Shown here: positions 1 to 64,000 of the stretch, in pieces
Layout: the number at the start of each line of letters is the position of its first letter
Numbering within the stretch: the stretch's first letter is position 1
NCBI GenBank assembly: GCA_045430305.1
Contig: JAILXW010000002.1
Coordinates: forward strand, 387,953 to 451,952
Source: Agarilytica sp.
GTDB taxonomy: Bacteria > Pseudomonadota > Gammaproteobacteria > Pseudomonadales > Cellvibrionaceae
Reading direction: 5' to 3'
Length of the DNA: 64,000 nucleotides
The notes under the pieces: model-generated
The model's input: the letters and a program-made list of their open reading frames with translations, nothing else
Told to the model about the DNA's origin: nothing
Database searches by the model: none
Position numbers and translations under genes: made by a program

Positions 1-376
1 CGCGGACTTTTAAGTTTTCCCTTAGTGTTTGAACTTCCATGAGCCAGTATCCATCTGAGCAAAACGCCACTCTGGCGAGTTTTTTCTGAGTGATGGATTG
101 TAGTCTTTTTTCAGCAAGCCGCCTTCGTTTTGTTGTGCTTATTCCGCTTTTTGAGGAAATGATTTTATACGCTGTCCATGAGCCATTTTTAATGCGAACT
201 TCAAAATGCTTTAAGTTTGAGGTGGTTATTTTAGTGCGAAAGACTACGTCGGCTTCCAGCTGAACTTCGCGTTTAGCTTTTGTGCTACAGCCGCTTACAA
301 GAAAAAAGGTCAGTAAGACGATGTGTATGTTTTTGTAGAAACACGCACAGCAAGGGATGTGGCAGGCGTTAATCAC
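1..376 (-). CDS. Partial putative lipoprotein (runs off the left edge; start codon uncertain)
   Basis: Manual translation gives an open minus frame ...YKNIHIVLLTFFLVSG-CSTKAKREVQLEADVVFRTKITTSNLKHFEVRIK...CSDGYWLMEVQTLRENLKVR, with a hydrophobic stretch and a VSG-C lipobox (Cys codon 287-289). The only plausible in-frame start I found is GTG at 376. Confidence 0.45.
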   Translation of the reverse strand, partial: MINACHIPCCACFYKNIHIVLLTFFLVSGCSTKAKREVQLEADVVFRTKITTSNLKHFEVRIKNGSWTAYKIISSKSGISTTKRRRLAEKRLQSITQKKLARVAFCSDGYWLMEVQTLRENLKVR

Positions 377-390
377 AATAGCGCCTGCCA
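360..390. terminator. Inverted repeat downstream of yhbY
   Basis: tggcaggcg (360-368) pairs with cgcctgcca (382-390); no clear U tract. Confidence 0.45.
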
Positions 391-396
391 GATGAT

Positions 397-696
397 TTAA
401 CGTACGTTAGAAGTTTTTAGGTTGGGCTTGTCTGATACGCGATACAAAAGCGCAACTTTGCCAATTTCTTGCACAACCTGCGCCTTAGTGTTTTTACATA
501 GTTCCGCTACTGCTTGCTTGCGTAATTCACGGTCAACGATGGCAACTTTAATTTTAATAAGTTCATGATCGTTGAGGGCGCGATTTACTTCGTTAATCAC
601 TCCGTCGGTTAAACCTTTGCCTGCGACGGTCACCACGGGGTTCAAGTTGTGGCCAATATTTCGGAGGTGTTTTTGCTGTTCTTTGCTTATGGCCAT
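397..696 (-). CDS. yhbY: CRM-domain RNA-binding ribosome assembly protein YhbY
   Basis: HLRNIGHNLNPVVTVAGKGL...HELIKIK...QEIGKVALLYR; divergent from rlmE, the usual context. Confidence 0.93.
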   Translation of the reverse strand: MAISKEQQKHLRNIGHNLNPVVTVAGKGLTDGVINEVNRALNDHELIKIKVAIVDRELRKQAVAELCKNTKAQVVQEIGKVALLYRVSDKPNLKTSNVR

Positions 697-920
697 AAGG
701 GCTTCATTGATCTCTATTAGGGTTATTGCGGGTGGCGATAGTACGAGCGATTGTGCGCTTGTGGTTCGCTCTTAGCACCTGCTGCGGTACTATTGCGCTT
801 GTTTCATGAGCGCATGGAAAGCAGAATTTGCGTGCATTGTACGTATCACTGCGCTATTTGGGAAACCCAAGCTTCGGTATCCATACGCAAATCCGGTAAA
901 TTCACAGTAAATACAAATAT

Positions 921-1541
921 ATGGCACGTTCAAAAACTAGCAAGCGTTGGCTTGATGAGCACTTTAATGATAACTATGTAAAGTCATCGCAAGATGATGG
1001 TTATCGGTCGCGGGCGAGTTACAAGCTGATTGAGCTGGACAAAAAAGACAAATTGTTTCGTCGCGGCATGAAAGTTGTGGATCTTGGCGCTGCGCCCGGC
1101 GGCTGGTCGCAAGTTGCTGCTGAGAAGGTGGGGGACAAGGGTTTGGTGTTGGCGTCAGACATTCTCCCAATGGATGGTATCGCCGGTGTCGAGTTCATTC
1201 AGGGTGATTTTACTGAAGAAGAAATCTTAGAAAAATTGCTTAACGCCCTCGATGGCGTCGAAGCTGATCTTGTAATTTCCGATATGGCACCCAATATGAG
1301 TGGTATAGCGGAAATAGATCAGCCTCAATCGATGTATCTAGTAGAGCTGGCCTTGGATATGGTCGACCAAGTGCTAAAGTCTGGCGGTGATTTCGTCGCT
1401 AAGGTATTCCAAGGGGAAGGTTTTGACGCCTATATGCAGTCATGCCGCCAGCGGTTCAATAAGGTATCGATTCGCAAACCGGATGCCTCGCGGGCGCGAT
1501 CACGCGAAGTGTATATCGTTGCCAAGGGTAAAAAGGCGTGA
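921..1541 (+). CDS. rlmE: 23S rRNA Um2552 methyltransferase RlmE (FtsJ)
   Basis: [39 protein letters not shown]; directly upstream of ftsH. Confidence 0.97.
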
Positions 1542-1818
1542 TTTGAATTGTTGAGCGCGCCGAATGCTCATAATGGCGCTAATAGGTCAGTTTTTTCTGA
1601 TCTTGTTCGTACAATGCAACGTAATTGTGTAGAAAGCGTATTAAATCGAGTGTGGGGCTATTAAGCCGTGGGCGATTATTTCCAGAAAATCTGGCCTAGG
1701 CAGAATGCTTAAGCTCGACCAGAACTATAATTAGATGACCAGTAGTTGAATTTTAACCTTTGGCGCAAGGCAATGCGCTGATGTGATTTACTTTTTAGGA
1801 GTACCGCCCTTGAATGAT

Positions 1819-3708
1819 ATGGCAAAAAATTTAGTCCTTTGGTTAGTGATCGCGGTTGTCTTGTTCTCCGTGTTCCAAAACTTCAGTGATACTGGCCCAC
1901 GCGATGAAGTGACTTACACCGAGTTTGTGCAAGATGTGCAAGATGGTCGTGTAAAAGATGTCGTTATCGATAACGCCTATATTCGCGGTGTACGCCACGA
2001 TGGCCGTTCTTTTACAGTGGTTCGCCCGGACGTATACGACTTCAAACTCATCGATGAGCTGATTGATAACAATGTTAATACAGTGGGTGCTAAGCCAGAG
2101 CAAACGAGCTTGTGGCAGCAGTTGCTTGTGGCAAGCTTCCCAATTCTTTTATTCATCGCGGTATTCATCTTCTTTATGCGCCAAATGCAAGGTGGTGCAG
2201 GAGGCCGTGGCGGCCCCATGAGCTTTGCTAAAAGTAAGGCGAAATTACTGGGTGAAGATCAAGTAAAAACCACTTTCTCCGATGTCGCTGGCGTAGATGA
2301 AGCCAAAGAAGAAGTTCAGGAGCTAGTAGAGTATCTACGTGACCCGAGTAAGTTCCAACGTTTAGGCGGCCAAATTCCTCGCGGTGTATTGATGCAGGGG
2401 CCTCCAGGTACGGGTAAAACCCTACTAGCTAAAGCGATTGCCGGTGAGGCAAAAGTGCCATTCTTCTCGATTTCAGGCTCTGACTTCGTTGAAATGTTTG
2501 TGGGCGTAGGTGCAAGCCGTGTGCGCGACATGTTTGAGCAGGCTAAGAAGCAAGCACCTTGTATTATCTTTATTGATGAAATTGATGCTGTTGGTCGACA
2601 CCGTGGCGGCGGTCATGGTGGTGGTCACGACGAGCGTGAGCAAACTTTGAACCAGCTGCTGGTAGAAATGGACGGTTTTGAAGGTAACGAGGGCGTGATT
2701 GTAATTGCCGCTACCAACCGTTCCGACGTGCTTGATAAGGCGCTTCTTCGCCCCGGACGTTTCGATCGCCAAGTATTTGTAGGTTTGCCAGATATTCGTG
2801 GCCGTGAACAAATTCTTAAAGTGCATATGCGCAAAGTGCCACTGGATGAAAACATAGACCCACGCATTATTGCGCGTGGTACGCCGGGCTTTTCTGGTGC
2901 GGATTTGGCGAATCTTGTGAACGAGGCTGCTTTACTTGCGGCGCGAGCAAACAAGCGCTTGGTAACGCCAGAAGAATTTGAAAAGGCGCGCGATAAGATC
3001 CTCATGGGTACCGAGCGTCGTACGCTAGTCATGAGTGAAAAAGAAAAAGAGAGCACGGCTTATCATGAAGCGGGTCATGCGATTGTGGGTTACCTCTCGG
3101 AAGAGCACGACCCAATCCATAAGGTCACGATTATTCCTCGTGGTCGCGCGCTGGGTGTAACGCAGTTTTTACCCGAAGCCGACAAAATAAGTGAAAGTAA
3201 GCGCAAAATATTAGGCGATATTGCCACTGCCTACGGTGGTCGTATTGCCGAGTTTATGAAATACGGTGCTGACGGTGTTAGTACGGGTGCCTCACAAGAC
3301 ATCAAAATGGCGACTCATTTCGCGCGTGCGATGGTGGTGAATTACGGTCTCTCAGATGCTTTGGGTCCTTTGGACTACGATTCGCGCGATAGCGATGGCA
3401 TTGGTTCTCGTCATATTTCCCCGCATACGGCGAAACTGATCGATGAAGAAGTAAAGAGTATCACCGATGAGTGTTACGACCGAGCTGAGAAACTTCTCGA
3501 TGAAAACGCTGACATTTTAGAATCAATGAAAGAAGCCTTGATGGAGTTCGAAACCATTGATTCAGAGCAAGTAGAAGACTTAATGCAGCGCCGCAAAATG
3601 CGTCCACCAAAAGACTGGAATAATGATGGTGGTGTGGGTGCTAAAGAAGACCGCGAAGAAAAGCCTGCTGGAGACTCCACAGTAGGTGGCCCAGCCAGCG
3701 AACATTAA
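1819..3708 (+). CDS. ftsH: ATP-dependent zinc metalloprotease FtsH (start likely ATG 1819 or TTG 1810)
   Basis: Two TM segments, Walker A GPPGTGKT, Walker B IFIDEID, second region of homology RPGRFDR, zinc motif HEAGH. Confidence 0.98.
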
Positions 3709-3725
3709 TTCGAAATACATCTAGA

Positions 3726-3755
3726 AAAAGGCTGTCTGAAAAGGCGGCCTTTTTT
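3726..3755 (+). terminator. Intrinsic terminator after ftsH
   Basis: aaaaggctgtc...ggcggcctttttt stem with wobble pairs and U tract. Confidence 0.7.
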
Positions 3756-3787
3756 GTTTTTCTGCAAGACACTTTAAATACTTTTCT

Positions 3788-4615
3788 ATGCCATTCGCTC
3801 CGCGCAACCTCGATTTATCTCAAGCCCAAGTCATGGGGATTCTCAACGTCACGCCAGACTCATTCTTTGACGGTGGCCGTTATATTCCCCAAGGTAAGAA
3901 TGTCGATAGCGCTTTGAATCAAGCAGAAAAAATGTGTACAGAAGGCGCCAGTATTATAGATGTTGGTGGCGAGTCTACTCGCCCGGGTGCTGCCGCGGTG
4001 TCTCAGCAAGAAGAAATGGATCGTGTTTTACCTGTCGTCGAAGCGATTGCGAGGTCGCTTGATGTCGTGATTTCGGTCGATACGTCAACACCGGCATTGA
4101 TGCGTGAAGCCGCTATGATTGGAGCTGGTTTTATCAATGATGTAAGGGCTTTGCAGCGCGAGGGGGCTGCCGAAACTGCTGCCGAAACGGGTTTGCCTGT
4201 ATGTTTAATGCATATGCAAGGTCAGCCGTGTTCGATGCAAACAAAACCAAATTACAGCGATCTTATTGGTGAAGTACGAGATTTTTTTGCAGAAAGAATC
4301 GCTGCGTGCGAAACAGCAGGAATTCCGGCTTCACGAATCGTACTTGATCCAGGTTTTGGTTTTGGCAAAAGCGACGCGCATAACCTGACGCTTTTAAAAC
4401 ATATGCGAGAATTACACCCTGACCTGCCTTTGCTGGCGGGGCTAAGTCGCAAATCTATCATTGGACGCTTATTAAATCGCAATGAAGATGAACGCTTAGC
4501 AGGAAGTCTTGCCCTAGCGCAATACGCTTTACAATATGGAGCCGTTATACTGCGTGTGCATGATGTGGCAGAGACTGTCGATATCGTAAAGCTTTATCAT
4601 GAGATTCAAAAGTAA
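3788..4615 (+). CDS. folP: Dihydropteroate synthase
   Basis: MGILNVTPDSFFDGG, GGESTRPGA, LDPGFGFGK, SRKS, LRVHDV. Confidence 0.97.
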   Translation: MPFAPRNLDLSQAQVMGILNVTPDSFFDGGRYIPQGKNVDSALNQAEKMCTEGASIIDVGGESTRPGAAAVSQQEEMDRVLPVVEAIARSLDVVISVDTSTPALMREAAMIGAGFINDVRALQREGAAETAAETGLPVCLMHMQGQPCSMQTKPNYSDLIGEVRDFFAERIAACETAGIPASRIVLDPGFGFGKSDAHNLTLLKHMRELHPDLPLLAGLSRKSIIGRLLNRNEDERLAGSLALAQYALQYGAVILRVHDVAETVDIVKLYHEIQK

Positions 4616-4694
4616 CGATAAAGCGGTAAAGAATAAGACTAAAACCGTAAAGCCACAGGCAATAAAAAATAAAAATTTTAAAGGTAGTGAATGA

Positions 4695-6035
4695 ATGACG
4701 CGTAAGTATTTCGGCACAGATGGTATTCGCGGAAAAGTGGGTGAAGGAGTGATCACACCGCAGTTCTTTTTGCAGTTTGGTTGGGCGCTGGGTCAAGTAC
4801 TAGAAAGGCGCAGTCAAAGCTCAGAGCCTTGCAAAGTTCTTATCGGTAAAGACACGCGTATTTCGGGTTATATGTTCGAATCTGCGCTCGAGGCTGGTTT
4901 AATCGCCGCCGGGGTAGACGTGCTCTTGCTGGGCCCAATGCCAACCCCTGCGGTGGCGTATTTAACGCGTACATTTCAAGCGTGCGCCGGTATCGTTATC
5001 AGTGCCTCCCATAACCCGTTTACAGACAACGGCATCAAACTTTTTGATGGCGATGGGACTAAGCTTGCGGATGATCTGGAGCTAGAAATCGAAGCGCAGC
5101 TCGATCAGCCTATTATCATGACGGAAAACCTAGGGCGTGCAGAGCGTGTCGACGACGCCACTGGCCGTTATATCGAGTTTTGTAAAGGCACCATGCCTTG
5201 GAACTTTACTCTTAAAGGCCTCAATATTGTATTAGATTGCGCAAATGGCGCTACTTACCATTTGGCACCAAAAGTATTTGCAGAACTGGGGGCGAATGTT
5301 TCCAACATAGGCATCACTCCTGATGGTCACAATATTAATCTTGATTGTGGCGCGACCAAGCTTAAAGAGTTGCAGAAGAATGTGCTCGAAACGCACGCTG
5401 ATCTAGGCATTGCTTTCGATGGTGACGGTGATCGTGTCATGTTTGTTGATCACAACGGTGAGGTGGTCGATGGCGATCAGTTACTGTTCATTATCGCTAG
5501 CCATCGAAAAAAAGAAAAAGGCTGTGCCGGTGTGGTTGGAACGTTAATGACCAATTACGGGTTTGAACTTGGCATGAAGGCGCTCGATATTCCCTTTCAG
5601 CGGGCAAAAGTGGGTGACCGCTATGTTATTGAAGCCATGAAGAGCAACGCGTGGCCGGTTGGGGGTGAATCTTCTGGCCATATAGTGTGTAGTGATGTGA
5701 CGACTACAGGTGACGGCATTATTTCTGCCTTGCAGGTGCTTAAGGCACTTGTGGCTGAAGAAAAGCCACTGCACGACCTCAAGCGCAATATGCAAATACT
5801 GCCACAGGTGATGATTAACGTGCCTATCGCCAATCGTATTGATTTAGATGCTTGTGAGGCGGTCCAGTCGGCTCTGAAAGACGCCGACAAACAGCTCAAC
5901 GGCAGTGGTCGCGTGCTACTTCGCCCCTCAGGTACTGAGCCGGTGATTCGGGTGATGGTCGAGGGGCAGCAGCACGATCTTGTTTCACGCCTTGCAGAGG
6001 CGCTAGCGAGCGTGGTTGGCGAGGCGGTGGCCTGA
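4695..6035 (+). CDS. glmM: Phosphoglucosamine mutase
   Basis: [16 protein letters not shown] phosphoserine loop, [22 protein letters not shown]. Confidence 0.97.
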
Positions 6036-6070
6036 TCGGCCTTGGGGGGAGAATAAAGCCTGCTAAGTTG

Positions 6071-6099
6071 TTGTATCCACACCGTTTCTCCTATACCAT
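6071..6099 (+). promoter_or_regulatory. Putative sigma70 promoter for tpiA-secG
   Basis: TTGTAT-17 bp-TACCAT followed by GC-rich ttgcgcccg. Confidence 0.5.
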
Positions 6100-6209
6100 T
6101 TGCGCCCGTTTTGCCTGGGGTAGGGCAAGCTGCGTCCTGCTCAAACCCACATAGTGGTTGGTGTCGTGGCAACAGGCGGTATGTAATTAATCGAGAGTAA
6201 GGCGGTGAG

Positions 6210-6950
6210 ATGAGACGACCCATTGTCATTGGTAACTGGAAAATGAACGGCGGTAGCGCCTTCACGAAAGACCTGCTGAAAGATATCTCAGCCCAATGGA
6301 GTGGCGCACATCAATGTGAAGCCGCTGTATGTCCGCCATACCCTTATTTGCAGGCATCTTCAGATGTTTTGCAAGGTACTAACGTTCTGTGGGGCGCGCA
6401 AGATCTTAGCATTCATGCGAACGGTGCTTATACAGGTGAAGTTGCGGCAGATATGCTCACTGATTTTGGCTGCAAGTTAGTGCTCGTTGGGCACTCAGAG
6501 CGTCGTGAGTATCATGCAGAAAGCTCAGAGCTTGTGGCGAAGAAATTTAAGGTGGCGGTTGAAGCCGGCTTAACGCCCGTTTTGTGCGTCGGCGAAAGCT
6601 TAGAAGAACGCGAGGCTGAAAATACCTTTGATGTGATCGGTAAGCAAATTATGGCCGTGATCGACCACTGCGGTTTAGACCTCGTAGCTAAAGGCATCAT
6701 TGCTTACGAACCGATTTGGGCAATTGGTACCGGAAAGTCAGCCACACCGCAAATGGCGCAAGATGTTCACGCGCATATTCGCGAAGTGCTTGGGGCCAAG
6801 GGTGATCAGATTCGTATACTTTACGGCGGTAGCGTAAAGCCAGAAACAGCCGAAGGCTTGTTTTCACAAAAAGACATTGATGGCGCGCTGGTTGGCGGGG
6901 CATCTTTAAAAGCGGACGATTTTGTTGCCATTTGTAGGGCGGCAGAATAA
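6210..6950 (+). CDS. tpiA: Triosephosphate isomerase
   Basis: GNWKMNG, GHSERR, AYEPIWAIGTG, LYGGSVK, GALVGGASL. Confidence 0.98.
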   Translation: MRRPIVIGNWKMNGGSAFTKDLLKDISAQWSGAHQCEAAVCPPYPYLQASSDVLQGTNVLWGAQDLSIHANGAYTGEVAADMLTDFGCKLVLVGHSERREYHAESSELVAKKFKVAVEAGLTPVLCVGESLEEREAENTFDVIGKQIMAVIDHCGLDLVAKGIIAYEPIWAIGTGKSATPQMAQDVHAHIREVLGAKGDQIRILYGGSVKPETAEGLFSQKDIDGALVGGASLKADDFVAICRAAE

Positions 6951-7003
6951 TAAGCACGAAAGAGAATTTACATAAGCGTAAATAGCTTAAAAAGAGAAGA
7001 GTA

Positions 7004-7420
7004 ATGGAAAATTTAATCATCCTATTTCACGTGTTAACAGCATTGGCTATTGTTGGTTTGATCATGCTACAGCAAGGTAAAGGTGCCGAAATGGGAGCGT
7101 CTTTTGGCGGCGGTGCTTCGCAAACGTTATTCGGTTCAGGCGGCTCTGGGAACTTTTTCGCGAAAATGACAGCGCTTGCAGCTGTTGTGTTTTTCGTTAC
7201 TAGCTTCAGCTTAGCTGTCATTGCAAAACAAAATGCTGGTATTGGTGATGACGAAGTTCCTGTTGTTGAAGAAGTACCTGTAGAAATAGAAAACACTGAC
7301 GACATTCCTGAAATTGAAGATACCGCAGCGGCTGATGACATGCCTGAATTGGTTGAAGAGGCTGTTGAGGGTTTGAAGGCAGACCTTGAAGAGGCTGCAG
7401 CAGAAATTCCAGAAGAATAA
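7004..7420 (+). CDS. secG: Preprotein translocase subunit SecG
   Basis: LQQGKGAEMGASFGGGASQTLFGS, two TM helices, acidic tail; follows tpiA. Confidence 0.96.
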   Translation: MENLIILFHVLTALAIVGLIMLQQGKGAEMGASFGGGASQTLFGSGGSGNFFAKMTALAAVVFFVTSFSLAVIAKQNAGIGDDEVPVVEEVPVEIENTDDIPEIEDTAAADDMPELVEEAVEGLKADLEEAAAEIPEE

Positions 7421-7438
7421 GTTTTAAAACCCCGAATT

Positions 7439-7523
7439 GCCCAAGTGGTGGAATTGGTAGACACGCTATCTTGAGGGGGTAGTGGCGCAAGCCGTGCCGG
7501 TTCAAGTCCGGCCTTGGGCACCA
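7439..7523 (+). tRNA. tRNA-Leu (GAG)
   Basis: gcccaag acceptor strand, GGTGGAATTGGTAGAC D arm, ctatc-TTGAGGG-ggtag anticodon arm, long variable arm, GGTTCAAGTCC T loop, encoded CCA. Confidence 0.97.
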
Positions 7524-7529
7524 AACAGA

Positions 7530-7559
7530 AAAAGGCCAGGTAGAGATACCTGGCCTTTT
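7530..7559 (+). terminator. Terminator after tRNA-Leu
   Basis: Perfect stem aaaaggccaggta / tacctggcctttt with loop gaga. Confidence 0.85.
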
Positions 7560-7693
7560 CTATTTTTGAGCATGAATAAGCGCGCCACGAATTAGTAAGT
7601 TCGTCATGTTACTCGGGCATCCTGCGCTTGGTCCGCTCGCCCAATTAAGAGGTCGTCAAAACTTTCTGCAGGTAAGGTTTTGACTGTAAACTG

Positions 7694-7723
7694 AAAAAGG
7701 CTCTCCTATGGAGGGCCTTTTTT
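7694..7723. terminator. Orphan bidirectional intrinsic terminator
   Basis: aaaaaggctctcc-tat-ggagggcctttttt; no annotated gene ends here. Confidence 0.7.
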
Positions 7724-7967
7724 CGTATGGCTTTTAGACTTCTCAGTTGTCTGTATATTCGGTATTCCCTTTAAGTTGAATGTCATTGTGCGTTGTTAAA
7801 GTAATCGCCGCTTTGCTGGGTCAAAAGATGCAGCTAAGAGAATCATTGTGCTAACCGAATAATATGGGGCGTAAAAAAGTATAGGTGTCACAAGACGCCT
7901 CTTGTTAGATAAAAACCTTTTGGTCAGGCCCGCGTCAGAGGGCTCATAGGCGTGCCACAAGTTCTTT

Positions 7968-10900
7968 GTGTATACTGAATCCACAATCATTAAAATACAA
8001 ATAACCCTATTGGCAAGGGTGTCAGGGCTGCTGATGTCATTTCTGTTTAAGTGTTTTTTCACGCTTTGCCTTTCTTATAGCGTAGCGGTGTCTGCCAACA
8101 ATCATATTTCTGGCGGAGAAGGCTTTAGCTTTACGCAAGAAGAGATGGCGTGGCTAAAGCAGCATAAACAGATTCGCGTTGCCTTTGATGGTTATTTTCC
8201 ACCGTACAGCTTCCTTAATGAGAATGGTGAAGTAGAAGGCTTTGCAGCCGATATTTTTAAACTGATGGAGGTGCGCCTCGGTATTCAAGTGGATGTTCAC
8301 GCTCAATATCATTGGAATGCAATCTATAAGTCTGCACAAGAAAAGAAAGTTGATGTAGTAGCTTCAATGGTTCAGCGGCCAGAAAGGGCAGAATGGTTTT
8401 TGTTCAGTGAACCATATATTCATAAATCTCTGGTGGTTATTGCGAGAGAGGATGATGAGCGATTTAACGTCCGAAATGATATTCAAAATAAAAGCATCGC
8501 ACTGGTTCGCGGGTACCAATACGTAGAGAAAATACTCGACGAGTTTCCATCGTTGCAGCCGGTGTATGTTGACACGATGATCGATGCGCTAAATGCGGTA
8601 TCGGTAGGGAGTGTTGATGCGGCCATTTCGTTTCTTGGTGCCGGGCATTATTATCGAAATAAATACCTTTTATCAAATTTAAAATACGCAGCAATATTCG
8701 ATAAGAAAAGCGCAAATGAAAGCATTGCTATCAGAAAAGATTGGCCTGAGTTTGCCTCGATTCTAAATAAATTTGTTAAGAATATACCAGAAAGAAAGTT
8801 GCAAGAAATGCGTGATCGTTGGTTGCCGGTCGAGTACATGGAGAACTTGGTTGATGTGCATCTTACCGAAGAAGAATTGGCGTGGATAAATGCACACCCA
8901 AAAATACGATTGGGGGTTGACCCGGAGTTTGCGCCGTTTGAATTTATAGAAAACGGTAAGTACCTTGGCATGGTGTCTGACTATATCAAGATCTTAAGTT
9001 TGCGACTTAATATAAATATGGAGGTCGTTCCCAATTTGACATGGGATGAGGCTGTTAACAAGGTAAAGAAAAAAGAGCTAGATGTTCTACCCGCTGTAGG
9101 TAAAACAGAGCAACGTGAAAAGTTTTTGGGTTTTACGCAACCGTATTTAAACTTTCACCGGGTTATTGTGTCGCGGTTAGATTCGCCATTTATCTCTGGT
9201 TTGAATGACTTAGATGGTATGTCTGTAGCGGTTCAAAATAGAACCTCCCATCATGGGTTTGTCGAAGAGAATACAGCTTTATCGCCCGCTTTATATAATA
9301 GTTTACAAGAAACGCTATTGGCGGTTTCTGGTGGAGAGGCTGATGCGATGATTGGTAACGTCGCTTCCGCTACATATTGGATTAGAAAACTAAATCTTTC
9401 GAATTTGAAAATAGCGGCGCCTGTTTCTATGGATGTACAGAGTTTGCATTTTTCTGTTCGGAAAGACTGGCCGCAGTTGGTTTCTATCCTTGAAAAAGGG
9501 TTGCAGACGTTTACACCTCGTCAACATAAGCGAATATCAGAAAAGTGGCTGACGGTTGAATACAACCCGGAAGTTAATTTTGGTTATGTATGGAAATTGC
9601 TGGTAGCCGCCGGTGTAGCGCTAGTGTTGTTTGCGCTCTGGAATATTATGTTGAATCGAAAAGTTAGATTGCGAACAAGTCAGCTATCGTATTCGGCGAA
9701 TTATGATCGAACGACAGACCTGCCTAATCGATTTTTAATGCTTGATAGGCTGTCTCAATCCATCGCAGAAGCCAAAATAAAGAAAGAAAAGTTGGCGGTT
9801 TTGTCTGTTGATTTGAATGAGTTCAAAAAAATCAACGACAATTTTGGGCATCACGCAGGTGACCGACTTTTGAAAGATGTTGCGTTTCGACTAAAAGGGA
9901 GCTTTCCCAACGAAACGACCGTGGGTCGAATGGGGGGGGACCAGTTTCTTATTATTGTCTCACATGTAGAAGACGCGGCAGATATGGCTGTGTTGGCAGA
10001 AAATATACTCGCTGAGCTGCAAGGGAAGTTTGTCATAGGCGGTGAAGAGCTTGTTCTGACCTCGAGTCTAGGCATTTCGATGTACCCTGGGGATGGTGAA
10101 GATGCCGAGACCTTATTGCAAAATGCAGATTCAGCAGTACATTTTTCTAAAGCAAATAAAAGAGGCGGCTATGCCTTTTATACGAAGGATTTAATCGAGC
10201 TTGTGTCGCGCCGCGTACAGCTAGAACAATGTATGCTTGGGGCGCTAGAGCGAGGCGAGTTTGAGGTTTTTTATCAGCCGAAAGTCGATACAAACTCAAG
10301 AAAGATTGTGAGTTTTGAAGCGCTGTTACGTTGGTTTAGCCGTGACTTAGGCGAGGTCTCGCCTGTTGAGTTTATTCCCATTGCTGAAAAGAATGGCATG
10401 ATTGAGCCGATAGGCGAGTTTGTACTAGATGACGCCTTAAAGAGGCTGAAGGATTGGACAAGCGCCTACGACCCAAATTTTACTGTTGCAGTGAATTTAT
10501 CGCCAATTCAATTCTACTCTCAAAATTTGGTGATAAAGATAGAGAAATTTCTTGCACAAAGTTCTTTGTCTAGCAGAGCTCTAGAGTTAGAAATTACCGA
10601 AGGCGTTTTGCTAACCGGGTCGAAAGAAGTTGAGAAAACGTTAAAAAAATTGGAAAGCTTGAATGTGACGCTAACCATGGATGATTTTGGAACAGGTTAT
10701 TCCTCCATGAGTTATCTTCGTAAATTCAATTTTGATACGATTAAAATTGACCGGGAATTTATTATGGATCTTCCGGGTGACTATTCAGATAAACAGCTCG
10801 TGTCAGCGACAGTTGCCATGGCGCATGGTTTGGGTATGAATGTTATTGCAGAAGGCGTTGAAACTGAAGATCAGTACGCATTTCTTTTGGGGCTTGAGTG

Positions 10901-10988
10901 CGACGTGATGCAAGGCTGGTTGTTTAGTAAAGCCCTTCCTGTCAACGAAATCACTAAAATTCTCCAGAGTGGAAGTCATTTTTTGTAA
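7968..10988 (+). CDS. Membrane c-di-GMP signalling protein: two periplasmic solute-binding domains, TM helix, GGDEF (GGDQF) and EAL domains; start may be ATG 8034
   Basis: Two similar BvgS/EvgS-like repeats (IRVAFDGYFPPYSF and IRLGVDPEFAPFEF), TM helix VWKLLVAAGVALVLFALWNI, GRMGGDQF, EALLRW, DDFGTGYSS, AEGVE. Confidence 0.9.
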   Translation: MYTESTIIKIQITLLARVSGLLMSFLFKCFFTLCLSYSVAVSANNHISGGEGFSFTQEEMAWLKQHKQIRVAFDGYFPPYSFLNENGEVEGFAADIFKLMEVRLGIQVDVHAQYHWNAIYKSAQEKKVDVVASMVQRPERAEWFLFSEPYIHKSLVVIAREDDERFNVRNDIQNKSIALVRGYQYVEKILDEFPSLQPVYVDTMIDALNAVSVGSVDAAISFLGAGHYYRNKYLLSNLKYAAIFDKKSANESIAIRKDWPEFASILNKFVKNIPERKLQEMRDRWLPVEYMENLVDVHLTEEELAWINAHPKIRLGVDPEFAPFEFIENGKYLGMVSDYIKILSLRLNINMEVVPNLTWDEAVNKVKKKELDVLPAVGKTEQREKFLGFTQPYLNFHRVIVSRLDSPFISGLNDLDGMSVAVQNRTSHHGFVEENTALSPALYNSLQETLLAVSGGEADAMIGNVASATYWIRKLNLSNLKIAAPVSMDVQSLHFSVRKDWPQLVSILEKGLQTFTPRQHKRISEKWLTVEYNPEVNFGYVWKLLVAAGVALVLFALWNIMLNRKVRLRTSQLSYSANYDRTTDLPNRFLMLDRLSQSIAEAKIKKEKLAVLSVDLNEFKKINDNFGHHAGDRLLKDVAFRLKGSFPNETTVGRMGGDQFLIIVSHVEDAADMAVLAENILAELQGKFVIGGEELVLTSSLGISMYPGDGEDAETLLQNADSAVHFSKANKRGGYAFYTKDLIELVSRRVQLEQCMLGALERGEFEVFYQPKVDTNSRKIVSFEALLRWFSRDLGEVSPVEFIPIAEKNGMIEPIGEFVLDDALKRLKDWTSAYDPNFTVAVNLSPIQFYSQNLVIKIEKFLAQSSLSSRALELEITEGVLLTGSKEVEKTLKKLESLNVTLTMDDFGTGYSSMSYLRKFNFDTIKIDREFIMDLPGDYSDKQLVSATVAMAHGLGMNVIAEGVETEDQYAFLLGLECDVMQGWLFSKALPVNEITKILQSGSHFL

Positions 10989-11132
10989 TGTTCAGTGTAA
11001 GGCGCGAAAACTCGCATGTGTTTTTTGTATGAATGCTTAATACACTGTTCGTTGGGTCGCGGTGTTGATGGTGCTGCTAGCTTTGGTGGTCAGAGGAGTG
11101 TGCGCTTTATGTTGTGGCAACGGAAATTTATT

Positions 11133-12017
11133 ATGCGAATATCTGCCTTTATCTTTCTAGTTGTTTATCCATGTATGACAACTGCGGCAGGTTTTTCAGC
11201 CAACTTTGAACTGGGCGCATTATATGATTCTCGCCTGGCTTTGGATGAGCCGGATTTTACATCAGAAAGTAGCGATTCTGCATTGTCTTATTCTGCGTAT
11301 GGAGAGTGGAAAGAAAAAGTTGATAAAAATACCGAGGTTCGAGCAGACTTCTCTCTTTTTGAAGTTCGTCAAAATGAGTTTGAGGAATATAATTTACGCT
11401 CACTTTTATATGGGGCTGCACTCGTCCACGCCCGTTGGGATGCGGACCTCGGTCTAGAAGCGCATCATTCTCAGACTGAATTAGATGGGTCTGAATTTCT
11501 TAGTATTACGACATTAAATCCATATTATTCTCGGTTTGTTCGGGAGTCGATCTATATGCGGCTAGGTTGGGAACACACCGAAAAAATTTACGTTGATAGT
11601 TCAGATCAAGACGCCTCTAAAAATTCGTTTTCATCGCACTTTTATGTTTTTTCTAGAGATGGAAAGAATTATTTTTTACTGGCATATAGGGTTGAGAATG
11701 AAGATGCAAAAAACTCTGTTTATGATGCAAGTGAACACTACTTGCGTTGTCAGTGGACGCAAAAGAGTATGTGGCGTGAACGATCTGTTGTCTCTAGGGT
11801 TGGGGCCTCCTATGAAATAAGGAAATATAAAAATAACTTAGAGGAATACGGGGTTGCAGATGAAAAGCAGGTTGCGCTCTATGTTGAATCGCAACTATAT
11901 CTTAGTGCTAATACTTATATTCGTTTAAGGCTGGAGTATGAGGACAATGCCTCAGACCTTTCTGACCAAGATTACCATCGACATGTCATTGAAAGTGCTT
12001 TTGGAATGGATTTCTAG
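11133..12017 (+). CDS. Outer-membrane beta-barrel protein, possibly Slam/DUF560-like; start uncertain (11016, 11112 or 11133)
   Basis: Signal-peptide-like N-terminus (MRISAFIFLVVYPCMTTAA), alternating aromatic/hydrophobic beta strands throughout, C-terminal ...ESAFGMDF ending in Phe. Confidence 0.65.
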   Translation: MRISAFIFLVVYPCMTTAAGFSANFELGALYDSRLALDEPDFTSESSDSALSYSAYGEWKEKVDKNTEVRADFSLFEVRQNEFEEYNLRSLLYGAALVHARWDADLGLEAHHSQTELDGSEFLSITTLNPYYSRFVRESIYMRLGWEHTEKIYVDSSDQDASKNSFSSHFYVFSRDGKNYFLLAYRVENEDAKNSVYDASEHYLRCQWTQKSMWRERSVVSRVGASYEIRKYKNNLEEYGVADEKQVALYVESQLYLSANTYIRLRLEYEDNASDLSDQDYHRHVIESAFGMDF

Positions 12018-12028
12018 CCTCATCTGAG

Positions 12029-13507
12029 TTACAGCGGTACTTGAATAAGACCGCTGCCATATACCTCGTCAGCGCCAGTTTTTCCTAGATCTTTCGTATT
12101 ATTAATTAATGTACCAATAATATTTTCGCTAGACGCCGTGCTTTCAATGTACGCGGCGAGTGCTGATGCGAAAGGCACCGCGAACGATGTTCCAGAAGAG
12201 GTGGTGTATTGGTTGTCTGGCGCGGCGTGTTTAATATTGACGCCGGGAGCTGCGACATCAATATAATCACCTCTGTTAGATTTAAAATAAGCCTTAAGCT
12301 TTTGATTGACAGCCGTGACCGCCACCACAGACTGATAAGCTGCCGGGAATACAGGCGGCGCCGTTGGGCCGTTATTGCCTGCGGCTGCAAGTATTGTGAT
12401 GCCTCGTTTGTCTAAGCGCTCGATTGCGTACTGCAGTAAGCTGTTTTTAGGCCCGGCCAAGCTCATATTAATAATTTTTACATTCTCTTGCGCGAGCCAA
12501 TCAAGCGCGAGCAACAGGCTCTTAACGCTTGCTGCGTGTTTTATTTCGGGTGTGTTATAAAACACGCTGGCGCTGTAAAGCCTCACATTCGGTAACAAAC
12601 CTTGATAGCGCTTCGAACTGCCTACTAGCATTGACGCAATCGCAGTGCCGTGGTGGTTCGGTTCGTTCAAGTTCTTTTCAACAAACGAGCGTTGACGAAT
12701 ATTCGCGTTTTTAAATACTTCGTGCGAGAGTTCAACGTGTGTGTCTATGATACCAATTGCCATATTGTTAGAGGCTGAGACTGATTTAAAGTGTAAAGCA
12801 CTTCGAGGCTCCCAGGCATTGTTTGGGTTCTTTTTAGGGTTCGCCTGGGTTTGAAATAAATGGTTGTAGTCAATCGCTGAGTTTCCCATAATTTCGAGTT
12901 TTTCTTGCTTTGCCTGGCTAAGTGTTTTGTTTTCAGGTTCTTTGATCTCTAATAACACTTTGCCGAGTGATTTTAGTGTGGTGGATTGGATTATCTCAAA
13001 GCCACTGCGTTCCAAATTATTTACAGTACTTGCATCCGTCAGAATGAGCCATTGCCTTTGTAAGCGATAAAACCCCTGTTTGTTTTGGGTGATATCGTGG
13101 AATGTGGTGGCCTTGTTGTGCTTGCGAGATTTGCTCTTACCTTGACTGCTATTCGGGTTCAAGCTTGCAGCTGATTCGCTTTTGATAGTTTCAATAGCTT
13201 CCTTGCGCAGCTCAGGGTCTTTCATGACGCTGCTCATGCCTTTGCTCTCTATCGATTTGGAGAGTTGTTTTTCAATACGTTTTTCTAGCTGCTTCTCAAG
13301 CCCCTTGCCAATAGTCTTTTCCGCATTCTTTTCCGTGCTTCGTGAGGCTCTGTTTTCGAGAGCTATGTCGCTTTGAGCGAAAGCCAGCCCAAGGCCGTGC
13401 GGGCAGCTTACTGAAGCGGGAATAACGGCCACGATGGCAAAAATCAGGTATAACACCTTGATTTTTATGGCAAAAAGAAATAATGGGTGCGGGCTTTCAG
13501 TACGCAT
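12029..13507 (-). CDS. Secreted subtilisin-like S8 serine peptidase with long N-terminal extension
   Basis: Catalytic triad GIIDT (Asp), HHGTAIASML (His), SGTSFAVP (Ser); oxyanion Asn in AAAGNNG; hydrophobic N-terminus; AAGGA RBS before ATG 13507. Confidence 0.92.
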   Translation of the reverse strand: MRTESPHPLFLFAIKIKVLYLIFAIVAVIPASVSCPHGLGLAFAQSDIALENRASRSTEKNAEKTIGKGLEKQLEKRIEKQLSKSIESKGMSSVMKDPELRKEAIETIKSESAASLNPNSSQGKSKSRKHNKATTFHDITQNKQGFYRLQRQWLILTDASTVNNLERSGFEIIQSTTLKSLGKVLLEIKEPENKTLSQAKQEKLEIMGNSAIDYNHLFQTQANPKKNPNNAWEPRSALHFKSVSASNNMAIGIIDTHVELSHEVFKNANIRQRSFVEKNLNEPNHHGTAIASMLVGSSKRYQGLLPNVRLYSASVFYNTPEIKHAASVKSLLLALDWLAQENVKIINMSLAGPKNSLLQYAIERLDKRGITILAAAGNNGPTAPPVFPAAYQSVVAVTAVNQKLKAYFKSNRGDYIDVAAPGVNIKHAAPDNQYTTSSGTSFAVPFASALAAYIESTASSENIIGTLINNTKDLGKTGADEVYGSGLIQVPL

Positions 13508-13551
13508 ATTTTGCGTCCTTTATAAAACTGTTAATTGTTAACCATACTACT

Positions 13552-13580
13552 GTAAACGTGATAAATAAAAAAAGTATTCC
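13552..13580 (-). promoter_or_regulatory. ECF-type promoter, copy 1 (drives S8 peptidase)
   Basis: Minus strand GGAATAC-15 bp-CGTTTAC, about 45 bp upstream of the S8 ATG. Confidence 0.75.
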
Positions 13581-13586
13581 CCGAAT

Positions 13587-13615
13587 GGAATAACACATCG
13601 GTTTGATCCGTTTAC
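13587..13615 (+). promoter_or_regulatory. ECF-type promoter, copy 2 (autoregulation of sigma/anti-sigma)
   Basis: GGAATAA-15 bp-CGTTTAC, 29 bp upstream of the sigma ATG. Confidence 0.78.
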
Positions 13616-13644
13616 GCACCAGAAGGCAAAAATAAAGGTAATCC

Positions 13645-14175
13645 ATGGAATCTGCCCAAAATGTACTAAGGCGTGAGCTGAGTCGGCTACGCAGGTTTGC
13701 TTATTCTCTCACGGGAAGTGCCGCCGACGCCGACGATTTAGTGCATGACCTCGCAGTAAAGATTCTTGAAAAGGGCCTGCCCGACATGCCGGACCCAGTG
13801 CCTTGGATGATTACCTTATGTAAAAATCTGTGGATCGACGAATTAAGGTATCGGGCTGTGCGGTCGCGGAAAAACTCTGATGGCGCCGGTTCAAGCGGTG
13901 GTAGTTCTCAAAGTGATGGCAGCGAGGCGATGGACGTGAATGTTGAAGTGTGTAACAGCCTGAATAAAGTGTATTGCCATCGGGTTGTGGAAGGCTTACA
14001 AGCGCTACCAGAAGGGCAGCGCGTTGCGTTGAGCCTAGTCACCATAGAAGGGATGAGTTACGCAGAAACTGCAAAGGTGCTGGATGTGCCCATTGGGACT
14101 GTGATGAGTCGTGTAGCACGTGCTCGTGCCATGTTACTTGAAATTTTCAGTGATAAAACTGAGACGACATTATGA
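13645..14175 (+). CDS. ECF sigma factor
   Basis: Region 2 LRRFAYSLTGSAADADDLVHDL...WMITLCKNLWIDELR and region 4 LPEGQRVALSLVTIEGMSYAETAKVLDVPIGTVMSRVARAR; 176 aa with no region 3. Confidence 0.95.
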   Translation: MESAQNVLRRELSRLRRFAYSLTGSAADADDLVHDLAVKILEKGLPDMPDPVPWMITLCKNLWIDELRYRAVRSRKNSDGAGSSGGSSQSDGSEAMDVNVEVCNSLNKVYCHRVVEGLQALPEGQRVALSLVTIEGMSYAETAKVLDVPIGTVMSRVARARAMLLEIFSDKTETTL

Positions 14176-14954
14176 ATGACATTGATCTAGAAATACTATC
14201 CGCTTACATTGATGAAGAATTGGACGCACCCCAAACAGACGCTATAAAGCAACGTTTGGAAAATGATCCTGCGCTTCGTATGGTGTATAAAAAAATGCAC
14301 ACCGATAATCAACTCATTAAGCAAAGTATCTTTTTGATCGACGAAAGCCCCGTGTCGCCACGATTAAATGCCCTGCTAGATTCAGCCGATACAGCAGTCT
14401 CAGTGGAATCGCGTGGCAGCATTATCATGTCTTTCTTCAATCAACTTAAAAGCATTTTTACCGTTCCGAAAGAAAGTCTCTTTTGGCCTTCAGCTGCAAT
14501 GGCATCTGTGTTGTTTGTCATGGTCTCGATCATCTATTTCAATACCAAAGCAATACATGAAGATGTGGTAAAACTTAGCGTCTCTGGCAAGTTGGTGCCC
14601 GACTTAATCTCATCGAGTTTGAGTACAGCAGTGTCAGGCAGTGAAGTTCACATTTCTGATTTTACGGTTAAGCACAAACTGGCGTTTATGCGAGACGATA
14701 ACGTGTTGTGTAAGCAGTACGAAGTGCGCTCCTCTAATGAGTTGGTCAATGCGGTCGCGTGCTATTCAAATGGTGATTGGCGTAATACAGTGGTAGAGCG
14801 CTCCACTATTTTAAGCGTTGAAGAAAATACCTATCAAACCGCTAGTGGTGATTCCGGCTCATTTGTAGATAACTACATTCAGGAAAAAATCAAAGATATT
14901 CCTCTTTCTTCTATGGAAGAGCGAGCATTGCTAGATTCAAAGTTGGCGAAATAG
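14172..14954 (+). CDS. Transmembrane anti-sigma factor
   Basis: ATGA overlap with the sigma stop; N-terminal LSAYIDEELDAPQ anti-sigma-like helices, one TM helix, periplasmic domain with CKQY...AVAC...W. Confidence 0.82.
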   Translation: MNDIDLEILSAYIDEELDAPQTDAIKQRLENDPALRMVYKKMHTDNQLIKQSIFLIDESPVSPRLNALLDSADTAVSVESRGSIIMSFFNQLKSIFTVPKESLFWPSAAMASVLFVMVSIIYFNTKAIHEDVVKLSVSGKLVPDLISSSLSTAVSGSEVHISDFTVKHKLAFMRDDNVLCKQYEVRSSNELVNAVACYSNGDWRNTVVERSTILSVEENTYQTASGDSGSFVDNYIQEKIKDIPLSSMEERALLDSKLAK

Positions 14955-14988
14955 CCGCCAAAATCAATTCAATTATTGAGCAATTCAT

Positions 14989-15017
14989 GGAATAAGCTCA
15001 GTTACCCACGCGTTTAC
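14989..15017 (+). promoter_or_regulatory. ECF-type promoter, copy 3 (drives the DUF4382-like lipoprotein)
   Basis: GGAATAA-15 bp-CGTTTAC, same elements and spacing as copy 2. Confidence 0.78.
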
Positions 15018-15081
15018 TTCTTACAAGCCGAGAAATACATGCTCTGCTTCTGTATCTGTCAATACTCATAAGGTGATAAAA

Positions 15082-15978
15082 ATGAAACATTTTCTCGCAG
15101 CTCTTTTCTCTCTAACACTTATCGCGTGTGGTGGTGGAGGTGGAAGCGGATCTGACGGAATGGGGCGATTGGTCGTTGGCCTAACAGATGCGCCCGTTGA
15201 TAACGCAGATGCTGTTGTAGTGACATTTGATGCAATCTCTATCAAGCCTCAAAGTGGGCCAGCAGTCGATATTGAATTGGTCGAAGCGATGTCGATCGAT
15301 GTTTTATCTTATCAAGGCGAAGACAGGGTATTGTTGCTAGATGACGTCGCCGTAGAGCCTGGTGATTACAACTGGATGCGCTTGTCTGTTATTGAAGAAG
15401 ATTCCTATATTGAGATCGATGGGCTGCAATTTCCGCTTGAAATACCAAGTGGTGCAGAGCGGGGTCTACAGCTAAACCAAGGCTTTGGTGTGGCGGCAGG
15501 GGCAGTGACAGATTTCACCTTAGATTTTGATTTGCGTAAATCAGTCCACCAAGAAGGCACTGGTGACTATAAGCTTCGCCCAACTATCCGCGTGATAAAT
15601 ACTCTAGAAATGGGGAGCGTTTCGGGCACCGTGGCGGCAGACTTAATTAATAGCGAGCTATGTAATAATGGCGATAACAATGATACCGGCAACGTCGTGT
15701 ATTTCTTTAACGGTACAGATCAAATCCCACAAGATGAACAAGGTGCTGAAGGCGATCCCGCTTTATCGGCTTCGGTCACATATAACAGCGAGTCTGATAC
15801 TTACGAGTTTTTGGCTGGTTTTGTCGCAGTGGGTAACTACACTGCTGTATTTACCTGCGATGCCAGCTTAGATGTAGCGACAGAAAACAATTCTGATGTG
15901 GTGCTATTTGGAGACCCGATAAATGTCAGTGTCACGCTAGGTGAGCGTTCAACGATAGAATTTACTGCGAGCCTATAA
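15082..15978 (+). CDS. DUF4382-like lipoprotein
   Basis: MKHFLAALFSLTLIA-C lipobox, GGGGG linker, LVVGLTDAPVDNADAVVVTF, LDFDLRKSV...YKLRP, which I recognise as DUF4382-like. Confidence 0.75.
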   Translation: MKHFLAALFSLTLIACGGGGGSGSDGMGRLVVGLTDAPVDNADAVVVTFDAISIKPQSGPAVDIELVEAMSIDVLSYQGEDRVLLLDDVAVEPGDYNWMRLSVIEEDSYIEIDGLQFPLEIPSGAERGLQLNQGFGVAAGAVTDFTLDFDLRKSVHQEGTGDYKLRPTIRVINTLEMGSVSGTVAADLINSELCNNGDNNDTGNVVYFFNGTDQIPQDEQGAEGDPALSASVTYNSESDTYEFLAGFVAVGNYTAVFTCDASLDVATENNSDVVLFGDPINVSVTLGERSTIEFTASL

Positions 15979-15985
15979 ATAAGTT

Positions 15986-16006
15986 TTTCTGTGTTGGCCA
16001 CAGAAA
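15986..16006. terminator. Hairpin after the DUF4382-like gene
   Basis: tttctgtg-ttggc-cacagaaa; no downstream U tract on the plus strand. Confidence 0.45.
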
Positions 16007-16109
16007 GTGATGAATAGAATCGCGCAGTATTTGGTAGCGCAGATAAGACAGAAAGTGAGTAACAAAAATTTCGTTTAACTTAGATTATGGACAATAGGTT
16101 GGTAATACT

Positions 16110-17018
16110 ATGCCTGAGAAATATTCATATTTTTTTAAAATGATGGGATCTTTGTGTCACGTGCAGGTTTATGCCGAAGACCAGACGAGTGCGAATAAAT
16201 ATTTTTCATATGCCAAATCAGAACTGGATCGTATCGAGCGTAAATATTCTAGAGATAATAAGTTTAGCGTCGTAAGCCAAATTAACGCATCGTCTGGCAC
16301 AGGTAGATCTGTAAAGTTAGACAGCGAAACGCGCTATTTGGTGGATTACGCAGAGCGAATATACAAACAAAGTAATGGAATGTTTGATATTACTACAGCG
16401 GTTCTACGTGATTTATGGAATGGAAAAAATGGAGTTGAACCAAGCCAAGGAACATTGGAAGAAACACTCATTAATTTAACGGGTTGGAATATTGTTGGCT
16501 GGGGTGGTGGCGAGATACTCCTGCCAGAAACCGGAATGAAAATAGATTTTGATACATTTATCAAAGAATATGCGGCAGACAAACTCGTAAAAATACTGGG
16601 CTTGCAGGGCGCGCCTTCTGTATGTGTTGATTTAGGTGGTTCCGTTGCCGTGAGTGGTCCAAATCTAGATGGGGGGCCGTGGAATATTGAAGTTGCCAGC
16701 CCTTGTGACACGCTAAAGATTATTACTGAACTACCAATTGTTTCAGGTGGTCTCGCGGGGAATCATGGTGTTGGCCCGTCTTCTGAATCTGGCTTTGATT
16801 CTTTTGGACAACTGTATTGTCCAAAAACTGGTTTGCCTGTGCACTGTGAATCCGTGGTGAAGGTTCAGGCTGAGCGGTGTTTGGTTGCCGGGGTCATTAC
16901 TGCTATCGCAATGTTGCAAGGGGAAGAGGCAGGAATCGACTGGCTGTCGAAGCTTGGTATTCCATTTATAGTGTATAGACCAGATGATGACCGTATAGAG
17001 CACAAAAAAATTGCTTAA
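16110..17018 (+). CDS. Divergent ApbE-like FAD:protein FMN transferase homolog with no signal peptide and degenerate motifs
   Basis: FKMMGS, RIERKYSR, SNGMFDIT, KEYAAD, LGGS, PKTGLP and CLVAG follow the ApbE pattern, but several canonical active-site residues are replaced. Confidence 0.72.
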   Translation: MPEKYSYFFKMMGSLCHVQVYAEDQTSANKYFSYAKSELDRIERKYSRDNKFSVVSQINASSGTGRSVKLDSETRYLVDYAERIYKQSNGMFDITTAVLRDLWNGKNGVEPSQGTLEETLINLTGWNIVGWGGGEILLPETGMKIDFDTFIKEYAADKLVKILGLQGAPSVCVDLGGSVAVSGPNLDGGPWNIEVASPCDTLKIITELPIVSGGLAGNHGVGPSSESGFDSFGQLYCPKTGLPVHCESVVKVQAERCLVAGVITAIAMLQGEEAGIDWLSKLGIPFIVYRPDDDRIEHKKIA

Positions 17019-17056
17019 TAAATTTAGCCTTTAATGGCTTAATACTCTGAAGTTTT

Positions 17057-17080
17057 GGCCACGCAAAGTGGCCTTTTTTT
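17057..17080 (+). terminator. Terminator between the convergent ApbE-like and exonuclease genes
   Basis: ggccac-gcaaa-gtggcc followed by T7. Confidence 0.7.
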
Positions 17081-17089
17081 GTTGTACAT

Positions 17090-17770
17090 TTATGCGCTGT
17101 GCAAGGCCAGGTCAGAAATTTTTAGGTCGTTTTTGGGGCTTAAGTTTTCACACTGAGCAAGGAATAATTCGGCGGTCGCACGTGCGTCACTTAATGCGTT
17201 ATGCTCGGTCAGTGGGGGAAGATTGTATCTCTCTCTACATAGATTAAGTTGCAGTGAATCTCGACGGTTTTGCATGGAAAGCCTTTTCTGCTCTATCTCA
17301 AGGGTATCTAGATATGTAAATAGCAGGGGGCAACCCACTGTTTCTAGTGCAGCCTTTTGCAAAAAAGCGATGTCGAGAGGTGCATGGTGAAAAATAATAA
17401 TTTTGTTTAAGGCGTCACGAATAAAAATACTTAGCACTTTTCCAACGCTTGCAGCGCCAGCAACACGTGAATCATGTAGGCCATGAATTTTGGCGCTATT
17501 GCTAACACCGCTCTCAGAATAAATGAGCATATGATTAGATTTTCCAAGAATCACTTTTTTTGCGCTTATCTCAATCCAGCCAATACTTAGAAGAGAGTCT
17601 TTTGCTGGATTTAACCCTGTCATTTCACAGTCGACGGCGAGAAAGCTAGATTCAGAAATAGAGGAAGATGTGGTTGGGAAAGAGGATTCATACAGGTCGG
17701 AAAATACGCCCTTGCGTGCTGTTTGTTTCCAGCGCGATTTCTTTAATTGATATTTCAGTTTAGATAACAC
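17090..17770 (-). CDS. DEDDh 3'-5' exonuclease (DnaQ-like)
   Basis: AVDCEMTG, FHHAPLD, HNALSDARATA. Confidence 0.9.
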   Translation of the reverse strand: MLSKLKYQLKKSRWKQTARKGVFSDLYESSFPTTSSSISESSFLAVDCEMTGLNPAKDSLLSIGWIEISAKKVILGKSNHMLIYSESGVSNSAKIHGLHDSRVAGAASVGKVLSIFIRDALNKIIIFHHAPLDIAFLQKAALETVGCPLLFTYLDTLEIEQKRLSMQNRRDSLQLNLCRERYNLPPLTEHNALSDARATAELFLAQCENLSPKNDLKISDLALHSA

Positions 17771-19607
17771 CGTGTCCGAACCTGAGTTTGACAGTTTGTT
17801 GGCAGTTTCTTACCGTATTAAACGCACTTTTTAGCTGGTGACGGGTTAGAGGTGACACGCTGTCTGGGTCGAGATTGTTGCTTGGAGTGAGTCCTTTCGC
17901 TAATAGATGTTGTTGGTTTTCTAGTCTCAGAGCGGCGATAAATTCGTGTGCATCACAAAGACTGTCAGCTGTTTCTTGGTGAAGCGCTTGATGTTTTTTT
18001 AATGCTCGAATACGGTCAAGCGTGTTTACCTCGTCAATGCCTTGCGACAAGGTGTATAACCTAGCAATATCAACTATAGGTATTGTACCCCGGTGTTTCA
18101 TGTCTAAAACAGAATTATGATCGCCATCTTTTTCCAGTACAAAAGTCTTAAAAAAACCTAGGGGTGGTGAGTGGCTCAAGGCGTTTTGGGTGAGGCAGGC
18201 GAGGAAGATGCTATTGTTTTTCGCTTTTTCTAATACGGCATTACGTAAATCGCGAACTAAGCCATCGTTCCCGGTTAGCATTCTCATGTCATAAAAAATA
18301 CTAGCATGCATCAGTGCCTTTGGGTCTGGCTCTTCGATCCACTGAAAGAATTTTTTTCGCCAATCTTCTTCTCGTAAGCACCATTTTGGGTTCATTGCCA
18401 TGACGTCTCCGGGGCATAATTTTACACCGCACTGGCCAAGGCCTTCACAGACAAATTTTGCTAGAGAAAGAAAATACTGGATGTGCTCTTCATTTGCGTC
18501 GTTGGCAAGAATGAGGCCGTTGTCTTGATCTGAATTTAAAGCCTGTTCTTTTCTTCCTTGCGAACCAAAAGCGAGCCATGCGTAGGGCACGGGGGCTTCG
18601 CCTAGTCGTTTTTCGGCTAGGTGTATTAAGCGAATGGTGAGCGCATCGGTGATCGATGTAATGATACGGCCAATTTCTTCTGCTCTCACCGATGCAAGAA
18701 TGAGCTTTTCGATTAAGCTCGGAAGTTTAGTAAAGGTGTCCCGTAATTTATCGACGGAATTATCGCGTTTAATCGCTTGTATTAAAAATAATGGTTCAGA
18801 GTTTCTTGATCGAATTAGGTCGCTTAAGCTAGTAATTCCAAGTAATTTTCCTTCATCAGTGACGGGCAAGTGGTGAATCTGTTGCGACATCATCGTGAGG
18901 TAGCTTTCATGAACCGTTGCGCGAGGCGAAAGTTGAATAGGGTCGTGCGTCATGATGGCTTCAATGGGAAGCGATAGGTCTAAATTATTTGCTACAGCTC
19001 GCGTGCGTAAGTCTCGGTCAGTGACAATGCCAAGTACCTTGTCGTTTTCTGTGATTAACAAGGATGATACCTGGTGGTCCGACATTACTTTAGCGGCCCA
19101 ATGAATGGAGGTAGTGGGGCGGGTTGTGGCGACATGTTTTTGCATGATTTGAGCAATGCTTAAACCAAATTCGACATCTTGAGAAACGTTTGTACTAGGC
19201 GTTTGTATTCGACGTTTGTATTCGCGTGTGAAAAACTGGTCGAAAGTCGGGTGGTTATGACGGAGGTGTGAAAACTCTTCAAGAGAAATTTGGAAAACTA
19301 GGCCGTCTTCAAGCACCTTAAACGTGTTTATGGAATCTTCGCCGCTAAGTATGGGGCCATACCCAAAACAATCGCCGGTACTGATCCGGTCTATCAATAG
19401 GCCCTTTTCTGAACGAATTTCTACACTGCCACTGCGCAATATACGTAGGCTTTTAGGGTTACTGTTGACGTTTACTTGTTGACCTGCTTTTACGTACGCG
19501 ACTTCAATTCTTTTCGAAAGTTGTGCGAGTACACTTTTATCAACCTCGTTGAAAGGTGGGTAGAAGGTAAGAAACTCAATAACATCTTGAAAGCTATTCA
19601 TTTTCAA
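17760..19607 (-). CDS. cNMP-binding / CBS pair / DUF294 putative nucleotidyltransferase
   Basis: N-terminal cNMP-like domain (LRSGSVEI...GDCFG), two CBS repeats (GIVTDRDLR, GITSLSDL), FGSQGRKEQ...SDQDN nucleotidyltransferase motif. Confidence 0.9.
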   Translation of the reverse strand: MKMNSFQDVIEFLTFYPPFNEVDKSVLAQLSKRIEVAYVKAGQQVNVNSNPKSLRILRSGSVEIRSEKGLLIDRISTGDCFGYGPILSGEDSINTFKVLEDGLVFQISLEEFSHLRHNHPTFDQFFTREYKRRIQTPSTNVSQDVEFGLSIAQIMQKHVATTRPTTSIHWAAKVMSDHQVSSLLITENDKVLGIVTDRDLRTRAVANNLDLSLPIEAIMTHDPIQLSPRATVHESYLTMMSQQIHHLPVTDEGKLLGITSLSDLIRSRNSEPLFLIQAIKRDNSVDKLRDTFTKLPSLIEKLILASVRAEEIGRIITSITDALTIRLIHLAEKRLGEAPVPYAWLAFGSQGRKEQALNSDQDNGLILANDANEEHIQYFLSLAKFVCEGLGQCGVKLCPGDVMAMNPKWCLREEDWRKKFFQWIEEPDPKALMHASIFYDMRMLTGNDGLVRDLRNAVLEKAKNNSIFLACLTQNALSHSPPLGFFKTFVLEKDGDHNSVLDMKHRGTIPIVDIARLYTLSQGIDEVNTLDRIRALKKHQALHQETADSLCDAHEFIAALRLENQQHLLAKGLTPSNNLDPDSVSPLTRHQLKSAFNTVRNCQQTVKLRFGHGVI

Positions 19608-20073
19608 GTAAAAACATGGTTTTTGTTTCAGCGTAGTAAAAAACTTCTGAGGAGCTTAGTGCCAAGCGTAAGGCGCTTATTTTGTTGCTAGAGTCTGGCA
19701 GCAATATACCCTGTTTACCCTCATTGCCAATCGGGCTGGTATCGGCAGACATGAATGTCTTTCCATTTTCGTCAAGCAATGAAAATCGCGCGCCATCAAT
19801 AGGAAAGTTTGAATCAATTGCTAACCAAGTACCCTTGCTTTGATCTGAAGTATAAGGATGTATATCTATTCTAAAATCGTTATTTATGAGTGTGCATTGG
19901 CCACTTTCATAACGACAATTTGGTTTAGCAATTAGGGGGTATGAGCTACCTGGTTTTGCTATAAGTGGTTGTGGGCCGGAGATTTTTCCGATCGCGAACC
20001 AAGTTAGCACTGCCAAAATTGGTGCTACCAGCATAGCGACAATAAAATGTTTATTCGTAAGTACGCTGATCAT
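19594..20073 (-). CDS. Hypothetical single-pass membrane protein
   Basis: N-terminal TM helix FIVAMLVAPILAVLTWFAIG, Cys pair NCRYESGQC; overlaps the downstream CBS gene. Confidence 0.7.
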   Translation of the reverse strand: MISVLTNKHFIVAMLVAPILAVLTWFAIGKISGPQPLIAKPGSSYPLIAKPNCRYESGQCTLINNDFRIDIHPYTSDQSKGTWLAIDSNFPIDGARFSLLDENGKTFMSADTSPIGNEGKQGILLPDSSNKISALRLALSSSEVFYYAETKTMFLLENE

Positions 20074-20121
20074 TTTAGTCCATCCTATTTTTGATACTGA
20101 ATGATAGTACAGTAAGGTAAA

Positions 20122-20146
20122 TCGCGGACGGTGAGACCGTCCGCGA
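20122..20146. terminator. Hairpin after actP
   Basis: Perfect 10-bp stem tcgcggacgg / ccgtccgcga with loop tgaga. Confidence 0.6.
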
Positions 20147-20154
20147 GTAGGGTT

Positions 20155-21885
20155 TTAGTGAGCAACCGAAGTGCCAGCACCTGTTGGAACGCGAATATGT
20201 TCCACAAGTTCTTGTACTTTTTTCGGTGGAGCATCGGTCACGCGCGATACAGCATTAGCAACTGCAAAGTTGATGACCGCACCAATGGCACCAAATGCGT
20301 TTGGTTCAATCCCAAAGAACCAGTTTGCAGGCATGTCACCCAAGAATGATGTGCTAGCAACAAACATGATGCCTTTGTGCTGGAAGACATACAGCAAGGT
20401 AATTGAGATACCAGCGATCATGCCCGCGATTGCACCTTCCTTATTAATGCGAGTGCTGAATATACCCATCATCAATGCAGGGAAGATTGAAGACGCTGCC
20501 AGACCGAAGGCCAGAGCCACTGTTCCTGCCGCAAAATCTGGAGGATTAAAGCCGAGATAGCCCGCGACACCAATGGCGCCAGCCATCGCGATTCGGCTTG
20601 CTCGAAGTTCATGCTTTTCACTGATATCCGGCATTAGTACGCCCTTGAGTAAGTCGTGCGAAATTGCCGATGCAATGGCAAGCAATAAGCCTGCAGCGGT
20701 GGAAAGTGCTGCTGCTAAGCCGCCCGCAGCAACTAGTGCAATTACCCAGTTGGGAAGGCGTGCAATTTCTGGGTTGGCCAGTACCATAATATCGCGATCG
20801 ACTTTTACCATTTCATTGGCAGATTTGTCTGCGGAGTACTGAATTCGGCCATCGCCATTTTTATCTTCAAATTTGAGCAGGCCTGTTTTTTCCCAGTTGG
20901 CAAACCAGGCGGGGCGTTCGTCATATGCGAGATGTTGGCCTGGCTGAGGTTCAATCGTGTCAATCAAATTGAGGCGAGCCATCGCTGCAACAGCGGGTGC
21001 AGTAGTGTAAAGAATAGCGATGAAGACTAAAGCCCAGCCAGCAGACGTTCGTGCATCTTTCACTTTAGGTACCGTGAAAAAACGAATGATCACGTGAGGT
21101 AAGCCTGCAGTACCAATCATCAAAGACATCGTATACACAAACATATTTAAGTGGCTCAGCCTTGCGGAGGTCGTGTACTGATCAAACCCCAGCTCCGTGA
21201 CGACTTGATCCAGCCTATCCAGCAAGAAGGTATCTGTGCCTACCATCGTCGAGCCTAGCCCCAGTTGTGGGAATGGGTTGCCCGTTAGTTGCAAAGAAAT
21301 AAACACCGCGGGCACCGTGTACGCAAGAATAAGTACACAGTATTGTGCAATTTGCGTGTAGGTAATGCCCTTCATGCCGCCTAGTACGGCGTAGATAAAT
21401 ACGATAGTCATACCGACGAGTAGGCCGGTTTCGTATTGCACTTCTAGAAATCTTGAGAAAGCAACGCCGACGCCTTTCATTTGACCAATTACGTAAGTAA
21501 CGGAAGCGAGAATTAAACACAAAACCGCAACGATACGTGCAGTGCGTGAATAAAAACGATCGCCAATAAATTCCGGAACAGTGAATTTTCCGAATTTACG
21601 AAGGTATGGTGCGAGTAGAAGCGCTAATAAAACGTAACCACCCGTCCAGCCCATCAAGAAGACGGAACCGCCGTAACCTAAGAAGGCGATGAGGCCTGCC
21701 ATTGAAATAAACGATGCTGCCGACATCCAATCAGCACCAGTAGCCATACCATTGGCAACAGGGTGAATACCGCCACCTGCAACGTAGAATTCACTGGTAG
21801 AACCTGCACGTGCCCAAATAGCAATACCTATGTAAACCGTGAATGTAAAGCCGACAACAATATATGTGAGAGTTTGAAGATCCAT
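20155..21885 (-). CDS. actP: Sodium:solute symporter, ActP-like acetate permease
   Basis: FYVAGGG, GMATGADWMSAASFISMAG, GTAGLPHVIIRFFTVP; preceded by DUF4212 and located in the acs/crbS locus. Confidence 0.88.
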   Translation of the reverse strand: MDLQTLTYIVVGFTFTVYIGIAIWARAGSTSEFYVAGGGIHPVANGMATGADWMSAASFISMAGLIAFLGYGGSVFLMGWTGGYVLLALLLAPYLRKFGKFTVPEFIGDRFYSRTARIVAVLCLILASVTYVIGQMKGVGVAFSRFLEVQYETGLLVGMTIVFIYAVLGGMKGITYTQIAQYCVLILAYTVPAVFISLQLTGNPFPQLGLGSTMVGTDTFLLDRLDQVVTELGFDQYTTSARLSHLNMFVYTMSLMIGTAGLPHVIIRFFTVPKVKDARTSAGWALVFIAILYTTAPAVAAMARLNLIDTIEPQPGQHLAYDERPAWFANWEKTGLLKFEDKNGDGRIQYSADKSANEMVKVDRDIMVLANPEIARLPNWVIALVAAGGLAAALSTAAGLLLAIASAISHDLLKGVLMPDISEKHELRASRIAMAGAIGVAGYLGFNPPDFAAGTVALAFGLAASSIFPALMMGIFSTRINKEGAIAGMIAGISITLLYVFQHKGIMFVASTSFLGDMPANWFFGIEPNAFGAIGAVINFAVANAVSRVTDAPPKKVQELVEHIRVPTGAGTSVAH

Positions 21886-21895
21886 GGTGTGCCTC

Positions 21896-22159
21896 CTATT
21901 CGTCTTCTAAGCCAAATTTACGATCAAGTTTTGCCATCTGGCGCGCGTAAATGTAAATCAATGCCACGAAGGCATAAATTGAACCTTGCTGCGCAAACCA
22001 GAAACCTAGTTTGTAACCGCCTATTTTTATTGCGTTAAGGGCATCGACAAAGATGATGCCGCATCCAAAAGAAACCACAAACCACACGACGAGGAGAGGT
22101 GTGATTATTTTTAGGTTTTCCTTCCAGTAAGCTTCCGCTTCAGATTTTTTATCAATCAT
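21896..22159 (-). CDS. DUF4212 small membrane partner of the symporter
   Basis: AYWKENL...LVVWFVVSFG...GFWFAQQGSI...YARQMAKLDRKFG; the real start is likely ATG 22159. Confidence 0.9.
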   Translation of the reverse strand: MIDKKSEAEAYWKENLKIITPLLVVWFVVSFGCGIIFVDALNAIKIGGYKLGFWFAQQGSIYAFVALIYIYARQMAKLDRKFGLEDE

Positions 22160-22220
22160 GGTTTGCACCTCCAATTTAAGACCTTTACACAGTAACAAGG
22201 CGATTTCTAAAAAGCCCCAC

Positions 22221-22250
22221 GACTTTGGTCTAAGCGTCGACCATAGTCGA
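22221..22250. promoter_or_regulatory. Two GAC-N4-GTC palindromic boxes (putative CrbR sites)
   Basis: GACtttgGTC (22221-22230) and tcGACcataGTCga (22237-22250), between the divergent DUF4212-actP and crbS genes. Confidence 0.65.
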
Positions 22251-22388
22251 AGCCGCAACCGCTATACTTGCTACTTAGAAGAGGTCTTCTCATTCCTTTC
22301 GGGAATGTATTCGCCCCAATATGGCATGTGGGGTAGATATAGAGCCGGGAACGCGCGCTAGAGACGAGCCTTTTATTGGAGCAGAATT

Positions 22389-25300
22389 ATGTCGATCACA
22401 ATCATTATCAGCGTTTTAGTGTTTTACTTGGCTAGTCTGTTTTGGGTGGCAAGTTATGCTGATAAACACCAGTTTGTTGAAGACTCTTGGACGAAAAGCC
22501 CTTGGATTTACGCCTTAGCTCTGGGCGTATATTGCACCTCATGGACATTTTATGGGTTAGTAGGCACTGCTGCCTCGAAGGGGTGGGGATTCTTGCCCAT
22601 TTTGTTGGGGCCATTTTTGTTGTTTGTATTTGGTCAGGGCCTTTTAAGTCGTATTTCAACACTATGTAAGCAAGAGAACGTACGCAGTATCGCGGATTTT
22701 TTTGCAGCGCGGTATGGAAAGCGCCGCGGCATAGCGACCTGCGTCACCCTGATTGTTCTAGTGTCGACTATTCCCTATATCGCTCTACAGATTAAAGCCG
22801 TAAGTGATTCTTTTTTATTAGTTTCGTCTGAGGGGGCCTACTCCCAAGAGCAGTTAGGTTTGTTCACTGCGGCAGCCATGATTGTGTTCGCACTGGTTTT
22901 TGGTGTGAAGCGCTTAGATACCTCGGGCTATCACGCGGGGTTGATGAGTGCTGTTGCGTTTGAGTCGGCAGTGAAGTTGCTGGCGTTATTTTGTTTGGCA
23001 ATATTCGCTTCGCTGCTAATTACCACGGCTACTTCTGAGGAAGTAGAAATCGCCTACGCGCCATTTCAAGCATCTATATTTGATTTTCGTTTTGTTATTG
23101 AAACGCTGGTTTCAGCGGCAGCTATCTTATGTTTGCCAAGAATGTTTCACGTCACCTTTGTTGAGAACCTTTCTGGTGAGCATTTAAGAAAAGCGCGATT
23201 TATCTTTCCTTTATATCTGGCTGTTATAGCGCTTTGTGTGTATATCGCGGCGCTTGCGGGTAACGCGGTGTTAAGTGGCGGCGATACTTCTGGTGATGCA
23301 TACGTCATCTTTTTGCCCTTGTCACAGGGGCATGAAGCGTTAAGTCTGCTTATATTAATTGGTGGTTTTTCTGCTGCCACAGCTATGATCATTGTTGCCT
23401 CAGTGACGTTAAGTCATATGTTAAGTAACGACGTGATTTTACCTGTTTTAATTCAGCGTAATACGCGCAAATCTATTTCTCCGGATTATTCGCGTTCGCT
23501 CATTTTAGCTAGGCGCCTCACGGTGATTCTCGTGATTGGTATGGCTTATGTGTATCAGCGATTACTCGCTGGTAACGCGGCCCTAACCGACATTGGTCTT
23601 ATCGCCTTTGCGCTGGTCGTACAGCTAGCCCCGCCTCTATTATTTGGTTTGTATTCCTTGCGCGGAAACGCAATAGCAACCTACGCGGGTTTAGCGTCTG
23701 GCTGTAGTATTTGGCTTCTCATGTTAATGCTGCCGTTATTATCTCGAGCAGGTGTTATCTCGGATGCTGTACTTGTCGAAGGTCTATTTGGTATTTCGTG
23801 GTTACGGCCTGAATATTTTCTTAATTTTACGTTTTCCGATGCATTTACCCGTGGTGTGGTATTGAGCTTAAGCGGCAATATTCTGGTGTACTGGCTGGTC
23901 GCCCAATGGGTTAAACCTAATTTATCTGATCGTATTCAAGCACGTGCTTTTCTAAATTTGTCTCGCGCTGAGCCCAGTACACATCATCATCAGGAATATA
24001 AATTAGATGATGTGAGCACCTTGCTAACTCAATTCTTAGGTGAATCTGTTACAGAAAAGTTAATCGCAAACCATAGAACTGGGGGCGAAGATAATGAAGC
24101 GGTAAACCCTGAGTTACTGAGTGCCGCTGAGCATGGGCTTTCTGGTATCGTCGGCGTTGCTTCTGCTCGTGCCATGTTGGCAACGTTAAAAACGGGTGAT
24201 CACCTAGGTGTAGAAGACGTTGTTAATATTTTTGAAGAAACAACTCGGGCGTTGCGTTTTAATCAAGATATGATCGTCGCCTCTTTTGAAAGTATTTCAT
24301 CTGCGATTAGTGTGGCGAATGAAGAGTTAAAGCTCGTTAGTTGGAATAGGCGCTATGAAGAAATGTTTGACTACCCGGAAGGTATGTTGCGTGTAGGTGC
24401 GCCGATTGACGAGTTAGTACGCTTCAATGCAGAGCGAGGTATGCTAGGTTCTGGCGCTGTCGACGACCATGTTCAAAAACGTTTGAATCACCTCAAATCC
24501 GGGAAGGGATACAGAGTGGTAAGAAATCACGGTGACTGTGTTATTGAAATAAAAGGAAGCCCTTTACCAAATGGTGGTTACGTTACGACCTACGACGACA
24601 TTAGCGAATTTATTAGTGCGCAAGACCAGTTGGAAAAAACCAACGAGTACCTGGAGCGGCGGGTAAAAGAGCGAACCCTAGAGTTGGAAGCCGCGCAAAA
24701 AGAAGCTGAAAATGTAAATCGAAGTAAATCTCGATTTTTGGCGTTAGCCTCACACGATATTCTTCAGCCTCTTAATGCTGCGAATCTTTACGTCAATATA
24801 TTATTGGAAAATGCTCGAAAAACGGGCGATAAAAATTATGAAACGGTTGAATATTTACATCAGGCAATTGAGTCTAGTGAAAGTATAATTTCTACCTTGT
24901 TAGAAATTTCAAAGTTAGATACAGGGGCTTTGAGTACAGAAATATGCGATACAGATTTACATCATATTTTATCTTCCTTGGTACATGAATTTGACGTTCA
25001 GCTAGAAAAAGATATTGAGCTCCGTTTTGTCGATACAAAACTGATGGTGCGGTCTGATCCACGATACCTCCGTCGAATTTTACAAAACTTTCTTTCTAAT
25101 GCAGTGAAATATACCCAGCGAGGAAAGATCTTGGTGGGGTGTAAGCGGCGTGGGCGGCAGGTAGAAATAGGCGTGATTGATACAGGCCCGGGCATTCATC
25201 CTGAAGAACAACAGCGTATTTTTGAAGATTTTTATCGATCAACATCTCAGCAGACCGTTAAAGGCTTAGGGTTGGGGTTAGCAGTTGCTACTCGCTTTTC

Positions 25301-25829
25301 TAATTTATTGGGCCATGATATTCGCAGTTCAAGCCGATTAGGGTGTGGCAGTAGTTTCTCTGTGTTGGTGCCTTTGGCTGTATCTAGGTCGCCTGATTTG
25401 CCGTCGTCTATTGGAATCGAAAACTTTTCTTCAAGTGTGCTCGCGGGGGCGCGCATCTTTTATTTAGATGATGATGGGCAAAATATCCATGCAATGGAAA
25501 CCCTATTGCGAGGTTGGGAATGTTTACCTACAACGGCCGATACGGTTAAAGAAGCGGTATTTCTGGCGCGCTCTGAAATCGAAAATACGCCAGATTTGTT
25601 GCTGATGGATTGGCAGCTAGACCAGGGGCAAGATGGAATATCTGCAGCAAAACAATTGCATGATATTTGGGGGGTGAATGTACCGACCTGCATTGTGTCG
25701 GCGTCTCAAGAACCCGATTTATCGAAATTGGTTGCTTCCCACGGGTTTGAGTTTTTACGTAAACCGATAAAGCCAGGGAAGTTACGGGCTATTCTCGAGC
25801 AAATGTTGACCCGATCAAGAAGCAGCTAA
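22389..25829 (+). CDS. crbS: Hybrid sensor kinase with SLC5-like transporter domain, PAS, histidine kinase and receiver (CrbS family)
   Basis: Multi-pass N-terminus with LALGVYCTSWTFYG; WNRRYEEMFDYP PAS; H-box ASHDILQPL; NAVKYT, DTGPGI, GLGLGL; receiver LLMDWQL. Confidence 0.9.
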   Translation: MSITIIISVLVFYLASLFWVASYADKHQFVEDSWTKSPWIYALALGVYCTSWTFYGLVGTAASKGWGFLPILLGPFLLFVFGQGLLSRISTLCKQENVRSIADFFAARYGKRRGIATCVTLIVLVSTIPYIALQIKAVSDSFLLVSSEGAYSQEQLGLFTAAAMIVFALVFGVKRLDTSGYHAGLMSAVAFESAVKLLALFCLAIFASLLITTATSEEVEIAYAPFQASIFDFRFVIETLVSAAAILCLPRMFHVTFVENLSGEHLRKARFIFPLYLAVIALCVYIAALAGNAVLSGGDTSGDAYVIFLPLSQGHEALSLLILIGGFSAATAMIIVASVTLSHMLSNDVILPVLIQRNTRKSISPDYSRSLILARRLTVILVIGMAYVYQRLLAGNAALTDIGLIAFALVVQLAPPLLFGLYSLRGNAIATYAGLASGCSIWLLMLMLPLLSRAGVISDAVLVEGLFGISWLRPEYFLNFTFSDAFTRGVVLSLSGNILVYWLVAQWVKPNLSDRIQARAFLNLSRAEPSTHHHQEYKLDDVSTLLTQFLGESVTEKLIANHRTGGEDNEAVNPELLSAAEHGLSGIVGVASARAMLATLKTGDHLGVEDVVNIFEETTRALRFNQDMIVASFESISSAISVANEELKLVSWNRRYEEMFDYPEGMLRVGAPIDELVRFNAERGMLGSGAVDDHVQKRLNHLKSGKGYRVVRNHGDCVIEIKGSPLPNGGYVTTYDDISEFISAQDQLEKTNEYLERRVKERTLELEAAQKEAENVNRSKSRFLALASHDILQPLNAANLYVNILLENARKTGDKNYETVEYLHQAIESSESIISTLLEISKLDTGALSTEICDTDLHHILSSLVHEFDVQLEKDIELRFVDTKLMVRSDPRYLRRILQNFLSNAVKYTQRGKILVGCKRRGRQVEIGVIDTGPGIHPEEQQRIFEDFYRSTSQQTVKGLGLGLAVATRFSNLLGHDIRSSSRLGCGSSFSVLVPLAVSRSPDLPSSIGIENFSSSVLAGARIFYLDDDGQNIHAMETLLRGWECLPTTADTVKEAVFLARSEIENTPDLLLMDWQLDQGQDGISAAKQLHDIWGVNVPTCIVSASQEPDLSKLVASHGFEFLRKPIKPGKLRAILEQMLTRSRSS

Positions 25830-25841
25830 ATGAAATAATAT

Positions 25842-26501
25842 TTATTTTTCTCCGGAAGCATCATCCGGGTGAAGGGCAATTTTGTTCAGTTCGATAACTG
25901 CTTGTGTTCTGTTTGTTACACCGAGCTTACGAAATATCGATGTGATATGCGCTTTAACGGTTGCTTCAGTCACGCCAATTTCAAAGGCAATTTGTTTATT
26001 AAGCCAGCCTTCTTTCAAAAAACATAATACGCGATATTGTTGTGGCGTCAGTGATGCAATTTTATTCGCGAGTGAGCGCTCTTCTTCGCTAATGGGGCGC
26101 AGTGTTGCGCGATATTTTTCGGGAATCCAGCGATTACCACCCAAAATACTTTCAATAGCTTCGAACATTTTATCTTGGCTTAACGATTTTGTTATGTAGC
26201 CTAAGGCGCCGTGTCCGATAGCGCGATTCACCATGGCTTGCTCTTCACTCGCCGATACAACAACAACAGGAATACTGGGGAACTGTTCGCGAATATTGAC
26301 TAATCCAAATAAATCTTGGCTACCCGGCATGTGTAAGTCGAGTAAAAGTAAATCAATATCGTCGTGATCTTGTATTTCTTGAAGGGTTTCGTTGAGATCT
26401 TGTGATTGGGTAATATTCGATTTTGGGTAGTTGTTTGTAATGACTTGCGTTAGGGCGGCGCGAAAAAGAGGGTGGTCATCGGCAATATGAAAATGGTACA
26501 T
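25842..26501 (-). CDS. crbR: LuxR/NarL-family response regulator (CrbR-like)
   Basis: ADDHPLFR, LLDLHMPG, LTPQQYRVL...LNKQIAFEIGVTEATVKAHITSIFRKLGV; adjacent to crbS and acs. Confidence 0.85.
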   Translation of the reverse strand: MYHFHIADDHPLFRAALTQVITNNYPKSNITQSQDLNETLQEIQDHDDIDLLLLDLHMPGSQDLFGLVNIREQFPSIPVVVVSASEEQAMVNRAIGHGALGYITKSLSQDKMFEAIESILGGNRWIPEKYRATLRPISEEERSLANKIASLTPQQYRVLCFLKEGWLNKQIAFEIGVTEATVKAHITSIFRKLGVTNRTQAVIELNKIALHPDDASGEK

Positions 26502-26696
26502 GACGAAACTCTCGTGTTTTTATTATTTGTCGAACTTAATTTCGTACTTCTTGTGGTAGTTTTGACGTCGTTTTTCGTTAAAACGTAAGGCCTTATACTG
26601 ACTAGCTCTTAAGGCATTTCTTATTGTTTACTTCCCTGCTAAACCTTATTTAAAGATACACTAGATCGCTAAATAATTCTCTGCTTATAACGTGAA

Positions 26697-26728
26697 AAGT
26701 GGCATTTAATATGAATTAAATGCCACTT
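26697..26728. terminator. 14-bp perfect inverted repeat after acs
   Basis: aagtggcatttaat-atga-attaaatgccactt. Confidence 0.65.
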
Positions 26729-26769
26729 ATTGTGTATGAAATTGTTTATATGCTCAGTATTGAAAATGT

Positions 26770-28728
26770 CTAACGGTTAAGTCTTCCGTCAATCAACTCT
26801 TTTACCACACTGGGGTCGGCCAGTGTTGATGTGTCTCCCAAGCTTGTATATTCGTTGGCGGCGATTTTTCGCAAAATGCGGCGCATGATTTTACCTGAGC
26901 GGGTTTTAGGTAAGCCATGTGTCCACTGTATGAGGTCTGGCGTTGCAACCGGGCCAAGTTCCTTACGAATACAATCGCGTACTTCTTTCGTCAACGCTTC
27001 ATCAGGCTCTGTACCTTGCGTGGGCGAAAGGTATATATAGATTGCCTCGCCTTTTAAATCATGTGGAAAACCAACGACTGCAGCTTCGGCGACGCTTGGG
27101 TGTGCAACTGTGGCGCTCTCAATTTCGGCCGTTCCTAATCGGTGACCGCTCACGTTTAATACATCGTCTACTCGGCCTGTAATCCAGTAGTCGCCATCTT
27201 CGTCGCGCTTCGAACCATCCCCGGTGAAGTACATGCCTTCGTGGGTCGAAAAATACGTATCAATAAAACGTTGGTGGTCGCCCCAAATGGTGCGCGCTTG
27301 CCCAGGCCAGGAATCTAATATCACCAGGTGCCCCGACGTAGCACCTTCTAAAATATCGCTGTTTTGATCTACGAGTTGTGGCTGAATACCAAAAAATGGC
27401 TTCATGGCGGCGCCGGGTTTTGGGTCGCAGGTACCGGGCATTGGGGTCATCATTTGGCCGCCCGTTTCGGTCTGCCACCACGTATCTACCACATGCATTT
27501 TTCCATCGCCAAATTCATCACGGTACCAGCGCCATACTTCAGGGTTAATGGGTTCGCCCACAGTGCCTAGCAAGCGTAAAGAGTCGCGCTTGCTAGATTT
27601 TAATGCGGTTTCTGGGTCTGTCAGCAGCATGCGAATAGCGGTTGGGGCAATATAGAATACCGTGACTTTGTGTTTATCAATGGTTTCGCCAAAACGACCG
27701 ATGTCAGGGAAATTGGGTACGCCTTCGAACATCATTGTCGTAGCGCCTGCCGCTAGCGGCCCATATACGATATAGGTGTGGCCGGTGATCCAGCCAATAT
27801 CGGCACCGCACCAGAAAACGTCATCTTCACGATAGTCAAAGCCATACCGAAATGTGGTTTGTGCGTAAGTAAGATAGCCGCCGGTTGCGTGTTGCAACCC
27901 TTTGGGTTTACCGGTTGACCCTGAGGTGTAAAGAATGAACAGAGGGTGCTCGGCCTCAAAAGCGGGTGCTTCGTGCTCGCTGCTTTGGCCATTTACAAGC
28001 TCGTGGTACCAGTAGTCGTGTTCAGCGTACCACGTGGCTTCACGATCGCTGTTTTCATTTTTGACCACGATAACGTGTTCTATGCTCTTGGTGTTGGTGT
28101 TGGTGTTGGGGTTTTGAAGCGCTTCGTCGACATTGTTTTTAAGGGGGATGGGTTTTTTACCGCGTGAACCAAAGTCGGCAGTGATGATTGTTTTTGCACC
28201 ACAGTTTTCAATCCGGTCTGCCAAGGCGTTGGCAGAAAAGCCACCAAACACTGCTGAATGAATTGCGCCAATACGTGCACAGGCAAGCATGGCGAAAGCA
28301 GCTTCGGGCACCATAGGCATATATAAAATCACGCGGTCTCCGGCTCCTACCCCTAGGCTTTCTAGCCCGTTGGCGAGCTTACACACTTCATCATGCAATT
28401 CTTGATAGGAAATTTTGCGACTTTGAGTGGGATCATCACCTTCCCAAATAATTGCTGTCTTATTGGCTTTTTCTGGCAAGTGTCGATCAACACAATTAAC
28501 GCAGGCGTTGAGTTTCCCGTCTTCAAACCAGCGAATTTTTAGGTCTTCTTTAGCGAAAGAAACATTCTTTATGTTTTTAAACTTTGTTTCCCATTCTAGT
28601 TCGTCCGCTTGTGACGCCCAAAATACTTCGTTGTCTTCTACCGATTCACGATACAAATCGGCATATGCTTTTGGTGTTAAAGCGTAAGGTGAATTGTTGT
28701 TTTCTGCGCTTTTAATTGAGTCAGTCAT
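26770..28728 (-). CDS. acs: Acetyl-CoA synthetase
   Basis: YTSGSTGKPKG, WWQTETGG, GRVDDVLNVSGHR, PKTRSGKIMRR; start likely ATG 28728. Confidence 0.95.
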   Translation of the reverse strand: MTDSIKSAENNNSPYALTPKAYADLYRESVEDNEVFWASQADELEWETKFKNIKNVSFAKEDLKIRWFEDGKLNACVNCVDRHLPEKANKTAIIWEGDDPTQSRKISYQELHDEVCKLANGLESLGVGAGDRVILYMPMVPEAAFAMLACARIGAIHSAVFGGFSANALADRIENCGAKTIITADFGSRGKKPIPLKNNVDEALQNPNTNTNTKSIEHVIVVKNENSDREATWYAEHDYWYHELVNGQSSEHEAPAFEAEHPLFILYTSGSTGKPKGLQHATGGYLTYAQTTFRYGFDYREDDVFWCGADIGWITGHTYIVYGPLAAGATTMMFEGVPNFPDIGRFGETIDKHKVTVFYIAPTAIRMLLTDPETALKSSKRDSLRLLGTVGEPINPEVWRWYRDEFGDGKMHVVDTWWQTETGGQMMTPMPGTCDPKPGAAMKPFFGIQPQLVDQNSDILEGATSGHLVILDSWPGQARTIWGDHQRFIDTYFSTHEGMYFTGDGSKRDEDGDYWITGRVDDVLNVSGHRLGTAEIESATVAHPSVAEAAVVGFPHDLKGEAIYIYLSPTQGTEPDEALTKEVRDCIRKELGPVATPDLIQWTHGLPKTRSGKIMRRILRKIAANEYTSLGDTSTLADPSVVKELIDGRLNR

Positions 28729-28796
28729 AGCGTGGGCCTCGTCAAACATAATTGTGATACAGCCACTTTCCCTTTTTCTTGTGCAATTGAAAATTA

Positions 28797-28840
28797 GACT
28801 TCCGTCGTGACTCGACTAAGGTCGATATTAGACCATTAGC
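28797..28840. promoter_or_regulatory. Three GAC-N4-GTC-type boxes at 17-bp period (putative CrbR sites)
   Basis: GACttccGTC (28797), tcGACtaagGTCga (28814), GACcattAGC (28831), between the divergent acs and porin genes. Confidence 0.65.
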
Positions 28841-28911
28841 TAATTTTCATGATCAGGCTAACTCTGCAAACTGGCGAACATAGAAACAAAAACTATCTCT
28901 GGAGGTGGTGT

Positions 28912-30087
28912 GTGAAAACAATAAATAAAATGACTGGGTGTGCTTTGGTTTTAACCGGTGCTATTTGCGCTGTTCCAAGTATGGCTGTTGACTTAGGTGA
29001 GTATGGTGGCACGTCTGTCGCTTTAAAAGGTTACGTGAAGTTTGATGCAATGATGTCTCAATACGACAGCGGCGCACTTCCCGCTAATGCCTGGTATCGT
29101 GACTTTTATGTGCCATCATTGACTCCCGTTGGTGATGACGATAGCAGTGAAAACACTGTGGTCGACATGCACGCACGTCAATCGCGTTTTGCCTTGGCGA
29201 CAAAAAGTGATGTTGATGGCACGGCCTTAAAAACGTATATCGAAATGGATTTTATGCTCACTTCAAACAGTAATGAGCGGGTTTCTAATTCTTATTCCCC
29301 GCGTTTGCGTCACGCTTTTTTGACCTATGGGAACTGGACGTATGGTCAAACCTGGTCGACTTTTATGAATGTTGGTGCATTACCTGAAACACTCGATTTT
29401 ATCGGCAACACAGACGCCAGTATCTTTGTTCGTCAATCAATGGTGCGTTATACCAATGGAGGTTTCCAGTTCGCTTTGGAAAACCCTGAAACCACCATTA
29501 CACCGTACGGTGGTGGTGGACGTATCGTGACCGACGACAATAGTGTGCCTGATGTGGTTGTTCGATATAACTACAGCAGCGATAGTTTTAAATTTACAGT
29601 TGCCGGCCTTGCTCGTCAGTTAGAGTACAACGATGCCGGTTCTGATATCGATGAATCCACCAGTGGCTTTGGTTTGAGTCTGTCGGGTTCTGTGATGCTG
29701 GGTAAAGACGATCTTAAGTTTGTGCTGAACACCGGTTCTGGCATGGGGCGCTACATCGGTTTGAATATCGCGAATGATGCAGTCATTAATGCCGATGGTG
29801 AGCTTGAAGCTATCGACTCAACAGGTGCAAGTTTAAGCTATCGCCACTGGTGGAATGATCAATGGCGCTCTACCGTAGTGTATTCGGCTATTAGCGTTGA
29901 TAACGATGAAGAGCTTACAGGAACTGCCGTGTCTAAGACCTCTTCAAGTCAGCGCATCAACTTACTCTATAGCCCTACAAAACGTTTAACGCTTGGCGGT
30001 GAACTTGCTTTTGCCTCGCGTGAGATTGAAAGTGGTGATGACGGTTCTATGACTCGCTTGCAATTTAGCGCCAAACTCGCCTTTTAA
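28912..30087 (+). CDS. DcaP-family outer-membrane porin
   Basis: GGAGG RBS before GTG 28912; signal peptide; GYVKFDAM, HARQSRF, PRLRHAF, GQTWSTFM, RQSMVRY; ends in LAF. Confidence 0.85.
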   Translation: MKTINKMTGCALVLTGAICAVPSMAVDLGEYGGTSVALKGYVKFDAMMSQYDSGALPANAWYRDFYVPSLTPVGDDDSSENTVVDMHARQSRFALATKSDVDGTALKTYIEMDFMLTSNSNERVSNSYSPRLRHAFLTYGNWTYGQTWSTFMNVGALPETLDFIGNTDASIFVRQSMVRYTNGGFQFALENPETTITPYGGGGRIVTDDNSVPDVVVRYNYSSDSFKFTVAGLARQLEYNDAGSDIDESTSGFGLSLSGSVMLGKDDLKFVLNTGSGMGRYIGLNIANDAVINADGELEAIDSTGASLSYRHWWNDQWRSTVVYSAISVDNDEELTGTAVSKTSSSQRINLLYSPTKRLTLGGELAFASREIESGDDGSMTRLQFSAKLAF

Positions 30088-30124
30088 ATATTTTCTCGAT
30101 TTAGTCTGCTGGCTGTCCGTTTAG

Positions 30125-30149
30125 CCCGAGCGCAAGCTCGGGTTTTTTT
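30125..30149 (+). terminator. Terminator after the porin gene
   Basis: cccgagc-GCAA-gctcggg followed by T7. Confidence 0.85.
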
Positions 30150-30433
30150 GTTTTTATTAACGAGATTGAGACACACCTATTTACAGTTAGGTAGGTTTAT
30201 TTGCAGGCTTTTGTGATAAAAAACCAACAAAAAAAGATTGTTATTTGATCTGTTAGGTGGGGTTTTGATCTCTGTGAGAAGGCTCAACAAAAAGTGAAAA
30301 TGGATTGTAAATTTTTCAACTTTGCTGCGCGACGTGAATCGTGATGGTTTAGGCGCCAAAACCTTAAAAGATAAATATTTGCGTCAAAAATTTCCATTTT
30401 AAATATCTGTTTGATTATTAAAGAAAAACCTAT

Positions 30434-30500
30434 GTCACATTTTGGATATATGTGACTTTCTTGTGATATTTGTCACTTTCAATTGCGACCTTTTGTCGCA
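30434..30500. promoter_or_regulatory. Palindrome cluster including a CRP-like site upstream of the multicopper oxidase
   Basis: gtcacat-N9-atgtgac (30434-30456), TGTGA-N6-TCACT (30462-30477), tgcgac-N5-gtcgca (30484-30500). Confidence 0.5.
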
Positions 30501-30638
30501 CCCTTCCAATGCTTGATATATATTTCTTGTGCAACCGGCCTCAGTGCCGGTTTCTTTCTATTCTGTTTCAGTTTTTTTGCATTCACTGCTTCAGTTTTGT
30601 AATGACCGAATTTTAAGCAATAACCAGAGGGATGTTTC

Positions 30639-33600
30639 GTGGAGCTTCTTGATAAGATGTTACGAAAAAAAAGCCGAATCGGTTCTCGATTCGCATTGTG
30701 TACATGTGTATTAGTTTTAACTGCCTGTGGTGGCAGTGACAATGATTCAGACGACCCACTTACTCCTGAAGACTTGCCTGATGAGTCAGGGCTTCGCGAA
30801 GCGCAAACTGGCGAGATTCCTGAAGACGCAGAAAAGCCTGCGCACGGTGCTTTTGAAGGTGGCGATACAGAAGACGTCGAAGACGCTTCCGCAAATAACG
30901 TTGTCACCGAAGAGGAAGTTGAGGCTAGTGAGTCTGATGCCGGAAAATTCGGTGAAGCCGATGCAGCCTTAAACCGACGCTTTAATGTTCCAACAAATGG
31001 CGCCCCTTCTCCCTTATTTGGTGCGGCGCCCTTCGAGCAGCAATTATTACGTTTTGAAGAATTTGGCACTTCGGTATTGGCCGATGCCGATGTCGACCCT
31101 GATTCAGCCTTAAGCTTGCCGGTACCCGCGGCAGTAGATGGCTTTCCTGAATCAGAAGCGCTCGATACTTACTTAATGCAAGACATTTACCCCGAGCCAA
31201 CGCGTTGGGCAAATAATGTTGATACCAACCCATGGGAAACTTTGATTGAGGCGTACTTGGGGCGTAGTTTAGCTAGCCCTCCATTAGAAGGTCGTCCACC
31301 CGGTGAAGGATGGGCGCATCAGCGCTGGGAAGAGTTCTTCCCCGTGCAATATTTCAGCACGGCTCAAACGGGTGCACGTACTAACCGCGGTATGCGCGAT
31401 GTAAAACAAACCCACGGCTATGCAGTCGGTGAGTTTGCTGAAGGCGGTTTGTATCACAACACCACCGGTGCTGGTGATACATTCGACGGAACTACTGCCG
31501 GCATCGAAGTGAAGTTTCACCCTGATATGCCTGTGCAAGAACAAGAAACACTTTGGACTTTCGATGGAACATTCCCGCCGAAACTCCTTAAAGTACGCTA
31601 CGGCGAGCCGGTATTAATGCGTCACCACAATGCATTGCCTGTAGACGTCTCAGCCAATAAAGGGTTTGGGCTTCACACCATTACTACGCATGAACACAAC
31701 GGCCATAACCCAGCAGAAAGTGATGGTTATGCCAATGCCTTCTTCTTCCCTGGTCAATTTTACGATTACCGTTGGCCTGTAGCGCTCGCGGGGCATGACA
31801 GCATCAACACCGACGCGGAAGACCCTTTTGCGGCTTCCCCTAACGGTAGTGGTGGCACAACAAAGATTCCGGGTGACTGGCGTGAAACTATGAGTACGCA
31901 CTGGTTCCACGACCATATGCTCGATTTCACAGCGCAGAACGTTTACAAAGGTAATGCAGCGATGATGAACTATTACTCGGCGATTGACCGTGGTAATGAG
32001 GCCATCGACGACGGTGTTAACTTACGTCTTCCTTCTGGTACCGGGTTAGATTGGGGTAACCGCGACTACGACGTTAACTTACTTCTTGCAGAAAAAGCGT
32101 GGGACTCAGAAGGCCAGTTATGGTTTAACCCCTTCAATGAGAAAGGCTTTATCGGCGATGTGATGACGGTCAACTGGTTGTACAAACCTTATATGGATGT
32201 ACGTGCTCGTCGTTATCGTTTCCGTATTTTGAACGGTTCAGTATCACGTTACTTCAAGCTTGCTTTAGTGAACGAAGCAAATGAGCCAGTTCCATTTCAC
32301 TTGATTGCTAATGATGGCAACATCATGGAGCACGCGGTGTATATGGAAAACGGTCTGTTGCCAACAATCGGTATTGCAGAGCGCTACGATATCGTTATTG
32401 ATTTCGGTGACTTTGAAGCTGGCGACCGCTTTTACTTAGTTAACATGCTCCAGCACAAAAATGGTCAGGCGACGGATGAAGTGATTCCGCTTGCCGATAT
32501 TCTTGACGGCACATACAACCCGCAAATGGTGGATGATGATACCGACGGCAGCTTTGACCGTTGGACAGCGGACCCCGTTGTTGGCACCTTTATGGAATTC
32601 CGTGTACAAGAGCACAACACGCGAGATACCAGTATGGACCCCGCAGAGTACGTTGAGTTTATCGATGGCAACGAAACTCGCCCAGGCAAGAAAATGATTC
32701 CACTTCGCCGCCCGACGGAAGAAGAGTTGCGCACTGCACTTCACCGTACGTTTGAATTTGAACGTCAAGCGACAGACGAAGCACCATGGGTTATCGAAAC
32801 TGACGGTGGAAAAGGTTTCAATATGGATCCTCGTCGTGTATCTGCGGCACCTGAGAAAAACTCGGGCGGCTTGGAAGTTTGGCGATTGGTGAACTCAGGT
32901 ACTTGGTCTCACCCGATTCACATTCACTTTGAAGAGGGTATTATTCTTCGTCGTGATGGTAAGGCGCCACCCGAGCACGAAAAGTGGGCGCGTAAAGATG
33001 TATACCGTCTAGGGCCTCAAGAAGATTCTGGCAACATGGTAGAAATCGCACTGCGCTTCCGTGAGTTTGCCGGTACCTTTATGGAGCATTGCCACAATAC
33101 TCAGCACGAAGACCACGCGATGCTTTTGCGTTGGGATATTGAAAACCCAGGTGAAACTTTGGTGATGCCTGCTCCCATTCCTTCGTGGGATGGCGTGAGC
33201 TACGTCGATACTTACGCGCTACCTACTTTCCGTACTGGTGATGCAGTGGGTCAATACGGTCCTGATCTTGAAGACGAAGCCGTTGAGATTTGGTTACAAG
33301 GTATGGAAATCGAACAAGTCGACTTGGTTGACCTAGAAATCGGTGATGCATTGAACCCGACAGAAGACGAACGCTCTGTAGGTAAGATTCCATTGCGTAC
33401 GGCTATCAATATCGATGCAGACGGAAATGAAACTACCGTCTACTTCGTGCTTCACGATATCTCAGACCAGGAGTTGGCGGAAGAAATGGGTATCGCGTGG
33501 GCAGGTGCATTGGCGCCGCTAGTAACAGCTACTGATACTGATCCACATCCGGCAGTTTCTGAAGCAACTTACGATGCAGCAACAGACACGTTCACGTTTA

Positions 33601-34562
33601 CTGGTGATTTACCTAACCCTGTGATTCGTCCTTTCCCTGGCGCTGCCAATGAGTTTGTTGGCTTGGATGATTACGTTGATAACGCTCCAGCGCAAAGTGC
33701 AGATAATGATTACTCACCACTTCGTCGTGTAGTGATCGGTGGTAAAACGGTAATCGTGAACGCTTTCTATGTTCAATGGGGTGATGAAGACTACGAACGC
33801 ATCCGAATTGATGAAAATTGTGATCCGACTGACCCGAATACTTTCCCTGATGATCCGCCCAATACAACCTGTATGTATAACGGCGAACAATGGGCGGGTA
33901 ATACTGGGCATGCATTGGAAATCAACACGACTGATGCAAATCCTTATATTCGCATGAAACTGCACAAGTCATGGACTGATGGCGGTGATTACCTTCCTTA
34001 CTACATTGTGGTGGATTCTTTCCCTGCAGGACCTGCGAATGCGATGGGCGTGACATATGTGCCTAAGCACGAGCACTTAGGTTTGGCCGCTGTACCGCTT
34101 GTGCAGTTTTTGCCACCAGCACCGCTTAGCACGAATTACCCTCCAACAGATACGAATTCCGCATCGGGCGGTGTTGATCTAACCAACCAGCTGAGTGGCG
34201 GTGGCCCTCTGGGTGGTCAGATTGGTTTGCCTTCATATTTTATGCCAGAAGACGACTACAGCCCAATGTGGCACATCGGCTTTGCATGGTGGGATCTTGA
34301 CGGTGGCGCAACGGTTGATGACATTGAAGTTGTGAGAGGTTTAGAAGAGCTTAAGCATTTGCGTGCTGAAGGTAAGATAAATATCCAAGAGTGGCCTGGA
34401 GCTGCACCATCGCACTTCAATGGCGCAACAGAAGACAACTACAACTTTACGAATACTAATTCGCCTCACGTTGTAAACTGTCCAACACCGGTTACTATTG
34501 ACTTTGCGGTACACAAAGCGCGCTTAAACTCCAAAAATGGTGGTGTTACTAGCGACGACTAA
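30639..34562 (+). CDS. Large lipoprotein multicopper oxidase (CotA/bilirubin oxidase-like, resembling Mn(II)-oxidising MCOs); start may be ATG 30657
   Basis: LTA-C lipobox; Cu motifs THEHNGH, WFHDH, HPIHIH, HCHNTQHEDHAM; acidic N-terminal linker; about 440 extra C-terminal residues. Confidence 0.9.
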   Translation: MELLDKMLRKKSRIGSRFALCTCVLVLTACGGSDNDSDDPLTPEDLPDESGLREAQTGEIPEDAEKPAHGAFEGGDTEDVEDASANNVVTEEEVEASESDAGKFGEADAALNRRFNVPTNGAPSPLFGAAPFEQQLLRFEEFGTSVLADADVDPDSALSLPVPAAVDGFPESEALDTYLMQDIYPEPTRWANNVDTNPWETLIEAYLGRSLASPPLEGRPPGEGWAHQRWEEFFPVQYFSTAQTGARTNRGMRDVKQTHGYAVGEFAEGGLYHNTTGAGDTFDGTTAGIEVKFHPDMPVQEQETLWTFDGTFPPKLLKVRYGEPVLMRHHNALPVDVSANKGFGLHTITTHEHNGHNPAESDGYANAFFFPGQFYDYRWPVALAGHDSINTDAEDPFAASPNGSGGTTKIPGDWRETMSTHWFHDHMLDFTAQNVYKGNAAMMNYYSAIDRGNEAIDDGVNLRLPSGTGLDWGNRDYDVNLLLAEKAWDSEGQLWFNPFNEKGFIGDVMTVNWLYKPYMDVRARRYRFRILNGSVSRYFKLALVNEANEPVPFHLIANDGNIMEHAVYMENGLLPTIGIAERYDIVIDFGDFEAGDRFYLVNMLQHKNGQATDEVIPLADILDGTYNPQMVDDDTDGSFDRWTADPVVGTFMEFRVQEHNTRDTSMDPAEYVEFIDGNETRPGKKMIPLRRPTEEELRTALHRTFEFERQATDEAPWVIETDGGKGFNMDPRRVSAAPEKNSGGLEVWRLVNSGTWSHPIHIHFEEGIILRRDGKAPPEHEKWARKDVYRLGPQEDSGNMVEIALRFREFAGTFMEHCHNTQHEDHAMLLRWDIENPGETLVMPAPIPSWDGVSYVDTYALPTFRTGDAVGQYGPDLEDEAVEIWLQGMEIEQVDLVDLEIGDALNPTEDERSVGKIPLRTAINIDADGNETTVYFVLHDISDQELAEEMGIAWAGALAPLVTATDTDPHPAVSEATYDAATDTFTFTGDLPNPVIRPFPGAANEFVGLDDYVDNAPAQSADNDYSPLRRVVIGGKTVIVNAFYVQWGDEDYERIRIDENCDPTDPNTFPDDPPNTTCMYNGEQWAGNTGHALEINTTDANPYIRMKLHKSWTDGGDYLPYYIVVDSFPAGPANAMGVTYVPKHEHLGLAAVPLVQFLPPAPLSTNYPPTDTNSASGGVDLTNQLSGGGPLGGQIGLPSYFMPEDDYSPMWHIGFAWWDLDGGATVDDIEVVRGLEELKHLRAEGKINIQEWPGAAPSHFNGATEDNYNFTNTNSPHVVNCPTPVTIDFAVHKARLNSKNGGVTSDD

Positions 34563-34610
34563 GGTCTACCAAGAAAGAAGAAACAGTCAATAATTGTAAG
34601 TAAATACGCT

Positions 34611-34649
34611 AAAATCACGGTCTACTAGAGTAGGCCGTGATTTTTTTTT
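34611..34649 (+). terminator. Strong terminator between the MCO and SCO-fusion genes
   Basis: aaaatcacggtctac-taga-gtaggccgtgatttt followed by a T run, directly before the GAGGAG RBS. Confidence 0.75.
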
Positions 34650-34663
34650 AGAGGAGCAAAAGC

Positions 34664-35989
34664 ATGGGGAAAACACTTGTAAAAGTGCATACCTTAATCA
34701 TCTTGTCGATCGCTATGTTTGTTTGTGTAAATACACACGCAAATTGGGGGGCGAACTATTTTCCAAATACAGCTTTAACTACGCACGAGGGCAGGCAGGT
34801 AAAGTTCTTTGATGATTTGTTAAAAGACAAAATTGTGGTGGTGAACTTTATATACACTACATGCCCAGATGTGTGTCCGCTCGAAACTGCTCAGTTGGTC
34901 AAAGTGCAAGAGATTTTGGGTGATCGTTTGGGAAAAGATATCTTTTTCTACTCGATTACAATTGATCCAGAACATGATTCTGTCGAGGTGCTAAAAAAAT
35001 ATCGTGAGCAATTTGGCGCGAAATGGGATTTTCACACAGGTAAGCGTACCGAGATTAAACATTTACGAAAAAAGCTTGGCTTGTATATTGATGGTGCCGA
35101 TGACGGGCCGAATAAAAATAATCACAATGTAAGCATGATTATTGGTAATCAAAAAACTGGCCGTTGGATGAAACGCTCACCTTTCGAAAACCCTTATGTG
35201 CTGGCAGATCAAATTGGCAATTGGTTAGATGGTTGGAAGTCGCCACAAAAAGTTAAAGATTATGCCAACGCACCGAAGCTTAGAAATATGTCAAATGGTG
35301 AACCGCTATTCCGTACTCGTTGTGCCTCTTGCCATTCCGTGAGTGGCGTACAAGAACCCAATGCTATTGGCCCCGATTTGGTGGGGGTGACACAACGCCG
35401 CGACAAACAATGGTTGATTCGTTGGCTGCAAGCGCCAGATAAAATGATTGCAGAAAAAGACCCGATTGCAATTGCTTTGTTGAAGCAGTGGAAAAATTTA
35501 CCGATGCCCAATTTGCGCCTCAACAAAAAAGAAGCGCTGGACTTGCTGGACTACCTTGAAAGCTTAAACTCAGAAAACGTGGGCGGAGCAAAAGTAGACC
35601 AAAAACAAATATCAAAACAAGCAGACAAGCTTGCCGTTATGAATGCGTGGGTCAGAGAGGCGCACCCGAATGCGACAGTGAATGCAGGTTACATGACCCT
35701 TATAAATGCAGGAGGGGCAGACGTAGAAATTGCTTCGGCGTCATCTAAAGCGTTTGAAAAGGTAGAGTTTCACGAAATGGCCATGGTTGACGGCATGATG
35801 GAAATGCGCGAACTGAAAGGTTTAATCATTGCTTCAGGTGATCAGTTAAAGTTCGAGCCCGGTGGTAAGCACTTGATGATGAAAGAGCCAAAACAAGCCA
35901 TTAAAGCGGGTCAGGTTATCGACATCGTGCTGACTTTCAAAGACGGTAGCCAGCAAACGCTTAGTGTAAAAGTTAAAAAGGATATTTAA
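34664..35989 (+). CDS. SCO/SenC - cytochrome c - PCuAC copper chaperone triple fusion
   Basis: CPDVC (SCO CxxxC) with distal His in HNVS; CASCH heme motif and LPMPNL; AWVREAHP...EFHEMAMVDGMMEM...PGGKHLMM (PCuAC). Confidence 0.88.
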   Translation: MGKTLVKVHTLIILSIAMFVCVNTHANWGANYFPNTALTTHEGRQVKFFDDLLKDKIVVVNFIYTTCPDVCPLETAQLVKVQEILGDRLGKDIFFYSITIDPEHDSVEVLKKYREQFGAKWDFHTGKRTEIKHLRKKLGLYIDGADDGPNKNNHNVSMIIGNQKTGRWMKRSPFENPYVLADQIGNWLDGWKSPQKVKDYANAPKLRNMSNGEPLFRTRCASCHSVSGVQEPNAIGPDLVGVTQRRDKQWLIRWLQAPDKMIAEKDPIAIALLKQWKNLPMPNLRLNKKEALDLLDYLESLNSENVGGAKVDQKQISKQADKLAVMNAWVREAHPNATVNAGYMTLINAGGADVEIASASSKAFEKVEFHEMAMVDGMMEMRELKGLIIASGDQLKFEPGGKHLMMKEPKQAIKAGQVIDIVLTFKDGSQQTLSVKVKKDI

Positions 35990-36004
35990 TTCCCTTCTTC
36001 GTTT

Positions 36005-36039
36005 AAAAAGCTCAACACGCGATAGGTGTTGAGCTTTTT
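36005..36039 (+). terminator. Terminator after the SCO fusion
   Basis: aaaaagctcaacac-gcgatag-gtgttgagcttttt. Confidence 0.85.
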
Positions 36040-36243
36040 CCTCTTTTTGGCGTAAGACGTCACAAATCCTCCTAATTCACAAAAAAAATCAAGGCCGCCT
36101 GCTTTCTTATGCTGGGCATGCGCACTATAGTTTTACTGCAGCCGTACAGGTCAAGATAACGGCATAATAATAAAAAATATTAGATACCGAATAGATTTGA
36201 ATCGTCTCGTAAGCCTAATGTTCTAATTCAATAGGAGCACGCT

Positions 36244-37134
36244 ATGCCCTTCAATATTACAGCACCGCAGGTGATAAACCCTTTTCACATTCCCAATAGT
36301 TTTAAATACTCTAATGCAATGGCTGACTGGGCTTTCTACGACGTTGGCGCGCTGAATGTTGCTGAGTTTAATTATTTGGTGAACGAGCAAAGTATTGAAG
36401 GTTCCGTGCTTGTTGCATTACCTTCTGACGAAAAAAACTTTGGCATAATCAAATATCGAGATTTCGCGGAGTTAAAAGCGGGCAGTGGTAAGCCTCTGCA
36501 ACGTTTATCCATTGCCGGGGTTGGCAGTTCTGACGTAGGGGCTGCAGCATTTGCACGTACGCTTGCCAACCATTATCAAGAACCTGTAGGCGCCATCGTG
36601 GCGGGTTACGGGGTTGCTGACATTTTGCAAGAAGGGCTTGGAGGGTGGTTTGTCTTAGGTGGCTTAAATCGCGCGATGTCGATGTTTGAGCAAACTATGA
36701 TTCAGCCGTGGAAGGGTAGCAGCTCCCACATTGATACGGCGTCAACCCTATCTGGCGTCACGGCAAAAAGCCCAGACACCGAAACTTTATTGAATATTCT
36801 TAATGACCCCGCACGCGATTTAAAATCGATAGCGGGTCATTCTAAAGGTTGTTTGAGTATTGCCTTGGCACTGCAAACGCTTGAAAAAGAAGGCTCGACT
36901 CAAGCAATCGGTAAGGCCAAGGCGTTAGAGGTAATCACTGTGGGTTCCGTGGTTAACTTGCCCGAGGGTTATGAGAATGTACGCCAATACATCGGCGACA
37001 TAGATTGGTTTGGCGGATTGAACTCAAGGGCGAATGTTGAACGTATAACAGTAAAAGGCGCATGGCATCACCTCAATACGCGCTTTCCATATCACCTCGA
37101 CCTAGTAGAGGTTCTACAAAACTCGACACAATAA
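36244..37134 (+). CDS. Uncharacterised protein with alpha/beta-hydrolase-like GHSKG motif
   Basis: IAGHSKGCL (GxSxG), upstream Gly-rich AGVGSS, downstream D (IGDIDWFG) and H (AWHHL); AGGAG RBS. Confidence 0.65.
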   Translation: MPFNITAPQVINPFHIPNSFKYSNAMADWAFYDVGALNVAEFNYLVNEQSIEGSVLVALPSDEKNFGIIKYRDFAELKAGSGKPLQRLSIAGVGSSDVGAAAFARTLANHYQEPVGAIVAGYGVADILQEGLGGWFVLGGLNRAMSMFEQTMIQPWKGSSSHIDTASTLSGVTAKSPDTETLLNILNDPARDLKSIAGHSKGCLSIALALQTLEKEGSTQAIGKAKALEVITVGSVVNLPEGYENVRQYIGDIDWFGGLNSRANVERITVKGAWHHLNTRFPYHLDLVEVLQNSTQ

Positions 37135-37143
37135 CGAGGCTGC

Positions 37144-38088
37144 GTGAAAAAAATTGATGTTGGTATTAGTTCGTGCCTGTTGGGGCAAGAAGTGCGTTAC
37201 AACGGCGGGCACAAACTTTCACGTTACTGTGTCAATCATCTAAGTAAGGTATTTGAATTTCACCCTTATTGCCCAGAGGTTGCAATCGGTCTGGGAACGC
37301 CGCGCGAAACCATACGGCTTGTGGGGGAAGTTGATAACCCACGAGTTGTAGGCAGCAAAACCGAAGCGCTCGATGTTACCGAGCCATTACGGGAATATGG
37401 CGAAAAAATTGCTGCACAAAGCGATACGTTAAGCGGTTACATTCTCATGAAAAGTTCGCCAAGTTGTGGGCTTTACAGTGCAACAGTCTACAAAAATAAT
37501 CAGCCCTTACCCGGCAAACATGCAGGTATGTTTGTACGTGCCTTGGCAGAAAAGCTGCCTCTTCTTCCTATGGAAGAAGAGGGTAGGCTTAATGACCCTC
37601 GTCTAAGGGAAAACTTTATTGCTCGCGTGTTTGCTTATCACGACTGGAAGTGTTCGGTAGGCAAGGCCCCAAGCCCCCAAAAACTCGTCAACTTTCACAG
37701 CCGTTATAAATACCTAGTTATGGCGCATTCACAAGCCGGATACAAAAGGCTCGGCCAGCTCGTGGCAAAAGCTGGGGTAGGTGATATCAAAACACATGCC
37801 GACACTTACATCACCATACTTATGAGCACGCTTAAAAAACTTGCCTCGCGCAAAGGCCACACCAATGCAATGTACCATCTGCTTGGCTATTTGAAAGAGG
37901 GAGTGCCAGGCAACGCGAGACAAGAACTCGCCAAACATATCGAAGACTACCGCGAAGACATCGTGTGCCTCAGTGTACCCATGGCCTTGCTTAGTCACTA
38001 CTTGAAGCTGTATGGAAGCGACTACATAAAACAGCAGGCCTACCTAGAGCCCTACGCCCACGATCTGGGCCTTCGCAATGCGATATAA
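37144..38088 (+). CDS. DUF523/DUF1722 (YbgA-family) protein
   Basis: VGISSCLLGQEVRYNGGH, CPEV...GLGTPR, KSSPSCG, EEEGRLND, FHSRYKY..MAH, YLEPY. Confidence 0.88.
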   Translation: MKKIDVGISSCLLGQEVRYNGGHKLSRYCVNHLSKVFEFHPYCPEVAIGLGTPRETIRLVGEVDNPRVVGSKTEALDVTEPLREYGEKIAAQSDTLSGYILMKSSPSCGLYSATVYKNNQPLPGKHAGMFVRALAEKLPLLPMEEEGRLNDPRLRENFIARVFAYHDWKCSVGKAPSPQKLVNFHSRYKYLVMAHSQAGYKRLGQLVAKAGVGDIKTHADTYITILMSTLKKLASRKGHTNAMYHLLGYLKEGVPGNARQELAKHIEDYREDIVCLSVPMALLSHYLKLYGSDYIKQQAYLEPYAHDLGLRNAI

Positions 38089-38106
38089 ACTTTTGTTCTA
38101 ATGTTC

Positions 38107-38135
38107 TTGACCCTTGGTGAGGTGGCCCCTATAAT
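38107..38135 (+). promoter_or_regulatory. sigma70 promoter of tRNA-Met
   Basis: TTGACC-17 bp-TATAAT followed by GC-rich tcgcgacc. Confidence 0.8.
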
Positions 38136-38201
38136 TCGCGACCTTCTTGAGGCTCAGCCTTCAAGAAGAAACATACGAATACCTTTAAATTCGTATTCAG
38201 G

Positions 38202-38278
<77 letters not shown>

Positions 38279-38284
38279 ATTCAT

Positions 38285-38323
38285 AAAAAAACCTCCTATG
38301 GCTTTGCCATAGGAGGTTTTTTT
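38285..38323. terminator. Bidirectional terminator after tRNA-Met and the GFA gene
   Basis: aaaaaaacctcctatggc-ttt-gccataggaggttttttt. Confidence 0.88.
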
Positions 38324-38418
38324 ATGGTTGCTAATCGACACCGAACTTGTTCCTCAGTGGTATTGTTTTATCCCTATCGTATTCCAAGTTTTGCGTTAGC
38401 AGGTTCTTTGTTTTCAGC

Positions 38419-38880
38419 TCAAGACTCCCCAAGTTGCTCCCCGCTTCCACCTGCCGGTTCTGGTAAGTCTTTAAATTTCGGTAAGCCATCCGTAATTGGA
38501 AGAATGCTTTCTTGATAATGCACGTGGAATGCGGGCTCGAAATCTAATGCTTTTATTAATACTGCAGGCACATCTATAAGGCCCATTCCGGGGTGTTTGG
38601 TAAATACATGCCCGCCACAGCATTTACACCAAGATCGTTCGCTTTGCACTTCGCCACCGTGTATGTCTGCATTCTTGTCGTAGGAATCGATGAGGTCCTC
38701 CCCTTGTGTAAAAGTCAAAGCGTTAGGTTTCCAAAGCGTGAATTCATTGATGGGGCCAGCTGACCACTGGCGGCAAGAGTCGCAATGGCAATAGGCCATG
38801 AGTTCTGGGCTTCCATCTAAAATAAATGATACTTTTCCGCAAAAGCAGCTGGCGCGATGTTGTTGAGTTTCGGTGTTCAT
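38419..38880 (-). CDS. GFA / CENP-V family zinc protein
   Basis: ASCFCGKV, YCHCDSCRQW, RSWCKCCGGH, HVHY. Confidence 0.9.
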   Translation of the reverse strand: MNTETQQHRASCFCGKVSFILDGSPELMAYCHCDSCRQWSAGPINEFTLWKPNALTFTQGEDLIDSYDKNADIHGGEVQSERSWCKCCGGHVFTKHPGMGLIDVPAVLIKALDFEPAFHVHYQESILPITDGLPKFKDLPEPAGGSGEQLGES

Positions 38881-38896
38881 GAGCGTGCTCCTGGTT

Positions 38897-39832
38897 TTAC
38901 TTAAATTGAATAGGCGATTGAGGTTGGGTGTTGACGTTTAAGGTGAAAATATCGGGTCGAGAGTAGTGGCCGGCGACGTCTAGGGCTCTTTTAGCGGTAA
39001 CCACTTTTTCTCGGTTAATGTCGCAATACAGAATGCCCTCTTCTTGGTGTAAAGGGCCGGCTATGATTTCACCTCCAGGCTCGATGACCACAGAGTCGCC
39101 GGGGTTGATCCACTCCTCTGCATCGGGGTACAGCGCGTCTTTTTCAGGGAAGTCGTCGGGGATGTCGCTGCCACGAATGAGATTGCCGCAACCCACTACG
39201 TAACAGCGCCCTTCGCGAGCGATGTGTTGTAGAGTGCTCAGCCAGGCATCGCCACTGTCGTACGTGGGGGCGATGTAAAGTTCTACGCCTTGGGCATAGA
39301 GCGCATAGCGCGCTAGAGGCATATAATTTTCCCAGCAAATCAAAGCGCCTAGTCGGCCTGCCGGCGTGTCGACGGTTGATAGGCCGCTAGCATCGCCAAA
39401 GCCCCATACCATGCGCTCAGGGTTGGTGGGCATGAGCTTTCGATGTTTGTTGGCCAACTTTCCCTTGTTGTCGATGGTAATAACCGTGTTGTACAGCGTG
39501 CTACGACTTAACTCTGAATCCCTTTCTTCAATGCCGCATACCACCGTAACTTGATGTTGTTTGGCAGCCTCGTAAAGAGGGTGGAGGTCATCGCTGCATA
39601 AATCAATCGAATTGTTTAACAGTCGCTTGTGTAGTTCTTCAGAGGTATTCCAGTCTGCCCCAGGCCGCAGGCGCCATATCCATGCGGGGTAGCCGGGAAT
39701 GAAAGTCTCAGAAAAAACGATTAGCTCAGCGCCGTTGGAGGCAGCTTTTTCGATACAGTCAACCGCCAAAGATATGGTGGCGGCTTTATCAAGATAGGCT
39801 GGGGAGTGTTGGATAACGGCGATTTTACTCAT
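38897..39832 (-). CDS. Nitrilase (carbon-nitrogen hydrolase)
   Basis: Glu-Lys-Cys triad: FSETFIPGYP, HRKLMPT, ICWENYMP; GHYSRPD at the C-terminus. Confidence 0.93.
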   Translation of the reverse strand: MSKIAVIQHSPAYLDKAATISLAVDCIEKAASNGAELIVFSETFIPGYPAWIWRLRPGADWNTSEELHKRLLNNSIDLCSDDLHPLYEAAKQHQVTVVCGIEERDSELSRSTLYNTVITIDNKGKLANKHRKLMPTNPERMVWGFGDASGLSTVDTPAGRLGALICWENYMPLARYALYAQGVELYIAPTYDSGDAWLSTLQHIAREGRCYVVGCGNLIRGSDIPDDFPEKDALYPDAEEWINPGDSVVIEPGGEIIAGPLHQEEGILYCDINREKVVTAKRALDVAGHYSRPDIFTLNVNTQPQSPIQFK

Positions 39833-39938
39833 GTGCTTTTCCTTAATGTTGGCCTTACTTCTGTTAGTGAGTTAAGCGACTCATAATTAGTATACTCGTG
39901 CATATATGAAAATAAATTAGCAAAAAATTAGCCTATAA

Positions 39939-39954
39939 TGTGCAAAATTGCACA
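39939..39954. promoter_or_regulatory. Palindromic operator candidate between nitrilase and LysR genes
   Basis: tgtgcaa-aa-ttgcaca directly after a TATAAT hexamer (39934-39939). Confidence 0.4.
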
Positions 39955-39967
39955 GGTTGAATATGAA

Positions 39968-40837
39968 ATGAAGTGGGATGATGTCAAGGTATTTCTAGCG
40001 GTGGCGCGGGCCGGCTCGGTCAGTGGTGCTGGCCGCCAGTTACGTCTGCAACACACCACCGTTTCTAGGCGCCTCCGCGCTATGGAAGACAAGCTAGGTG
40101 TGCGATTGATCGAGCGAGTTAAGGGAGGGTATGGCCTGACCCCGGCGGGGGAGGATTTGAAAGAAGCCGGTGAGCGTATTGAGAAAGAAGTGTTGGGGGT
40201 TGAAGCGGTTTTGCTTGGGCAAGATCAGCACCTAAAAGGCCCGCTTCGAGTGACGGTAATTAATCACATGGCGTATGCGTTGTTGATGCCCATGTTTGCG
40301 CGGTTCAGTGAGAATTACCCTGCGATTGAACTGCAAATACAGTCTTCTAATGCCTATATCAGTTTGCCTCAAAGACAGGCAGATATTGCGTTGCGGGTCA
40401 CAAACGCACCGGCTGACACTTTAGTGGGCAAAAAGATTATCTCTTTTGCGTCCGCGGTTTATGGTAGCCGGCCCTATCTGGAGCGGTTAAAGCGAACCGG
40501 GGAGCCCCCCAATTGGATTGGAACCGAATGTTGTAATTTTCATCGAATTTGGACCAAACAACAGTGCCCAAATGGTCGGCATCGCTTTGTGATTGATGAC
40601 ACCAGTCTTGCGCATGCAGCCATTCGCGAAGGGGTGGGTTTGTCGTTTCTACCATGTTTCATGGGGGATGTGGATGAGCACTTGGGTCGTTATGCCGGGG
40701 TGATCGAAGACTATGAGTTGGATTTGTGGATGCTGTTTCACGCAGATTTGAAGCACACTGCACGCGTCCGCGTATTCCGAGAATTCATTTGTCAGGAAAT
40801 AGAAAAGCGGCGTGAGTTGCTGGAAGGAAGGGGGTAG
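39968..40837 (+). CDS. LysR-type transcriptional regulator
   Basis: MKWDDVKVFLAVARAGSVSGAGRQLRLQHTTVSRRLRAMEDKLG HTH, LTPAGE, RQADIALR; divergent from the nitrilase. Confidence 0.93.
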   Translation: MKWDDVKVFLAVARAGSVSGAGRQLRLQHTTVSRRLRAMEDKLGVRLIERVKGGYGLTPAGEDLKEAGERIEKEVLGVEAVLLGQDQHLKGPLRVTVINHMAYALLMPMFARFSENYPAIELQIQSSNAYISLPQRQADIALRVTNAPADTLVGKKIISFASAVYGSRPYLERLKRTGEPPNWIGTECCNFHRIWTKQQCPNGRHRFVIDDTSLAHAAIREGVGLSFLPCFMGDVDEHLGRYAGVIEDYELDLWMLFHADLKHTARVRVFREFICQEIEKRRELLEGRG

Positions 40838-41136
40838 TAATAGTTATCTCATTTATTTTTTCATGTCGCTTTAGCGTCAGGGCTCGGTTGCATAGTTTCT
40901 TTTGAGCGTGGTAGATGTCGATGATCATTGTTCGGCACGGAGTCCTCGGCCATTAAAGGCATCTTATTTTAAGAGGTGTTCATCACTTAACCAGATCCCG
41001 AATAATTATTTTGTCTGGTTCAATTTTTGTTAAATCGGCGCGTCAAAATTGAGAATTGTTTGGCACTTATTTCTACTTATGCTGGTATCATCGCGCCCGC
41101 TTTTAAAGACCTTAGATGTTTTGGGGGAGTTTCCTA

Positions 41137-41271
41137 ATGTATTTTTTTACCAAGCGCACAGCGCTACTGCCATTAATTTTTATTGCCACTATTGCTGTCC
41201 TCGGTTTTGCCACCCGCGCACAATCAGCGATTGAAGAGCCAGTCGAAGCGCCACACCGGTTCAGCGAGTAA
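41137..41271 (+). CDS. Small 44-aa protein with signal peptide or TM helix (below the ORF-track cutoff)
   Basis: MYFFTKRTALLPLIFIATIAVLGFATRAQSAIEEPVEAPHRFSE; GGGGAG RBS; extended -10 TGgTATCAT at 41083-41091; hairpin right after the stop. Confidence 0.6.
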   Translation: MYFFTKRTALLPLIFIATIAVLGFATRAQSAIEEPVEAPHRFSE

Positions 41272-41456
41272 ACGAAACTTCGCCAACTTCTGGCGAAAGC
41301 TTTCATCCGCTAGGCAAAATGCGTTACAATGCGGCCAAAGCGGCGATCTATTTGCCGCTTTGTGCATTTCAGCACGGCGAAAGGCCCCAATTTTGGGGTT
41401 TTTTAGTATCTGGAGCTCGCGAAAGCGGGCTTAAGCATATTCGTCGGGCAAAGTTG

Positions 41457-41479
41457 AGTGGGCTATAGGCCCATTTTTT
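41457..41479 (+). promoter_or_regulatory. rimP leader hairpin / attenuator
   Basis: agtgggctataggcccatttttt upstream of rimP, resembling the gammaproteobacterial rimP leader as I recall it. Confidence 0.6.
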
Positions 41480-41545
41480 GTTTCTGGCATTTTTGTTTCG
41501 GAAGCTTTTTTGAATCAACAATGTGGGCAGGTATAAAAAATCACT

Positions 41546-42004
41546 ATGGCGGGCATGCAGTCACAACTTGAATCTATTGTTGAACCGGCGGTTGATGCCT
41601 TGGGGTGTGAGCTGTGGGGCTTAGAGTTATTTATTCAGGGTAAAAAAAGCCGTTTGCGTGTTTATATCGATAAAAAGCCCGACGGTGTGCTAATAGAAGA
41701 CTGCGAGGCGGTGAGCCGCCAAATAAGCAGTGTGCTCGATGTGGAAGATCCGATTCGTACGGAATACACCCTTGAGGTGAGCTCCCCGGGTATGGATTGC
41801 AGGCTATTCAAATTGTCGCAATACCAAGAATTTGTTGGCCAGAAACTCGCTATCAAATTACGTGTCGCCTTTGATGGCCGCAAAAATTTTACAGGCATTC
41901 TCAAGGGGCTTGAGGATGACGAAGTTGTATTGGAAGTGGAGAAGGAAGAATACCTTCTCCCCTATGAACTAATAGATAGAGCAAACGTAGTACCCACTTT
42001 TTAG
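41546..42004 (+). CDS. rimP: Ribosome maturation factor RimP
   Basis: LRVYIDK...IEDCEAVSRQIS..LDVEDPI...YTLEVSSPG. Confidence 0.96.
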   Translation: MAGMQSQLESIVEPAVDALGCELWGLELFIQGKKSRLRVYIDKKPDGVLIEDCEAVSRQISSVLDVEDPIRTEYTLEVSSPGMDCRLFKLSQYQEFVGQKLAIKLRVAFDGRKNFTGILKGLEDDEVVLEVEKEEYLLPYELIDRANVVPTF

Positions 42005-42017
42005 GAACTAGAAACTC

Positions 42018-43502
42018 ATGAAAAAAGAAATATTACTGGTCGCAGATGCAGTCTCGAATGAAAAAGGCGTAGACCAGGAAATAATTTTTCAGGCAATCGA
42101 ATTGGCTTTGGCCACTGCCACAAAGAAACGTTACGACGAAGAATCTGACATTAAAGTTACCATCGACAGAGAGCTGGGTGATTATGTCACTGTGCGTCGC
42201 TGGGAAGTTGTTGCCGACGATGTTTTGGCCGAGCTTGGAACGCAATTTACTACGGAAGAAGCAGCAGAAGCAGATAAAAATTTAAAAGTTGGCGACATTC
42301 ATGAAGAAGTAGTCGAGAACGTAGATTTTGGTCGTATTGCAGCTCAAACAGCCAAGCAAGTAATTGTGCAAAAAGTTCGTGAAGCCGAACGCGCACAAAT
42401 TGTGGATCAGTATGAAGATAAAGTCGGTGAGCTTGTTTCTGGCTCAGTGAAAAAAGTGACGCGAGACAATATTATTGTTGATCTTGGTGGTAATGCAGAA
42501 GGGTTGCTACCGCGTGAAGAGCTTGTTGGTCGTGAAGTGTTTCGATTAAACGATCGTGTACGTGCCTTGTTAGTTGAAGTACGACCAGAAGTGCGTGGCC
42601 CACAACTCTTTTTGAGCCGTGCGCACCCGCAAATGTTGGTTGAATTATTTAAAATCGAAGTGCCAGAAATATCAGAAGAAGTTATCTCCCTGCGTGGCGC
42701 TGCGCGAGACCCAGGCTCGCGTGCAAAAATTTCTGTTTCAACAAACGATGGCCGTATGGACCCAGTTGGTGCATGTGTTGGTATGCGTGGTTCGCGCGTA
42801 CAAGCAGTATCAAATGAATTGGGTAACGAGCGCATCGACATCGTCTTATGGGACGACAACCCAGCGCAATACGTTATTAACGCAATGGCACCGGCAGAAA
42901 TTGAATCCATTGTGGTAGATGAAGAAACCGGCTCCATGGATCTTGCTGTAAACGCAGATAATCTCGCGCAAGCCATTGGTCGCGGCGGTCAAAACGTTCG
43001 GCTCGCATCAGAACTCTCGGGCTGGCAAATTAACGTCATGAGCGTTGAAGAGTGGAACGAAAAACAAGAAGCTGAAGCGGGTAGTTCTATCGATGTGTTT
43101 ATTGAACATCTCGATGTTGACGAAGATGTTGCCTCAGTACTTGTTGACGAAGGTTTTACAACGCTTGAAGAAGTTGCCTATGTACCGATGGAAGAATTTC
43201 TTGCTATCGAAGGTTTTGATGAAGATATTGCAACAGAGCTTCGTTCAAGAGCAAAAGATGCCTTGTTAACTCAAGCGCTCGCATCGGAAGAGTCTGGGGA
43301 AGGTAAGCCAGAAGAAGACTTGTTAACGATGGAAGGAATGGACGATGCACTCGCCAATATTCTTGCATCGCGCGGTGTTTGTTGTATGGAAGATTTAGCA
43401 GAGCAGTCTGTCGATGAATTAATGGATATCGACGGAATGGATGAAGAGCGTGCCGGCACTTTAATTCTTAAAGCTCGCGAACCATGGTTTGCCGAAGAGT
43501 AA
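42018..43502 (+). CDS. nusA: Transcription factor NusA
   Basis: [14 protein letters not shown]1 and KH domains, [20 protein letters not shown], acidic C-terminal repeats. Confidence 0.98.
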
Positions 43503-43609
43503 AACTTTTAGCGTCAGGCTAATGGCAGTATCACAGATTTAATTAAACGAAAAATTAGACGAAATTTAACTTAAAAAAGAAAGCTAGCTTTCGGGAACAT
43601 ATAGTAATT

Positions 43610-46270
43610 ATGGCTGAAGTAACAGTAAGTGAACTCGCCACCTCCGTAGGTGCATCTGTCGATCGAATATTGACGCAGATGAAACAGGCTGGACTATCCC
43701 ATGAAAAAGCGGATGACGTTGTTTCTGATGAAGAGAAACAAAAGTTACTCTCATTTTTGAAATCCAGTCACGGGGCTGCCGCAGCGTCACCGAAAAAAAT
43801 CACCCTAAAACGAAAAACTACTACAACCTTAAAAACGGGTTCTGGCAGTTCACGAAAAACGGTGAATGTAGAAGTACGCAAAAAACGCACTTACGTAAAA
43901 CGTGACGAGACTGAACAAGCAGAAGAAGAGGTAGCGGCTCCAGTACTTGAAGTTGCTCCAGATCCTGTAGAGCAAGAACCTGAGCCAATGGTTGATGCGC
44001 CAGAAGCTGATGCGTCAACAGAAGTTGCTGAGGCAGCAGTGGCTGAAGTGGCTGCTGTGGGTTCTACCTCTAGCTTTGTCGACGACGCAGAAATACTACG
44101 GCAAAAAGCAACTGTCGCTAGAAAAGAAGAAGAGCGACTCGCAGAGGCTGCACGAAAAGAAGCGGAAGCCCAAAAAGCGGCCAAGCTTAAAGAAGGCAAG
44201 TCAGAGAAAGGTGATGCCAAGGCTGCGCCGGCGTCTGAAGAAGATCGTCATAAGCATGCGAAAAAAGGCAAGCATGAAGCAAACTTTGACGATTCAGAAG
44301 AAGAAAAAGCCAAGCACAACAAAAAAGCGGGTAAAGCTGTTAAGAAAATTACGGGGCCGAAAAAAGTGTCCTCGGCTTTGGATTATGTGGAAGATAAATC
44401 TGAAATTGAAGAAGTTATTCATACACCTAAACCCAAAAAGTTCAAAAGCGGATCGGTTAAACGCCCTATTAAAATTGCTAACAAGCATGGCTTTAAACGA
44501 CCAACGGAAAAAATTACTTACAAAGTAGAAATACCAGAAGAAATTACCGTGGCCGACCTTGCTTCGCGTATGAGTATTAAAGCCGGAGAAGTGGTTAAGC
44601 AGTTGATGAAGCTTGGCACTATGGCGACGGTAAACCAAAACATTGACCAAGAAACCGCGCAGCTCGTGGTTGAAGAAATGGGTCACGAATTTGTACTGGT
44701 TAGTTCAGATGCTGTGGAAGAAGAGCTTAAAGATGCGGTTGATCTAGACGATGCAGAAACTGTTTCTCGCGCGCCGGTTGTTACCGTTATGGGTCACGTT
44801 GACCACGGAAAAACGTCATTGCTCGATTATATTCGCAAAGCAAAAGTCGCTGACGGTGAAGCCGGTGGTATTACCCAGCATATCGGTGCGTATCGAGTAC
44901 CTACAGAAGGTCATGGCGAGCTTACTTTCTTAGATACGCCTGGCCACGCCGCCTTTACTGCAATGCGCGCGCGAGGTGCTCAATGTACCGATGTTGTCAT
45001 TCTGGTTGTTGCTGCTGATGATGGTGTAATGCCGCAAACAGAAGAAGCCGTACAGCATGCACGAGCAGCGGGTGTTCCGATTGTTGTTGCGATAAATAAA
45101 ATTGATAAAGAAGCGGCTGACCCGGATCGGGTTAAAAATGAATTGGCTGCAAAAGATGTGATTCCTGAAGACTGGGGTGGTGATACGCAATTTATTCCAG
45201 TATCTGCACACACTGGTGAAGGTATCGAAGCATTGTTAGAGGCTGTAGCCTTGCAATCAGAGCTTTTAGAATTGAAAGCAGCAATCGACGTGCCTGCTGC
45301 AGGTATCGTGATTGAATCGCGTATGGAAAAAGGCCGTGGTGTTGTTGCGACGGTACTTGTTCAGCGAGGCCACTTACAGGGTGGCGATATTATGCTGGCC
45401 GGTCAAAGCTTTGGTCGTGTTCGTGCCATGACGAATGAGTTCGGTAAGAAAATAAACGATGCAGGCCCTTCAATTCCTGTTGAGTTGCTCGGTTTGGATG
45501 CTCCGCCTAACGCAGGTGATGAGTTTTTGGTTGTGCCTGATGAGCGTAAAGCGCGTGAAGTGGTTCAATTCCGTGTTGAAAAAGAACGTGCAGAGCGTTT
45601 ACAGCGTCAGCAAGCGGCTAAATTAGAAAACATGTTTGCGGGTATCGGTGAAAACGAAACCAAGCACCTTCCTATCGTGCTTAAAGCCGATGTGCGAGGT
45701 TCATTAGAAGCCATTCAAGCTGCGCTTGGTGACTTAGGTAATGATGAAGTGCAGGTTAATATCATCGGCGGCGGTGTTGGTGGTATTACCGAAAATGACG
45801 TCAATTTGGCTTTAACTTCTGGCGCAATTGTTGTCGGTTTTAACGTTCGTGCTGATGGCTCGTCGAGAAAAATTGCCGAAGCTGAATCTATCGAAATTCG
45901 CTATTACAGCATTATTTATCAATTGATCGACGAAGTGAAAAGCGCTCTTGGCGGTATGCTTGATCCTGAGCGTGTTGAAGAAATTGTGGGTATTGCTGAA
46001 GTGCGCGATGTGTTCCGCTCGCCAAAATTTGGTCAAGTTGCAGGTTGTATGGTCACCGAAGGTATCGTGCATCGCAACAAGCCGATTCGTGTACTGCGCG
46101 ACAACGTCGTTATTTTTGAAGGTGAACTTGAATCATTGCGTCGCTTTAAAGACGATGTGAATGATGTTCGCAACGGAATGGAGTGTGGTATCGGTGTGAA
46201 AAACTATGACGTAAAAGTCGGAGACCAAATCGAAGTCTTTGAAGTGAAAGAAGTCGCGCGCGAACTATAA
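43610..46270 (+). CDS. infB: Translation initiation factor IF-2
   Basis: [25 protein letters not shown]-terminal SLRRFKDDV. Confidence 0.98.
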
Positions 46271-46376
46271 CGCGCGCTTTTATCACAGTTTTACACCATA
46301 GATTATTCACGCGCTTCGAATTTCTGATTCGTATTTGTAGTGCTAAATCAGTCTTCGATAGTTAGAGAGCATACCA

Positions 46377-46808
46377 ATGCCAAGAGAATTTAAACGCTCG
46401 GATCGAGTAGCCGATGCAATTCAACGTAGTCTCGCGCAAATCATTCAAACCGAAATGCGCGACCCTCGCTTGGGCATGGTAAATATTAATGCCGTTAGTG
46501 TTACCCAAGACCTTTCCATTGCTAAAGTGTATGTCACTTTTGTTGGTCAGGCTGGCGAAGCGCAGAGCGATATAGAATCGAGAGTCGATGTTTTAAATAA
46601 CGCCTCTAGTTTTATGCGCGGTTTGGTGGCGAAAGACTTACAAATTCGTACAACGCCTCGTTTGCAATTTATCTTTGATAAAAGTGTTGTGCGTGGTCAG
46701 GAAATGACAGACCTAATTAATCGCGCAATTTCTTCTGATCGCCACCAAGGCGAAAGTGATTCAGGTCAGGGCGGAGAAGCCGAAGGAGAGCGCGAGGGTG
46801 AGACTTAA
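46377..46808 (+). CDS. rbfA: Ribosome-binding factor A
   Basis: RSDRVADAIQR, DPRLG, DLSIAKVYV, PRLQFIFD. Confidence 0.96.
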   Translation: MPREFKRSDRVADAIQRSLAQIIQTEMRDPRLGMVNINAVSVTQDLSIAKVYVTFVGQAGEAQSDIESRVDVLNNASSFMRGLVAKDLQIRTTPRLQFIFDKSVVRGQEMTDLINRAISSDRHQGESDSGQGGEAEGEREGET

Positions 46809-46810
46809 GC

Positions 46811-47752
46811 ATGGGGCGCAGGCGTAAATTCGGCCGCCCAGTGCATGGTGTTATTCTTATTGATAAAGCGCCGGGTATGACCTCTAACGACGTAGTTCAA
46901 AAGTGCAAACGCCTCTTTTTTGCAGAAAAAGCGGGGCATACTGGGGCGTTAGACCCACTTGCAACGGGCGTTCTTCCTATCTGCCTAGGGGAAGCGACCA
47001 AGTTTTCCCAATACTTATTAGATTCAGACAAGGTCTACGAAAGCGAATTTCGCTTTGGTGTGAGTACTGATACCTGTGATTCTGACGGGCAAGCCGTTTC
47101 GGAGGCTGATGCGTCTTCGCTGACTCGAGAACAGATCGAAGAGGCGATGCACAAATACCGTGGAGATATTGAACAAGTACCCCCTATGTACTCGGCCCTA
47201 AAAAAGGATGGCCAGCCGCTATACAAGCTAGCGCGAGAAGGTAAAGAGGTTGAGCGGGACGCGCGGCCTGTGACGATTTATGACTACGAGCTCATAAACG
47301 TTACGCCAGGCCCAGAAGCCACTGCCACCGTACGTATTCATTGCAGCAAGGGGACGTATGTCCGCAGTCTGGCGCATGACCTTGGTGCTGATCTTGGTGT
47401 GGGTGCCCATGTAGCAAAATTGAAACGTATAAAAACGGGTAATTTCGAGATCTCAGCCGCCTACAGCCTAGAGACACTGGAAACACGCCGAGGTGACGAG
47501 CGCGCAGAGATCCTTGATGAATTGCTATTGGCAATCGATGCTCCGGTAGAAAACCTGCCGAAAATTAGCCTCGATGAAGATGGTGCCTACTACTTTGGTC
47601 GCGGTCAGCCGGTTATGGATACTCAGGTCTACCGAATCGGTGCAGAAGGTGATACAGTGCGCGTCTTTCGCGGGCCAGAAGCATTTTTGGGCTTGGGTGA
47701 AATCACTGATGACGGGCGAGTTAGCCCCAAAAGATTGGTGGTAAACCACTAA
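46811..47752 (+). CDS. truB: tRNA pseudouridine-55 synthase
   Basis: KAGHTGALDPLATGVL, VPPMYSALK, CSKGTYVRSL. Confidence 0.97.
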   Translation: MGRRRKFGRPVHGVILIDKAPGMTSNDVVQKCKRLFFAEKAGHTGALDPLATGVLPICLGEATKFSQYLLDSDKVYESEFRFGVSTDTCDSDGQAVSEADASSLTREQIEEAMHKYRGDIEQVPPMYSALKKDGQPLYKLAREGKEVERDARPVTIYDYELINVTPGPEATATVRIHCSKGTYVRSLAHDLGADLGVGAHVAKLKRIKTGNFEISAAYSLETLETRRGDERAEILDELLLAIDAPVENLPKISLDEDGAYYFGRGQPVMDTQVYRIGAEGDTVRVFRGPEAFLGLGEITDDGRVSPKRLVVNH

Positions 47753-47939
47753 AATACGGTCGGCTTTACGCCAATGCGAACAAGAATTCGGACTTCTCGA
47801 CCAGCTTAGGTTGTTTCGGGGCGTTTGATAGCCCATCTGTAAATATGCACGGGTGGGCCAAACAGCGAAAAACCAGACGTCGTGTGAGCTTAGCTCCTGT
47901 GGTTTTTCGGGCATATTCATAGTAATAGAGGAAATCGTT

Positions 47940-48209
47940 ATGGCACTTAGTGCAGATGAAAAACAAACAATCTTGAAAGAGCACCAAATCGCAGACGGTG
48001 ATACTGGTTCTCCAGAAGTCCAAGTTGCTTTGTTGACAGCAAATATCAACAAGCTTCAAGGTCACTTTGCGGATCACAAGCAAGACCACCATTCGCGTCG
48101 AGGTTTGATTCGCATGGTAAACCAACGTCGTAAGTTGTTGGATTATCTTAAAGGTAAAGACGTCAGTCGTTACTCTGCGCTCATTCAAAAATTGGGCTTA
48201 CGCCGATAA
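47940..48209 (+). CDS. rpsO: 30S ribosomal protein S15
   Basis: [36 protein letters not shown]; GAGG RBS before ATG 47940. Confidence 0.98.
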
Positions 48210-48215
48210 GATTCG

Positions 48216-48239
48216 ATGCCCGCTTCTGCGGGCATTTTT
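48216..48239 (+). terminator. Terminator after rpsO
   Basis: atgcccgc-ttct-gcgggcat followed by tttt. Confidence 0.8.
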
Positions 48240-48438
48240 CGTTTTATAGGCGAATTTTCTTTAGCGTTTTTTCGTTAAAGCTAAGTATGAAATAACAATA
48301 ATAAAAATAAAGTCATTTGAACTCACGAAGCTATTCAAAAAATATTTCTCAGTTTAGTACGTCAATAAAAGTAAATATCATAAACAATGTAAGTATCAGT
48401 CTGCGGTAATACGGCCCAGATGCAATGAAGGATAAAAA

Positions 48439-50583
48439 ATGAATCCAGTAATAAAACAATTTCAATACGGTAATCAAACAGTCACTTTAGAAACTGGTCG
48501 CGTTGCGCGACAGGCTACAGGTGCAGTTCTCACTACCGTAGGCAATACCAGCGTATTGTGTACCGTAGTTGGTGCTAAAGAAGCTAAAGCAGGGCAAGAT
48601 TTCTTCCCGCTTTCAGTGCACTACCAAGAAAAAGCTTACTCTATTGGTAAAATTCCTGGAGGTTTCTTCAAGCGTGAAGGTCGCCCTTCAGAGAAAGAAA
48701 CCTTAACTTCTCGTTTAATCGACCGTCCGATTCGCCCGCTTTTTCCAAAGGGTTTCCTAAACGAAGTACAAGTAGTTTGTAGCGTTGTTTCTGCCCACAA
48801 AGATGAAGATCCAGATATCGCTGCGCTGATCGGTACTTCCGCAGCTCTAGCGATTTCAGGCATTCCATTCAGCGGCCCAATTGGTGCTGCTCGAGTGGGT
48901 TACTCGCAAGACGAAGGCTACTTGTTAAACCCTAGCTATTCAGCTCTTAAAGGTTCTGAGCTAGATATGGTTGTTGCCGGTACACAAGATGCCGTACTTA
49001 TGGTGGAGTCTGAAGCGAACGAGCTTCCCGAAGACATTATGTTAGGGGCAGTACTGTACGCACACCAAGAGTTGCAAGCAGTTGTGCAAGCGGTGAACGA
49101 GCTTGTTAAAGATACTGGTAAAGAAAAATGGCAGTGGCAAGCGCCTGCTGCAAATGAAGAATTACTCGCCGCAGTAAAAGGTGGTTTCGAGGAATCAATC
49201 GGTGTTGCATACCGCATTACTGACAAGGCTAAGCGCTACGATCGTTTGTCAGAACTACGTACACAAGCCGTTGCTGAACTGGTGAGTGAAGAAAAAGGCA
49301 TTTCTGGTGATGATGTAAAAGGCTTGTTTGCCAAGCTTGAGAAGAACATCGTTCGTACCCGCGTTGTTGCCGGTGAGCCACGTATTGATGGTCGCGACAG
49401 CAAAACTGTACGTCCGCTTCAAGTAGAAGTTGGTGTGCTGCCAAAGGTGCACGGTTCTGCACTGTTTACCCGCGGTGAAACTCAGGCGCTTGTGGTGGCA
49501 ACGTTGGGTTCTGCGCGTGACGCACAAATTATTGATGCGCTTGAAGGTGAGCGTAAAGACAACTTCATGCTTCACTATAATTTCCCTCCGTACTCGGTTG
49601 GGGAATGTGGTCGCATGGGTGGCACTGGCCGTCGTGAAATCGGCCACGGCCGTTTGGCGCGTCGTGGTATTGGTGCCATGTTGCCGAACGCGGAAGACTT
49701 TCCTTATACCATGCGTGTTGTGAGTGAAATCACAGAGTCGAACGGTTCAAGCTCAATGGCATCGGTGTGTGGCTCAAGCTTGGCGTTGATGGATGCTGGT
49801 GTTCCCGTCAAAGCGCCTGTTGCGGGTATCGCAATGGGTTTGGTGAAAGAAGACAATGGCTTCGCCGTATTGACAGACATTTTAGGTGACGAAGATCACC
49901 TTGGTGATATGGACTTTAAAGTGGCCGGTTCTGCCAATGGTATTACCGCTCTTCAAATGGATATCAAGATCGAAGGTATCACTGAAGAGATTATGGAAAT
50001 TGCCCTAGAGCAAGCATTGAATGCACGTTTGCATATTCTTAGTGAAATGAACAAAGTACTTTCTGAATCTCGTAGTGAATTGAGTGACAGTGCGCCGCAA
50101 ATGCACACTTTGAAAGTTCACCCAGATAAGATTCGCGACATCATTGGTAAAGGTGGTGCAACGATTCGTTCGATTACTGAAGAAACGGGTGCATCGATCG
50201 ATATCGACGATGACGGTACTGTAAAAATCTATGCTGATGATGGTGATGGCCTAAAAGGTGCCATCGATGCAGTCATGGGTATTACCGCTGAAGCTGAAGT
50301 GGGTGAAACGTACAAAGGTAAAGTTGTACGAATCGTTGATTTTGGTGCGTTTGTTAACTTCCTTCCTGGTAAAGACGGCCTTGTACACATCTCTCAAATA
50401 GCGCACGAGCGAGTACAAAAAGTTGAAGACTACCTAGAAGTTGGTCAAGAAATCGACGTTAAGTGTCTCGATGTAGACCAGCGTGGTCGTATCAAGCTCT
50501 CAATTAAAGAGTTACTTGATCCGCCTGCAGAGAAACAAGAAGGTAATGCTGAAGCTGCGTCTAGCGAACAGCAAGGTGAATAA
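48439..50583 (+). CDS. pnp: Polyribonucleotide nucleotidyltransferase
   Basis: [44 protein letters not shown] and S1 domains. Confidence 0.98.
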
Positions 50584-50619
50584 CGTTTCACCTGTTAATT
50601 AGTTCACTCTAGTTCACAT

Positions 50620-50651
50620 AAAAGCCGTGATGAAGATCACGGCTTTTTTTT
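50620..50651 (+). terminator. Terminator after pnp
   Basis: aaaagccgtgat-gaag-atcacggctttttttt. Confidence 0.85.
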
Positions 50652-50814
50652 GCCTAAACGGTTCATAAATTAACCGCTTCTATTTCAAAAAAGAATAAAT
50701 TTTAATAAACACGGTGCGGTTCACGTCTAATAAGTGACCTGATTCGCTAATTTCGATTTTCACATCTCCTAAATACCTCCTGGGTAAATATAATGTCTCG
50801 CATCAAATATAAAG

Positions 50815-52479
50815 GTGGTAACGATGATTAGCAAAGCGTGTGTGAAGTGTCATGAACCGATGAACGGTGGTGTTTATCGAAAACCCAATCAGTGTCCACA
50901 TTGCTTTGGATTGCAGGACGAATCTAGGACCGCATTCAACAAACCAATCAAAACTGAAGCCGTTGCTAAGGCGAGCCTAGAGATAGTTGTCAATAACAAC
51001 ACAGCTATTGGGTTGCCTGAGGTTGAGGTCCAGCACACTCATCACGAAGATCTCCCTATTTGCGAAGCAACAACAGACACTGCGATTGAGGCTGAAGTAT
51101 CAACATCAGAAACCACGGCCGCATCTTCAGTTGAACCGGAAATTGCTAGCGTAGATACATTGGTCGCAGAGTTGGAGCAAAATAACCCAGACGTATTTGC
51201 GAAAGAAGATATGGGCTCGGCAGTATCACTTGCCGACGATGAAAAAATCTTCGATGACTCCACCGATGAATCTATCGTTGAAGCGCTAGAGGAAGAGACT
51301 GAATGCTTTGAGAATTTGGAAGTGCGTCCTGATGAGTCACAGAGCCTTGACGTATCTCTGAAAATTGAACCTCAGATTAGCGTAATGGAAGTTGAAGATT
51401 TCGACTTAGAAAGCGCGAAAAACGACCTAGAAACAGAAGAAAATGTTGATGTGCTTGAGCCGATCGAAGTCGAAGTTCAAGAGCAAGATAGTAGTGAGAA
51501 TGAACAAAAGGTCATTGCTAAAATCAAAGACGAAATTTTAGAGTTGCACAACGCTTTGGAAGAGCCAGAGATTACTTTGGAAGCTAGTGATGAGAACGTA
51601 GTTGAAATGTCGGACTACTCAAAAGCTGAAAAAGTTCAAGCGGAAGACGCCAAGGTTGAAGACGCACAAGATGCAGAGGAAGTTGCTGTTCTAAACGATG
51701 CGGTTACCAGTGATGGAAGCGGTATTGATGAGCGCGCTGACCAAGTTGTGACAGAAATAAATGCCAATGCGGAAATTGAGAAAGTTATTCAGCAAGAGCG
51801 GGAGCTCTCGGATGAAGATCTTGGTGAAGTAGCCCTTCTTGATGATGTCGTAACCTCTGAAAAAATTGCTGTTAATGGCGGTAAAATTGCGAGCGTTGAG
51901 CGCATCGCTGAAATTGTAAAGAAATCCGAAATTGAAACAGCGAAAAAAGCGGTTGAGATTGCAATTGCTAAAATGTCTAGCTCTGTCGACATGTCAGATG
52001 AAGTCGCCGACAAAGTTGCCGAGCGAGTAGTATCTAAAGTGGCAGAAAAAGTTGCCGATAAAGTCGCAGAGAAGGTGGTTTCGAATATCGAAGCTGAAAA
52101 GTCTGAAGATGAATTAGAAGAAAAACAAGACAAGCTTGGCAACGATACTCGTTATGAGTCGATTGTGCTTACCACTGAGTCAGCGTCTGATTTAGATGTT
52201 GAAAAACGCTTAGATATGGTAACAGCCGAGTTTGTATTCGATACAAAAATGATTAAGAGTGACGTTGCTGCGGTTAAAAACTTCTCTAACTCAGCGCAAA
52301 GTGTCTTAAAAGATGCACGTAAAACAGTACTTGATGAAATTAAAAAAGATGCCTATTTACTCGGCGCAAATACCGTTGTAGACGTAAACTTAGAGTACAG
52401 TGAAATTTCTGGCGGTGACCAAGCAATGATGTTCGTCATTGCTACTGGTACTGCGGTAAAAACTAAGCAGGCTGCCTGA
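50815..52479 (+). CDS. Zn-ribbon + long acidic region + YbjQ/UPF0145-like domain protein
   Basis: CVKC...CPHC at the N-terminus; Glu/Asp-rich middle; C-terminal ARKTVLDEIKKDAYLLGANTVVDVNLEY...IATGTAV. Confidence 0.75.
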   Translation: MVTMISKACVKCHEPMNGGVYRKPNQCPHCFGLQDESRTAFNKPIKTEAVAKASLEIVVNNNTAIGLPEVEVQHTHHEDLPICEATTDTAIEAEVSTSETTAASSVEPEIASVDTLVAELEQNNPDVFAKEDMGSAVSLADDEKIFDDSTDESIVEALEEETECFENLEVRPDESQSLDVSLKIEPQISVMEVEDFDLESAKNDLETEENVDVLEPIEVEVQEQDSSENEQKVIAKIKDEILELHNALEEPEITLEASDENVVEMSDYSKAEKVQAEDAKVEDAQDAEEVAVLNDAVTSDGSGIDERADQVVTEINANAEIEKVIQQERELSDEDLGEVALLDDVVTSEKIAVNGGKIASVERIAEIVKKSEIETAKKAVEIAIAKMSSSVDMSDEVADKVAERVVSKVAEKVADKVAEKVVSNIEAEKSEDELEEKQDKLGNDTRYESIVLTTESASDLDVEKRLDMVTAEFVFDTKMIKSDVAAVKNFSNSAQSVLKDARKTVLDEIKKDAYLLGANTVVDVNLEYSEISGGDQAMMFVIATGTAVKTKQAA

Positions 52480-52516
52480 ATTATCTCTGAGCTTGTATTG
52501 TAAAACACCTTTTTTT

Positions 52517-52550
52517 AAAACCCACTCTGCGAAAGCTTGGTGGGTTTTTT
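52517..52550 (+). terminator. Terminator after the YbjQ-domain gene
   Basis: aaaacccac...gtgggtttttt. Confidence 0.65.
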
Positions 52551-52616
52551 ATTGTCCGCTTTATAGCATAGGGCTGGTATCTGATACACTGTGAACAGGA
52601 TTTTCGGTGCTGCCAT

Positions 52617-53480
52617 ATGATTTTACGCTTCTCTTTGTATTTACATTTCTTTCAGTTTTCACGTGTGCCACTAGTTAAACTTGGCGTTCTTTTCTTTAAT
52701 GTTGTGCTTTGCTCAGGTGTAGCTTGGGCGACAGAAAAGCAAAAGCCGCCTGCGTGGGAAGTTGGTGCAGCGCTAGGTGGTCAGGTTTTGCGAGACTACC
52801 GTGGTTCAAAAGAAGAGCAGGTGCAGGTATACCCCATCCCCTTTTTGATTTATCGAGGCGATTTCCTTAAGGCTGATCGTAATGGTGTACGGGGTGAATT
52901 TTTGGCGAACGATCGAATAGAGCTAAATATTAGTGGGGAAACAGCCCTAAATGGAAGTTCTGACGACAATAAATTACGTCGTGACATGCCAGAGCTAGAG
53001 TCGGCCTTCGAACTTGGGCCTTCCTTAAATTTCAATCTTACGGGCAAAGATTTTAATCATGGCTGGCAACTGCGTATCCCGTTGCGAGCGGTGGCCACGA
53101 TTGGCAACACGGGAACACGCTTTATAGGTTACAATTTTAATCCCCGGTTTACTTATTCTCATCCGCGAGTGTTTGGTCGTTGGAAGTGGAAAGTGAGTGT
53201 CGGTGGGCTGCATGGCTCACAAAAATATCATGACTATTATTATAGTGTTGAGCAAAAATATGTAACGGGGGAGCGGCCTTTTTATCGGGCGGAAGCTGGG
53301 TATAGCGGTCACTACTTTAAAACCAGTTTAACGAAAAGGCACGCGGACTATATATTCGGTTTTGCACTTCGTTACGACAATTTATCTGCGGCTACGTTTA
53401 GAGATAGCCCCTTGGTGGAAACTAAAGATTATTTTGCATTTAGCTTTATGCTGGCCTGGACGGGCTTAAAGTCGAATTGA
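52617..53480 (+). CDS. MipA/OmpV-family outer-membrane protein
   Basis: WEVGAALG...DYRGS...PIPFLIYRG, RRDMPEL...FELGP, YHDYYYSV, YDNLS...SPLV. Confidence 0.8.
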   Translation: MILRFSLYLHFFQFSRVPLVKLGVLFFNVVLCSGVAWATEKQKPPAWEVGAALGGQVLRDYRGSKEEQVQVYPIPFLIYRGDFLKADRNGVRGEFLANDRIELNISGETALNGSSDDNKLRRDMPELESAFELGPSLNFNLTGKDFNHGWQLRIPLRAVATIGNTGTRFIGYNFNPRFTYSHPRVFGRWKWKVSVGGLHGSQKYHDYYYSVEQKYVTGERPFYRAEAGYSGHYFKTSLTKRHADYIFGFALRYDNLSAATFRDSPLVETKDYFAFSFMLAWTGLKSN

Positions 53481-53519
53481 TATTTTAACGTGGCCCGGAA
53501 TACATGGTTTAGGTTTAGT

Positions 53520-55127
53520 CTAAAGGCTCAAAAGTAGCATAAGTGAGACTAGGAATAAGATGGGGCTTGCTGGGCTCATGCTTTCAAATGGATAGGAAAG
53601 CGCTACGCCAGTAATGGCTAGTAGTACGCTTGCGACCTTGAGTTTTAACTTCTTCTTATTGTTTTCGGTGTGGGCAAGTTCATTTTTTTCAATTTTGTCA
53701 GACACTTGTGAGATATGTTTGATGTCGTCCAGTGACTCTAGTAATAGATGCGGTATTTCCGGCAGTTTTTCCAGCCATTCGGGTGCATAGTAGCGAAACT
53801 CTTTCCAGAGTGTTTTGGGTTGATAGCGTTGTTTGATCCAGCGTTCTAAGAAAGGGTGTGCGGTATCCCACAAATTTAAATCTGGGTAAAGCTGTCGCCC
53901 CAAGCCTTCAATGTTTAATAAGGTTTTTTGTAGCAAAACAAGCTGGGGTTGCACCGGCATGTTGTAGCGTTGCGCGGTTCGAAAAATAGTAATAAGCGCT
54001 TCCCCAAAAGAAATTTCTTTTAGCGGTAACTCAAAAACAGGTTCACATACTGCGCGAATGGCAGATTCAAACCCTGTTACCGAAGTTCCTTTTGGTACCC
54101 ACCCACTGTTGACGTGTAGCTCTGCCACTTGGCGATAATCACGACGGAACATGGCAATAAGGTTGCGAGCTAAATAATATTGATCTTCTCGAGTGAGTGA
54201 GCCCACAATCGCCATGTCCACGGCGATATAGCTGGGGCGCTCAGGATCGTTATGGGAAACAAATATATTCCCTGGATGCATGTCGGCATGGAAAAAATTG
54301 TGCTCAAATACCTGTGTAAAAAATATTTCTACACCGCGTTCGGCTAACACCTTCATGTTGGTGTTTTGCTTTTCTAAGATGTTGATATCTGTAACAGGGA
54401 TGCCGTAAATGCGTTCCATGACCATAACGTTGCTACGGCTGTAGGGCCAATAAACCTTTGGCACATACAGTTTGTCAGATGCTTCAAAGTTGCGACGCAG
54501 TTGAGAGGCATTTGACGCTTCTAGCGATAGGTTGAGTTCATCAAATATCGTATTACGATAATCTTCTACCACTTCCACTGGTCGCAGTCGTTTGCCATCT
54601 GGTGCAATTTTTTCGACAATTTTAGCGAGTCTAAGTAATAGCTTGGTGTCTTTTTCAATGGTGTGTTCGATGCCGGGGCGAATAGCCTTGATAATGACGT
54701 CATCGCCGTTTTTCAATTTTGCTGCATGTACTTGTGCGACAGAGGCGGAGCCGAGAGGTTCTTGTTCGAAGTCGATAAAAACATCATCAATCTTGTCATC
54801 AAGTGCTTTTTCAACAAGGTCGATAAAATGTTGGCTATCAAATGGAGCGACATTGTCTTGCAAGTGGCTGAGCTCGTCGACAATGTCGTGGGGGATTAAG
54901 TCTGGTCGCGTGGAAAGCAATTGGCCAAACTTAACAAAAATGGGGCCTAGTTCTTCAAGGGCTAGGCGCAAACGTTGCCCGCGAGATTGGTCCCCAAGGG
55001 GGTAGAGTTTACAAAACCATAAAAGCGGCAAATATTTTTTATTGATTGCCTGCTTGGGGGCTAGCGTATCGAGTCGATAGCGCGCAAATGTTTTAATGAT
55101 GGTGAGTAAACGAAGTAGGCTAGACAC
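53520..55127 (-). CDS. ubiB: Ubiquinone biosynthesis kinase-like protein UbiB
   Basis: LGPIFVKFGQLLSTRPD, PLGSASVAQVH, FFHADMHPGN, LLQKTLLNIEGLGRQL. Confidence 0.96.
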   Translation of the reverse strand: MSSLLRLLTIIKTFARYRLDTLAPKQAINKKYLPLLWFCKLYPLGDQSRGQRLRLALEELGPIFVKFGQLLSTRPDLIPHDIVDELSHLQDNVAPFDSQHFIDLVEKALDDKIDDVFIDFEQEPLGSASVAQVHAAKLKNGDDVIIKAIRPGIEHTIEKDTKLLLRLAKIVEKIAPDGKRLRPVEVVEDYRNTIFDELNLSLEASNASQLRRNFEASDKLYVPKVYWPYSRSNVMVMERIYGIPVTDINILEKQNTNMKVLAERGVEIFFTQVFEHNFFHADMHPGNIFVSHNDPERPSYIAVDMAIVGSLTREDQYYLARNLIAMFRRDYRQVAELHVNSGWVPKGTSVTGFESAIRAVCEPVFELPLKEISFGEALITIFRTAQRYNMPVQPQLVLLQKTLLNIEGLGRQLYPDLNLWDTAHPFLERWIKQRYQPKTLWKEFRYYAPEWLEKLPEIPHLLLESLDDIKHISQVSDKIEKNELAHTENNKKKLKLKVASVLLAITGVALSYPFESMSPASPILFLVSLMLLLSL

Positions 55128-55147
55128 AGTGTTGTTACGCTAAGTTT

Positions 55148-55771
55148 TTATACTTGATTAATGGATGATTGGATACGCTGTATGCGAGCGTGTATTCGTT
55201 GGCTTAGAGCGTTTGCTTCATCTACCTCTTTATAGAATTGTTTTAGCTCTGTTTCAGAGGGTAGTAATTCTAGCTCGTCTATTAGTAACGCGGGCAGGGA
55301 ATCGCTAAGGTTGTTTGTTTGTTTGTTCAGCCAGGCGCTGCTTTGTCGAACCGCTTGCGCTATGGCGTGGCCGGGGACGTTGCCAAATATTTCATTTATT
55401 GGTGCTTCCCAATCGATATCGAGGTCTGTCAGAATATTTTTAATATCTTCTAATACGCCAACTTTTCCAGAAACTTCTATATCCAACTTCGCAAGCGAAG
55501 CCTCTTTTTGTGTTGCTAAAGTAAAAAAATCAAAAAATTCGCCAGAGATTTTTACGTCGCTTTCCTGGGCTTCGTGAACGGCAGAGACTAGAACAGCCCT
55601 ATCGTTTATCAAAAAAGAAAAGTGAGCGCTTGGGTTGTGTGTTTGAATTTGGATGTTGGTGTTGTCGAGTTGTGCCAGACGCGCTTGGCTGGCGGGGTCA
55701 TATTTCAAGGCGATGTTTATTGCGCGTTCAAGTGCAGAAGCGGCAAGTGAATATAAGCTCGGGTCTAGCAT
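55148..55771 (-). CDS. ubiJ: Ubiquinone biosynthesis accessory factor UbiJ
   Basis: LERAINIALKYDP, SCP2-like region, LDIDWE, coiled-coil tail; lies between ubiE and ubiB. Confidence 0.88.
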   Translation of the reverse strand: MLDPSLYSLAASALERAINIALKYDPASQARLAQLDNTNIQIQTHNPSAHFSFLINDRAVLVSAVHEAQESDVKISGEFFDFFTLATQKEASLAKLDIEVSGKVGVLEDIKNILTDLDIDWEAPINEIFGNVPGHAIAQAVRQSSAWLNKQTNNLSDSLPALLIDELELLPSETELKQFYKEVDEANALSQRIHARIQRIQSSINQV

Positions 55772-56521
55772 TTAGGCTTTTATTCCTTTATGCAGCGCGA
55801 CGATGCCACCTGTCATATTGTAGTAGCGGCATTCTTCAAATCCGACGTTTTCCATCATGCCTTTTAAGGTTTCTTGGTCAGGGTGCATACGAATACTTTC
55901 TGCTAAGTAGCGATAGCTATCCGCATCGTCGGCGATGAGTTTGCCCATAGTGGGTAAAATTGAGAAAGAGTAGGTGTCGTAAGCTTTTTCGAGTAATGGG
56001 TTTTTAGGTTTGGAAAACTCCAGTACTAGTAAGCGGCCACCTGGTTTTAACACGCGGAGCATAGAGCTTAAGGCGAGGTCTTTATCGGTAACGTTTCGCA
56101 AGCCAAAGGCGATGGTAATACAATCAAAATAATTATCTGGGAATGGCAAAAACTGTGCGTCGGCCTGCACATATTCGATATTACCCACGACACCATGGTC
56201 GATTAGTTTGTCTCGGCCAACTTTGAGCATGGAGTCATTGATGTCTGCCAGTACAACTTGGCCGCTTTCTCCAACCAGGGTGGAAAACTTTCTCGCGAGG
56301 TCTCCGGTGCCGCCGGCTATGTCGAGCACGCGTTGGCCACTGCGAACCGCAGACATTTCGATAGTAAAGCGCTTCCAAACTCTGTGAACGCCAGCAGACA
56401 TAAGGTCATTCATGACGTCGTATTTGGCCGCTACAGAGTGAAAGACCCCTGCCACGCGGCCAGCTTTTTCTTTAACGTTGACCTTCTCGTAACCGAAGTG
56501 TGTTGTATCGTTTTCAGCCAT
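55772..56521 (-). CDS. ubiE: Ubiquinone/menaquinone C-methyltransferase UbiE
   Basis: [47 protein letters not shown]. Confidence 0.97.
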
Positions 56522-56665
56522 GCTTAGTCTCTAAATTGGAATGCGCGTATTGTAACGTGGATGGAGCGGCAGGGGTTAGTTTTGCGGTTTGATTGGCCAA
56601 GCCGCGTGGTAGGCAGGTATGAGGCGAAAAGGCTTGAGAGATTAATTCTCTAGCGTTGGTCTGTT

Positions 56666-57064
56666 CTAATCTTTTGACGGTGGTACGGGGGTGACCCATT
56701 TAACGGTACTTAAGCCTTCGTTGGCTGTGTGTTCGGCGACTTTTTCAAGGTAGGTCGTCCAGTTCTGTTCCTGCTTTTCGCCCAGCTCACGTAAATATGA
56801 CCATGTGTATATGCCTGAATCGTGATGATCGCTAAATATCAGTTTAATGGCATAGTTGCCCTGGGCTTCAATGCCGGTGATACCTACGTGGCTTTTATCG
56901 AGTTGTAGTACTTCTTGCCCGGGGCCGTGACCTTTCACTTCTGCGGACGGGGAGAATACGCGAAGATATTCTGCGCTGAGTTGGTAGTTGGCGCGATTAA
57001 ACGCCACCTCAAGTATTTGCGATTTGCGATGAAGTTTAATGTTCGTGGGGGCTTCGTCGTGCAT
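56666..57064 (-). CDS. DUF971 / gamma-butyrobetaine hydroxylase-like N-terminal domain protein
   Basis: LSAEYLRVFSPSAEVKGHG, GNYAIKLIFSDHHDSGIYTWSYL. Confidence 0.9.
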   Translation of the reverse strand: MHDEAPTNIKLHRKSQILEVAFNRANYQLSAEYLRVFSPSAEVKGHGPGQEVLQLDKSHVGITGIEAQGNYAIKLIFSDHHDSGIYTWSYLRELGEKQEQNWTTYLEKVAEHTANEGLSTVKWVTPVPPSKD

Positions 57065-57103
57065 AGGGCCGGTGCAAACTACTATAGGGTTGAATGTGCT
57101 TGT

Positions 57104-58432
57104 TTAAAGAATGAAACGACTCAAATCTTCATCTCGCGATAATTCATCGAGTTGAGAATCGACAAAATTTTCGTCCACAATGACTTCTTCTTCGCTATTA
57201 CTAGCGAAAGATATTTCTTCTAGAAGCTTTTCTAACACCGTGTGTAAGCGTCGCGCGCCAATATTCTCTGTGCTTTCATTAACACGAAATGCAGTTTCGG
57301 CGATTTTACGAATACCATCATCAGTAAAACTTAAATTAATACCTTCGGCGTCGAGGAGGGCTTGATGCTGCTCTGTTAGTGATGCATCTGGCTCGGTGAG
57401 AATTTTTTCGAACTCGTCGGGGGTCAGCGCTTCTAGTTCTACGCGAATGGGCAAGCGGCCCTGAAGTTCGGGAATCAAATCGGAAGGTTTGCTTAAGTGG
57501 AAAGCGCCTGATGCGATAAATAAAATATGATCAGTTTTTATCATGCCGTGTTTAGTGCTGATGGTGCAGCCTTCGATTAAGGGCAAAAGGTCTCGCTGAA
57601 CGCCTTCGCGGGAAACGTCACCACCAGAGGCGCCGTCGCGTTTACTGACCTTATCTATTTCGTCGATAAACACAATGCCGTTTTGTTCAGCGTTTTCAAT
57701 TGCGCGGGCTTTGAGGTCATCTTCATTGATGAGTTTTTGGGCTTCTTCCTCCAATACGCGTTTGCGTGCTTTGGCGACGGTCATTTTGGTTTTTTTCGCA
57801 CGGTCGTTTGACATGTTAGAGAACATGTTTTGAAGTTGGTTGGTCATGTCTTCCATGCCGGGGGGAGCCATGATTTCTACACCGACGGGGGCTGTGGCGA
57901 CGTCTATTTCTATTTCTTTGTCGTCGAGCTCGCCTTCACGTAGCTTTTTACGAAAGACTTGCCGTGTAGTGTTTTGCGTTTTACTTTCGTCGTTCACGCT
58001 AGACTCGTTACCGCGTGCAGGCGGTATTAGCGCATCGAGAATACGGTCTTCAGTGGCATCTTCTGCGCGGTGTTTTACTTTGGTGAGTTCTCGCTCGCGG
58101 TTGAGTTTGATCGAGCGGTCGACTAGGTCACGAATGATGGATTCGACATCGCGCCCCACATAACCAACTTCGGTAAATTTCGTTGCTTCTACTTTTATGA
58201 AAGGAGCGTTTGCCAAACGGGCTAAACGACGTGCGATTTCTGTTTTGCCTACACCGGTTGGGCCGATCATTAGAATGTTTTTGGGGGTGATTTCATTTCT
58301 TAGGTTTTCGTCGAGTTGCATGCGGCGCCAGCGATTACGTAAGGCAATGGCAACCGCTTTTTTGGCAGCGTTTTGGCCAACGATATGTTTGTCGAGTTCG
58401 TGGACGATTTCTTGGGGCGTCATTTCAGACAT
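57104..58432 (-). CDS. hslU: ATP-dependent protease ATPase subunit HslU
   Basis: [38 protein letters not shown]. Confidence 0.98.
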
Positions 58433-58487
58433 GGTAGACCTTTAAAATTGGGTGAAAGCTTTGTGATCGTGCGGCGATAAGCATTCG

Positions 58488-59027
58488 CTACGACTCAAGC
58501 GATTCAATGGTGAAGTTGTTGTTGGTGTAAACACAGACATCCGCAGCAATCGAAAGCCCCTTCTCGACGATTTCTTGAGCTGGAAGTTCGGTGTTATCCA
58601 AAAGCGCACGCGCTGCAGATTGGGCAAAGGCTCCGCCTGAACCGATGGCGATCAAGTCGTCTTCGGGTTGTATGACGTCACCATTGCCTGTCACAATCAG
58701 GGAGGCTTCTTTATCTGCCACAGCAAGTAAAGCTTCTAAGCGGCGAAGTGCTCGATCGGTGCGCCAGTCTTTGGCGAGTTCTACTGCGGCGCGCACTAAC
58801 TGGCCGCCATGGCTTTCTAATTTGCTTTCAAAGCGTTCAAATAATGTGAAAGCATCGGCTGTGCCGCCGGCAAAGCCTGCTATTACCTGATTCTTATAAA
58901 GTCTACGAACCTTGCGGGCGTTGCCTTTCATTATTGTGTTGCCAAGTGAGACTTGGCCGTCGCCGCCGATGACTACAGTGTTGCCTCTGCGGACAGATAA
59001 AATGGTAGTGCCGCGATATTGTTCCAC
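58488..59027 (-). CDS. hslV: ATP-dependent protease subunit HslV
   Basis: Short propeptide then [22 protein letters not shown]. Confidence 0.97.
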
Positions 59028-59101
59028 GTTAAATTCCTTGCTAGAGCCTTGAAATAGCTCAGATTTTTACTGTTTTTATGCTTGCCGTTCTTAGAGCTAC
59101 T

Positions 59102-59129
59102 AGGTGGGGATAAGAATGGGTTTTTCAAG
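59102..59129 (-). promoter_or_regulatory. sigma32 (RpoH) promoter for hslVU
   Basis: Minus strand CTTGAA-14 bp-CCCCACCT versus consensus CTTGAA-N13-15-CCCCATNT. Confidence 0.75.
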
Positions 59130-59152
59130 GTGTGTGGGTGATGGAGCTGCGT

Positions 59153-59695
59153 TTAATCTTCGTTAAATTTTCGCTTTAAGACGAGAGCCTCGTGTCGATT
59201 ACTCAACAAAATGGAGCGCGCTTTAGACATTTTTGATGTGGAGGTAAAAGGGCCAACCAATACGCGGTACCAGGTTTCCCCATTGCGGATTTTCGCATCT
59301 TCAGTATAAGCCTCAAGGTTCAATAGAAGGAGTTCTGCTCGCAATCGTTCTGCGTCATCTTTGGCTTTAAATGAGGCAACTTGCAGAATGTACTCATGTT
59401 TGGCGGCAGCTTTTTGTGCTGGCGTTCGCTCCTTGTCTGTACTTTTGAGAATTGGAATATCACTTTCTTTCAGGAGTTCATAGAAATCAAAACGCGGTTT
59501 TTGCTTTTCTTCCTTGGCGGGGGCGCTGGCTTTGTTGTTCGCTTGCTCGCTGCTGCCTGGCTTAATTTCTGAAAGGTGAAGTAAAAACATCACAAAGGCA
59601 CCTAATACGGCACCCGTAAACAACCATACCCAGGCGGGAACCTGAGAGCTGGGTTGGGGGCGTCGGTTGTGGCTGGCACCAGATTGGCGTGGCAT
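59153..59695 (-). CDS. SPOR-domain membrane protein (FtsN-like)
   Basis: TM helix WVWLFTGAVLGAFVMFLL, PRFDFYELL, YILQVASFK...WYRVLVGPF. Confidence 0.88.
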   Translation of the reverse strand: MPRQSGASHNRRPQPSSQVPAWVWLFTGAVLGAFVMFLLHLSEIKPGSSEQANNKASAPAKEEKQKPRFDFYELLKESDIPILKSTDKERTPAQKAAAKHEYILQVASFKAKDDAERLRAELLLLNLEAYTEDAKIRNGETWYRVLVGPFTSTSKMSKARSILLSNRHEALVLKRKFNED

Positions 59696-59984
59696 GCGGG
59701 TATCGAGCTGGTAAGGTTGCTAGAGAATATAATTGGTGTTTAAAAGATTAACATAGATTAGTGGCTAAACTAGAAGTTTCTTAGTGTTCTTATTGGTTTA
59801 GCGCGGGTTTTTCAGCTAGTATCGAAGTAAGCACAGTGACGCTGTGGCGCCCGCCTGCGCCTTGTATTTGTATTTAATACGCAGCGGCTGTTAATTATTA
59901 AGCCAAATTTGATCTTTATTGCAGCCTATTTACACTTTTTCCTGCAAACTTTGACTCCTTTTTTGGCAAAACAGAATAATAGGT

Positions 59985-61904
59985 ATGAAACAGATGAAGG
60001 ACTTTTCGTTTTCGCTTCCACTCCTCACCATTTCTCTTATCTCTTTGTTGTTGAGCGCTTGTGGGGGAGCACCTCTGAATAATCCAGATTATTTGGCTGA
60101 AAATGGTTTAGACCGAAGGATTGCGGTGACGCTTGCAGGGTCAAGCGGGGATGTTTCAATTTCGTTGGGAGACAACACGGTCTCATTTACTGAGGATGGT
60201 ACGCAGGTGGTGGGCGGGTTTTTCCCCGATGAAGAGGTTTCTGCAGCGATTACTGTGGTGCCAGAGGGTCAGGAGTGCTTTTTCTCGCCTTCTAATTTGA
60301 CTGAGATTATCGCTTCAGATCAAGTAAACATAACATGTGGTGTTCCCGGTGTAAGTGGCAGTATAAAAAACTTTTTTACCGGTGACGCAATTGCGGGAGC
60401 TTCAATTACGGTAAGTCAGTATGCTGGCGATGTGGCGTCAGAATTTTCCTCGACGACCTCCGATGCGCAGGGGAACTATGTTGTTGAAGACACTATAGCT
60501 GGGAACCGGTATGTGGTGACAGTGAGTGCATCGGGCTTTTCCACGCAATCTGTTATTGGCCTGCCAACTGCTGCGCGACCTTTTGTGACTGAAAATATTG
60601 CAATGGTTCCGCAAAATGGGACTGATTCCTCGTCTCCTTCGGGAGCGATGTCTTTTGTAGTGGGGGGGATCACAGCACTAGAGATTCCGGCTAATGGTCT
60701 AGAACGAGCAGATGCGAGTGCTCCAGTGGGGGACGTGACTGCTAGATTGACCTTGATCGAGCCTAGTGCAGGTGTAAATGCACTTCCCGGCCGTTACGAA
60801 TATGATTCGGGTGCTGGCATCAATTTTATTGAAGCCTTTGGAGGCTTAGGTGTGATCCTTACAGATTCTGAAGGAGTGTCACTATCATTGGTTGATGGTG
60901 TTTCTGCAACTGTGAGGGTTCCTGTGGCTACGCGAGTTGGCACTGATGCTCCTGATGATGCATTCGTTTATATATTCGAGGAAGGGTCTGGTTACTGGTC
61001 TACGGAAACAGCAGCGGTTTTGACAACTTCAGGCGGAGTGGATGTTTATGAAAGTTCTGTTGGCAATTTGTCAGAGGTAATTGCTAGCGGTCAAGCGTAT
61101 TCTACAGTCCAGATTAGTGGCTGTATTGAAGATAGCTCTGGGAACTCTGTCGTTGAGGCAACAATTGTAGTGCAAGGGAGTTCATTTATAGGGTCTTCAT
61201 ATGGGGTGGGCGACGCTTCTGGAAATTTCTCTGTTCCGGCGCGTGTTAACTCAAGTGTTTTTGTTTATGGCTTGGTTGGTGCAAGAAGTCGTACCGTATC
61301 TACTGCGACTACAACATCGGATGTGTCTTTGGGTGAATGTATTCAGTTCGATTTAAATTCGACGGTGATTGAGCTAACTTGGGGCGAGGAGCCCAGGGAC
61401 CTTGATTCGCGTTTATTCGGTCCTAACGGTAGTGGCGGTCGCTTTAATGTATATTATGGTCTTAGGGAAGTAACCATTAATAGTGTCACAATGTTTTTAG
61501 ATGTGGATGACGTTACCAGTTTTGGTCCAGAAGTTACTACTATCCCAAGATTTCCACTCGCTGGGACTTATGAGTTTTTCGTCCACCTTTTCTCTGGTGA
61601 TAGCGATATAACGAGCTCTCCGGCTCGAGTGGAATTAAATGTTAGAGGTGAGAACTTTGCTTTTTCTCCACCTGCAAGTGGAGCGACAAGATGCTGGCAC
61701 GTATTTAATATCGAAGTGGATTCTGCTCTTCAACCAACGGTTATTCCGACGAATGTATATATTTCGGATGAGAGTGCGTGTAACGTCAGCGGCCTGCTTT
61801 CAACAGACGAACCTGGTGGTGAGACTTTGCAAAAACCTTCTGCGAGCGCCGAAGTTGTTTCCCCTGGCGCTCAAGCCATCATTCGCAAATACTATGCGGA
61901 ATAA
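59985..61904 (+). CDS. Multidomain surface lipoprotein (carboxypeptidase-regulatory-like beta domains, C-terminal YfaP/DUF2135-like domain)
   Basis: LSA-C lipobox; GSIKNFFTGDAIAGASITV and SGCIEDSSGNSVVEATIVV repeats; IELTWGEEPRDLDS...LDVDDVTSFGPE...GTYEFFVH. Confidence 0.7.
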   Translation: MKQMKDFSFSLPLLTISLISLLLSACGGAPLNNPDYLAENGLDRRIAVTLAGSSGDVSISLGDNTVSFTEDGTQVVGGFFPDEEVSAAITVVPEGQECFFSPSNLTEIIASDQVNITCGVPGVSGSIKNFFTGDAIAGASITVSQYAGDVASEFSSTTSDAQGNYVVEDTIAGNRYVVTVSASGFSTQSVIGLPTAARPFVTENIAMVPQNGTDSSSPSGAMSFVVGGITALEIPANGLERADASAPVGDVTARLTLIEPSAGVNALPGRYEYDSGAGINFIEAFGGLGVILTDSEGVSLSLVDGVSATVRVPVATRVGTDAPDDAFVYIFEEGSGYWSTETAAVLTTSGGVDVYESSVGNLSEVIASGQAYSTVQISGCIEDSSGNSVVEATIVVQGSSFIGSSYGVGDASGNFSVPARVNSSVFVYGLVGARSRTVSTATTTSDVSLGECIQFDLNSTVIELTWGEEPRDLDSRLFGPNGSGGRFNVYYGLREVTINSVTMFLDVDDVTSFGPEVTTIPRFPLAGTYEFFVHLFSGDSDITSSPARVELNVRGENFAFSPPASGATRCWHVFNIEVDSALQPTVIPTNVYISDESACNVSGLLSTDEPGGETLQKPSASAEVVSPGAQAIIRKYYAE

Positions 61905-61922
61905 TTACTTAGCCAAGTAATT
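61903..61922. terminator. Hairpin between the convergent lipoprotein and priA genes
   Basis: aattactt-agcc-aagtaatt. Confidence 0.4.
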
Positions 61923-61945
61923 GTCTTCTGAGGGGCGTAGTCAGC

Positions 61946-64000
61946 CTATGCGCTGACTACGTTGTCCACATCTACCGACCAACGTATTCTCTTCGCTAAC
62001 GAATCTTTTTCGATCAGAGGGATGAGCTGATCCAAAATACTTTTCATGACGGCTCGATTTGGGCTGTAGAGCTGTAAGCAAAACCGATAACGATCGTTTA
62101 CTTTTTCTTGAAAAGACGGCAAGGGGCCAATAATTTGTATTGGGTGAAATGTCTGCGTATTTTTATTTTTTCGAGAGATCTGTTGTAGGTTCAGCACGTT
62201 TTTTTTGACTAGAGATAAAAAGGCAATGCAGTTTTCTGCACGTTTGTTTTCTGCTCGAAATAGTGTGGAGTGAGAAAATGGCGGTAAGGAAGAGGTGTGC
62301 CGTTGCTGCATCAGCGCAGATGCAAAGGCAGAATAATTTTGCTCGCGTAATGGTTGTAGGAGGGGATGCTCAGGAAAGTGGCTTTGAATCATTACTTCAC
62401 CTGGTTTTTCAGCTCTTCCTGGCCGACCGGCAACCTGTACAAGAAGCTGGCCCATTTGTTCAACGCTTCTAAAGTCGGGGCTCATGAAGCCTTGGTCGGC
62501 ATCCACGATGATGGCGAGGGTGAGTCTTTCTAAGTGGTGACCTTTCGCTAGCATTTGTGTGCCTACGTATAAGCATGCTCCTGCGTCTTTGTGTTCAGCC
62601 AATAATTTACTTAATGATTGTTTTGCGCTGGTGCTATCGCGGTCAATTCTGACCACGGAAGTCTCTGGAAATAGATGGTTTAAGTTCGTTTCAATCTGCT
62701 CGGTACCTAAGCCCGAGGTGGCGAGTTCGTTTTGGCCGCAATTGGGGCAATTTTTCGGTATGTATTGTTTTCTTTCGCAGTGATGGCAAATCAGCGCGTA
62801 AGGCTTTTGATGAAATGTCATACGTGCATCGCAGGATCTACATTGCGCATGCCAGCCACACTGATGGCAAAGTAGTGCCGAAGCGAAACCCCGACGATTT
62901 ACAAATACTAAGGCTTGTTCATCTTTTGCGATGACATTCGCAAGTGCGTGTAATGCTTGTTCGCTTAAGCCTGCTTGGGTGTGTTGTGTTTTTAAATCAA
63001 CGAGTGTGGTTTTGGGGAGCTGGGCGCTTCCGGCTCGTTGTTTTAGTTCAAGGTGCTGGTACTTGTTGTTTTGTGCGTTGAAATAAGATTCTAGGGATGG
63101 TGTTGCTGAGCCCAAAACTATTGGAATATTAAGTGTGTGAGCGCGATAAATACTTAAATCGCGGGCGGAATATTTAATACCGTCTTGTTGCTTGTAAGAG
63201 CGGTCGTGCTCTTCATCAATAATGATGATGCCAAGGTTTTTAAATGGGCACAGCGAAGCTAGGCGTGTGCCGACTACGATTTTTGCCTTTCCTTCGCGGG
63301 CGTCGATCCAGTTTTTAGCCCGTTGGCCTTCGGCAACGTCAGAGTGTAATTCTGCAATGGGCACATTAAATCGTGCACGCAGGCGATTGATTGTTTGTGC
63401 ACTTAATCCAATTTCTGGAATCATGACGAGCGCTTGAGCGCCAGCTTGTAATACGCGAGCAATCGCCTGCATATACACTTCTGTTTTGCCGCTTCCGGTG
63501 ACCCCTTCGATCAAATAGGTGGTGTAGCGATGGTAGAGAATGGCCTCCAGTGCTTTATTTTGTTCTGTGTTAAGGGTAAGCGGTACTTCTTTCAATAGCT
63601 GTTCGGCTGTTTCAGCGCTGGCGCGTTTATCTTTCGATGTGTCATCTTCTAAAAAAGGTTCGATGAGTTGTTTGTCGATCAAACTGTTTAAGGCGCTTTT
63701 AGATAGGTCTTCGCGTTCTAGCTCAGCTTTACTTAGCGATGTATGTTCCAGCAAGAATTGGTGAATCGCTTGCTGCTTGGGCGCGCGCTTAAGTGCGTTT
63801 TCATTCAGGCCTAAGCCTTCACTTGTGTGGCGATAAGAAGTGGCTTTGGCTGGAGCTTTCCCTTCTCGGAAATGCTTGGGCATGGCAGCGCTAAGGACTT
63901 CGCCGAATGCGTGATAGTAGTAGTTTGCCCCCCACTGGCAAAGGTGCAGTAATTCAAGTGGGAATAACGGCGTCGTGTCGAGAGCTTCGATAATGGGTTT
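61946..64000 (-). CDS. priA: Primosomal protein N' (5' end lies beyond the window)
   Basis: GVTGSGKTEVY, DEEHD, NRRGF, four CxxC pairs, QVAGRPGR; the frame stays open to 64000 (KPIIEALDTTPLF...YYYHAFGEV). Confidence 0.96.
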   Translation of the reverse strand, partial: KPIIEALDTTPLFPLELLHLCQWGANYYYHAFGEVLSAAMPKHFREGKAPAKATSYRHTSEGLGLNENALKRAPKQQAIHQFLLEHTSLSKAELEREDLSKSALNSLIDKQLIEPFLEDDTSKDKRASAETAEQLLKEVPLTLNTEQNKALEAILYHRYTTYLIEGVTGSGKTEVYMQAIARVLQAGAQALVMIPEIGLSAQTINRLRARFNVPIAELHSDVAEGQRAKNWIDAREGKAKIVVGTRLASLCPFKNLGIIIIDEEHDRSYKQQDGIKYSARDLSIYRAHTLNIPIVLGSATPSLESYFNAQNNKYQHLELKQRAGSAQLPKTTLVDLKTQHTQAGLSEQALHALANVIAKDEQALVFVNRRGFASALLCHQCGWHAQCRSCDARMTFHQKPYALICHHCERKQYIPKNCPNCGQNELATSGLGTEQIETNLNHLFPETSVVRIDRDSTSAKQSLSKLLAEHKDAGACLYVGTQMLAKGHHLERLTLAIIVDADQGFMSPDFRSVEQMGQLLVQVAGRPGRAEKPGEVMIQSHFPEHPLLQPLREQNYSAFASALMQQRHTSSLPPFSHSTLFRAENKRAENCIAFLSLVKKNVLNLQQISRKNKNTQTFHPIQIIGPLPSFQEKVNDRYRFCLQLYSPNRAVMKSILDQLIPLIEKDSLAKRIRWSVDVDNVVSA

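Follow-up and report, generated by a model that had tools for sequence, protein, structure and literature searches.

The sigma-E/RseA/DegS, sigma-W/RsiW/PrsW, and AlgU/MucA/MucD circuits each combine an autoregulated extracytoplasmic function (ECF) sigma factor with a single-pass anti-sigma factor whose sensor domain lies in the periplasm, and each pathway has a functional tie to a serine protease. Neisseria NalP and Bordetella SphB1 are S8 surface or autotransporter subtilases in which the barrel is fused at the C terminus of the protease, and NalP trims surface lipoproteins that are Slam-dependent. The barrels of Slam/type 11 secretion, including Neisseria Slam1/2, Xenorhabdus NilB, and HrpB, belong to the DUF560 family (PF04575, SlipAM) (PMC8406197, PMC12282271, PMC5449769). 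A divergent arrangement of genes for a sigma factor and a serine protease is widely conserved in ECF group 26 (Lang et al. 2018, PMC6180224, citing Staron et al. 2009). In Sinorhizobium meliloti, overexpression of RpoE6 induces the SMa0142 protease (log2 4.7), and the SMa0142 promoter, GGAATAG-N15-CGTTC, is RpoE6-dependent (PMC6180224).

The window analyzed here, a 64-kb stretch of DNA, contains a five-gene module at positions 11016 to 15978 that is a member of the RpoE6/EcfR6/SMa0142 type of ECF group 26. The open reading frames, geometry, and shared promoter motif reported in the preliminary description were confirmed. The barrel gene (plus strand, 11109 to 12017) and the gene encoding the S8 subtilisin-like serine protease (minus strand, 12029 to 13507) converge with a stop-to-stop distance of 11 bp. 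The S8 gene is separated by 137 bp from the divergent gene for an RpoE6-like sigma factor of group ECF26 (plus strand, 13645 to 14175), which overlaps the gene for a single-pass anti-sigma factor (plus strand, 14172 to 14954) in an ATGA at 14172 to 14175, and a DUF4382 lipoprotein gene follows (plus strand, 15082 to 15978). This packing is as claimed, whereas the statement that no characterized system has this composition was too strong, since the trio of sigma factor, anti-sigma factor, and divergent protease is the known ECF26 arrangement (PMC6180224).

As in the RpoE6/EcfR6/SMa0142 system, the sigma factor gene is co-transcribed with that of a single-pass anti-sigma factor, diverges from the S8 gene, and is associated with promoters of the form -35 GGAATA and -10 CGT. 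The rpoE6 locus on S. meliloti pSymA, scored against the family profiles (362 bits for S8, 120 bits for sigma, and 129 bits for anti-sigma), is on this basis homologous to the window locus. Its anti-sigma factor shares the window-type periplasmic domain, including a Y-x-P-A-S motif, and SMa0142 has the layout of the window protease, with a signal peptide, low-complexity linker, propeptide-like region, and minimal S8 domain. Unlike the window locus, the S. meliloti locus is plasmid-borne in a soil alphaproteobacterium and has no barrel gene within 10 kb; the SMa0142 linker is rich in D, G, and S rather than in period-4 repeats, and the accessory targets are glyoxalase, DUF6065-type, and hypothetical genes rather than a DUF4382 gene. 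The pairing of sigma factor and protease is already known, whereas its tight link to a Slam-like barrel appears not to have been described.

A scan of the window for GGAATAM-N15-CGTTTAC, permitting at most one mismatch, found exactly three matches. These ECF26-type promoters lie upstream of the S8 gene (minus strand, 13552 to 13580; GGAATAC-N15-CGTTTAC), the sigma/anti-sigma operon, where the promoter is autoregulatory (plus strand, 13587 to 13615; GGAATAA-N15-CGTTTAC), and the lipoprotein gene (plus strand, 14989 to 15017; GGAATAA-N15-CGTTTAC). The expectation was 0.09 per window and three matches occurred in none of 100 shuffles; chance does not account for the shared motif. Both the single promoter motif proposed for these three units and the reading of the locus as a co-regulated envelope module are borne out. 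The motif agrees with the published ECF26 consensus, -35 GGAATA and -10 CGT(C) (PMC6180224, PMC6527743), and forms a phylogenetic footprint over about 70 related loci, with 74 matches upstream of sigma across 80-odd related loci. The -35 box of the S8 promoter and the sigma promoter are 6 bp apart; a back-to-back minus-strand S8 site was detected by regular expression in 44 related loci, and inspection by eye showed one with a CGTA -10 element in the three closest loci. No ECF motif was found upstream of the barrel gene in the window, where a look-alike at 11030 (TGAAT-N15-CGTT) is 2 bp short.

Of 80 sigma-anchored genomes, about 60 keep the layout of the barrel, S8, sigma, and anti-sigma genes. 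Family clustering of the sigma-anchored loci recovered sigma in 84 loci, S8 in 80, anti-sigma in 75, and the barrel in 61; all other neighboring families occurred in at most 17 loci, save one 30-locus cluster of opposite-strand open reading frames inside S8 that we read as shadow open reading frames. In barrel-anchored metagenome loci with room for the neighbor in question, S8 was adjacent and convergent in 56 of 58; the figures for adjacency were 24 of 25 for sigma and 20 of 21 for anti-sigma. Apart from the lipoprotein gene, the genes recur together elsewhere, four of the five in all. The conserved unit is not the full set of five: outside the window, only two related lineages have DUF4382, and the Rhizobiales versions lack the barrel. 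The Rhizobiales keep S8, sigma, and anti-sigma with no barrel nearby, and the protease can therefore work without a barrel and may act in the periplasm.

We consider the best explanation, at a probability of roughly 55%, to be an RpoE6-type ECF26 signaling unit in which the sigma factor controls a secreted protease and the barrel is probably the partner of that protease in the outer membrane. The sigma factor would be held by the membrane anti-sigma factor, whose subgroup-specific periplasmic domain would read an extracytoplasmic signal. Once freed, the sigma factor would act at ECF26 promoters (GGAATA-N16-CGT) to transcribe the operon that encodes it, the S8 gene divergent from that operon, and, in the window lineage, the DUF4382 gene. 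The conserved output would be an active protease of the subtilisin type, exported by Sec and bearing a propeptide-like region and, at its N terminus, a charged repeat tether. We infer that the barrel, as the most likely outer-membrane partner, would bring the protease as far as the outer membrane or through it, and might do so for the lipoprotein too. Against this explanation, the window barrel has neither an ECF promoter nor a Pfam match, and the Rhizobiales trio is barrel-less.

The 492-aa protease matches Pfam Peptidase_S8 over amino acids 247 to 486 (E 6e-33). It carries a Sec signal peptide (hydrophobic core at amino acids 18 to 33, with cleavage between AFA and Q around amino acid 44), a period-4 charged repeat at amino acids 66 to 90, a propeptide-like region from about amino acid 146 to about 240, and a minimal catalytic domain at amino acids 247 to 490. 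Residues 14 to 270 of subtilisin BPN' in the PDB align with amino acids 236 to 490, and the catalytic residues D255, H286, N378, and S441 are invariant in all 66 homologs. The homologs have signal-peptidase-I-type signal peptides (AxA followed by Q) and no lipoboxes. Where the barrel is present, period-4 repeats in the N terminus tend to be long (median longest chain of 9 versus 2), an association confounded by phylogeny. The window protease has no C-terminal extension, those of its homologs do not exceed 20 aa, and no C-terminal sorting or autotransporter domain was found. As proposed here, NalP and SphB1 are S8 proteases dependent on an outer-membrane beta-barrel, but the window protease ends at its catalytic domain, and the barrel, which comes from another family, is encoded by a convergent gene of its own.

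The start of the 302-aa barrel protein is likely the ATG at 11109, which has AGGAG 10 nt upstream and agrees with the public gene call, within a longest open reading frame from 11016. The protein has a signal peptide and ends in AFGMDF. It has no direct Pfam match, SlipAM included, but is homologous over its full length (27% identity, E 7e-37) to the barrel of related locus L004, which passes the SlipAM cutoff (36 bits versus 22). The earlier label of barrel stands through homologs alone, 34 of 62 of which match SlipAM (best E 1.7e-15); 20 of the 62 also match BBP2_2, which counts against the best explanation and makes the family assignment only moderately firm. From these relationships, the protein is a putative TPR-less, divergent relative of the Slam/DUF560 (Pfam SlipAM) barrels, related to type 11 barrels at the level of its family while itself falling below Pfam detection. 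This kinship lends support to the earlier suggestion of a role for the barrel in handling the protease or lipoprotein. As in Slam/type 11 systems, the barrel gene adjoins genes for Sec-exported proteins, which in some lineages are lipoproteins with long Gly-rich tethers. In related loci it is often the second gene, behind one for a secreted repeat protein; the Glaciecola barrel gene lies downstream of a gene for an 850-aa lipoprotein. Unlike Slam, the window barrel has no N-terminal TPR domain, which also counts against the best explanation, and the 8-stranded C-terminal barrel domain of type 11 cargo is absent from the protease and the lipoprotein at the sequence level. Its constant partner is also different, being a subtilase with an ECF sigma/anti-sigma pair; no mention of either partner was found in the type 11 secretion literature searched.

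It is possible, although doubtful, that, as the preliminary description proposed, the protease is both output and site-1 protease, cutting the anti-sigma factor in its periplasmic domain to start regulated intramembrane proteolysis and so forming a self-amplifying switch. The 176-aa sigma factor (Sigma70_r2 and r4_2) matches in Pfam and NCBIfam and has homologs at 70 to 45% identity. [quoted passage not shown] It has no Pfam match itself, and its label is upheld at the family level by matches to zf-HC2 in 32 of 52 homologs and to RseA_N in 10 of 52, with DUF3379 and NepR matches also occurring; the family comprises at least 1,926 cluster representatives at E ≤ 1e-30. The periplasmic domain and an adjacent S8 gene were both present at 58 loci and both missing at 7, with the domain alone at 2 and S8 alone at 0, and ECF26 relatives without S8 bear a different periplasmic domain. 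This gives a site-1 role circumstantial support, but a sensor tuned to the relevant signal, with S8 simply as the conserved output, would give this pattern too, and the counts are phylogenetically non-independent. Because the trio survives where the barrel is missing, the conserved partner of S8 would be the signaling pair, and both S8 and the anti-sigma factor face the periplasm.

The invariant residues of the periplasmic domain are F172, C180, C197, W203, A224, and E250, and its most conserved linear motif, [YF]-x-[PT]-A-[SG]-[AG] (A224 in 52 of 52 sequences), is Y221-Q-T-A-S-G226 in the window. In an AlphaFold2 model built on a shallow 12-sequence alignment, pLDDT exceeds 90 at amino acids 140 to 210 and 231 to 260, and the motif falls in a low-confidence loop (211 to 230) that is probably exposed between the sheet and the C-terminal helices; the model has no significant match among PDB folds. 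A conserved motif in a loop predicted to be flexible is likewise circumstantial support, but the low confidence of the loop may reflect only the shallow alignment. The sigma-E, sigma-W, and AlgU circuits share the sigma/anti-sigma layout and a pathway-tied protease with the window module; unlike the window S8, their site-1 proteases are not known to be divergent direct targets of the sigma factor, and their proteases come from other families (HtrA, PrsW). Among characterized ECF systems (RseA/DegS, RsiW/PrsW, RsiV, FecR-type), we know of none whose sigma factor directly controls the gene for the site-1 protease that releases it, and no report of anti-sigma cleavage by S8 was found in the literature consulted.

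Quality control with negative feedback is unlikely. Here the anti-sigma domain would sense a class of proteins or peptides in the periplasm or at the surface, for example foreign protein or cargo stalled at the barrel, and induced S8 would degrade this ligand and end the response, as DegP does in the sigma-E response. Ligand-degrading feedback is established logic for envelope stress responses (sigma-E/DegP), and the co-inheritance of sensor domain and protease, the survival of the trio without the barrel, and a variable regulon rich in secreted, low-complexity, and lipoprotein genes as possible clients are all consistent with it. Against it, the ligand is hypothetical; S8 carries a propeptide-like region and a long repeat tether, features more usual in exported proteases than in periplasmic housekeeping ones, and has no PDZ or chaperone-like domain. 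General stresses tested also left S. meliloti RpoE6 targets uninduced (PMC6180224).

The 298-aa lipoprotein, read from ATG 15082 (a GTG start at 15073 is also possible), has a lipobox, LIAC, with Cys16, followed by a Gly-rich tether and a DUF4382 match at about amino acids 30 to 170 (E 2e-32). Its C-terminal part of about 125 aa is beta-rich and has no Pfam match even at E ≤ 10; the protein has no PDB relative by sequence, and single-sequence AlphaFold2 gave a pLDDT of 30. Among more than 80 loci, the DUF4382 gene occurs solely in the window, L002, and L005 to L007, and it is a lineage-specific regulon member. The trimming of Slam-dependent lipoproteins by NalP is a possible parallel for the window protease and lipoprotein. 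It is quite improbable that only the trio is a functional unit, with an unrelated porin-like barrel kept next to S8 through inheritance of the gene order and a lipoprotein promoter match of no consequence: the motif-less, weakly assigned window barrel, the barrel-less Rhizobiales, and the restriction of the lipoprotein to three lineages would fit, but the barrel adjoins S8 in both Alpha- and Gammaproteobacteria although none of the surrounding genes is shared, an ECF26-type promoter precedes the barrel in 18 of 62 loci, and the lipoprotein orthologs in L002 and L005 keep the upstream motif despite a different position and the opposite strand. The motif also marks other genes in related loci, whose products are secreted or surface-located and include metalloproteases.

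The five genes of the preliminary description are all present at the positions given for them between 11016 and 15978 of the window, as ORF calls and Pfam searches bore out. The barrel ORF occupies 11016-12017 on the forward strand; its likely start is the ATG at 11109, which is preceded by AGGAG and is also the start in the public gene call. The gene encoding the subtilisin-like protease (S8) lies on the reverse strand (12029-13507; Peptidase_S8 at amino acids 247 to 486, E = 6e-33). It is followed on the forward strand by the genes for the ECF sigma factor (13645-14175), the anti-sigma factor (14172-14954), and a DUF4382 lipoprotein (15082-15978). The gaps that had been reported, 11 bp between the barrel and S8 genes and 137 bp between the S8 and sigma genes, are exact, and the sigma and anti-sigma genes do overlap by ATGA. 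A search of sequencing runs returned none that contains the stretch.

The sigma factor (176 amino acids) comprises regions 2 and 4 only, as judged from Pfam (Sigma70_r2, E = 6.5e-09; Sigma70_r4_2, E = 4.2e-15), and scores 58 bits against TIGR02937 (cut-off, 42.9). Homology to the RpoE6 locus of the Sinorhizobium meliloti plasmid pSymA, together with the promoter, assigns it by sequence to ECF26 as an RpoE6-like member. The consensus for this group has been given as a -35 GGAATA with a -10 GT (PMC6180224) and as GGAAT with CGTC (PMC6527743). Overexpression of RpoE6 induces the serine protease gene SMa0142, the anti-sigma gene ecfR6, and a few neighboring genes (Lang et al., PMC6180224), and sulfite does not induce rpoE6, in contrast to the ECF26 members RpoE1 and RpoE4 (Bastiat et al.). 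Within the 70- to 95-kb region of pSymA, the family profiles recovered S8 with 362 bits, sigma with 120 bits, and anti-sigma, including its periplasmic domain, with 129 bits. Since this trio matches all three profiles, the window holds an RpoE6-type system. The S8 gene of the window is divergent from the sigma gene, as in the rpoE6/SMa0142 pair. In contrast to the window, there is no barrel gene within 10 kb of the pSymA trio, and on Rhizobium and Agrobacterium plasmids the trio is followed by a DUF6065 gene, with no barrel on those plasmids. The sigma/anti-sigma/protease core adds a member to an already known type, and its pairing is no surprise to ECF specialists.

A shared promoter had been proposed for the S8, sigma, and lipoprotein genes, and the search of the 64 kb agreed: allowing at most one mismatch, GGAATAM-N15-CGTTTAC occurs three times, once ahead of each of these genes, against 0.09 sites expected (none of 100 shuffles gave three). 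Nothing comparable precedes the barrel gene in the window. The three sites have the -35 GGAATA and -10 CGT(C/T) of ECF26 target promoters, and these elements are kept in related loci. There, the spacer between the S8 and sigma genes carries two back-to-back ECF-type promoters with their -35 boxes a few bases apart, one facing sigma (GGAATAAA-N15/16-CGT(C/T)) and the other facing S8 (GGAAT..-N-CGT(C/T/A)). In two close relatives of the window locus, L005 and L002, the motif also precedes the lipoprotein gene even though that gene has changed sides relative to the barrel gene and is on the opposite strand; its retention despite the move is good evidence that the lipoprotein belongs to the regulon in the window's clade. 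It is well supported that an autoregulated ECF26 sigma/anti-sigma pair would directly drive an exported, active subtilase and that, in the window's lineage, the same pair would drive the lipoprotein gene.

Elsewhere among the related loci, the motif stands ahead of a gene for a DUF1800 protein and of genes for small, low-complexity secreted proteins that immediately precede the barrel gene, the latter placing the barrel behind such a promoter in 18 of 62 loci. In Glaciecola sp. XM2 (L024), the motif precedes a forward-strand gene (3977-6684) encoding an 850-amino-acid lipoprotein with nine DUF5666 domains; this gene is directly upstream of the barrel gene on the same strand, so that the barrel is paired here with another lipoprotein, unrelated to the first. 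Two alphaproteobacterial metagenome-assembled genomes have the motif ahead of a gene for an HExxH protein, a putative zinc peptidase with a weak match to Peptidase_Mx1 (4118-4927 in L028 and 8274-9068 in L037, both forward), and in L028 it also precedes a gene for a reprolysin-like M12B metalloprotease with PKD and cadherin-like domains (5067-7199, forward). Judged by motif position, the predicted regulon of these two loci includes several secreted proteases.

Approximately 20 Halieaceae-type loci have an extra ECF26-type promoter 300 to 450 nt downstream of the anti-sigma gene and pointing back at it. No conserved ORF was found behind this promoter. The motif and the conserved blocks that follow lie at about 11200-11576 in L008 and about 11290-11675 in L009, both on the reverse strand, and the promoter is also found in L011, L014, L020, L022, L023, L029, L040, L051, L052, L060, L061, and L065. 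Just past the -10 element is GTGGAGTGAAAC, followed by the blocks ATTGGGT and AGCAGGGACCGCTAGCCCTCTGC and by a GC-rich hairpin with a T-run, read as a terminator. The stretch looks like an ECF-dependent small RNA of approximately 250 nt; a search of five related loci against Rfam at the gathering score returned no family.

Relatives of the window sigma factor with 70 to 45% identity are found in Cellvibrionales and Alteromonadales, and three whose neighbors were inspected have barrel, S8, sigma, and anti-sigma genes in the same arrangement. A scan with the sigma alignment against one genome per species gave 80 loci, which were searched with profiles built from the first four. The order of a barrel gene converging with S8, S8 divergent from sigma, and sigma followed by anti-sigma was found in about 60 of them, both in Gammaproteobacteria (Halieaceae, Cellvibrionaceae, Alteromonadaceae, Marinobacter, Rheinheimera, Alishewanella, Catenovulum, Glaciecola, and Simiduia) and in Alphaproteobacteria (Marinicaulis, Robiginitomaculum, Hellea, Porphyrobacter, and Emcibacter). 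When all neighboring ORFs were clustered, the sigma family was represented in 84 loci, S8 in 80, anti-sigma in 75, and barrel in 61; any other family reached 17 loci at most, except for a single cluster, present in 30 loci, of ORFs on the opposite strand within the S8 gene, which we read as shadow ORFs. A metagenome scan was anchored instead on the barrel, using a Halieaceae-type subset as the query and therefore anchored away from the window's own clade. It recovered S8 immediately downstream and convergent in 56 of the 58 loci with room for it, sigma in 24 of 25, and anti-sigma in 20 of 21. Because both anchors recover the neighbors, the co-occurrence is reciprocal. The proposed five-gene unit consequently stands for the barrel, S8, sigma, and anti-sigma genes and not for the lipoprotein, which among the sigma-anchored loci is confined to the window, L002, and L005 to L007. 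Cultured carriers include Congregibacter variabilis, Haliea alexandrii, Marinobacter halophilus, Cellvibrio fontiphilus, Catenovulum agarivorans, Rheinheimera pacifica, and Simiduia litorea.

The S8 protein aligned to subtilisin BPN' across the whole mature domain, and D255, H286, N378, and S441, corresponding to the Asp-His-Ser triad and the oxyanion Asn in subtilisin order (MEROPS S8A), are invariant in 66 of 66 homologues. In all 66, the C-terminal extension past the catalytic domain is no longer than 20 amino acids. A candidate lipobox in S8 (ASVSC) was rejected, as the homologues have ordinary AxA/Q signal peptides, cleaved between AxA and Q. The signal peptide is separated from a propeptide-like region by period-4 repeats, [V/I/L]-E-x-x, of which the window protein has six units (13238-13312, amino acids 66 to 90); other examples are in L024, L048, L025, and L040. 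Runs elsewhere extend to as many as 53 consecutive units, and S8 lengths range from 420 to 860 amino acids because the number of repeats varies. The longest chain has a median of 9 units in loci with a barrel versus 2, which amounts to the absence of repeats, in nine loci lacking one, a comparison confounded by phylogeny. In Marinobacter-, Cellvibrio-, and Catenovulum-type loci, genes upstream of the barrel encode small secreted proteins with the same kind of repeat at the C-terminal end. Neither these proteins nor the S8 N terminus matched anything in Pfam at E ≤ 10.

The barrel protein, about 300 amino acids long, has a signal peptide and ends in Phe. The window protein had no significant match in Pfam or NCBIfam and none to SlipAM (PF04575), the Pfam family of Slam/DUF560 outer membrane proteins, even at E ≤ 10. 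Its identity therefore rests on its homologues, 34 of 62 of which match SlipAM (best E = 1.7e-15) and 20 of 62 BBP2_2; it aligns end to end with the SlipAM-positive protein of the related locus L004 (E = 7e-37). A crude alternating-hydrophobicity scan gave about 14 segments, which is unreliable as a strand count (PF04575 has 14 strands), and the barrel profile found no relative among PDB sequences. Unlike Slam, the type 11 secretion protein, the barrel lacks an N-terminal periplasmic TPR domain: its approximately 300 residues all fall within the barrel alignment, and no TPR family was detected in any of the 62 members.

The lipoprotein signal peptide (...SLTLIAC/GGGGGSGS, cut before Cys) conforms to the lipobox pattern [LVI][ASTVI][GAS]C, with Cys16 followed by Gly, and the L005 orthologues read ...LVGC/GGGG, likewise cut before Cys. 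The LIAC lipobox is followed by a Gly-rich tether, the DUF4382 domain, and a C-terminal part, the last 121 amino acids of which matched nothing in Pfam at E ≤ 10. The protein had no match among PDB sequences, and a carboxypeptidase-regulatory-like sandwich for the C terminus was not confirmed. In contrast to type 11 cargo, neither the S8 protein nor the lipoprotein appears, as judged by sequence, to have a C-terminal 8-stranded barrel domain of the TbpBBD or lipoprotein C type.

Taken as a layered system, in which sigma drives the protease and the lipoprotein and the barrel serves the protease, and possibly the lipoprotein, as an outer membrane partner, the module is best accounted for with a probability that we put at roughly 55%. 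The partner role of the barrel is favored by its near-obligate adjacency across two classes, its family kinship with protein translocators, the approximately 30% of loci in which it lies downstream of the same promoter, and the correlation of repeats with the barrel. Counting against it are the missing TPR domain, partners without a known cargo domain, the window barrel without an ECF promoter, and the Rhizobiales trio without a barrel.

The transmembrane helix of the anti-sigma factor spans amino acids 103 to 123. The window protein had no significant match in Pfam or NCBIfam (the weak matches were RseA_N, E = 0.036, and zf-HC2, E = 0.12), so that its identity rests on homologues, of which 32 of 52 match zf-HC2 and 10 of 52 match RseA_N. 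A word-indexed search with the window protein returned only itself, and relatives were reached by profile; in a library clustered at 50% identity, the representatives with E ≤ 1e-30 numbered at least 1,926. AlphaFold2, run with a 12-sequence alignment, modeled the periplasmic domain confidently as alpha/beta, with five strands at amino acids 158 to 212 and helices at 144 to 152, 231 to 239, and 247 to 259. Foldseek with the full-length model found nothing in the PDB at E ≤ 0.001, with TM-scores of 0.2 or less, a comparison that flexible helices may have hurt; the anti-sigma profile gave only marginal matches to PDB sequences, in the N-terminal anti-sigma part.

This sensor domain accompanies the protease closely: 58 loci have both the domain and an adjacent S8 gene, 7 have neither, 2 have the domain without an adjacent S8 gene, and none has S8 without the domain. 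Relatives lacking S8 have a different periplasmic domain on the anti-sigma factor. The single low-confidence loop of the modeled domain contains the motif [YF]-x-[PT]-A-[SG]-[AG], a candidate exposed motif for site-1 cleavage. The strict pairing and the loop motif are circumstantial points in favor of the preliminary proposal that S8 is the site-1 protease of the anti-sigma factor and generates positive feedback, but we consider this reading doubtful. Negative feedback of the DegP type is unlikely. Improbable as a whole is a joint scheme in which S8 would be a dedicated site-1 protease cutting its own anti-sigma factor at the conserved exposed loop Y-x-P/T-A-S/G, while the TPR-less Slam-like barrel would export noncanonical cargo recognized by its period-4 [V/I/L]-E-x-x repeats rather than by a C-terminal barrel domain; with export, less protease would remain in the periplasm and the level of sigma activity would be set in this way, making a new proteolytic switch and a new type 11 branch. 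That the barrel and lipoprotein are mere neighbors of the core is very unlikely.

The module is real and widespread, and several of its features are not described in the literature searched: a constant TPR-less Slam-like barrel, a protease-specific sensor domain, a period-4 repeat tether, and a variable accessory regulon, here the DUF4382 lipoprotein. No link between sigma, S8, and barrel is drawn in the type 11 secretion papers searched or in the main text of the ECF reclassification. ECF26 ranks among the large ECF groups, and its protease-linked RpoE6-type branch was first noted by genomic context in 2009. The number of anti-sigma representatives points to a widespread, unstudied signaling unit of marine and soil Proteobacteria. 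Experimental handles are the sensor domain coinherited with the protease, the mutable conserved loop motif, and, in marine lineages, the Slam-family barrel that almost always adjoins the protease. Should the barrel prove to export the protease, the reach of type 11 secretion would widen to another type of cargo and to marine bacteria that live freely; should the protease prove to cut the anti-sigma factor, the circuit would represent a new ECF activation design.

Several genes flank the module. The lipoprotein gene is followed by one for ApbE, an FAD:protein FMN transferase (16110-17018, forward), and L002 has an ApbE gene a few kilobases from the module (10899-11819, reverse); the gene lacks an ECF motif and probably has nothing to do with the module. 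At 17090-19607 on the reverse strand are two overlapping genes, one for an RNase T/DnaQ-like exonuclease and the other for a cNMP-binding/CBS/DUF294 nucleotidyltransferase-like protein; downstream of this pair, the source contig encodes DUF4212 and sodium:solute symporter proteins, an arrangement resembling the usual acetate permease neighborhood. On the other side, a forward-strand gene (7968-10988) encodes two SBP_bac_3 sensor domains. It has a counterpart with a HAMP domain in 17 Halieaceae loci (for example, L009, 4058-6436, forward) and none in the window's closest relatives, L002, L004, and L005; this neighbor may be a coincidence or a link to c-di-GMP signaling.

Follow-up and report, generated by a model that had tools for sequence, protein, structure and literature searches.

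The 64-kb window, meaning the whole stretch of DNA that was analysed, contains a compact gene cluster in which an ECF sigma factor gene stands back to back with a gene for a secreted peptidase and is followed by genes for a membrane anti-sigma factor and a lipoprotein (Table 1). The first-pass annotation had placed S8 peptidase, sigma factor and lipoprotein genes beside three copies of a short bipartite motif, and domain searches confirm these identities, with a S8 peptidase, a sigma factor made of regions 2 and 4, and a DUF4382 lipoprotein. In the sigma factor, Sigma70_r2 covers residues 9-70 and Sigma70_r4_2 covers residues 115-164, while regions 1.1 and 3 are absent; this restriction to regions 2 and 4 places the protein among the ECF sigma factors. 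It scores 58.1 bits against the TIGR02937 sigma70-ECF model, above the cut-off of 42.9, and its best NCBIfam match, PRK12511, falls below that model's own cut-off. Regions 2 and 4 are separated by an insertion rich in Gly/Ser at residues ~73-105 (encoded at 13860-13960), and the protein has 176 residues against ~156-170 in almost every one of the closest relatives listed. The translated peptidase begins with an N-terminal hydrophobic, signal-like segment, and an AAGGTG ribosome-binding site can be read before the DUF4382 gene.

Table 1. Genes and predicted promoters of the sigma factor cluster and its flanks, in window coordinates
Feature	Coordinates	Strand	Basis or remark
Large GGDEF-EAL protein with two periplasmic SBP_bac_3 domains	7968-10988	+	Pfam families, called genes; upstream of the cluster
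Beta-barrel-like protein, 302 aa	11109-12017	+	tblastn, many loci; tail to tail with the S8 gene
Secreted S8 (subtilase) peptidase, 492 aa	12029-13507	-	Pfam Peptidase_S8, E 6e-33; divergent from the sigma gene
Predicted ECF26-type promoter of the S8 gene	13552-13580	-	-35 GGAATAC 13580-13574; -10 CGTTTAC 13558-13552
Predicted autoregulatory ECF26-type promoter of the sigma/anti-sigma operon	13587-13615	+	-35 GGAATAA; -10 CGTTTAC
ECF sigma factor, ECF26-like, 176 aa	13645-14175	+	Sigma70_r2 and Sigma70_r4_2 only
Membrane anti-sigma factor, 260 aa	14172-14954	+	Start overlaps the sigma stop
Predicted ECF26-type promoter of the DUF4382 gene	14989-15017	+	35 bp past the anti-sigma stop
DUF4382 lipoprotein, 298 aa, lipobox LIAC	15082-15978	+	Pfam DUF4382, E 2e-32
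ApbE-family flavin transferase	16110-17018	+	Pfam ApbE, E 2e-40

The anti-sigma factor is a membrane protein co-encoded with the sigma factor through overlapping stop and start codons, as is typical of group ECF26. It has an N-terminal LxAxxD(G/E)EL signature, a single hydrophobic segment at about residues 103-125, and, in its periplasmic domain, a cysteine pair, C180 and C197, and a tryptophan, W203. In 80 anti-sigma homologues, for which the conservation of L9 and L17 was also measured, D14 is invariant, W203 is kept in 97%, and the cysteine pair occurs in ~63%, including EcfR6 of Sinorhizobium meliloti. Among the Pfam anti-sigma-domain models, RseA_N and zf-HC2 match below threshold only. 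Identity to EcfR6 in the C-terminal, periplasmic domain is 29% (E 1e-7), and the cysteine pair is common to both proteins. This pair may act as a disulfide or redox-sensing element. The stretch with C180 and C197, near W203, is encoded at 14709-14762, and some ECF26 members are known to respond to sulfite.

The bipartite motif in the window and in related loci

The pattern GGAATA(A/C)-N15-CGTTTAC has exactly three matches in the 64-kb window, two in the divergent gap and one before the DUF4382 gene, just where the first-pass annotation had put them and nowhere else. Dinucleotide-preserving shuffles of the window gave 0 matches to GGAATAM-N15-CGTTTAC in 100, and the shorter core GGAAT-N17-CGTTT returns the same 3 sites in the window against an expectation of 0.26. 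Allowing 3 mismatches adds 8 sites to give a total of 11 against 9.7 expected, which is chance level, and none of these 8 has both elements intact. A variable-spacer scan of the window likewise yielded no credible further sites; its extra matches were at chance level and lay within genes or had a broken -10. All three copies are oriented toward the downstream gene and lie ~30-65 bp before its start; the distance from the end of the -10 to the ATG is 45 nt for the S8 gene (13507, minus strand), 29 nt for the sigma gene (13645) and 64 nt for the lipoprotein gene (15082). This orientation and spacing fit promoters. A search for a sigma-70-like promoter in the divergent gap, 13508-13644, found none.

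Direct reading of the sequence shows 6 bp (13581-13586) between the -35 elements of the two back-to-back copies, the distance given in the first-pass annotation. Its observation that both elements and the 15-bp spacer length are kept while the spacer sequences differ also stands: by eye, two pairs among the three copies share 1/15 and 4/15 spacer positions, which is chance level, and the same behaviour is seen in relatives. Aligned with five promoters of relatives, the copies keep GGAAT and CGT as the invariant columns of the motif, together with one C in the upstream flank. A 15-nt stretch covering the spacer end and the -10, TACCCACGCGTTTAC, is identical between the DUF4382 promoter of the window (15003-15017) and the sigma promoter of the related locus L084 (5959-5973), and the two spacers differ outside it. 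This shared stretch could reflect chance or an extended -10 preference.

Homologues of the sigma factor are numerous, with 1850 at E<=1e-10, and the comparison used 80 listed loci with a sigma homologue, an alignment of 40, and the contigs of the closest relatives. In these loci from Gamma-, Alpha- and Betaproteobacteria, a phylogenetically non-independent sample, GGAAT-N16/17-CGT occurs at -150 to -20 of the sigma gene on the coding strand in 52 of the 80 loci listed, against a background of 0.016 expected per locus. Such placement directly upstream of the sigma gene is a hallmark of autoregulation. Throughout the loci listed, the spacers differ and the bipartite motif is retained. An opposite-strand copy lies back to back with the sigma-side copy in at least 21 loci, window included; the gap is 6-10 bp in at least 19 of these 21, mostly 7 or 9, and the 6 bp of the window is the tightest. 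The divergent gene encodes a S8 peptidase in most of the back-to-back loci, and a divergent S8 gene is found in ~30 loci among those listed.

The site before the lipoprotein gene also has counterparts. In locus L089, whose sigma factor is 66% identical, the motif lies at +3206, between the anti-sigma gene and the DUF4382 gene, as in the window. In L082 (~60% identical), the DUF4382 gene has been relocated 2.5 kb upstream on the other strand, and the motif has moved along with it (-3327). Each of the three window sites is thus backed by counterparts kept at equivalent positions in relatives. A Pfam scan of 40 further genes preceded by the motif revealed no DUF4382 protein, so the link to this family is clade-specific; the families found include sulfite oxidase, catalase and DUF6065, alongside many unannotated secreted proteins. 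The lipoprotein is listed here as a predicted regulon member. Literature searches returned no match for GGAATAAA together with ECF, nor for DUF4382 together with sigma factor.

Downstream of the lipoprotein gene, the extent of the transcription unit is less sharply drawn. The gap before apbE (15979-16109) contains no motif according to mismatch and variable-spacer scans and reading, no plus-strand terminator was called between the DUF4382 and ApbE genes, and a strong terminator lies 3' of ApbE at 17057-17073. The apbE gene may be co-transcribed by read-through, and its regulon membership is uncertain. The linkage of DUF4382 and ApbE is not kept in L082, whose ApbE gene belongs to a DUF3570 / two-component cluster. 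The imperfect hairpin at 15986-16006 was called terminator-like for the minus strand only.

On the other flank, the beta-barrel-like protein of the window has a sub-threshold match to BBP2_2 only, and its homologue in L084 (3300-4205) carries a precomputed match to PF04575 (SlipAM, surface lipoprotein assembly modulator). A gene for a beta-barrel-like protein of ~300 aa adjoins the S8 gene tail to tail in many loci, for example at 1705-2514 in L007 and 1714-2517 in L013. The sequence upstream of the window gene at 11109 was read and contains no motif. In many gammaproteobacterial relatives, the beta-barrel gene follows a gene for a secreted, low-complexity protein of 230-350 aa, rich in Ser/Ala/Asn/Gln, which has its own ECF26-type motif; the window has neither this gene nor its motif, and in their place the GGDEF-EAL gene precedes the beta-barrel gene.

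Relation to known ECF26 systems

The closest described counterparts come from S. meliloti, in which four sigma factors belong to group ECF26 (Lang et al. 2018, PMC6180224). The cross-species consensus of this group is GGAATA at -35 and GT at -10, and the divergent placement of rpoE6 and the serine protease gene SMa0142 recurs widely within it (PMC6180224). Overexpression of RpoE6 induces SMa0142, the rpoE6-ecfR6 operon and nearby genes (PMC6180224). The ECF Hub consensus for ECF26, as quoted in Table 4 of a 2026 paper (PMC13492112), is xGGAATA / xxCGTTTT, which agrees almost letter for letter with GGAATA(A/C) / CGTTTAC of the window. The match to the published ECF26 consensus, together with retention at the same positions in dozens of loci, bears out the earlier proposal that the motif follows the general ECF promoter pattern. 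The sigma factor itself very probably belongs to a described ECF group, which the first-pass annotation did not recognise. The statement in that annotation that the motif defines the ECF regulon holds for the local cluster only, the scan having covered the 64-kb window; in S. meliloti, RpoE6 overexpression raised ~40 genes (PMC6180224).

The RpoE6-EcfR6-SMa0142 system shares the layout of the window, with a S8 gene, a divergent sigma gene and then an anti-sigma gene. The window sigma factor is 36% identical to RpoE6 (E 9e-24) in a comparison confined to this ECF26 member, and the S8 peptidase is 35% identical to SMa0142 (E 4e-64). As in ECF26 systems, a GGAATA / CGT(T) promoter motif precedes the sigma factor's own operon, here GGAATAA-N15-CGTTTAC at 29 nt from the ATG, and as in the RpoE6-like subgroup, a S8 gene is divergent from it. 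The genes rpoE6, SMa0142 and ecfR6 were located in pSymA by tblastn and ORF listing, and the printed SMa0142 promoter, GGAATAGACCGACGACTCAGCCGTTCTGACACAa (GGAATAG-N14-CGTTCTG), can be read in the intergenic region on the minus strand. A GGAATA...CGTT promoter motif before the protease gene is common to the window and S. meliloti, with a spacer 1 nt longer in the window.

The two systems also differ in several respects. In the rpoE6 intergenic stretch of pSymA (13700-14060), no plus-strand GGAAT was seen and no tight back-to-back pair is evident; the sequence upstream of rpoE6 is listed as different, and ecfR6 has an internal promoter (PMC6180224). The other strong RpoE6 targets, SMa0139, SMa0146 and SMa0148, are not DUF4382 proteins. 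RpoE1 and RpoE4, which belong to the same group and respond to sulfite, have autoregulated promoters of the GGAATA type and a co-transcribed membrane anti-sigma factor, as predicted for the window (Bastiat et al. 2012, PMC3511301). Unlike the window system, they have no S8 peptidase; they control sulfite dehydrogenase genes and a 'Lipoprotein_15' protein, and this lipoprotein, encoded in the rpoE1 operon, belongs to a family other than DUF4382 (PMC3511301). The ECF Hub consensus and the Pecf26 synthetic switch (Casas-Pastor 2021; PMC10880074) are family-level predictions, and the passages that present them are silent on the locus described here, on DUF4382 and on divergent geometry.

A very similar bipartite motif, GGAAC-N16-CGTT, marks the EcfG / ECF15 general stress promoters, but the -35 is GGAAT in the window and GGAAC in ECF15. 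Control of ECF15 factors works through NepR/PhyR partner switching. In contrast to this arrangement, the anti-sigma factor of the window is a membrane protein homologous to EcfR6.

Group ECF26, its consensus promoter, its autoregulation and its partnership with a protease are all already published, and since the consensus and the protease partner were described before, recognising them here is routine annotation rather than discovery. The result is a confident, transferable annotation of an envelope-signalling module of the ECF26 (RpoE6-like) type, carried by a gammaproteobacterium of marine type that is uncultured or little studied. Three predicted promoters give the module a small local regulon, comprising the S8 peptidase, the sigma/anti-sigma pair and the DUF4382 lipoprotein. 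The module opens no new kind of biology. What is new is minor: the DUF4382 lipoprotein as a predicted clade-specific ECF26 target, and the tight divergent geometry (6-10 bp), which is conserved in many lineages.

Readings of the three sites

On sequence grounds, the ECF26-type sigma factor whose gene lies at 13645-14175 very probably uses the three motifs as promoters. Until an envelope signal frees it, this sigma factor would be held inactive by the membrane anti-sigma factor. Once free, sigma would bring RNA polymerase to GGAATA, the -35 contacted by region 4, and to CGTTTAC, the -10 contacted by region 2, which lie 16 bp apart. Transcription would then begin ~12 nt after the C of CGT, near 13545 (-), 13621 (+) and 15023 (+); these predicted starts follow from the TSS listed for SMa0142, 12 nt after the C of CGT (PMC6180224). 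Sigma would in this way activate its own operon, a positive autoregulation of sigma and anti-sigma factor, and would raise the secreted S8 peptidase through the back-to-back promoter as well as the DUF4382 lipoprotein, possibly with read-through from DUF4382 into apbE. By analogy with S. meliloti, we infer that all three promoters depend on this sigma factor in the source organism.

The same analogy raises the question of which sigma factor does the reading. The S. meliloti ECF26 paralogues RpoE1, RpoE4 and RpoE6 cross-activate each other's promoters, and RpoE6 shares part of its regulon with the ECF15 factor RpoE2, whose consensus motif is similar (PMC6180224). Because of such cross-activation, another ECF26-like sigma factor in the genome could also read the sites. 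That a paralogue, either an ECF26 member or an ECF15-like factor of the GGAAC-N16-CGTT type, is their main reader is nevertheless improbable: in more than 50 loci the motif travels with the adjacent sigma gene, directly upstream of it, and the ORFs between 10000 and 20000 of the window include no second ECF sigma factor.

The back-to-back copies also form an inverted repeat, TATTCC-N6-GGAATA, centred at ~13583/13584, which could be taken for a palindromic operator of a dimeric transcription factor. This is very unlikely, because the third copy is solitary, the sigma-side copy stands alone in many loci, and the gap between half-sites varies from 6-10 bp up to 61 bp, whereas the distance from -35 to -10 is steady at 16-17 bp. 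The bipartite motif is, moreover, a published sigma consensus. Chance recurrence, or a functionless remnant of a repeated or mobile element, has nothing in its favour except the shortness of the conserved blocks and deserves almost no credence. A repeat finder detected no extended repeat around the three sites, an Rfam search of the region gave no family match at E<=0.1, and the sites are kept at equivalent positions in distant taxa; the empty shuffles and the conservation in 52 of the 80 loci listed exclude chance. Promoters read by the neighbouring ECF26-type sigma factor therefore remain the preferred reading.

Geometry of the divergent pair

The predicted starts of the divergent pair are ~76 bp apart, so that each -35 element occupies roughly positions -47 to -41 relative to the opposite start. 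In promoters of the sigma-70 family, this is the usual place of upstream polymerase contacts. Interference or supercoiling coupling between the two promoters is plausible, since each -35 coincides with the upstream contacts of the other polymerase. Whether the tight back-to-back pairing is a functional device, beyond compact packing, is doubtful. If it were one, the two holoenzymes would be mutually exclusive or coupled by the supercoiling of divergent transcription, and protease would then be made in a set proportion to sigma/anti-sigma. Feedback of the S8 peptidase on the anti-sigma factor, through its periplasmic domain, may come in addition. The 6-10 bp pair offers a possible natural test case for the interplay of two promoters of the identical sigma factor at close range.

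The two sides of the pair show a systematic asymmetry in their spacers, T-rich on one side and A-rich on the other. In the 21 back-to-back loci, T makes up 61% of the 8 nt that follow GGAAT on the side of the divergent gene, as in GGAATATTTTTTTT, and A makes up 45% on the sigma side, as in GGAATAAA; the two spacers of the window lie at 13559-13573 and 13594-13608. In L042, a Beijerinckiaceae metagenome-assembled genome, the divergent -35 elements at 4899-4909 overlap as the palindrome GGAATAATTCC, with a gap of -11, which carries the back-to-back layout to an extreme.

What the first reader, a model, noticed from the sequence alone, without database searches (positions are those of the whole stretch)
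30639..34562. 1307-aa lipoprotein multicopper oxidase: candidate manganese oxidase
Seen: all four Cu-binding motifs with a Met axial ligand, a non-standard first motif (HEHNGH rather than HWHG), a lipobox and strong acidity. From memory, very large MCOs beside a Sco-cytochrome c gene are typified by Pseudomonas putida McoA and Leptothrix MofA, which are linked to Mn(II) oxidation. Inference: a surface-anchored Mn or other metal oxidase in a lineage where this may not be reported.
Basis: partly seen in the sequence, partly recalled or inferred. Interest (0 to 1): 0.68.

Follow-up and report, generated by a model that had tools for sequence, protein, structure and literature searches.

The report
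McoA-type multicopper oxidase, marine variant
This gene encodes a large lipid-anchored copper oxidase from the same family as McoA, one of the enzymes Pseudomonas putida uses to oxidise manganese; here it carries an uncharacterised tail domain and sits next to a three-in-one copper-chaperone gene, so it is a credible but untested manganese oxidase of marine bacteria.

Summary
The ORF is real; its likely start is the ATG at 30657, giving 1301 aa. It has a lipobox (LTAC, Cys24), a pI of 4.4, and all four copper motifs with an axial Met.

The catalytic core (residues ~108-860) is 57-62% identical to Pseudomonas McoA. I confirmed that orthologue by matching published GB-1 mcoA primers. The core is unrelated to MnxG.

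As in Pseudomonas, the next gene encodes a Sco-cytochrome c protein. Here it also carries a PCuAC domain. This gene pairing recurs in about 60 of 80 related loci across many phyla.

The window protein differs from McoA at both ends:
- It has a lipoprotein signal followed by an acidic linker.
- Its C-terminal 440 aa is a DUF7482 region. AlphaFold models it confidently (pLDDT 92.7), but it has no PDB fold match.

DUF7482 is rare. It is also fused to MnxG-type oxidases, and those genes too are followed by Sco, PCuAC and cytochrome c genes.

Best reading: an outer-membrane-tethered McoA-family oxidase that is copper-loaded in the periplasm by its neighbour, with Mn(II) as the probable substrate. 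Substrate and surface exposure are untested. It is a new variant of a known kind, of moderate interest.

The parts
30462..30500 (+). Two adjacent palindromes upstream of the oxidase gene. One is CRP/FNR-like, TGTGATATTTGTCACT (30462-30477). The other is TGCGAC-N5-GTCGCA (30484-30500). They are a candidate operator or activator region.
   Evidence: The same pair lies upstream of the orthologue in the Agarilytica MAGs L002/L006, and the second palindrome also in L001. No sigma-54 -24/-12 match was found within 2 mismatches.
30657..34562 (+). McoA-family multicopper oxidase gene (1301 aa plus stop).
30657..30728 (+). Sec-type lipoprotein signal peptide with lipobox LTAC (Cys24). Gly is at position +2.
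   Evidence: Lipoboxes are also present in the nearest relatives L001-L004, L006 and L014.
30729..30977 (+). Acidic, low-complexity linker (residues 25-107), probably a flexible tether.
   Evidence: 26 D+E in the first 100 residues. PT-rich or acidic linkers occupy the same place in relatives. The modelled part has pLDDT <50.
30978..33236 (+). Conserved catalytic core (residues 108-860): a family-specific N-terminal extension followed by three cupredoxin domains of the bilirubin-oxidase/CotA type.
   Evidence: Pfam Cu-oxidase_2/_3. PDB bilirubin oxidase E 1e-34. Foldseek top hits are BOD/CotA. 187 of 748 positions are invariant across 57 proteins.
31689..31706 (+). Copper motif 1, HEHNGH (H345, H347; H350 is also invariant).
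31899..31916 (+). Copper motif 2, HWFHDH (H418, H420).
32910..32927 (+). Copper motif 3, HPIHIH (H752, H755, H757).
33087..33122 (+). Copper motif 4, HCHNTQHEDHAM (H811, C812, H813, H817, axial M822).
33237..34559 (+). C-terminal DUF7482 region (residues ~861-1301), an add-on domain with no solved structural relative.
34611..34649 (+). Intercistronic hairpin (15-bp stem) followed by a T-run. It resembles an intrinsic terminator and ends 15 nt before the chaperone gene's ATG.
   Evidence: Hairpins at the same place, with different sequences, occur in L001-L004, L006, L011, L014, L028, L062 and L077; a T-run follows them in most of the marine loci.
34664..35989 (+). Sco1/SenC - cytochrome c - PCuAC triple-fusion protein (441 aa) with an N-terminal signal or anchor. 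It is the predicted periplasmic copper-insertion partner of the oxidase. Domains: Sco 34775-35140 (CPDVC 34862-34876); cytochrome c 35285-35566 (CASCH 35321-35335); PCuAC 35636-35959 (H-x-M...H-x-M 35771-35878).
   Evidence: The gene lies directly downstream of the oxidase in about 60 of 80 related loci.

Best explanation
The gene encodes a member of the McoA family of large three-domain multicopper oxidases.

Shown:
- It has a complete type 1 (His2-Cys-Met) copper site and a complete trinuclear copper-ligand set.
- It shares with P. putida McoA a family-specific N-terminal extension.
- It is followed by the family's hallmark neighbour, a Sco-cytochrome c gene.

Inferred mechanism:
1. The apo-protein is exported unfolded by Sec, since it has a lipoprotein signal and no Tat motif.
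2. It is lipidated at Cys24 and sorted to the outer membrane (Gly at +2). It hangs there on an acidic linker of about 80 residues.
3. Its four coppers are inserted in the periplasm by the product of the next gene. PCuAC captures Cu(I), Sco (CxxxC + His) hands it on, and the c-type haem keeps the Sco thiols and copper reduced.
4. The holo-enzyme takes single electrons from Mn(II)/Mn(III) at the type 1 site and reduces O2 to water at the trinuclear cluster, producing Mn oxides at the cell envelope.
5. The DUF7482 tail is an exchangeable accessory module. Other family members carry Ig/cadherin-like, dockerin-like or no tails at this position. It more likely serves anchoring, matrix or mineral contact than catalysis.
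For: Family membership:
- 57% identity over 833 columns to P. putida II-2.
- 62% over the core to the Pseudomonas sp. S37 protein. The S37 gene is bracketed by published GB-1 mcoA primers: an exact 19-mer 544 bp upstream, and primers spanning the start and stop codons.
- All Cu ligands are invariant in 57/57 family members.

Synteny:
- An Sco-cytochrome c gene lies immediately downstream in about 60 of 80 loci, from Gammaproteobacteria, Planctomycetota, Myxococcota, Acidobacteriota, Verrucomicrobiota and Nitrospirota.
- The mcoA-SCO1/SenC pair is the only part of the GB-1 mcoA operon conserved in other Pseudomonas (PMC11409713).

Function of the relative:
- A GB-1 strain expressing only McoA oxidises Mn(II) and Mn(III) (PMC5906577).

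Parallel system:
- MnxG-type oxidases that carry DUF7482 (P0147, whose best PDB hit is MnxG 9bxa at E 7e-102; and P0196) are followed by separate SCO1, PCuAC and cytochrome c genes. A further DUF7482 protein has the same three genes after it.

Precedent:
- A dedicated periplasmic CxxxC chaperone is needed for MCO maturation in Rhodobacter (CutF/CutO, PMC7558416).

Export:
- The signal is a lipobox without a twin-arginine motif.
Against: - No activity data exist for this protein or any member of its DUF7482 clade.
- The evidence for McoA itself is genetic; as far as the held literature shows, it has not been characterised as a purified enzyme.
- MCOs are promiscuous, and the closest solved structures are bilirubin oxidase and CotA.
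- The family occurs in many lineages where Mn oxidation has not been reported, including MAGs labelled Desulfuromonadales and Syntrophobacteraceae.
- The sigma-54/MnxR regulation reported for Pseudomonas mcoA has no counterpart upstream here.
- A terminator-like hairpin separates the oxidase and chaperone genes, so co-transcription is not shown.
- The AF2 model of the catalytic core was poor (pLDDT 30-60 over much of it), so the substrate pocket could not be examined.
- Outer-membrane sorting relies on the E. coli +2 rule.
Confidence: 0.55

Rival explanations
1. It is a general laccase or bilirubin-oxidase-type phenol oxidase. It would act on organic substrates, for example algal polyphenols in an alga-associated, polysaccharide-degrading gammaproteobacterium. 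Any Mn oxidation would be a side activity.
For: The best solved-structure matches are bilirubin oxidase (E 1e-34), CotA and phenoxazinone synthase. The best NCBIfam hit is PhsA, far below its cut-off. The nearest relatives are Agarilytica, Paraglaciecola and Colwellia.
Against: Identity to those enzymes is only about 17-25%, against 57-62% to McoA. The family has its own invariant extension and motif variant. No aromatic-catabolism genes lie nearby.
Confidence: 0.17
2. It is a copper-homeostasis cuprous oxidase (CueO/PcoA-like), and the neighbouring Sco/PCuAC protein is part of periplasmic copper handling rather than enzyme maturation.
For: The neighbour is built entirely of copper-chaperone domains. 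There is a weak CueO profile hit (94.8 bits).
Against: The CueO hit is far below the 525-bit cut-off. The signal is Sec/lipoprotein rather than Tat. No cue/cop/cus regulator, P-type ATPase or RND genes lie in the 64 kb window. No Met-rich insert is visible in the sequence.
Confidence: 0.1
3. It is an Fe(II) oxidase, or an oxidase wired to the respiratory chain. The cytochrome c domain of the neighbour would be a redox partner of the oxidase (donor or acceptor) rather than a chaperone accessory, giving energy conservation from metal oxidation.
For: A c-type cytochrome accompanies the Sco/PCuAC genes in all three arrangements seen, although CuA assembly systems do not need one. Cytochrome c maturation mutants abolish Mn oxidation in GB-1, and electron flow to the respiratory chain has been proposed (as cited in PMC13631088). 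The protein is very acidic, which suits cation substrates.
Against: The oxidase keeps a full O2-reducing trinuclear site, so it needs no external acceptor. The cytochrome is physically fused to Sco in most family loci, which fits an intramolecular redox role. Nothing distinguishes Fe(II) from Mn(II) in the sequence.
Confidence: 0.13

Closest known systems
McoA of Pseudomonas putida GB-1 (PputGB1_2665) and its Pseudomonas orthologues
   Same: The ~750-aa core is homologous end to end (57-62% identity), including the N-terminal extension, the HEHNGH variant of motif 1 and the axial Met. An Sco-cytochrome c gene lies directly downstream. The C-terminal tail is in both cases an add-on beyond the third cupredoxin domain.
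   Different: The Pseudomonas tail is about 256 aa with a Big_9/cadherin-like domain; here it is about 440 aa of DUF7482. Pseudomonas has an ordinary signal peptide; here there is a lipobox plus an acidic linker. The Pseudomonas Sco-cytochrome c lacks PCuAC. In the NJ tree the two form separate clades. Pseudomonas mcoA has a sigma-54 promoter (PMC11930936 supplement); none is seen here.
MnxG-type manganese oxidases (Bacillus MnxG, PDB 9bxa; MnxG-like proteins P0147/P0196)
   Same: Some MnxG-like proteins end in a homologous DUF7482 domain (E 3e-23) and are followed by SCO1, PCuAC and cytochrome c genes. Like the McoA family, they carry interchangeable C-terminal surface-type modules, including Big_9/cadherin-like domains.
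   Different: The catalytic parts are different MCO architectures with no significant pairwise similarity (E 0.075). The window protein does not hit NCBIfam NF041487 (MnxG). Only 4 of the top 120 MnxG-like proteins carry DUF7482.
Bilirubin oxidase / CotA / phenoxazinone synthase (three-domain MCOs with solved structures)
   Same: Same three-cupredoxin fold and copper-ligand pattern. These are the best PDB sequence and fold matches. CotA is also reported to oxidise Mn(II) in vitro (PMC3618234, abstract listed).
   Different: They are about 500-600 aa and 17-25% identical. They lack the N-terminal extension, lipid anchor and DUF7482 tail, and have no Sco partner.
Sco / PCuAC copper-chaperone systems of cytochrome oxidase CuA assembly, and CutF for the Rhodobacter MCO CutO
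   Same: The neighbour has the Sco CxxxC motif and the PCuAC H(M)x10Mx21HxM motif. CutF sets a precedent for a dedicated periplasmic chaperone needed by an MCO.
   Different: Here Sco, a c-type cytochrome and PCuAC are fused in one polypeptide and paired with an MCO rather than with a haem-copper oxidase. The client and the direction of copper transfer are inferred.

Membership tests
McoA family (P. putida GB-1 PputGB1_2665 type) | End-to-end homology of the catalytic core, including the family-specific N-terminal extension | tested here: met
   57% identity over 833 columns to P. putida II-2. 62% over 733 aligned positions to the primer-verified mcoA orthologue in L077.
McoA family (P. putida GB-1 PputGB1_2665 type) | Four copper motifs with the HEHNGH form of motif 1 and an axial Met | tested here: met
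   All ligands invariant in 57/57 sequences, including Pseudomonas McoA.
McoA family (P. putida GB-1 PputGB1_2665 type) | SCO1/SenC(-cytochrome c) gene immediately downstream | tested here: met
   Window 34664-35989. Conserved in about 60 of 80 loci. Described for GB-1, MS-1 and DSV-1 in PMC11409713.
McoA family (P. putida GB-1 PputGB1_2665 type) | C-terminal Big_9/cadherin-like tail of about 256 aa | tested here: not met
   The window tail is DUF7482. Pseudomonas tails hit Big_9/Cadherin_4/Cadherin_5. This places the window in a sister clade.
McoA family (P. putida GB-1 PputGB1_2665 type) | Sigma-54 promoter / MnxR-dependent regulation | tested here: not met
   No TGGCAC-N5-TTGCW match within 2 mismatches in the 570 bp upstream; other palindromes are present instead. 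This was a pattern scan only, so it is weak evidence.
McoA family (P. putida GB-1 PputGB1_2665 type) | Supports Mn(II)/Mn(III) oxidation in vivo | not testable with these tools
   Needs a knockout or complementation with a leucoberbelin blue assay.
Three-domain multicopper oxidase (laccase/CotA/bilirubin oxidase superfamily) | Cupredoxin domains with HxH, HxH, HxxHxH and HCHxxxHxxxxM ligands, and homology to solved members | tested here: met
MnxG-type manganese oxidase | Six-domain MnxG-like catalytic architecture | tested here: not met
   No significant similarity of the core to the MnxG homologue P0147 (E 0.075). No hit to NF041487 at E<=0.01. MnxG 9bxa is not among the 60 best PDB matches shown.
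MofA (Leptothrix discophora) | Homology to MofA and a mofA-mofB-mofC gene arrangement | not tested
The window has no FKBP-type gene next to the oxidase.
CueO-type cuprous oxidase | Score above the curated CueO model cut-off; Tat signal; Met-rich insert | tested here: not met
   NF008205 scores 94.8 bits against a cut-off of 525. The signal is Sec/lipoprotein with no RR motif.
Bacterial lipoprotein | Lipobox [LVI][ASTVI][GAS]C at the end of a signal peptide | tested here: met
   LTAC, Cys24. Conserved in the nearest relatives. Lipidation and sorting themselves were not tested.
Sco1/SenC and PCuAC copper chaperones (neighbour gene) | Sco CxxxC motif; CxxCH haem site; PCuAC H(M)x10Mx21HxM motif; Pfam scores above cut-off | tested here: met
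   PF02630 82.6 bits, PF00034 32.8 bits, PF04314 109.7 bits. Motifs CPDVC 67-71, CASCH 220-224, HEM...HLM 370-405.

The most novel reading that the evidence does not exclude
DUF7482 may be a previously unrecognised, new-fold module dedicated to manganese-oxidase-type multicopper oxidases. It has been recruited independently by McoA-type and MnxG-type enzymes, each time alongside an Sco + PCuAC + cytochrome c maturation set. It could bind Mn(III) or nucleate and hold the Mn oxide product at the cell surface. If so, the oxidase-DUF7482-Sco/PCuAC/cytochrome c cassette would be a portable, horizontally spread Mn-biomineralisation kit. It would be common in marine bacteria, and the cytochrome part would explain why cytochrome c maturation genes are required for Mn oxidation.
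Probability: 0.25. Interest if true: 0.7.

Novelty: new variant of a known kind. Interest (0 to 1): 0.45.

Why it matters
Bacterial Mn oxidation shapes trace-metal and carbon cycling, but only a handful of oxidases, mostly from Pseudomonas, Bacillus and Leptothrix, have any experimental support.

This locus shows that the McoA family extends well beyond Pseudomonas. At least 120 database proteins, 60% or more identical to this one and all carrying DUF7482, belong to the clade. Members come from marine Gammaproteobacteria and several other phyla, and they are annotated only as generic multicopper oxidases.

The locus also gives three testable handles:
- A candidate Mn oxidase for marine heterotrophs.
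- A self-contained copper-insertion partner (Sco-cytochrome c-PCuAC). It could explain the old observation that cytochrome c maturation mutants lose Mn oxidation.
- A rare, confidently folded domain of unknown fold that links the two otherwise unrelated Mn-oxidase families.

If the enzyme instead proves to be a phenol or iron oxidase, the conserved oxidase-chaperone pairing would still be a useful model for how Sec-exported multicopper oxidases acquire copper.

Tried and rejected
- Source organism: the exact protein is not on record in the contig index, and no sequencing run could be listed. The organism can only be placed near Agarilytica (84% core identity, shared flanking genes).
- The Geszvain 2013 primary paper is not held. 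McoA identity was therefore established through primers printed in PMC11930936 and PMC5906577.
- A literature search for DUF7482 found nothing.
- No paper in the held library links Mn oxidation with an MCO in Alteromonadales or Cellvibrionales.
- The full-length AF2 model (residues 102-1301) was too poor in the catalytic core (mean pLDDT 66) to inspect the substrate site or domain packing.
- MnxG-type membership is rejected.
- CueO and PhsA assignments are rejected; both are far below the curated cut-offs.
- The DcaP-like porin, acs and two-component genes upstream are not part of the system. They are absent from related loci and separated by a terminator at 30123-30149.
- The 296-aa hypothetical protein and the TudS/DUF1722 gene downstream are shared only with Agarilytica, so they are not part of the module.
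- The sigma-54 promoter search was negative.


Full report
**1. What is in the sequence**

The ORF at 30639-34562 on the + strand is real. The mechanical ORF starts at a GTG. The identical database protein is 1301 aa (P0001), which corresponds to the ATG at 30657. All residue numbers below use that start.

The N-terminus, MLRKKSRIGSRFALCTCVLVLTAC|GGSDND, is a Sec-type lipoprotein signal with lipobox LTAC (Cys24) and no twin-arginine motif. An acidic, low-complexity stretch follows, up to about residue 107. The whole protein has a pI of 4.4, with 214 D+E against 92 K+R.

The four copper motifs are:
- HEHNGH, residues 345-350
- HWFHDH, residues 415-420
- HPIHIH, residues 752-757
- HCHNTQHEDHAM, residues 811-822, with axial Met822

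In an alignment of the window protein with 56 relatives from many phyla, every ligand is invariant, and 187 of 748 core positions are invariant. The unusual HEHNGH motif is a hallmark of the whole family.

**2. Domain anatomy**

Pfam finds Cu-oxidase_2, a sub-threshold Cu-oxidase_3, and DUF7482 (PF24298) in the C-terminal third. No curated NCBIfam model reaches its cut-off: PhsA scores 103 bits against 950, and CueO 95 against 525.

The closest solved structures by sequence are bilirubin oxidase (E 1e-34) and CotA. Foldseek on the full-length model returns the same enzymes.

The full-length AlphaFold model was weak in the catalytic part (mean pLDDT 66), so I did not interpret the substrate pocket.

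**3. The neighbour**

A 441-aa ORF (34664-35989) starts 101 bp downstream. It combines SCO1/SenC, a c-type cytochrome and PCuAC. Its functional motifs are intact: CPDVC, CASCH and HEM...HLM.

Between the two genes lies a strong hairpin with a 15-bp stem followed by nine T's (34611-34649). Relatives have a hairpin at the same position with unrelated sequence, followed by a T-run in most of the marine loci. This points to a conserved role, either partial termination or mRNA 3'-end protection. Co-transcription is therefore not shown.

**4. Relatives**

The protein search returned 3827 hits among the 8000 candidates scored. The best 120 are all 60% or more identical, mostly about 1200-1350 aa, and all carry PF24298. 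Where they have a name, it is a generic multicopper oxidase name.

A scan of one genome per species found 581 relatives, of which 80 loci were kept. They fall into two groups:
- Full-length matches come from marine Gammaproteobacteria: Agarilytica (about 80%), Paraglaciecola, Colwellia, Parashewanella, Kangiellaceae, Wenzhouxiangella and Methylomonas. They also come from MAGs labelled Verrucomicrobiota, Myxococcota, Acidobacteriota and Desulfuromonadales.
- Matches limited to the core (56-62% identity) come from many Pseudomonas species, Planctomycetota and others.

The core is constant, but the tail after copper motif 4 varies:
- about 58-70 aa in the shortest forms
- about 150-190 aa
- about 256 aa in Pseudomonas (Big_9/cadherin-like)
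- about 430-520 aa (DUF7482)
- 600-885 aa in Planctomycetota (one has a dockerin hit)

In a neighbour-joining tree of the core, the DUF7482-bearing proteins form one clade. The window sits next to Agarilytica, and the Pseudomonas proteins form another clade. The taxonomic mix inside the DUF7482 clade suggests horizontal transfer.

**5. Is the Pseudomonas relative really McoA?**

The primary paper was not held, so I used primers printed in later papers.
- The GB-1 mcoA promoter primer 2665L.F matches Pseudomonas sp. S37 (L077) exactly, 544 bp upstream of the oxidase ORF. The authors describe a 534-bp promoter fragment.
- The deletion primers span that ORF's start codon and its last codons plus the stop (ATCAGCATCAAGTAA).
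- The two flanking check primers match with 3 and 1 mismatches on either side.

L077:1927-5322 (1131 aa) is therefore an mcoA orthologue.

The window protein is 57% identical to the P. putida II-2 orthologue over 833 columns. It is 62% identical to the S37 orthologue over 733 aligned core positions.

The literature confirms that mcoA is followed by a SCO1/SenC gene. It also reports that this pair is the only conserved part of the putative mcoA operon (PMC11409713).

The evidence that McoA oxidises Mn is genetic: a GB-1 strain expressing only McoA oxidises Mn(II) and Mn(III) (PMC5906577).

**6. Conservation of the pairing**

tblastn with the window's neighbour against the 80 loci finds an Sco-cytochrome c gene directly after the oxidase in about 60 of them, across phyla. 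Most exceptions are short contigs or members of the P. fluorescens group.

The PCuAC domain is fused on in nearly all members of the DUF7482 clade and absent from the short-tail clades. The other window neighbours are not conserved with the oxidase, or are shared only with Agarilytica: the DcaP-like porin, acs, the two-component system, the 296-aa hypothetical protein and TudS/DUF1722.

**7. The DUF7482 tail**

A profile-free search of 1.84 billion representatives with the tail alone found only 69 proteins at E <= 1e-3. Many are fragments of the same family. Four of the others are informative.

- P0147 (2091 aa) has Bacillus MnxG as its only PDB hit (9bxa, E 7e-102). It weakly hits NCBIfam's MnxG model. 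It ends in a DUF7482 domain that aligns with the window's tail from the VYFVLHD segment to the VVNCPTP segment (E 3e-23). Its catalytic part shows no significant similarity to the window's (E 0.075).
- P0147 and its Roseibacillus relative P0196 are each followed by separate SCO1, PCuAC and cytochrome c (or cytochrome-like) genes.
- P0143, another DUF7482 protein on a low-coverage contig, has the same three genes after it.
- P0142 (1955 aa) combines a two-domain-laccase-like N-terminus with two DUF7482 copies.

Among the 120 best MnxG-like proteins, only four carry DUF7482. Others carry Big_9/cadherin-like, CARDB, DUF11, RTX or SLH modules. This is the same kind of interchangeable surface-type tail seen in the McoA family.

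I read this as evidence that DUF7482 is an accessory module (anchoring, matrix or mineral contact) rather than a catalytic one. It also suggests that McoA-type and MnxG-type enzymes share a working context and a maturation system. This is inference from domain and gene co-occurrence.

**8. Mechanism proposed**

Shown:
- A complete MCO ligand set.
- McoA-family membership.
- A lipobox.
- A neighbouring protein with intact Sco, haem c and PCuAC motifs.
- Conserved gene pairing.

Inferred:
- The protein is exported by Sec as an apo-protein and lipidated.
- It is sorted to the outer membrane because Gly is at +2 (the E. coli rule), and tethered by the acidic linker.
- Periplasmic copper passes from PCuAC to Sco and then to the oxidase, with the haem domain supplying reducing equivalents. 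CutF/CutO in Rhodobacter is a precedent for a dedicated MCO chaperone (PMC7558416).
- The holo-enzyme oxidises Mn(II)/Mn(III) one electron at a time at the type 1 copper and reduces O2 at the trinuclear cluster.
- The requirement of cytochrome c maturation genes for Mn oxidation in GB-1 (as cited in PMC13631088) could reflect the haem requirement of these Sco-cytochrome c partners. I did not find this stated in the held papers.

**9. Rivals**

Three rivals remain open:
- a general phenol or bilirubin oxidase
- a CueO-like cuprous oxidase
- an Fe(II) oxidase, or an oxidase coupled to the respiratory chain through the cytochrome

The first is weakened by the much closer relationship to McoA. The second is weakened by sub-threshold profile scores, the Sec signal and the absence of copper-resistance genes in the window. 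The third cannot be separated from Mn oxidation by sequence.

I put membership in the McoA family at about 0.9. I put Mn as the physiological substrate at roughly 0.5.

**10. Novelty and verdict**

The family and its Sco partner are known from Pseudomonas. Homologues of McoA have already been counted across bacteria (bioRxiv 10.1101/2022.11.10.515945).

New here, as far as the held library shows:
- The DUF7482-tailed clade, lipoprotein-anchored in its nearest members, with a triple-fusion chaperone.
- The finding that the same rare, new-fold tail and the same chaperone set also accompany MnxG-type enzymes.

This is a new variant of a known kind. It is of moderate interest, and its function remains to be tested experimentally.

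Noticed in passing
window 30432-30500: Three palindromic elements lie upstream of the oxidase: GTCACA-N11-TGTGAC (30432-30456), the CRP/FNR-like TGTGATATTTGTCACT (30462-30477), and TGCGAC-N5-GTCGCA (30484-30500). The last two recur upstream of the orthologue in the Agarilytica MAGs (L002, L006), and the last one also in L001. In L001 the gene just upstream ends in a Crp/Fnr-type helix-turn-helix. The regulator is unknown.
   Followed up: partly
window 34611-34649; L001-L004, L006, L011, L014, L028, L062, L077 intergenic regions: A stable hairpin sits between the oxidase stop and the Sco gene start in the window and in all ten related loci folded, with different sequences; a T-run follows it in most of the marine loci. 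It may be a partial terminator setting oxidase:chaperone stoichiometry, or a 3' stabiliser.
   Followed up: partly
window 7439-41545; L002 1-15030: The oxidase-chaperone pair lies in a variable stretch between secG/tRNA-Leu (7439-7523) and tRNA-Met (38202-38278)/rimP-nusA-infB. In the Agarilytica MAG the oxidase follows secG directly, so the window carries about 23 kb extra between them.
   Followed up: partly
window 7968-10988: A 1006-aa GGDEF-EAL protein has two periplasmic solute-binding domains and a weak phosphonate-binding hit. In P. putida GB-1 the putative mcoA operon includes a diguanylate cyclase/phosphodiesterase and a phosphonate-type binding protein (PMC11409713). The resemblance may be coincidental, since the gene is 20 kb away.
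   Followed up: no
window 17090-30087: This looks like an acetate-utilisation cluster. It holds a DEDDh exonuclease, a cNMP/CBS/DUF294 nucleotidyltransferase, a sodium:solute symporter, an NahK/ErcS-like hybrid kinase, an ErdR-like regulator, acetyl-CoA synthetase and a DcaP-like porin. It is not conserved with the oxidase in other loci.
   Followed up: no
L084 449-6316 (P0142): A 1955-aa protein has a two-domain-laccase-like N-terminus, two tandem DUF7482 regions and a C-terminal segment with a blue-copper-like C-x2-H-x4-M motif. It lies next to a DOMON-domain protein. This is a third MCO architecture using DUF7482.
   Followed up: partly
L085 5557-10133 (P0143): A DUF7482 protein on a 1x-coverage contig is followed by SCO1, PCuAC and cytochrome c genes. 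The short ORFs upstream, which have no Pfam hits, may be a frameshifted oxidase.
   Followed up: no
window 33237-34559: The DUF7482 region appears to contain an internal duplication. Two similar strand-strand-strand-helix units are centred on VYFVLHDISD..LAEEMG and YYIVVDSFPAG..NAMG. Three conserved cysteines (1054, 1071 and 1274 in the listing, which runs one residue below M1 = 30657 numbering) are also present in the MnxG-type fusion.
   Followed up: partly
L001 (JBLIMQ010000004.1): This contig is labelled Flavobacteriales but encodes an oxidase 78% identical to the window's, with a gammaproteobacterial-type lipoprotein signal. It is probably mis-binned or recently transferred.
   Followed up: no
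window 36244-37134: A 296-aa ORF has no Pfam or NCBIfam match. It is conserved (61%) only in the Agarilytica MAGs, between the chaperone gene and a TudS/DUF1722 gene.
   Followed up: no

Follow-up and report, generated by a model that had tools for sequence, protein, structure and literature searches.

A SCO-cytochrome c-PCuAC fusion protein encoded beside a McoA-type multicopper oxidase: a candidate dedicated maturation factor

Periplasmic loading of the four coppers of multicopper oxidases is a poorly understood process. To our knowledge, CutF is the only dedicated multicopper oxidase factor that has been studied, and it is unrelated to the fusion protein described here. In Streptomyces lividans, cytochrome oxidase and GlxA, a radical copper oxidase, both receive copper from Sco and ECuC, and in methanotrophs PmoF1 and PmoF2 use a histidine-brace site. 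Closest to the present case is a two-domain protein of Pseudomonas putida, pp3183, in which Banci et al. (2011) reportedly found electrons to pass between the SCO domain and the cytochrome c domain. Pseudomonas workers have proposed the SCO gene as encoding the putative copper chaperone of McoA (PMC13689576, PMC11409713). In Rhodobacter capsulatus, CutF is required for the activity of CutO, a CueO-type oxidase, and is present at very low abundance, while CutO does not need SenC or PccA (PMC8456105). Canonical Sco proteins carry a membrane anchor, which is either a transmembrane helix or a lipid (PMC9145763).

Here we analyze a 64-kb stretch of Agarilytica sp. DNA (64,000 nucleotides; the window) that encodes a three-domain relative of the P. 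putida protein next to a multicopper oxidase. The pair offers a compact and genetically simple test case, with a single gene for the oxidase and a single one for the chaperone. Sco and PCuAC proteins, which serve mainly in cytochrome oxidase assembly (and GlxA in Streptomyces), have apparently been recruited here to another copper enzyme and given, by fusion, a redox centre of their own. The partner oxidase, abundant in marine metagenomes, is a member of the McoA manganese-oxidase family, and the locus thus bears on the marine makers of manganese oxides. The gain is a limited one: previous work has reported the two-domain form and its link to McoA, databases list the three-domain proteins under generic names, and the functional claims are those that we infer.

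Architecture and metal sites of the fusion protein

The fusion gene (P0001) occupies positions 34664..35989 on the forward strand and encodes 441 amino acids. As read from the sequence, it starts with ATG and is preceded by the ribosome-binding site AGAGGAG (34650..34656, +), 7 nt upstream. Residues 1-26 (34664..34741, +) form a predicted export signal, with a lysine-rich n-region, a hydrophobic core, a putative cleavage point between THA and NW, and no lipobox. These features resemble a cleavable Sec signal peptide, although a signal anchor would also be compatible with them. Residues 2-22 are helical in the AlphaFold2 model, and an equivalent hydrophobic N-terminus was found in all homologues in the alignment. 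The model has a mean pLDDT of 86.7 and a pTM of 0.60, a value at which the relative orientation of the domains is uncertain. All three domains exceed the curated Pfam cut-offs.

The first domain is a SCO1/SenC thioredoxin fold (residues 28-190; 34745..35233, +), assigned by Pfam PF02630 and Foldseek. The Pfam match covers residues 38-159 (3e-23; 82.6 bits against a cut-off of 22.8), and the modelled domain aligns by Foldseek with the Sco structures 1WP0, 4WBJ and 1XZO at a target-normalised TM of ~0.73, a set that covers human, Bacillus and Bradyrhizobium proteins. All 88 sequences in the alignment keep its copper ligands, C67xxxC71 (34862-34876, +) and H154 (35123-35125, +), without change. 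The second domain is a class-I cytochrome c (residues 209-301; 35288..35566, +; Pfam PF00034, match to residues 211-301, 2e-7), in which haem is predicted to attach at C220xxC223H224 (35321-35335, +), with M281 of an MPN motif as the axial methionine (35504-35506, +). C220, C223, H224, M281 and the MPN motif are invariant among the relatives aligned. Among PDB entries the top hit is 2L4D (E 1.3e-29, 54% identity), a structure of the cytochrome c domain from pp3183 of P. putida.

A flexible linker (residues 302-321; 35567..35626, +), defined from the model and the alignment, joins the haem domain to the third domain. Residues 307-317 have pLDDT below 50, and across 63 relatives the linker ranges from 12 to 40 residues without sequence conservation. 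It leads into the Cu(I)-chaperone domain PCuAC (residues 322-438; 35627..35977, +; Pfam PF04314, match to residues 325-432, 8e-32; Foldseek). Both Pfam and Foldseek find the cupredoxin-like beta fold of this family, with the modelled domain matching 3ZJA, 2K6W and 9YAH at target-normalised TM values of 0.83-0.90 and rmsd of 1.7-2.3 Å. The ligands H370, M381, H403 and M405 have the exact H(M)X10MX21HXM spacing and are invariant in 63/63 relatives. The His/Met-rich C-terminal Cu(II) tail, which is frequent in the PCuAC family and not defining of it, is absent from the fusion (which ends ...VKVKKDI) and from 62 of the 63 relatives. Every metal ligand of the three sites is invariant in the 63 three-domain relatives. 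Thus, the exported 441-residue chain with SCO, cytochrome c and PCuAC sites that was originally predicted is borne out by Pfam and by the ligand alignment.

Ancestry, gene order and the partner oxidase

Full-length proteins with the same three domains form at least 120 database clusters at 90% identity, and they make up one clade of Gammaproteobacteria, most of them marine. They are filed under generic names such as 'cytochrome oxidase Cu insertion factor', and we found no description of the three-domain form in the papers searched. The original prediction took an architecture both common and characterised as evidence against itself; the first half holds, while the second does not. In the tree, the PCuAC-bearing proteins form a single clade with 99/99 support, and the clade of the window protein is sister to the Pseudomonas group. 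The PCuAC domain is absent from the Pseudomonas and alphaproteobacterial relatives, and the tree shows that it was gained once and never lost. One related lineage has, at the C-terminal position that corresponds to PCuAC, a second SCO domain instead. Taken together, these two gains indicate that a second copper site was added at least twice.

The gene upstream of the fusion encodes a McoA-type multicopper oxidase lipoprotein (30657..34562, +; Pfam Cu-oxidase_2/3 and DUF7482). Its open reading frame spans 30639-34562 on the forward strand with a probable ATG start at 30657, giving 1301 amino acids, the same length as the database gene call. The protein consists of a catalytic core followed by a DUF7482 tail and has the lipobox LTAC. 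All 13 orthologues compared retain the copper motifs HxH, HxH, HxxHxH and HCHxxxHxxxxM, here H351/H353, H424/H426, H758/H761/H763 and H817-C818-H819...H823...M828, along with the lipobox cysteine. From its membership in the McoA family, Mn(II) oxidation is a candidate activity of this enzyme. No twin-arginine (RR) motif is present in its sequence, and McoA itself is stated to use Sec (PMC13689576). A lipoprotein lacking this motif is most likely exported through Sec in an unfolded state, and its four coppers would therefore be acquired in the periplasm.

A multicopper oxidase lies directly upstream of the three-domain gene, on the same strand, in the window and in 19 of 19 three-domain loci elsewhere; these partner oxidases carry a DUF7482 tail and are ~1250-1315 amino acids long. 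The same is true of every two-domain locus with enough upstream sequence, among alphaproteobacterial-type, Pseudomonas and Zobellella loci (in P0334, a two-domain protein sister to the three-domain clade, the contig ends 438 nt upstream of the gene). Other genes flanking the pair are not conserved. This synteny shows functional coupling; the direction and chemistry of the coupling lie beyond it. The original claim that the fusion serves the adjoining oxidase is therefore very strongly supported as far as the link is concerned, and its mention of SCO-cytochrome c fusions beside McoA was correct, since the window pair is orthologous to mcoA/PP_3183.

Several candidates were rejected. Two oxidases without a DUF7482 annotation, P0226 and P0171, are not exceptions to the DUF7482-PCuAC pairing; they are frameshift-split genes on contigs of low coverage, where DUF7482 and PCuAC are still encoded. 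A 510-residue open reading frame in L014 (9-1541) matches nothing in Pfam and is probably not a genuine reading frame. Neither a DcaP-like porin gene (28849-30087) nor the downstream genes (36244-38088) were accepted as part of the unit, as they are conserved in the closest relatives (Agarilytica) only or nowhere. A PPIase-DsbA folding catalyst is encoded directly after the pair in one subclade, a point in favor of a maturation role.

Between the oxidase and the fusion, a terminator scan found a terminator-like hairpin (34611..34649, +) with a 15-bp stem, a 4-nt loop and a T-run. It ends 1 nt before the ribosome-binding site of the fusion, which leaves no room for a promoter. The fold has a predicted energy of -22.3 kcal/mol (z = -5.4), and none of 200 shuffled sequences was as stable. 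A hairpin and T-run occur at the equivalent position in 14/14 gammaproteobacterial loci in addition to the window, with differing stem sequences. This conservation suggests that the hairpin may hold the chaperone at low dosage, as would fit a sub-stoichiometric helper. Alternatively, it could be a full terminator followed by an unseen promoter, or an mRNA-stability element. A second terminator-like hairpin from the same scan (36005..36039, +; -22.2 kcal/mol, z = -3.9) closes the two-gene unit.

Possible roles of the fusion in oxidase maturation

On balance we favor, with some reserve, the reading that the fusion is a periplasmic single-chain copper-delivery and redox maturation factor dedicated to the upstream McoA-type oxidase. 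A relay within one chain, with Cu(I) storage, redox control through the haem and loading of the oxidase, is plausible; that copper is transferred, in which direction, and what the haem does are points that we infer. Attached through its flexible linker, the PCuAC domain would capture Cu(I) at the His2Met2 site and hand it to the CxxxC/His site of SCO, much as free PCuAC does with Sco in cytochrome oxidase assembly. The c-type haem, tightly fused to SCO, would set the redox state of the SCO copper (Cu(II)/Cu(I)), of the SCO cysteines, or of both, taking electrons from the periplasmic cytochrome pool or donating to it. SCO would then deliver copper to the apo-oxidase and may also hold its type-1 cysteine reduced, while the intergenic hairpin would limit the chaperone to a fraction of the oxidase level. 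We know of no Sco or PCuAC protein that has been shown to metallate any multicopper oxidase, and this counts against a chaperone role. CutO, the sole multicopper oxidase examined for dependence on SenC and PccA, also counts against it (PMC8456105).

A broader version of this proposal is tentative, and we regard it as possible rather than likely. Modules of SCO plus haem may be obligatory for large Sec-exported oxidases of the Mn-oxidase type (McoA and the related mnxG operon arrangement), with the marine PCuAC and DUF7482 as a co-evolved donor and docking pair. If so, that pair would be the first defined Sco/PCuAC route for metallating a multicopper oxidase. Obligatory maturation by SCO plus haem would explain why, as reported in 1998, Pseudomonas putida mutants in cytochrome c maturation (ccm) lose Mn oxidation. 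The proposal also offers a testable reason why Mn oxidation in bacteria has long been seen to depend on genes for maturing cytochrome c.

The same domains might serve copper detoxification instead, with PCuAC and SCO presenting periplasmic Cu(I) to a CueO-like cuprous oxidase and the haem helping to remove the electron. CueO and CotA-type enzymes are indeed among the sequence relatives of the window oxidase, and known homologues of both chaperone domains bind Cu(I) (PMC9145763). We nevertheless consider this role unlikely: no cop/cus, copA or cueR genes were found in the 64-kb window, the orthologous Pseudomonas Mn oxidase is under MnxR/sigma-54 rather than copper control (PMC13689576), and in alphaproteobacterial-type loci the module adjoins a MopA-like haem peroxidase, not copper-resistance genes.

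Strict synteny would also suit a stable redox partner, whose haem links the type-1 copper of the oxidase to the periplasmic cytochrome pool. Electrons could run either way, with the oxidase burning cytochrome electrons on O2 or with electrons from a substrate such as Mn(II) entering the respiratory chain. A multicopper oxidase reduces O2 itself, however, and requires no acceptor, and the conservation of two copper-chaperone domains with intact ligands would be left unexplained. The c-type haem domain is invariant and, in the model, appears tightly joined to SCO, as such a partner might be expected to be, but the terminator-like hairpin that precedes the gene in 14/14 loci argues against a 1:1 stoichiometry. 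While links between cytochromes and Mn oxidation have been discussed for Pseudomonas, the Mn-oxidizing activity there sits outside the cell (PMC13689576). Thus, a redox partnership seems improbable, and the passage of substrate electrons to respiration, which the original prediction had offered as its alternative, found no support in our results, and the low-dosage hairpin weakens it.

A general role in assembling haem-copper (CuA/CuB) cytochrome oxidases beside an incidental multicopper oxidase is very improbable, despite the database name and the classical use of SCO and PCuAC as a CuA/CuB assembly pair (PMC9145763; PMC6669012), since the multicopper oxidase is the one neighbor conserved in both Gamma- and Alphaproteobacteria, no cox/cco genes occur in the 64-kb window or adjacent to the gene in any related locus, canonical SCO and PCuAC, encoded as separate genes, differ from it (as in the Salinivibrio loci L032-L035), and the His/Met tail that PcuC uses for Cu(II) delivery to CuA is missing.

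Comparison with known systems

Dedicated maturation of the oxidase, the role we favor, has partial parallels in several systems. PmoF1 and PmoF2 (PDB 6P16, 6P1G) are PCuAC-domain proteins and, like the fusion, are encoded with a copper enzyme that is not a cytochrome oxidase; Foldseek aligns our PCuAC domain with them at target-normalised TM values of 0.76-0.83; unlike the fusion, they are not joined to a SCO or haem domain. CutF of R. capsulatus resembles it in being a small exported CxxxC protein from an oxidase operon (PMC8456105), but has an unrelated fold with neither haem nor PCuAC. Sco and ECuC of S. lividans provide a precedent for a Sco/PCuAC pair serving an enzyme without CuA, and ECuC (PDB 3ZJA) is among the best structural matches of the PCuAC domain (target-normalised TM 0.86-0.89). 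In contrast to the fusion, these are two distinct chains that lack a haem domain, and their client is a mononuclear radical oxidase rather than a four-copper enzyme.

ScoI with PcuC in Bradyrhizobium diazoefficiens, and Sco1 with PCuAC in Thermus thermophilus, share both folds and the ligand motifs CxxxC...H and H(M)X10MX21HXM with the fusion (PMC9145763). Those proteins are separate chaperones that build CuA, whereas the fusion is one chain with a haem domain in between. Additionally, the fusion is apparently soluble rather than membrane-anchored, has no Cu(II)-binding His/Met tail, and has a multicopper oxidase, not CoxB, as its conserved neighbor.

The nearest relative is PP_3183 of P. putida (PputGB1_2666), in which SCO is likewise followed by cytochrome c with the same ligands conserved. 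Over residues 28-299 the fusion shares 57% identity (E 3e-118) with P0242, the orthologue of PP_3183; P0242 itself has a cytochrome domain with 99% identity to 2L4D. As in the window, the Pseudomonas gene lies directly downstream of the McoA orthologue, which is 52% identical to the window oxidase over residues 9-866, the whole catalytic core, and a GC-rich hairpin is again found in the intergenic spacer. The two pairs differ at their C-termini. The Pseudomonas proteins have 315-350 residues and no PCuAC, those listed having no Pfam family beyond SCO (PF02630) and cytochrome c (PF00034/PF13442), whereas the 441-residue window protein has an additional linker and PCuAC domain; similarly, the Pseudomonas oxidase ends in cadherin/Big_9 repeats where the window oxidase has DUF7482. 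The fusion is thus a marine, extended version of the known Pseudomonas SCO-cytochrome c protein.

Domains, ligands and distribution of the fusion protein

The open reading frame at 34664-35989 on the plus strand is a genuine gene, with an ATG start preceded at seven bases by AGAGGAG, and encodes the 441-residue fusion protein. Its three Pfam domains score above the curated cut-offs: SCO1-SenC (residues 38-159, 3e-23), Cytochrom_C (residues 211-301, 2e-7) and PCuAC (residues 325-432, 8e-32). Judged by sequence, the N-terminus resembles a Sec signal. All metal ligands named in the original prediction were found, namely C67xxxC71 and H154 in the SCO domain, C220xxC223H224 and M281 (within an MPN motif) in the cytochrome c domain, and H370, M381, H403 and M405 in the PCuAC domain, where the spacing is exactly H(M)X10MX21HXM. 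No variation at these positions occurs across an alignment of 88 sequences or across the 63 three-domain proteins in it. An AlphaFold2 model built from the alignment reached a mean pLDDT of 86.7, with target-normalised TM values of 0.83-0.90 for the PCuAC part against solved PCuAC proteins and ∼0.73 for the SCO part against solved Sco proteins. The model leaves the linker between cytochrome and PCuAC (residues 307-317) disordered, and in relatives this linker is 12-40 residues long.

With the fusion protein as query, a word-indexed search across 5.8 billion proteins returned 4940 matches; the best 120 all share its three Pfam domains, at 57-68% identity. The named sources among the matches listed were Colwellia, Paraglaciecola, Alteromonadaceae, Agarilytica and other MAGs, while most were metagenome sequences without an organism name. 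An exhaustive HMMER search over 1.84 billion cluster representatives yielded 294 clusters below a threshold of 1e-30. In this set the three-domain form falls, apart from fragments, almost entirely into a single 50%-identity cluster (P0356), and the superfamily also includes two-domain SCO-cytochrome c proteins. Judged by these searches, the three-domain architecture is frequent in sequence space and restricted to a narrow phylogenetic range. Database names of such proteins are generic ('copper chaperone PCu(A)C', 'protein SCO1/2'), and our literature search found no paper describing the architecture.

When the SCO-cytochrome c region was analysed by maximum likelihood, all 63 three-domain proteins formed a single clade (99/99 support), indicating that PCuAC was gained once and never lost in the sample. 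This clade joins a lone two-domain protein, P0334, and next the Pseudomonas clade, with the alphaproteobacterial-type forms outside. Additional uncharacterised fusions were SCO-cytochrome c-SCO (P0359, P0398, P0404, P0421), SCO-SCO-(cytochrome c)-periplasmic binding protein (P0415, P0456, P0462), which resembles mnxG-operon genes fused, DsbA-SCO (P0411, P0438) and HMBD-SCO-SCO (P0417).

The oxidase partner and the intergenic hairpin

For comparison of gene context, 35 loci were fetched from species-representative genomes. At every locus with enough flank, the SCO gene is directly preceded on the same strand by an orthologue of the McoA-type multicopper oxidase found upstream in the window (30639-34562, plus strand). 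In the gammaproteobacterial form, a long oxidase (∼1250-1315 aa) with a C-terminal DUF7482 region is partnered by the three-domain protein; it was seen in Agarilytica, Parashewanella, Colwellia, Paraglaciecola, Halioglobus and Alteromonadaceae loci and in one MAG labelled Flavobacteriales (L002). Because the remaining flanking genes vary between loci, this form is a two-gene module. The alphaproteobacterial-type form pairs a short oxidase (∼750-880 aa) with a two-domain SCO-cytochrome c protein (∼300-360 aa) and was seen in Alphaproteobacteria, Micropepsaceae and MAGs labelled Flavobacteriaceae. Five further three-domain loci all have a DUF7482 oxidase upstream; two of them were rejected as exceptions, their genes being split by frameshift. 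In two of these five, which belong to one subclade, the fusion gene is followed by one encoding a folding catalyst (L042:6396-7619, L043:6372-7547), a cyclophilin-type prolyl isomerase fused to a DsbA/thioredoxin domain and a possible third maturation factor for the module.

A Halioglobus MAG chromosome (OZ253569.1) carries the module twice, as L010 and L012, at 4.05 Mb and 0.49 Mb. The two have identical protein matches and several flanking genes in common, some inverted, suggesting that the module was recently duplicated, lies on a mobile segment or is repeated by the assembly. In the window, a DcaP-like porin gene (28849-30144, including its own strong terminator at 30123-30144) lies between acs and the oxidase gene. 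This adjacency is not conserved in other genomes, thus the porin is probably unrelated to the module.

The DUF7482 tail (window 33240-34562; oxidase residues 866-1307) is strongly conserved, with 141 residues invariant across 13 orthologues, among them C1061, C1078, C1281, H939, H1109, H1144, H1212 and two DYSP-type motifs. The window and 19 of 19 loci examined elsewhere combine DUF7482 on the oxidase with PCuAC on its partner, and no oxidase in the two-domain loci examined carries DUF7482. This co-occurrence may reflect a docking relationship, although the association is statistically light because each feature arose only once.

Between the two genes of the window, a hairpin at 34611-34649 comprises a 15-bp stem followed by a T-run. 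It ends one base before the ribosome-binding site of the fusion gene, with no space for a promoter before the start, and folds at -22.3 kcal/mol (z = -5.4; no shuffle was as stable). The same spacer holds a hairpin and T-run in 14 of 14 gammaproteobacterial loci; spacer hairpins were placed in L001-L013, L029 and at L038:7940-8005. Since stem sequences differ between the gammaproteobacterial loci, structure is kept rather than sequence. GC-rich hairpins also occupy the spacer in many alphaproteobacterial-type loci and in Pseudomonas, there without a T-run. Read most simply, the hairpin would terminate transcription in part and so yield much oxidase and little fusion protein; it probably sets the product ratio, either as an attenuator or through mRNA processing or stability.

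In nine alphaproteobacterial-type loci (L015-L017, L019-L021, L024, L025, L027; e.g. L021:105-6479), the gene ahead of the oxidase/SCO-cytochrome c pair encodes a protein of ∼1000-2200 aa that combines animal-haem-peroxidase and RTX-repeat domains, as does the Mn-oxidising peroxidase MopA. Thus, two unlike candidate Mn oxidase classes adjoin, an adjacency that goes without mention in a MopA paper. A convergent ∼505-aa methyltransferase gene follows in most such loci (L015, L017, L019-L022, L024).

Proposed role in oxidase maturation

The oxidase has an LTAC lipobox with an invariant Cys, its sequence lacks a twin-arginine motif, and McoA is stated to take the Sec route (PMC13689576). The oxidase should therefore fold and gain its four copper atoms in the periplasm. 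We favor the fusion protein as, probably, the copper-delivery and redox chaperone of the adjoining oxidase. The tethered PCuAC domain would capture Cu(I) and feed the SCO site, the haem would adjust the redox state of the SCO-bound copper or the SCO cysteines, and SCO would deliver copper to the apo-oxidase. Indirect evidence argues for this role: conservation of the ligands, the strict, otherwise context-free synteny with the oxidase, the single gain and full retention of PCuAC, its replacement in a related lineage by another SCO domain, the dosage signal given by the hairpin, and the adjoining folding catalysts. Additionally, Pseudomonas workers have put forward the hypothesis that the SCO gene encodes McoA's chaperone. 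Against it, we know of no multicopper oxidase for which use of Sco or PCuAC has been demonstrated, and the Rhodobacter enzyme CutO is independent of SenC and PccA (PMC8456105).

It is rather unlikely that the oxidase and fusion protein form a Cu(I)-presenting detoxification unit; no copper-resistance genes were found within the 64-kb window. That the fusion protein is a stoichiometric redox partner appears unlikely. A general cytochrome oxidase assembly factor is highly improbable: no cytochrome oxidase genes were found within the 64-kb window.

Kinship with PP_3183 and McoA of Pseudomonas

Among PDB entries, 2L4D ('SCO1/SenC family protein/cytochrome c') matches the fusion protein best, at E 1.3e-29 and 54% identity. 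It represents the cytochrome c domain of pp3183 from P. putida, a two-domain SCO-cytochrome c fusion encoded next to the Mn oxidase gene mcoA. Pseudomonas orthologues, sought with a chimeric query and scoring confined to the cytochrome c domain, are 315-350 aa long and, unlike the window protein, all lack PCuAC; the nearest proteins after them were marine three-domain proteins. The relative P0242 has a cytochrome domain 99% identical to 2L4D, and its locus runs 1131-aa multicopper oxidase, SCO-cytochrome c gene, GGDEF/EAL gene and integrase gene. Apart from lacking the phosphonate-binding ABC-transporter gene, this order matches the mcoA operon published for P. putida GB-1 (PMC11409713, PMC13689576). 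Over residues 28-299 the fusion protein shares 57% identity with P0242. Identity between the window oxidase and the McoA orthologue of that locus is 52% over residues 9-866, the whole catalytic core, whereas the tails differ, with DUF7482 in the window and cadherin/Big_9 repeats in Pseudomonas.

The fusion protein belongs with the known SCO-cytochrome c fusions of PP_3183 type that accompany McoA-type oxidases, as a widespread, uncharacterised variant with a third domain. The original prediction is confirmed for the three-domain protein itself and supported in part for its interpretation, by the ligands, the oxidase synteny and the kinship with McoA and PP_3183; the single-chain relay is plausible, and the architecture is not rare. 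Mn oxidation in P. putida requires cytochrome c maturation genes (a 1998 observation cited in PMC13689576), and SCO proteins and a cytochrome c domain are among the products of both Mn-oxidase operons (PMC11409713). If haem-bearing SCO proteins are required to mature the oxidases, this dependence of Mn oxidation on cytochrome c maturation would be explained.
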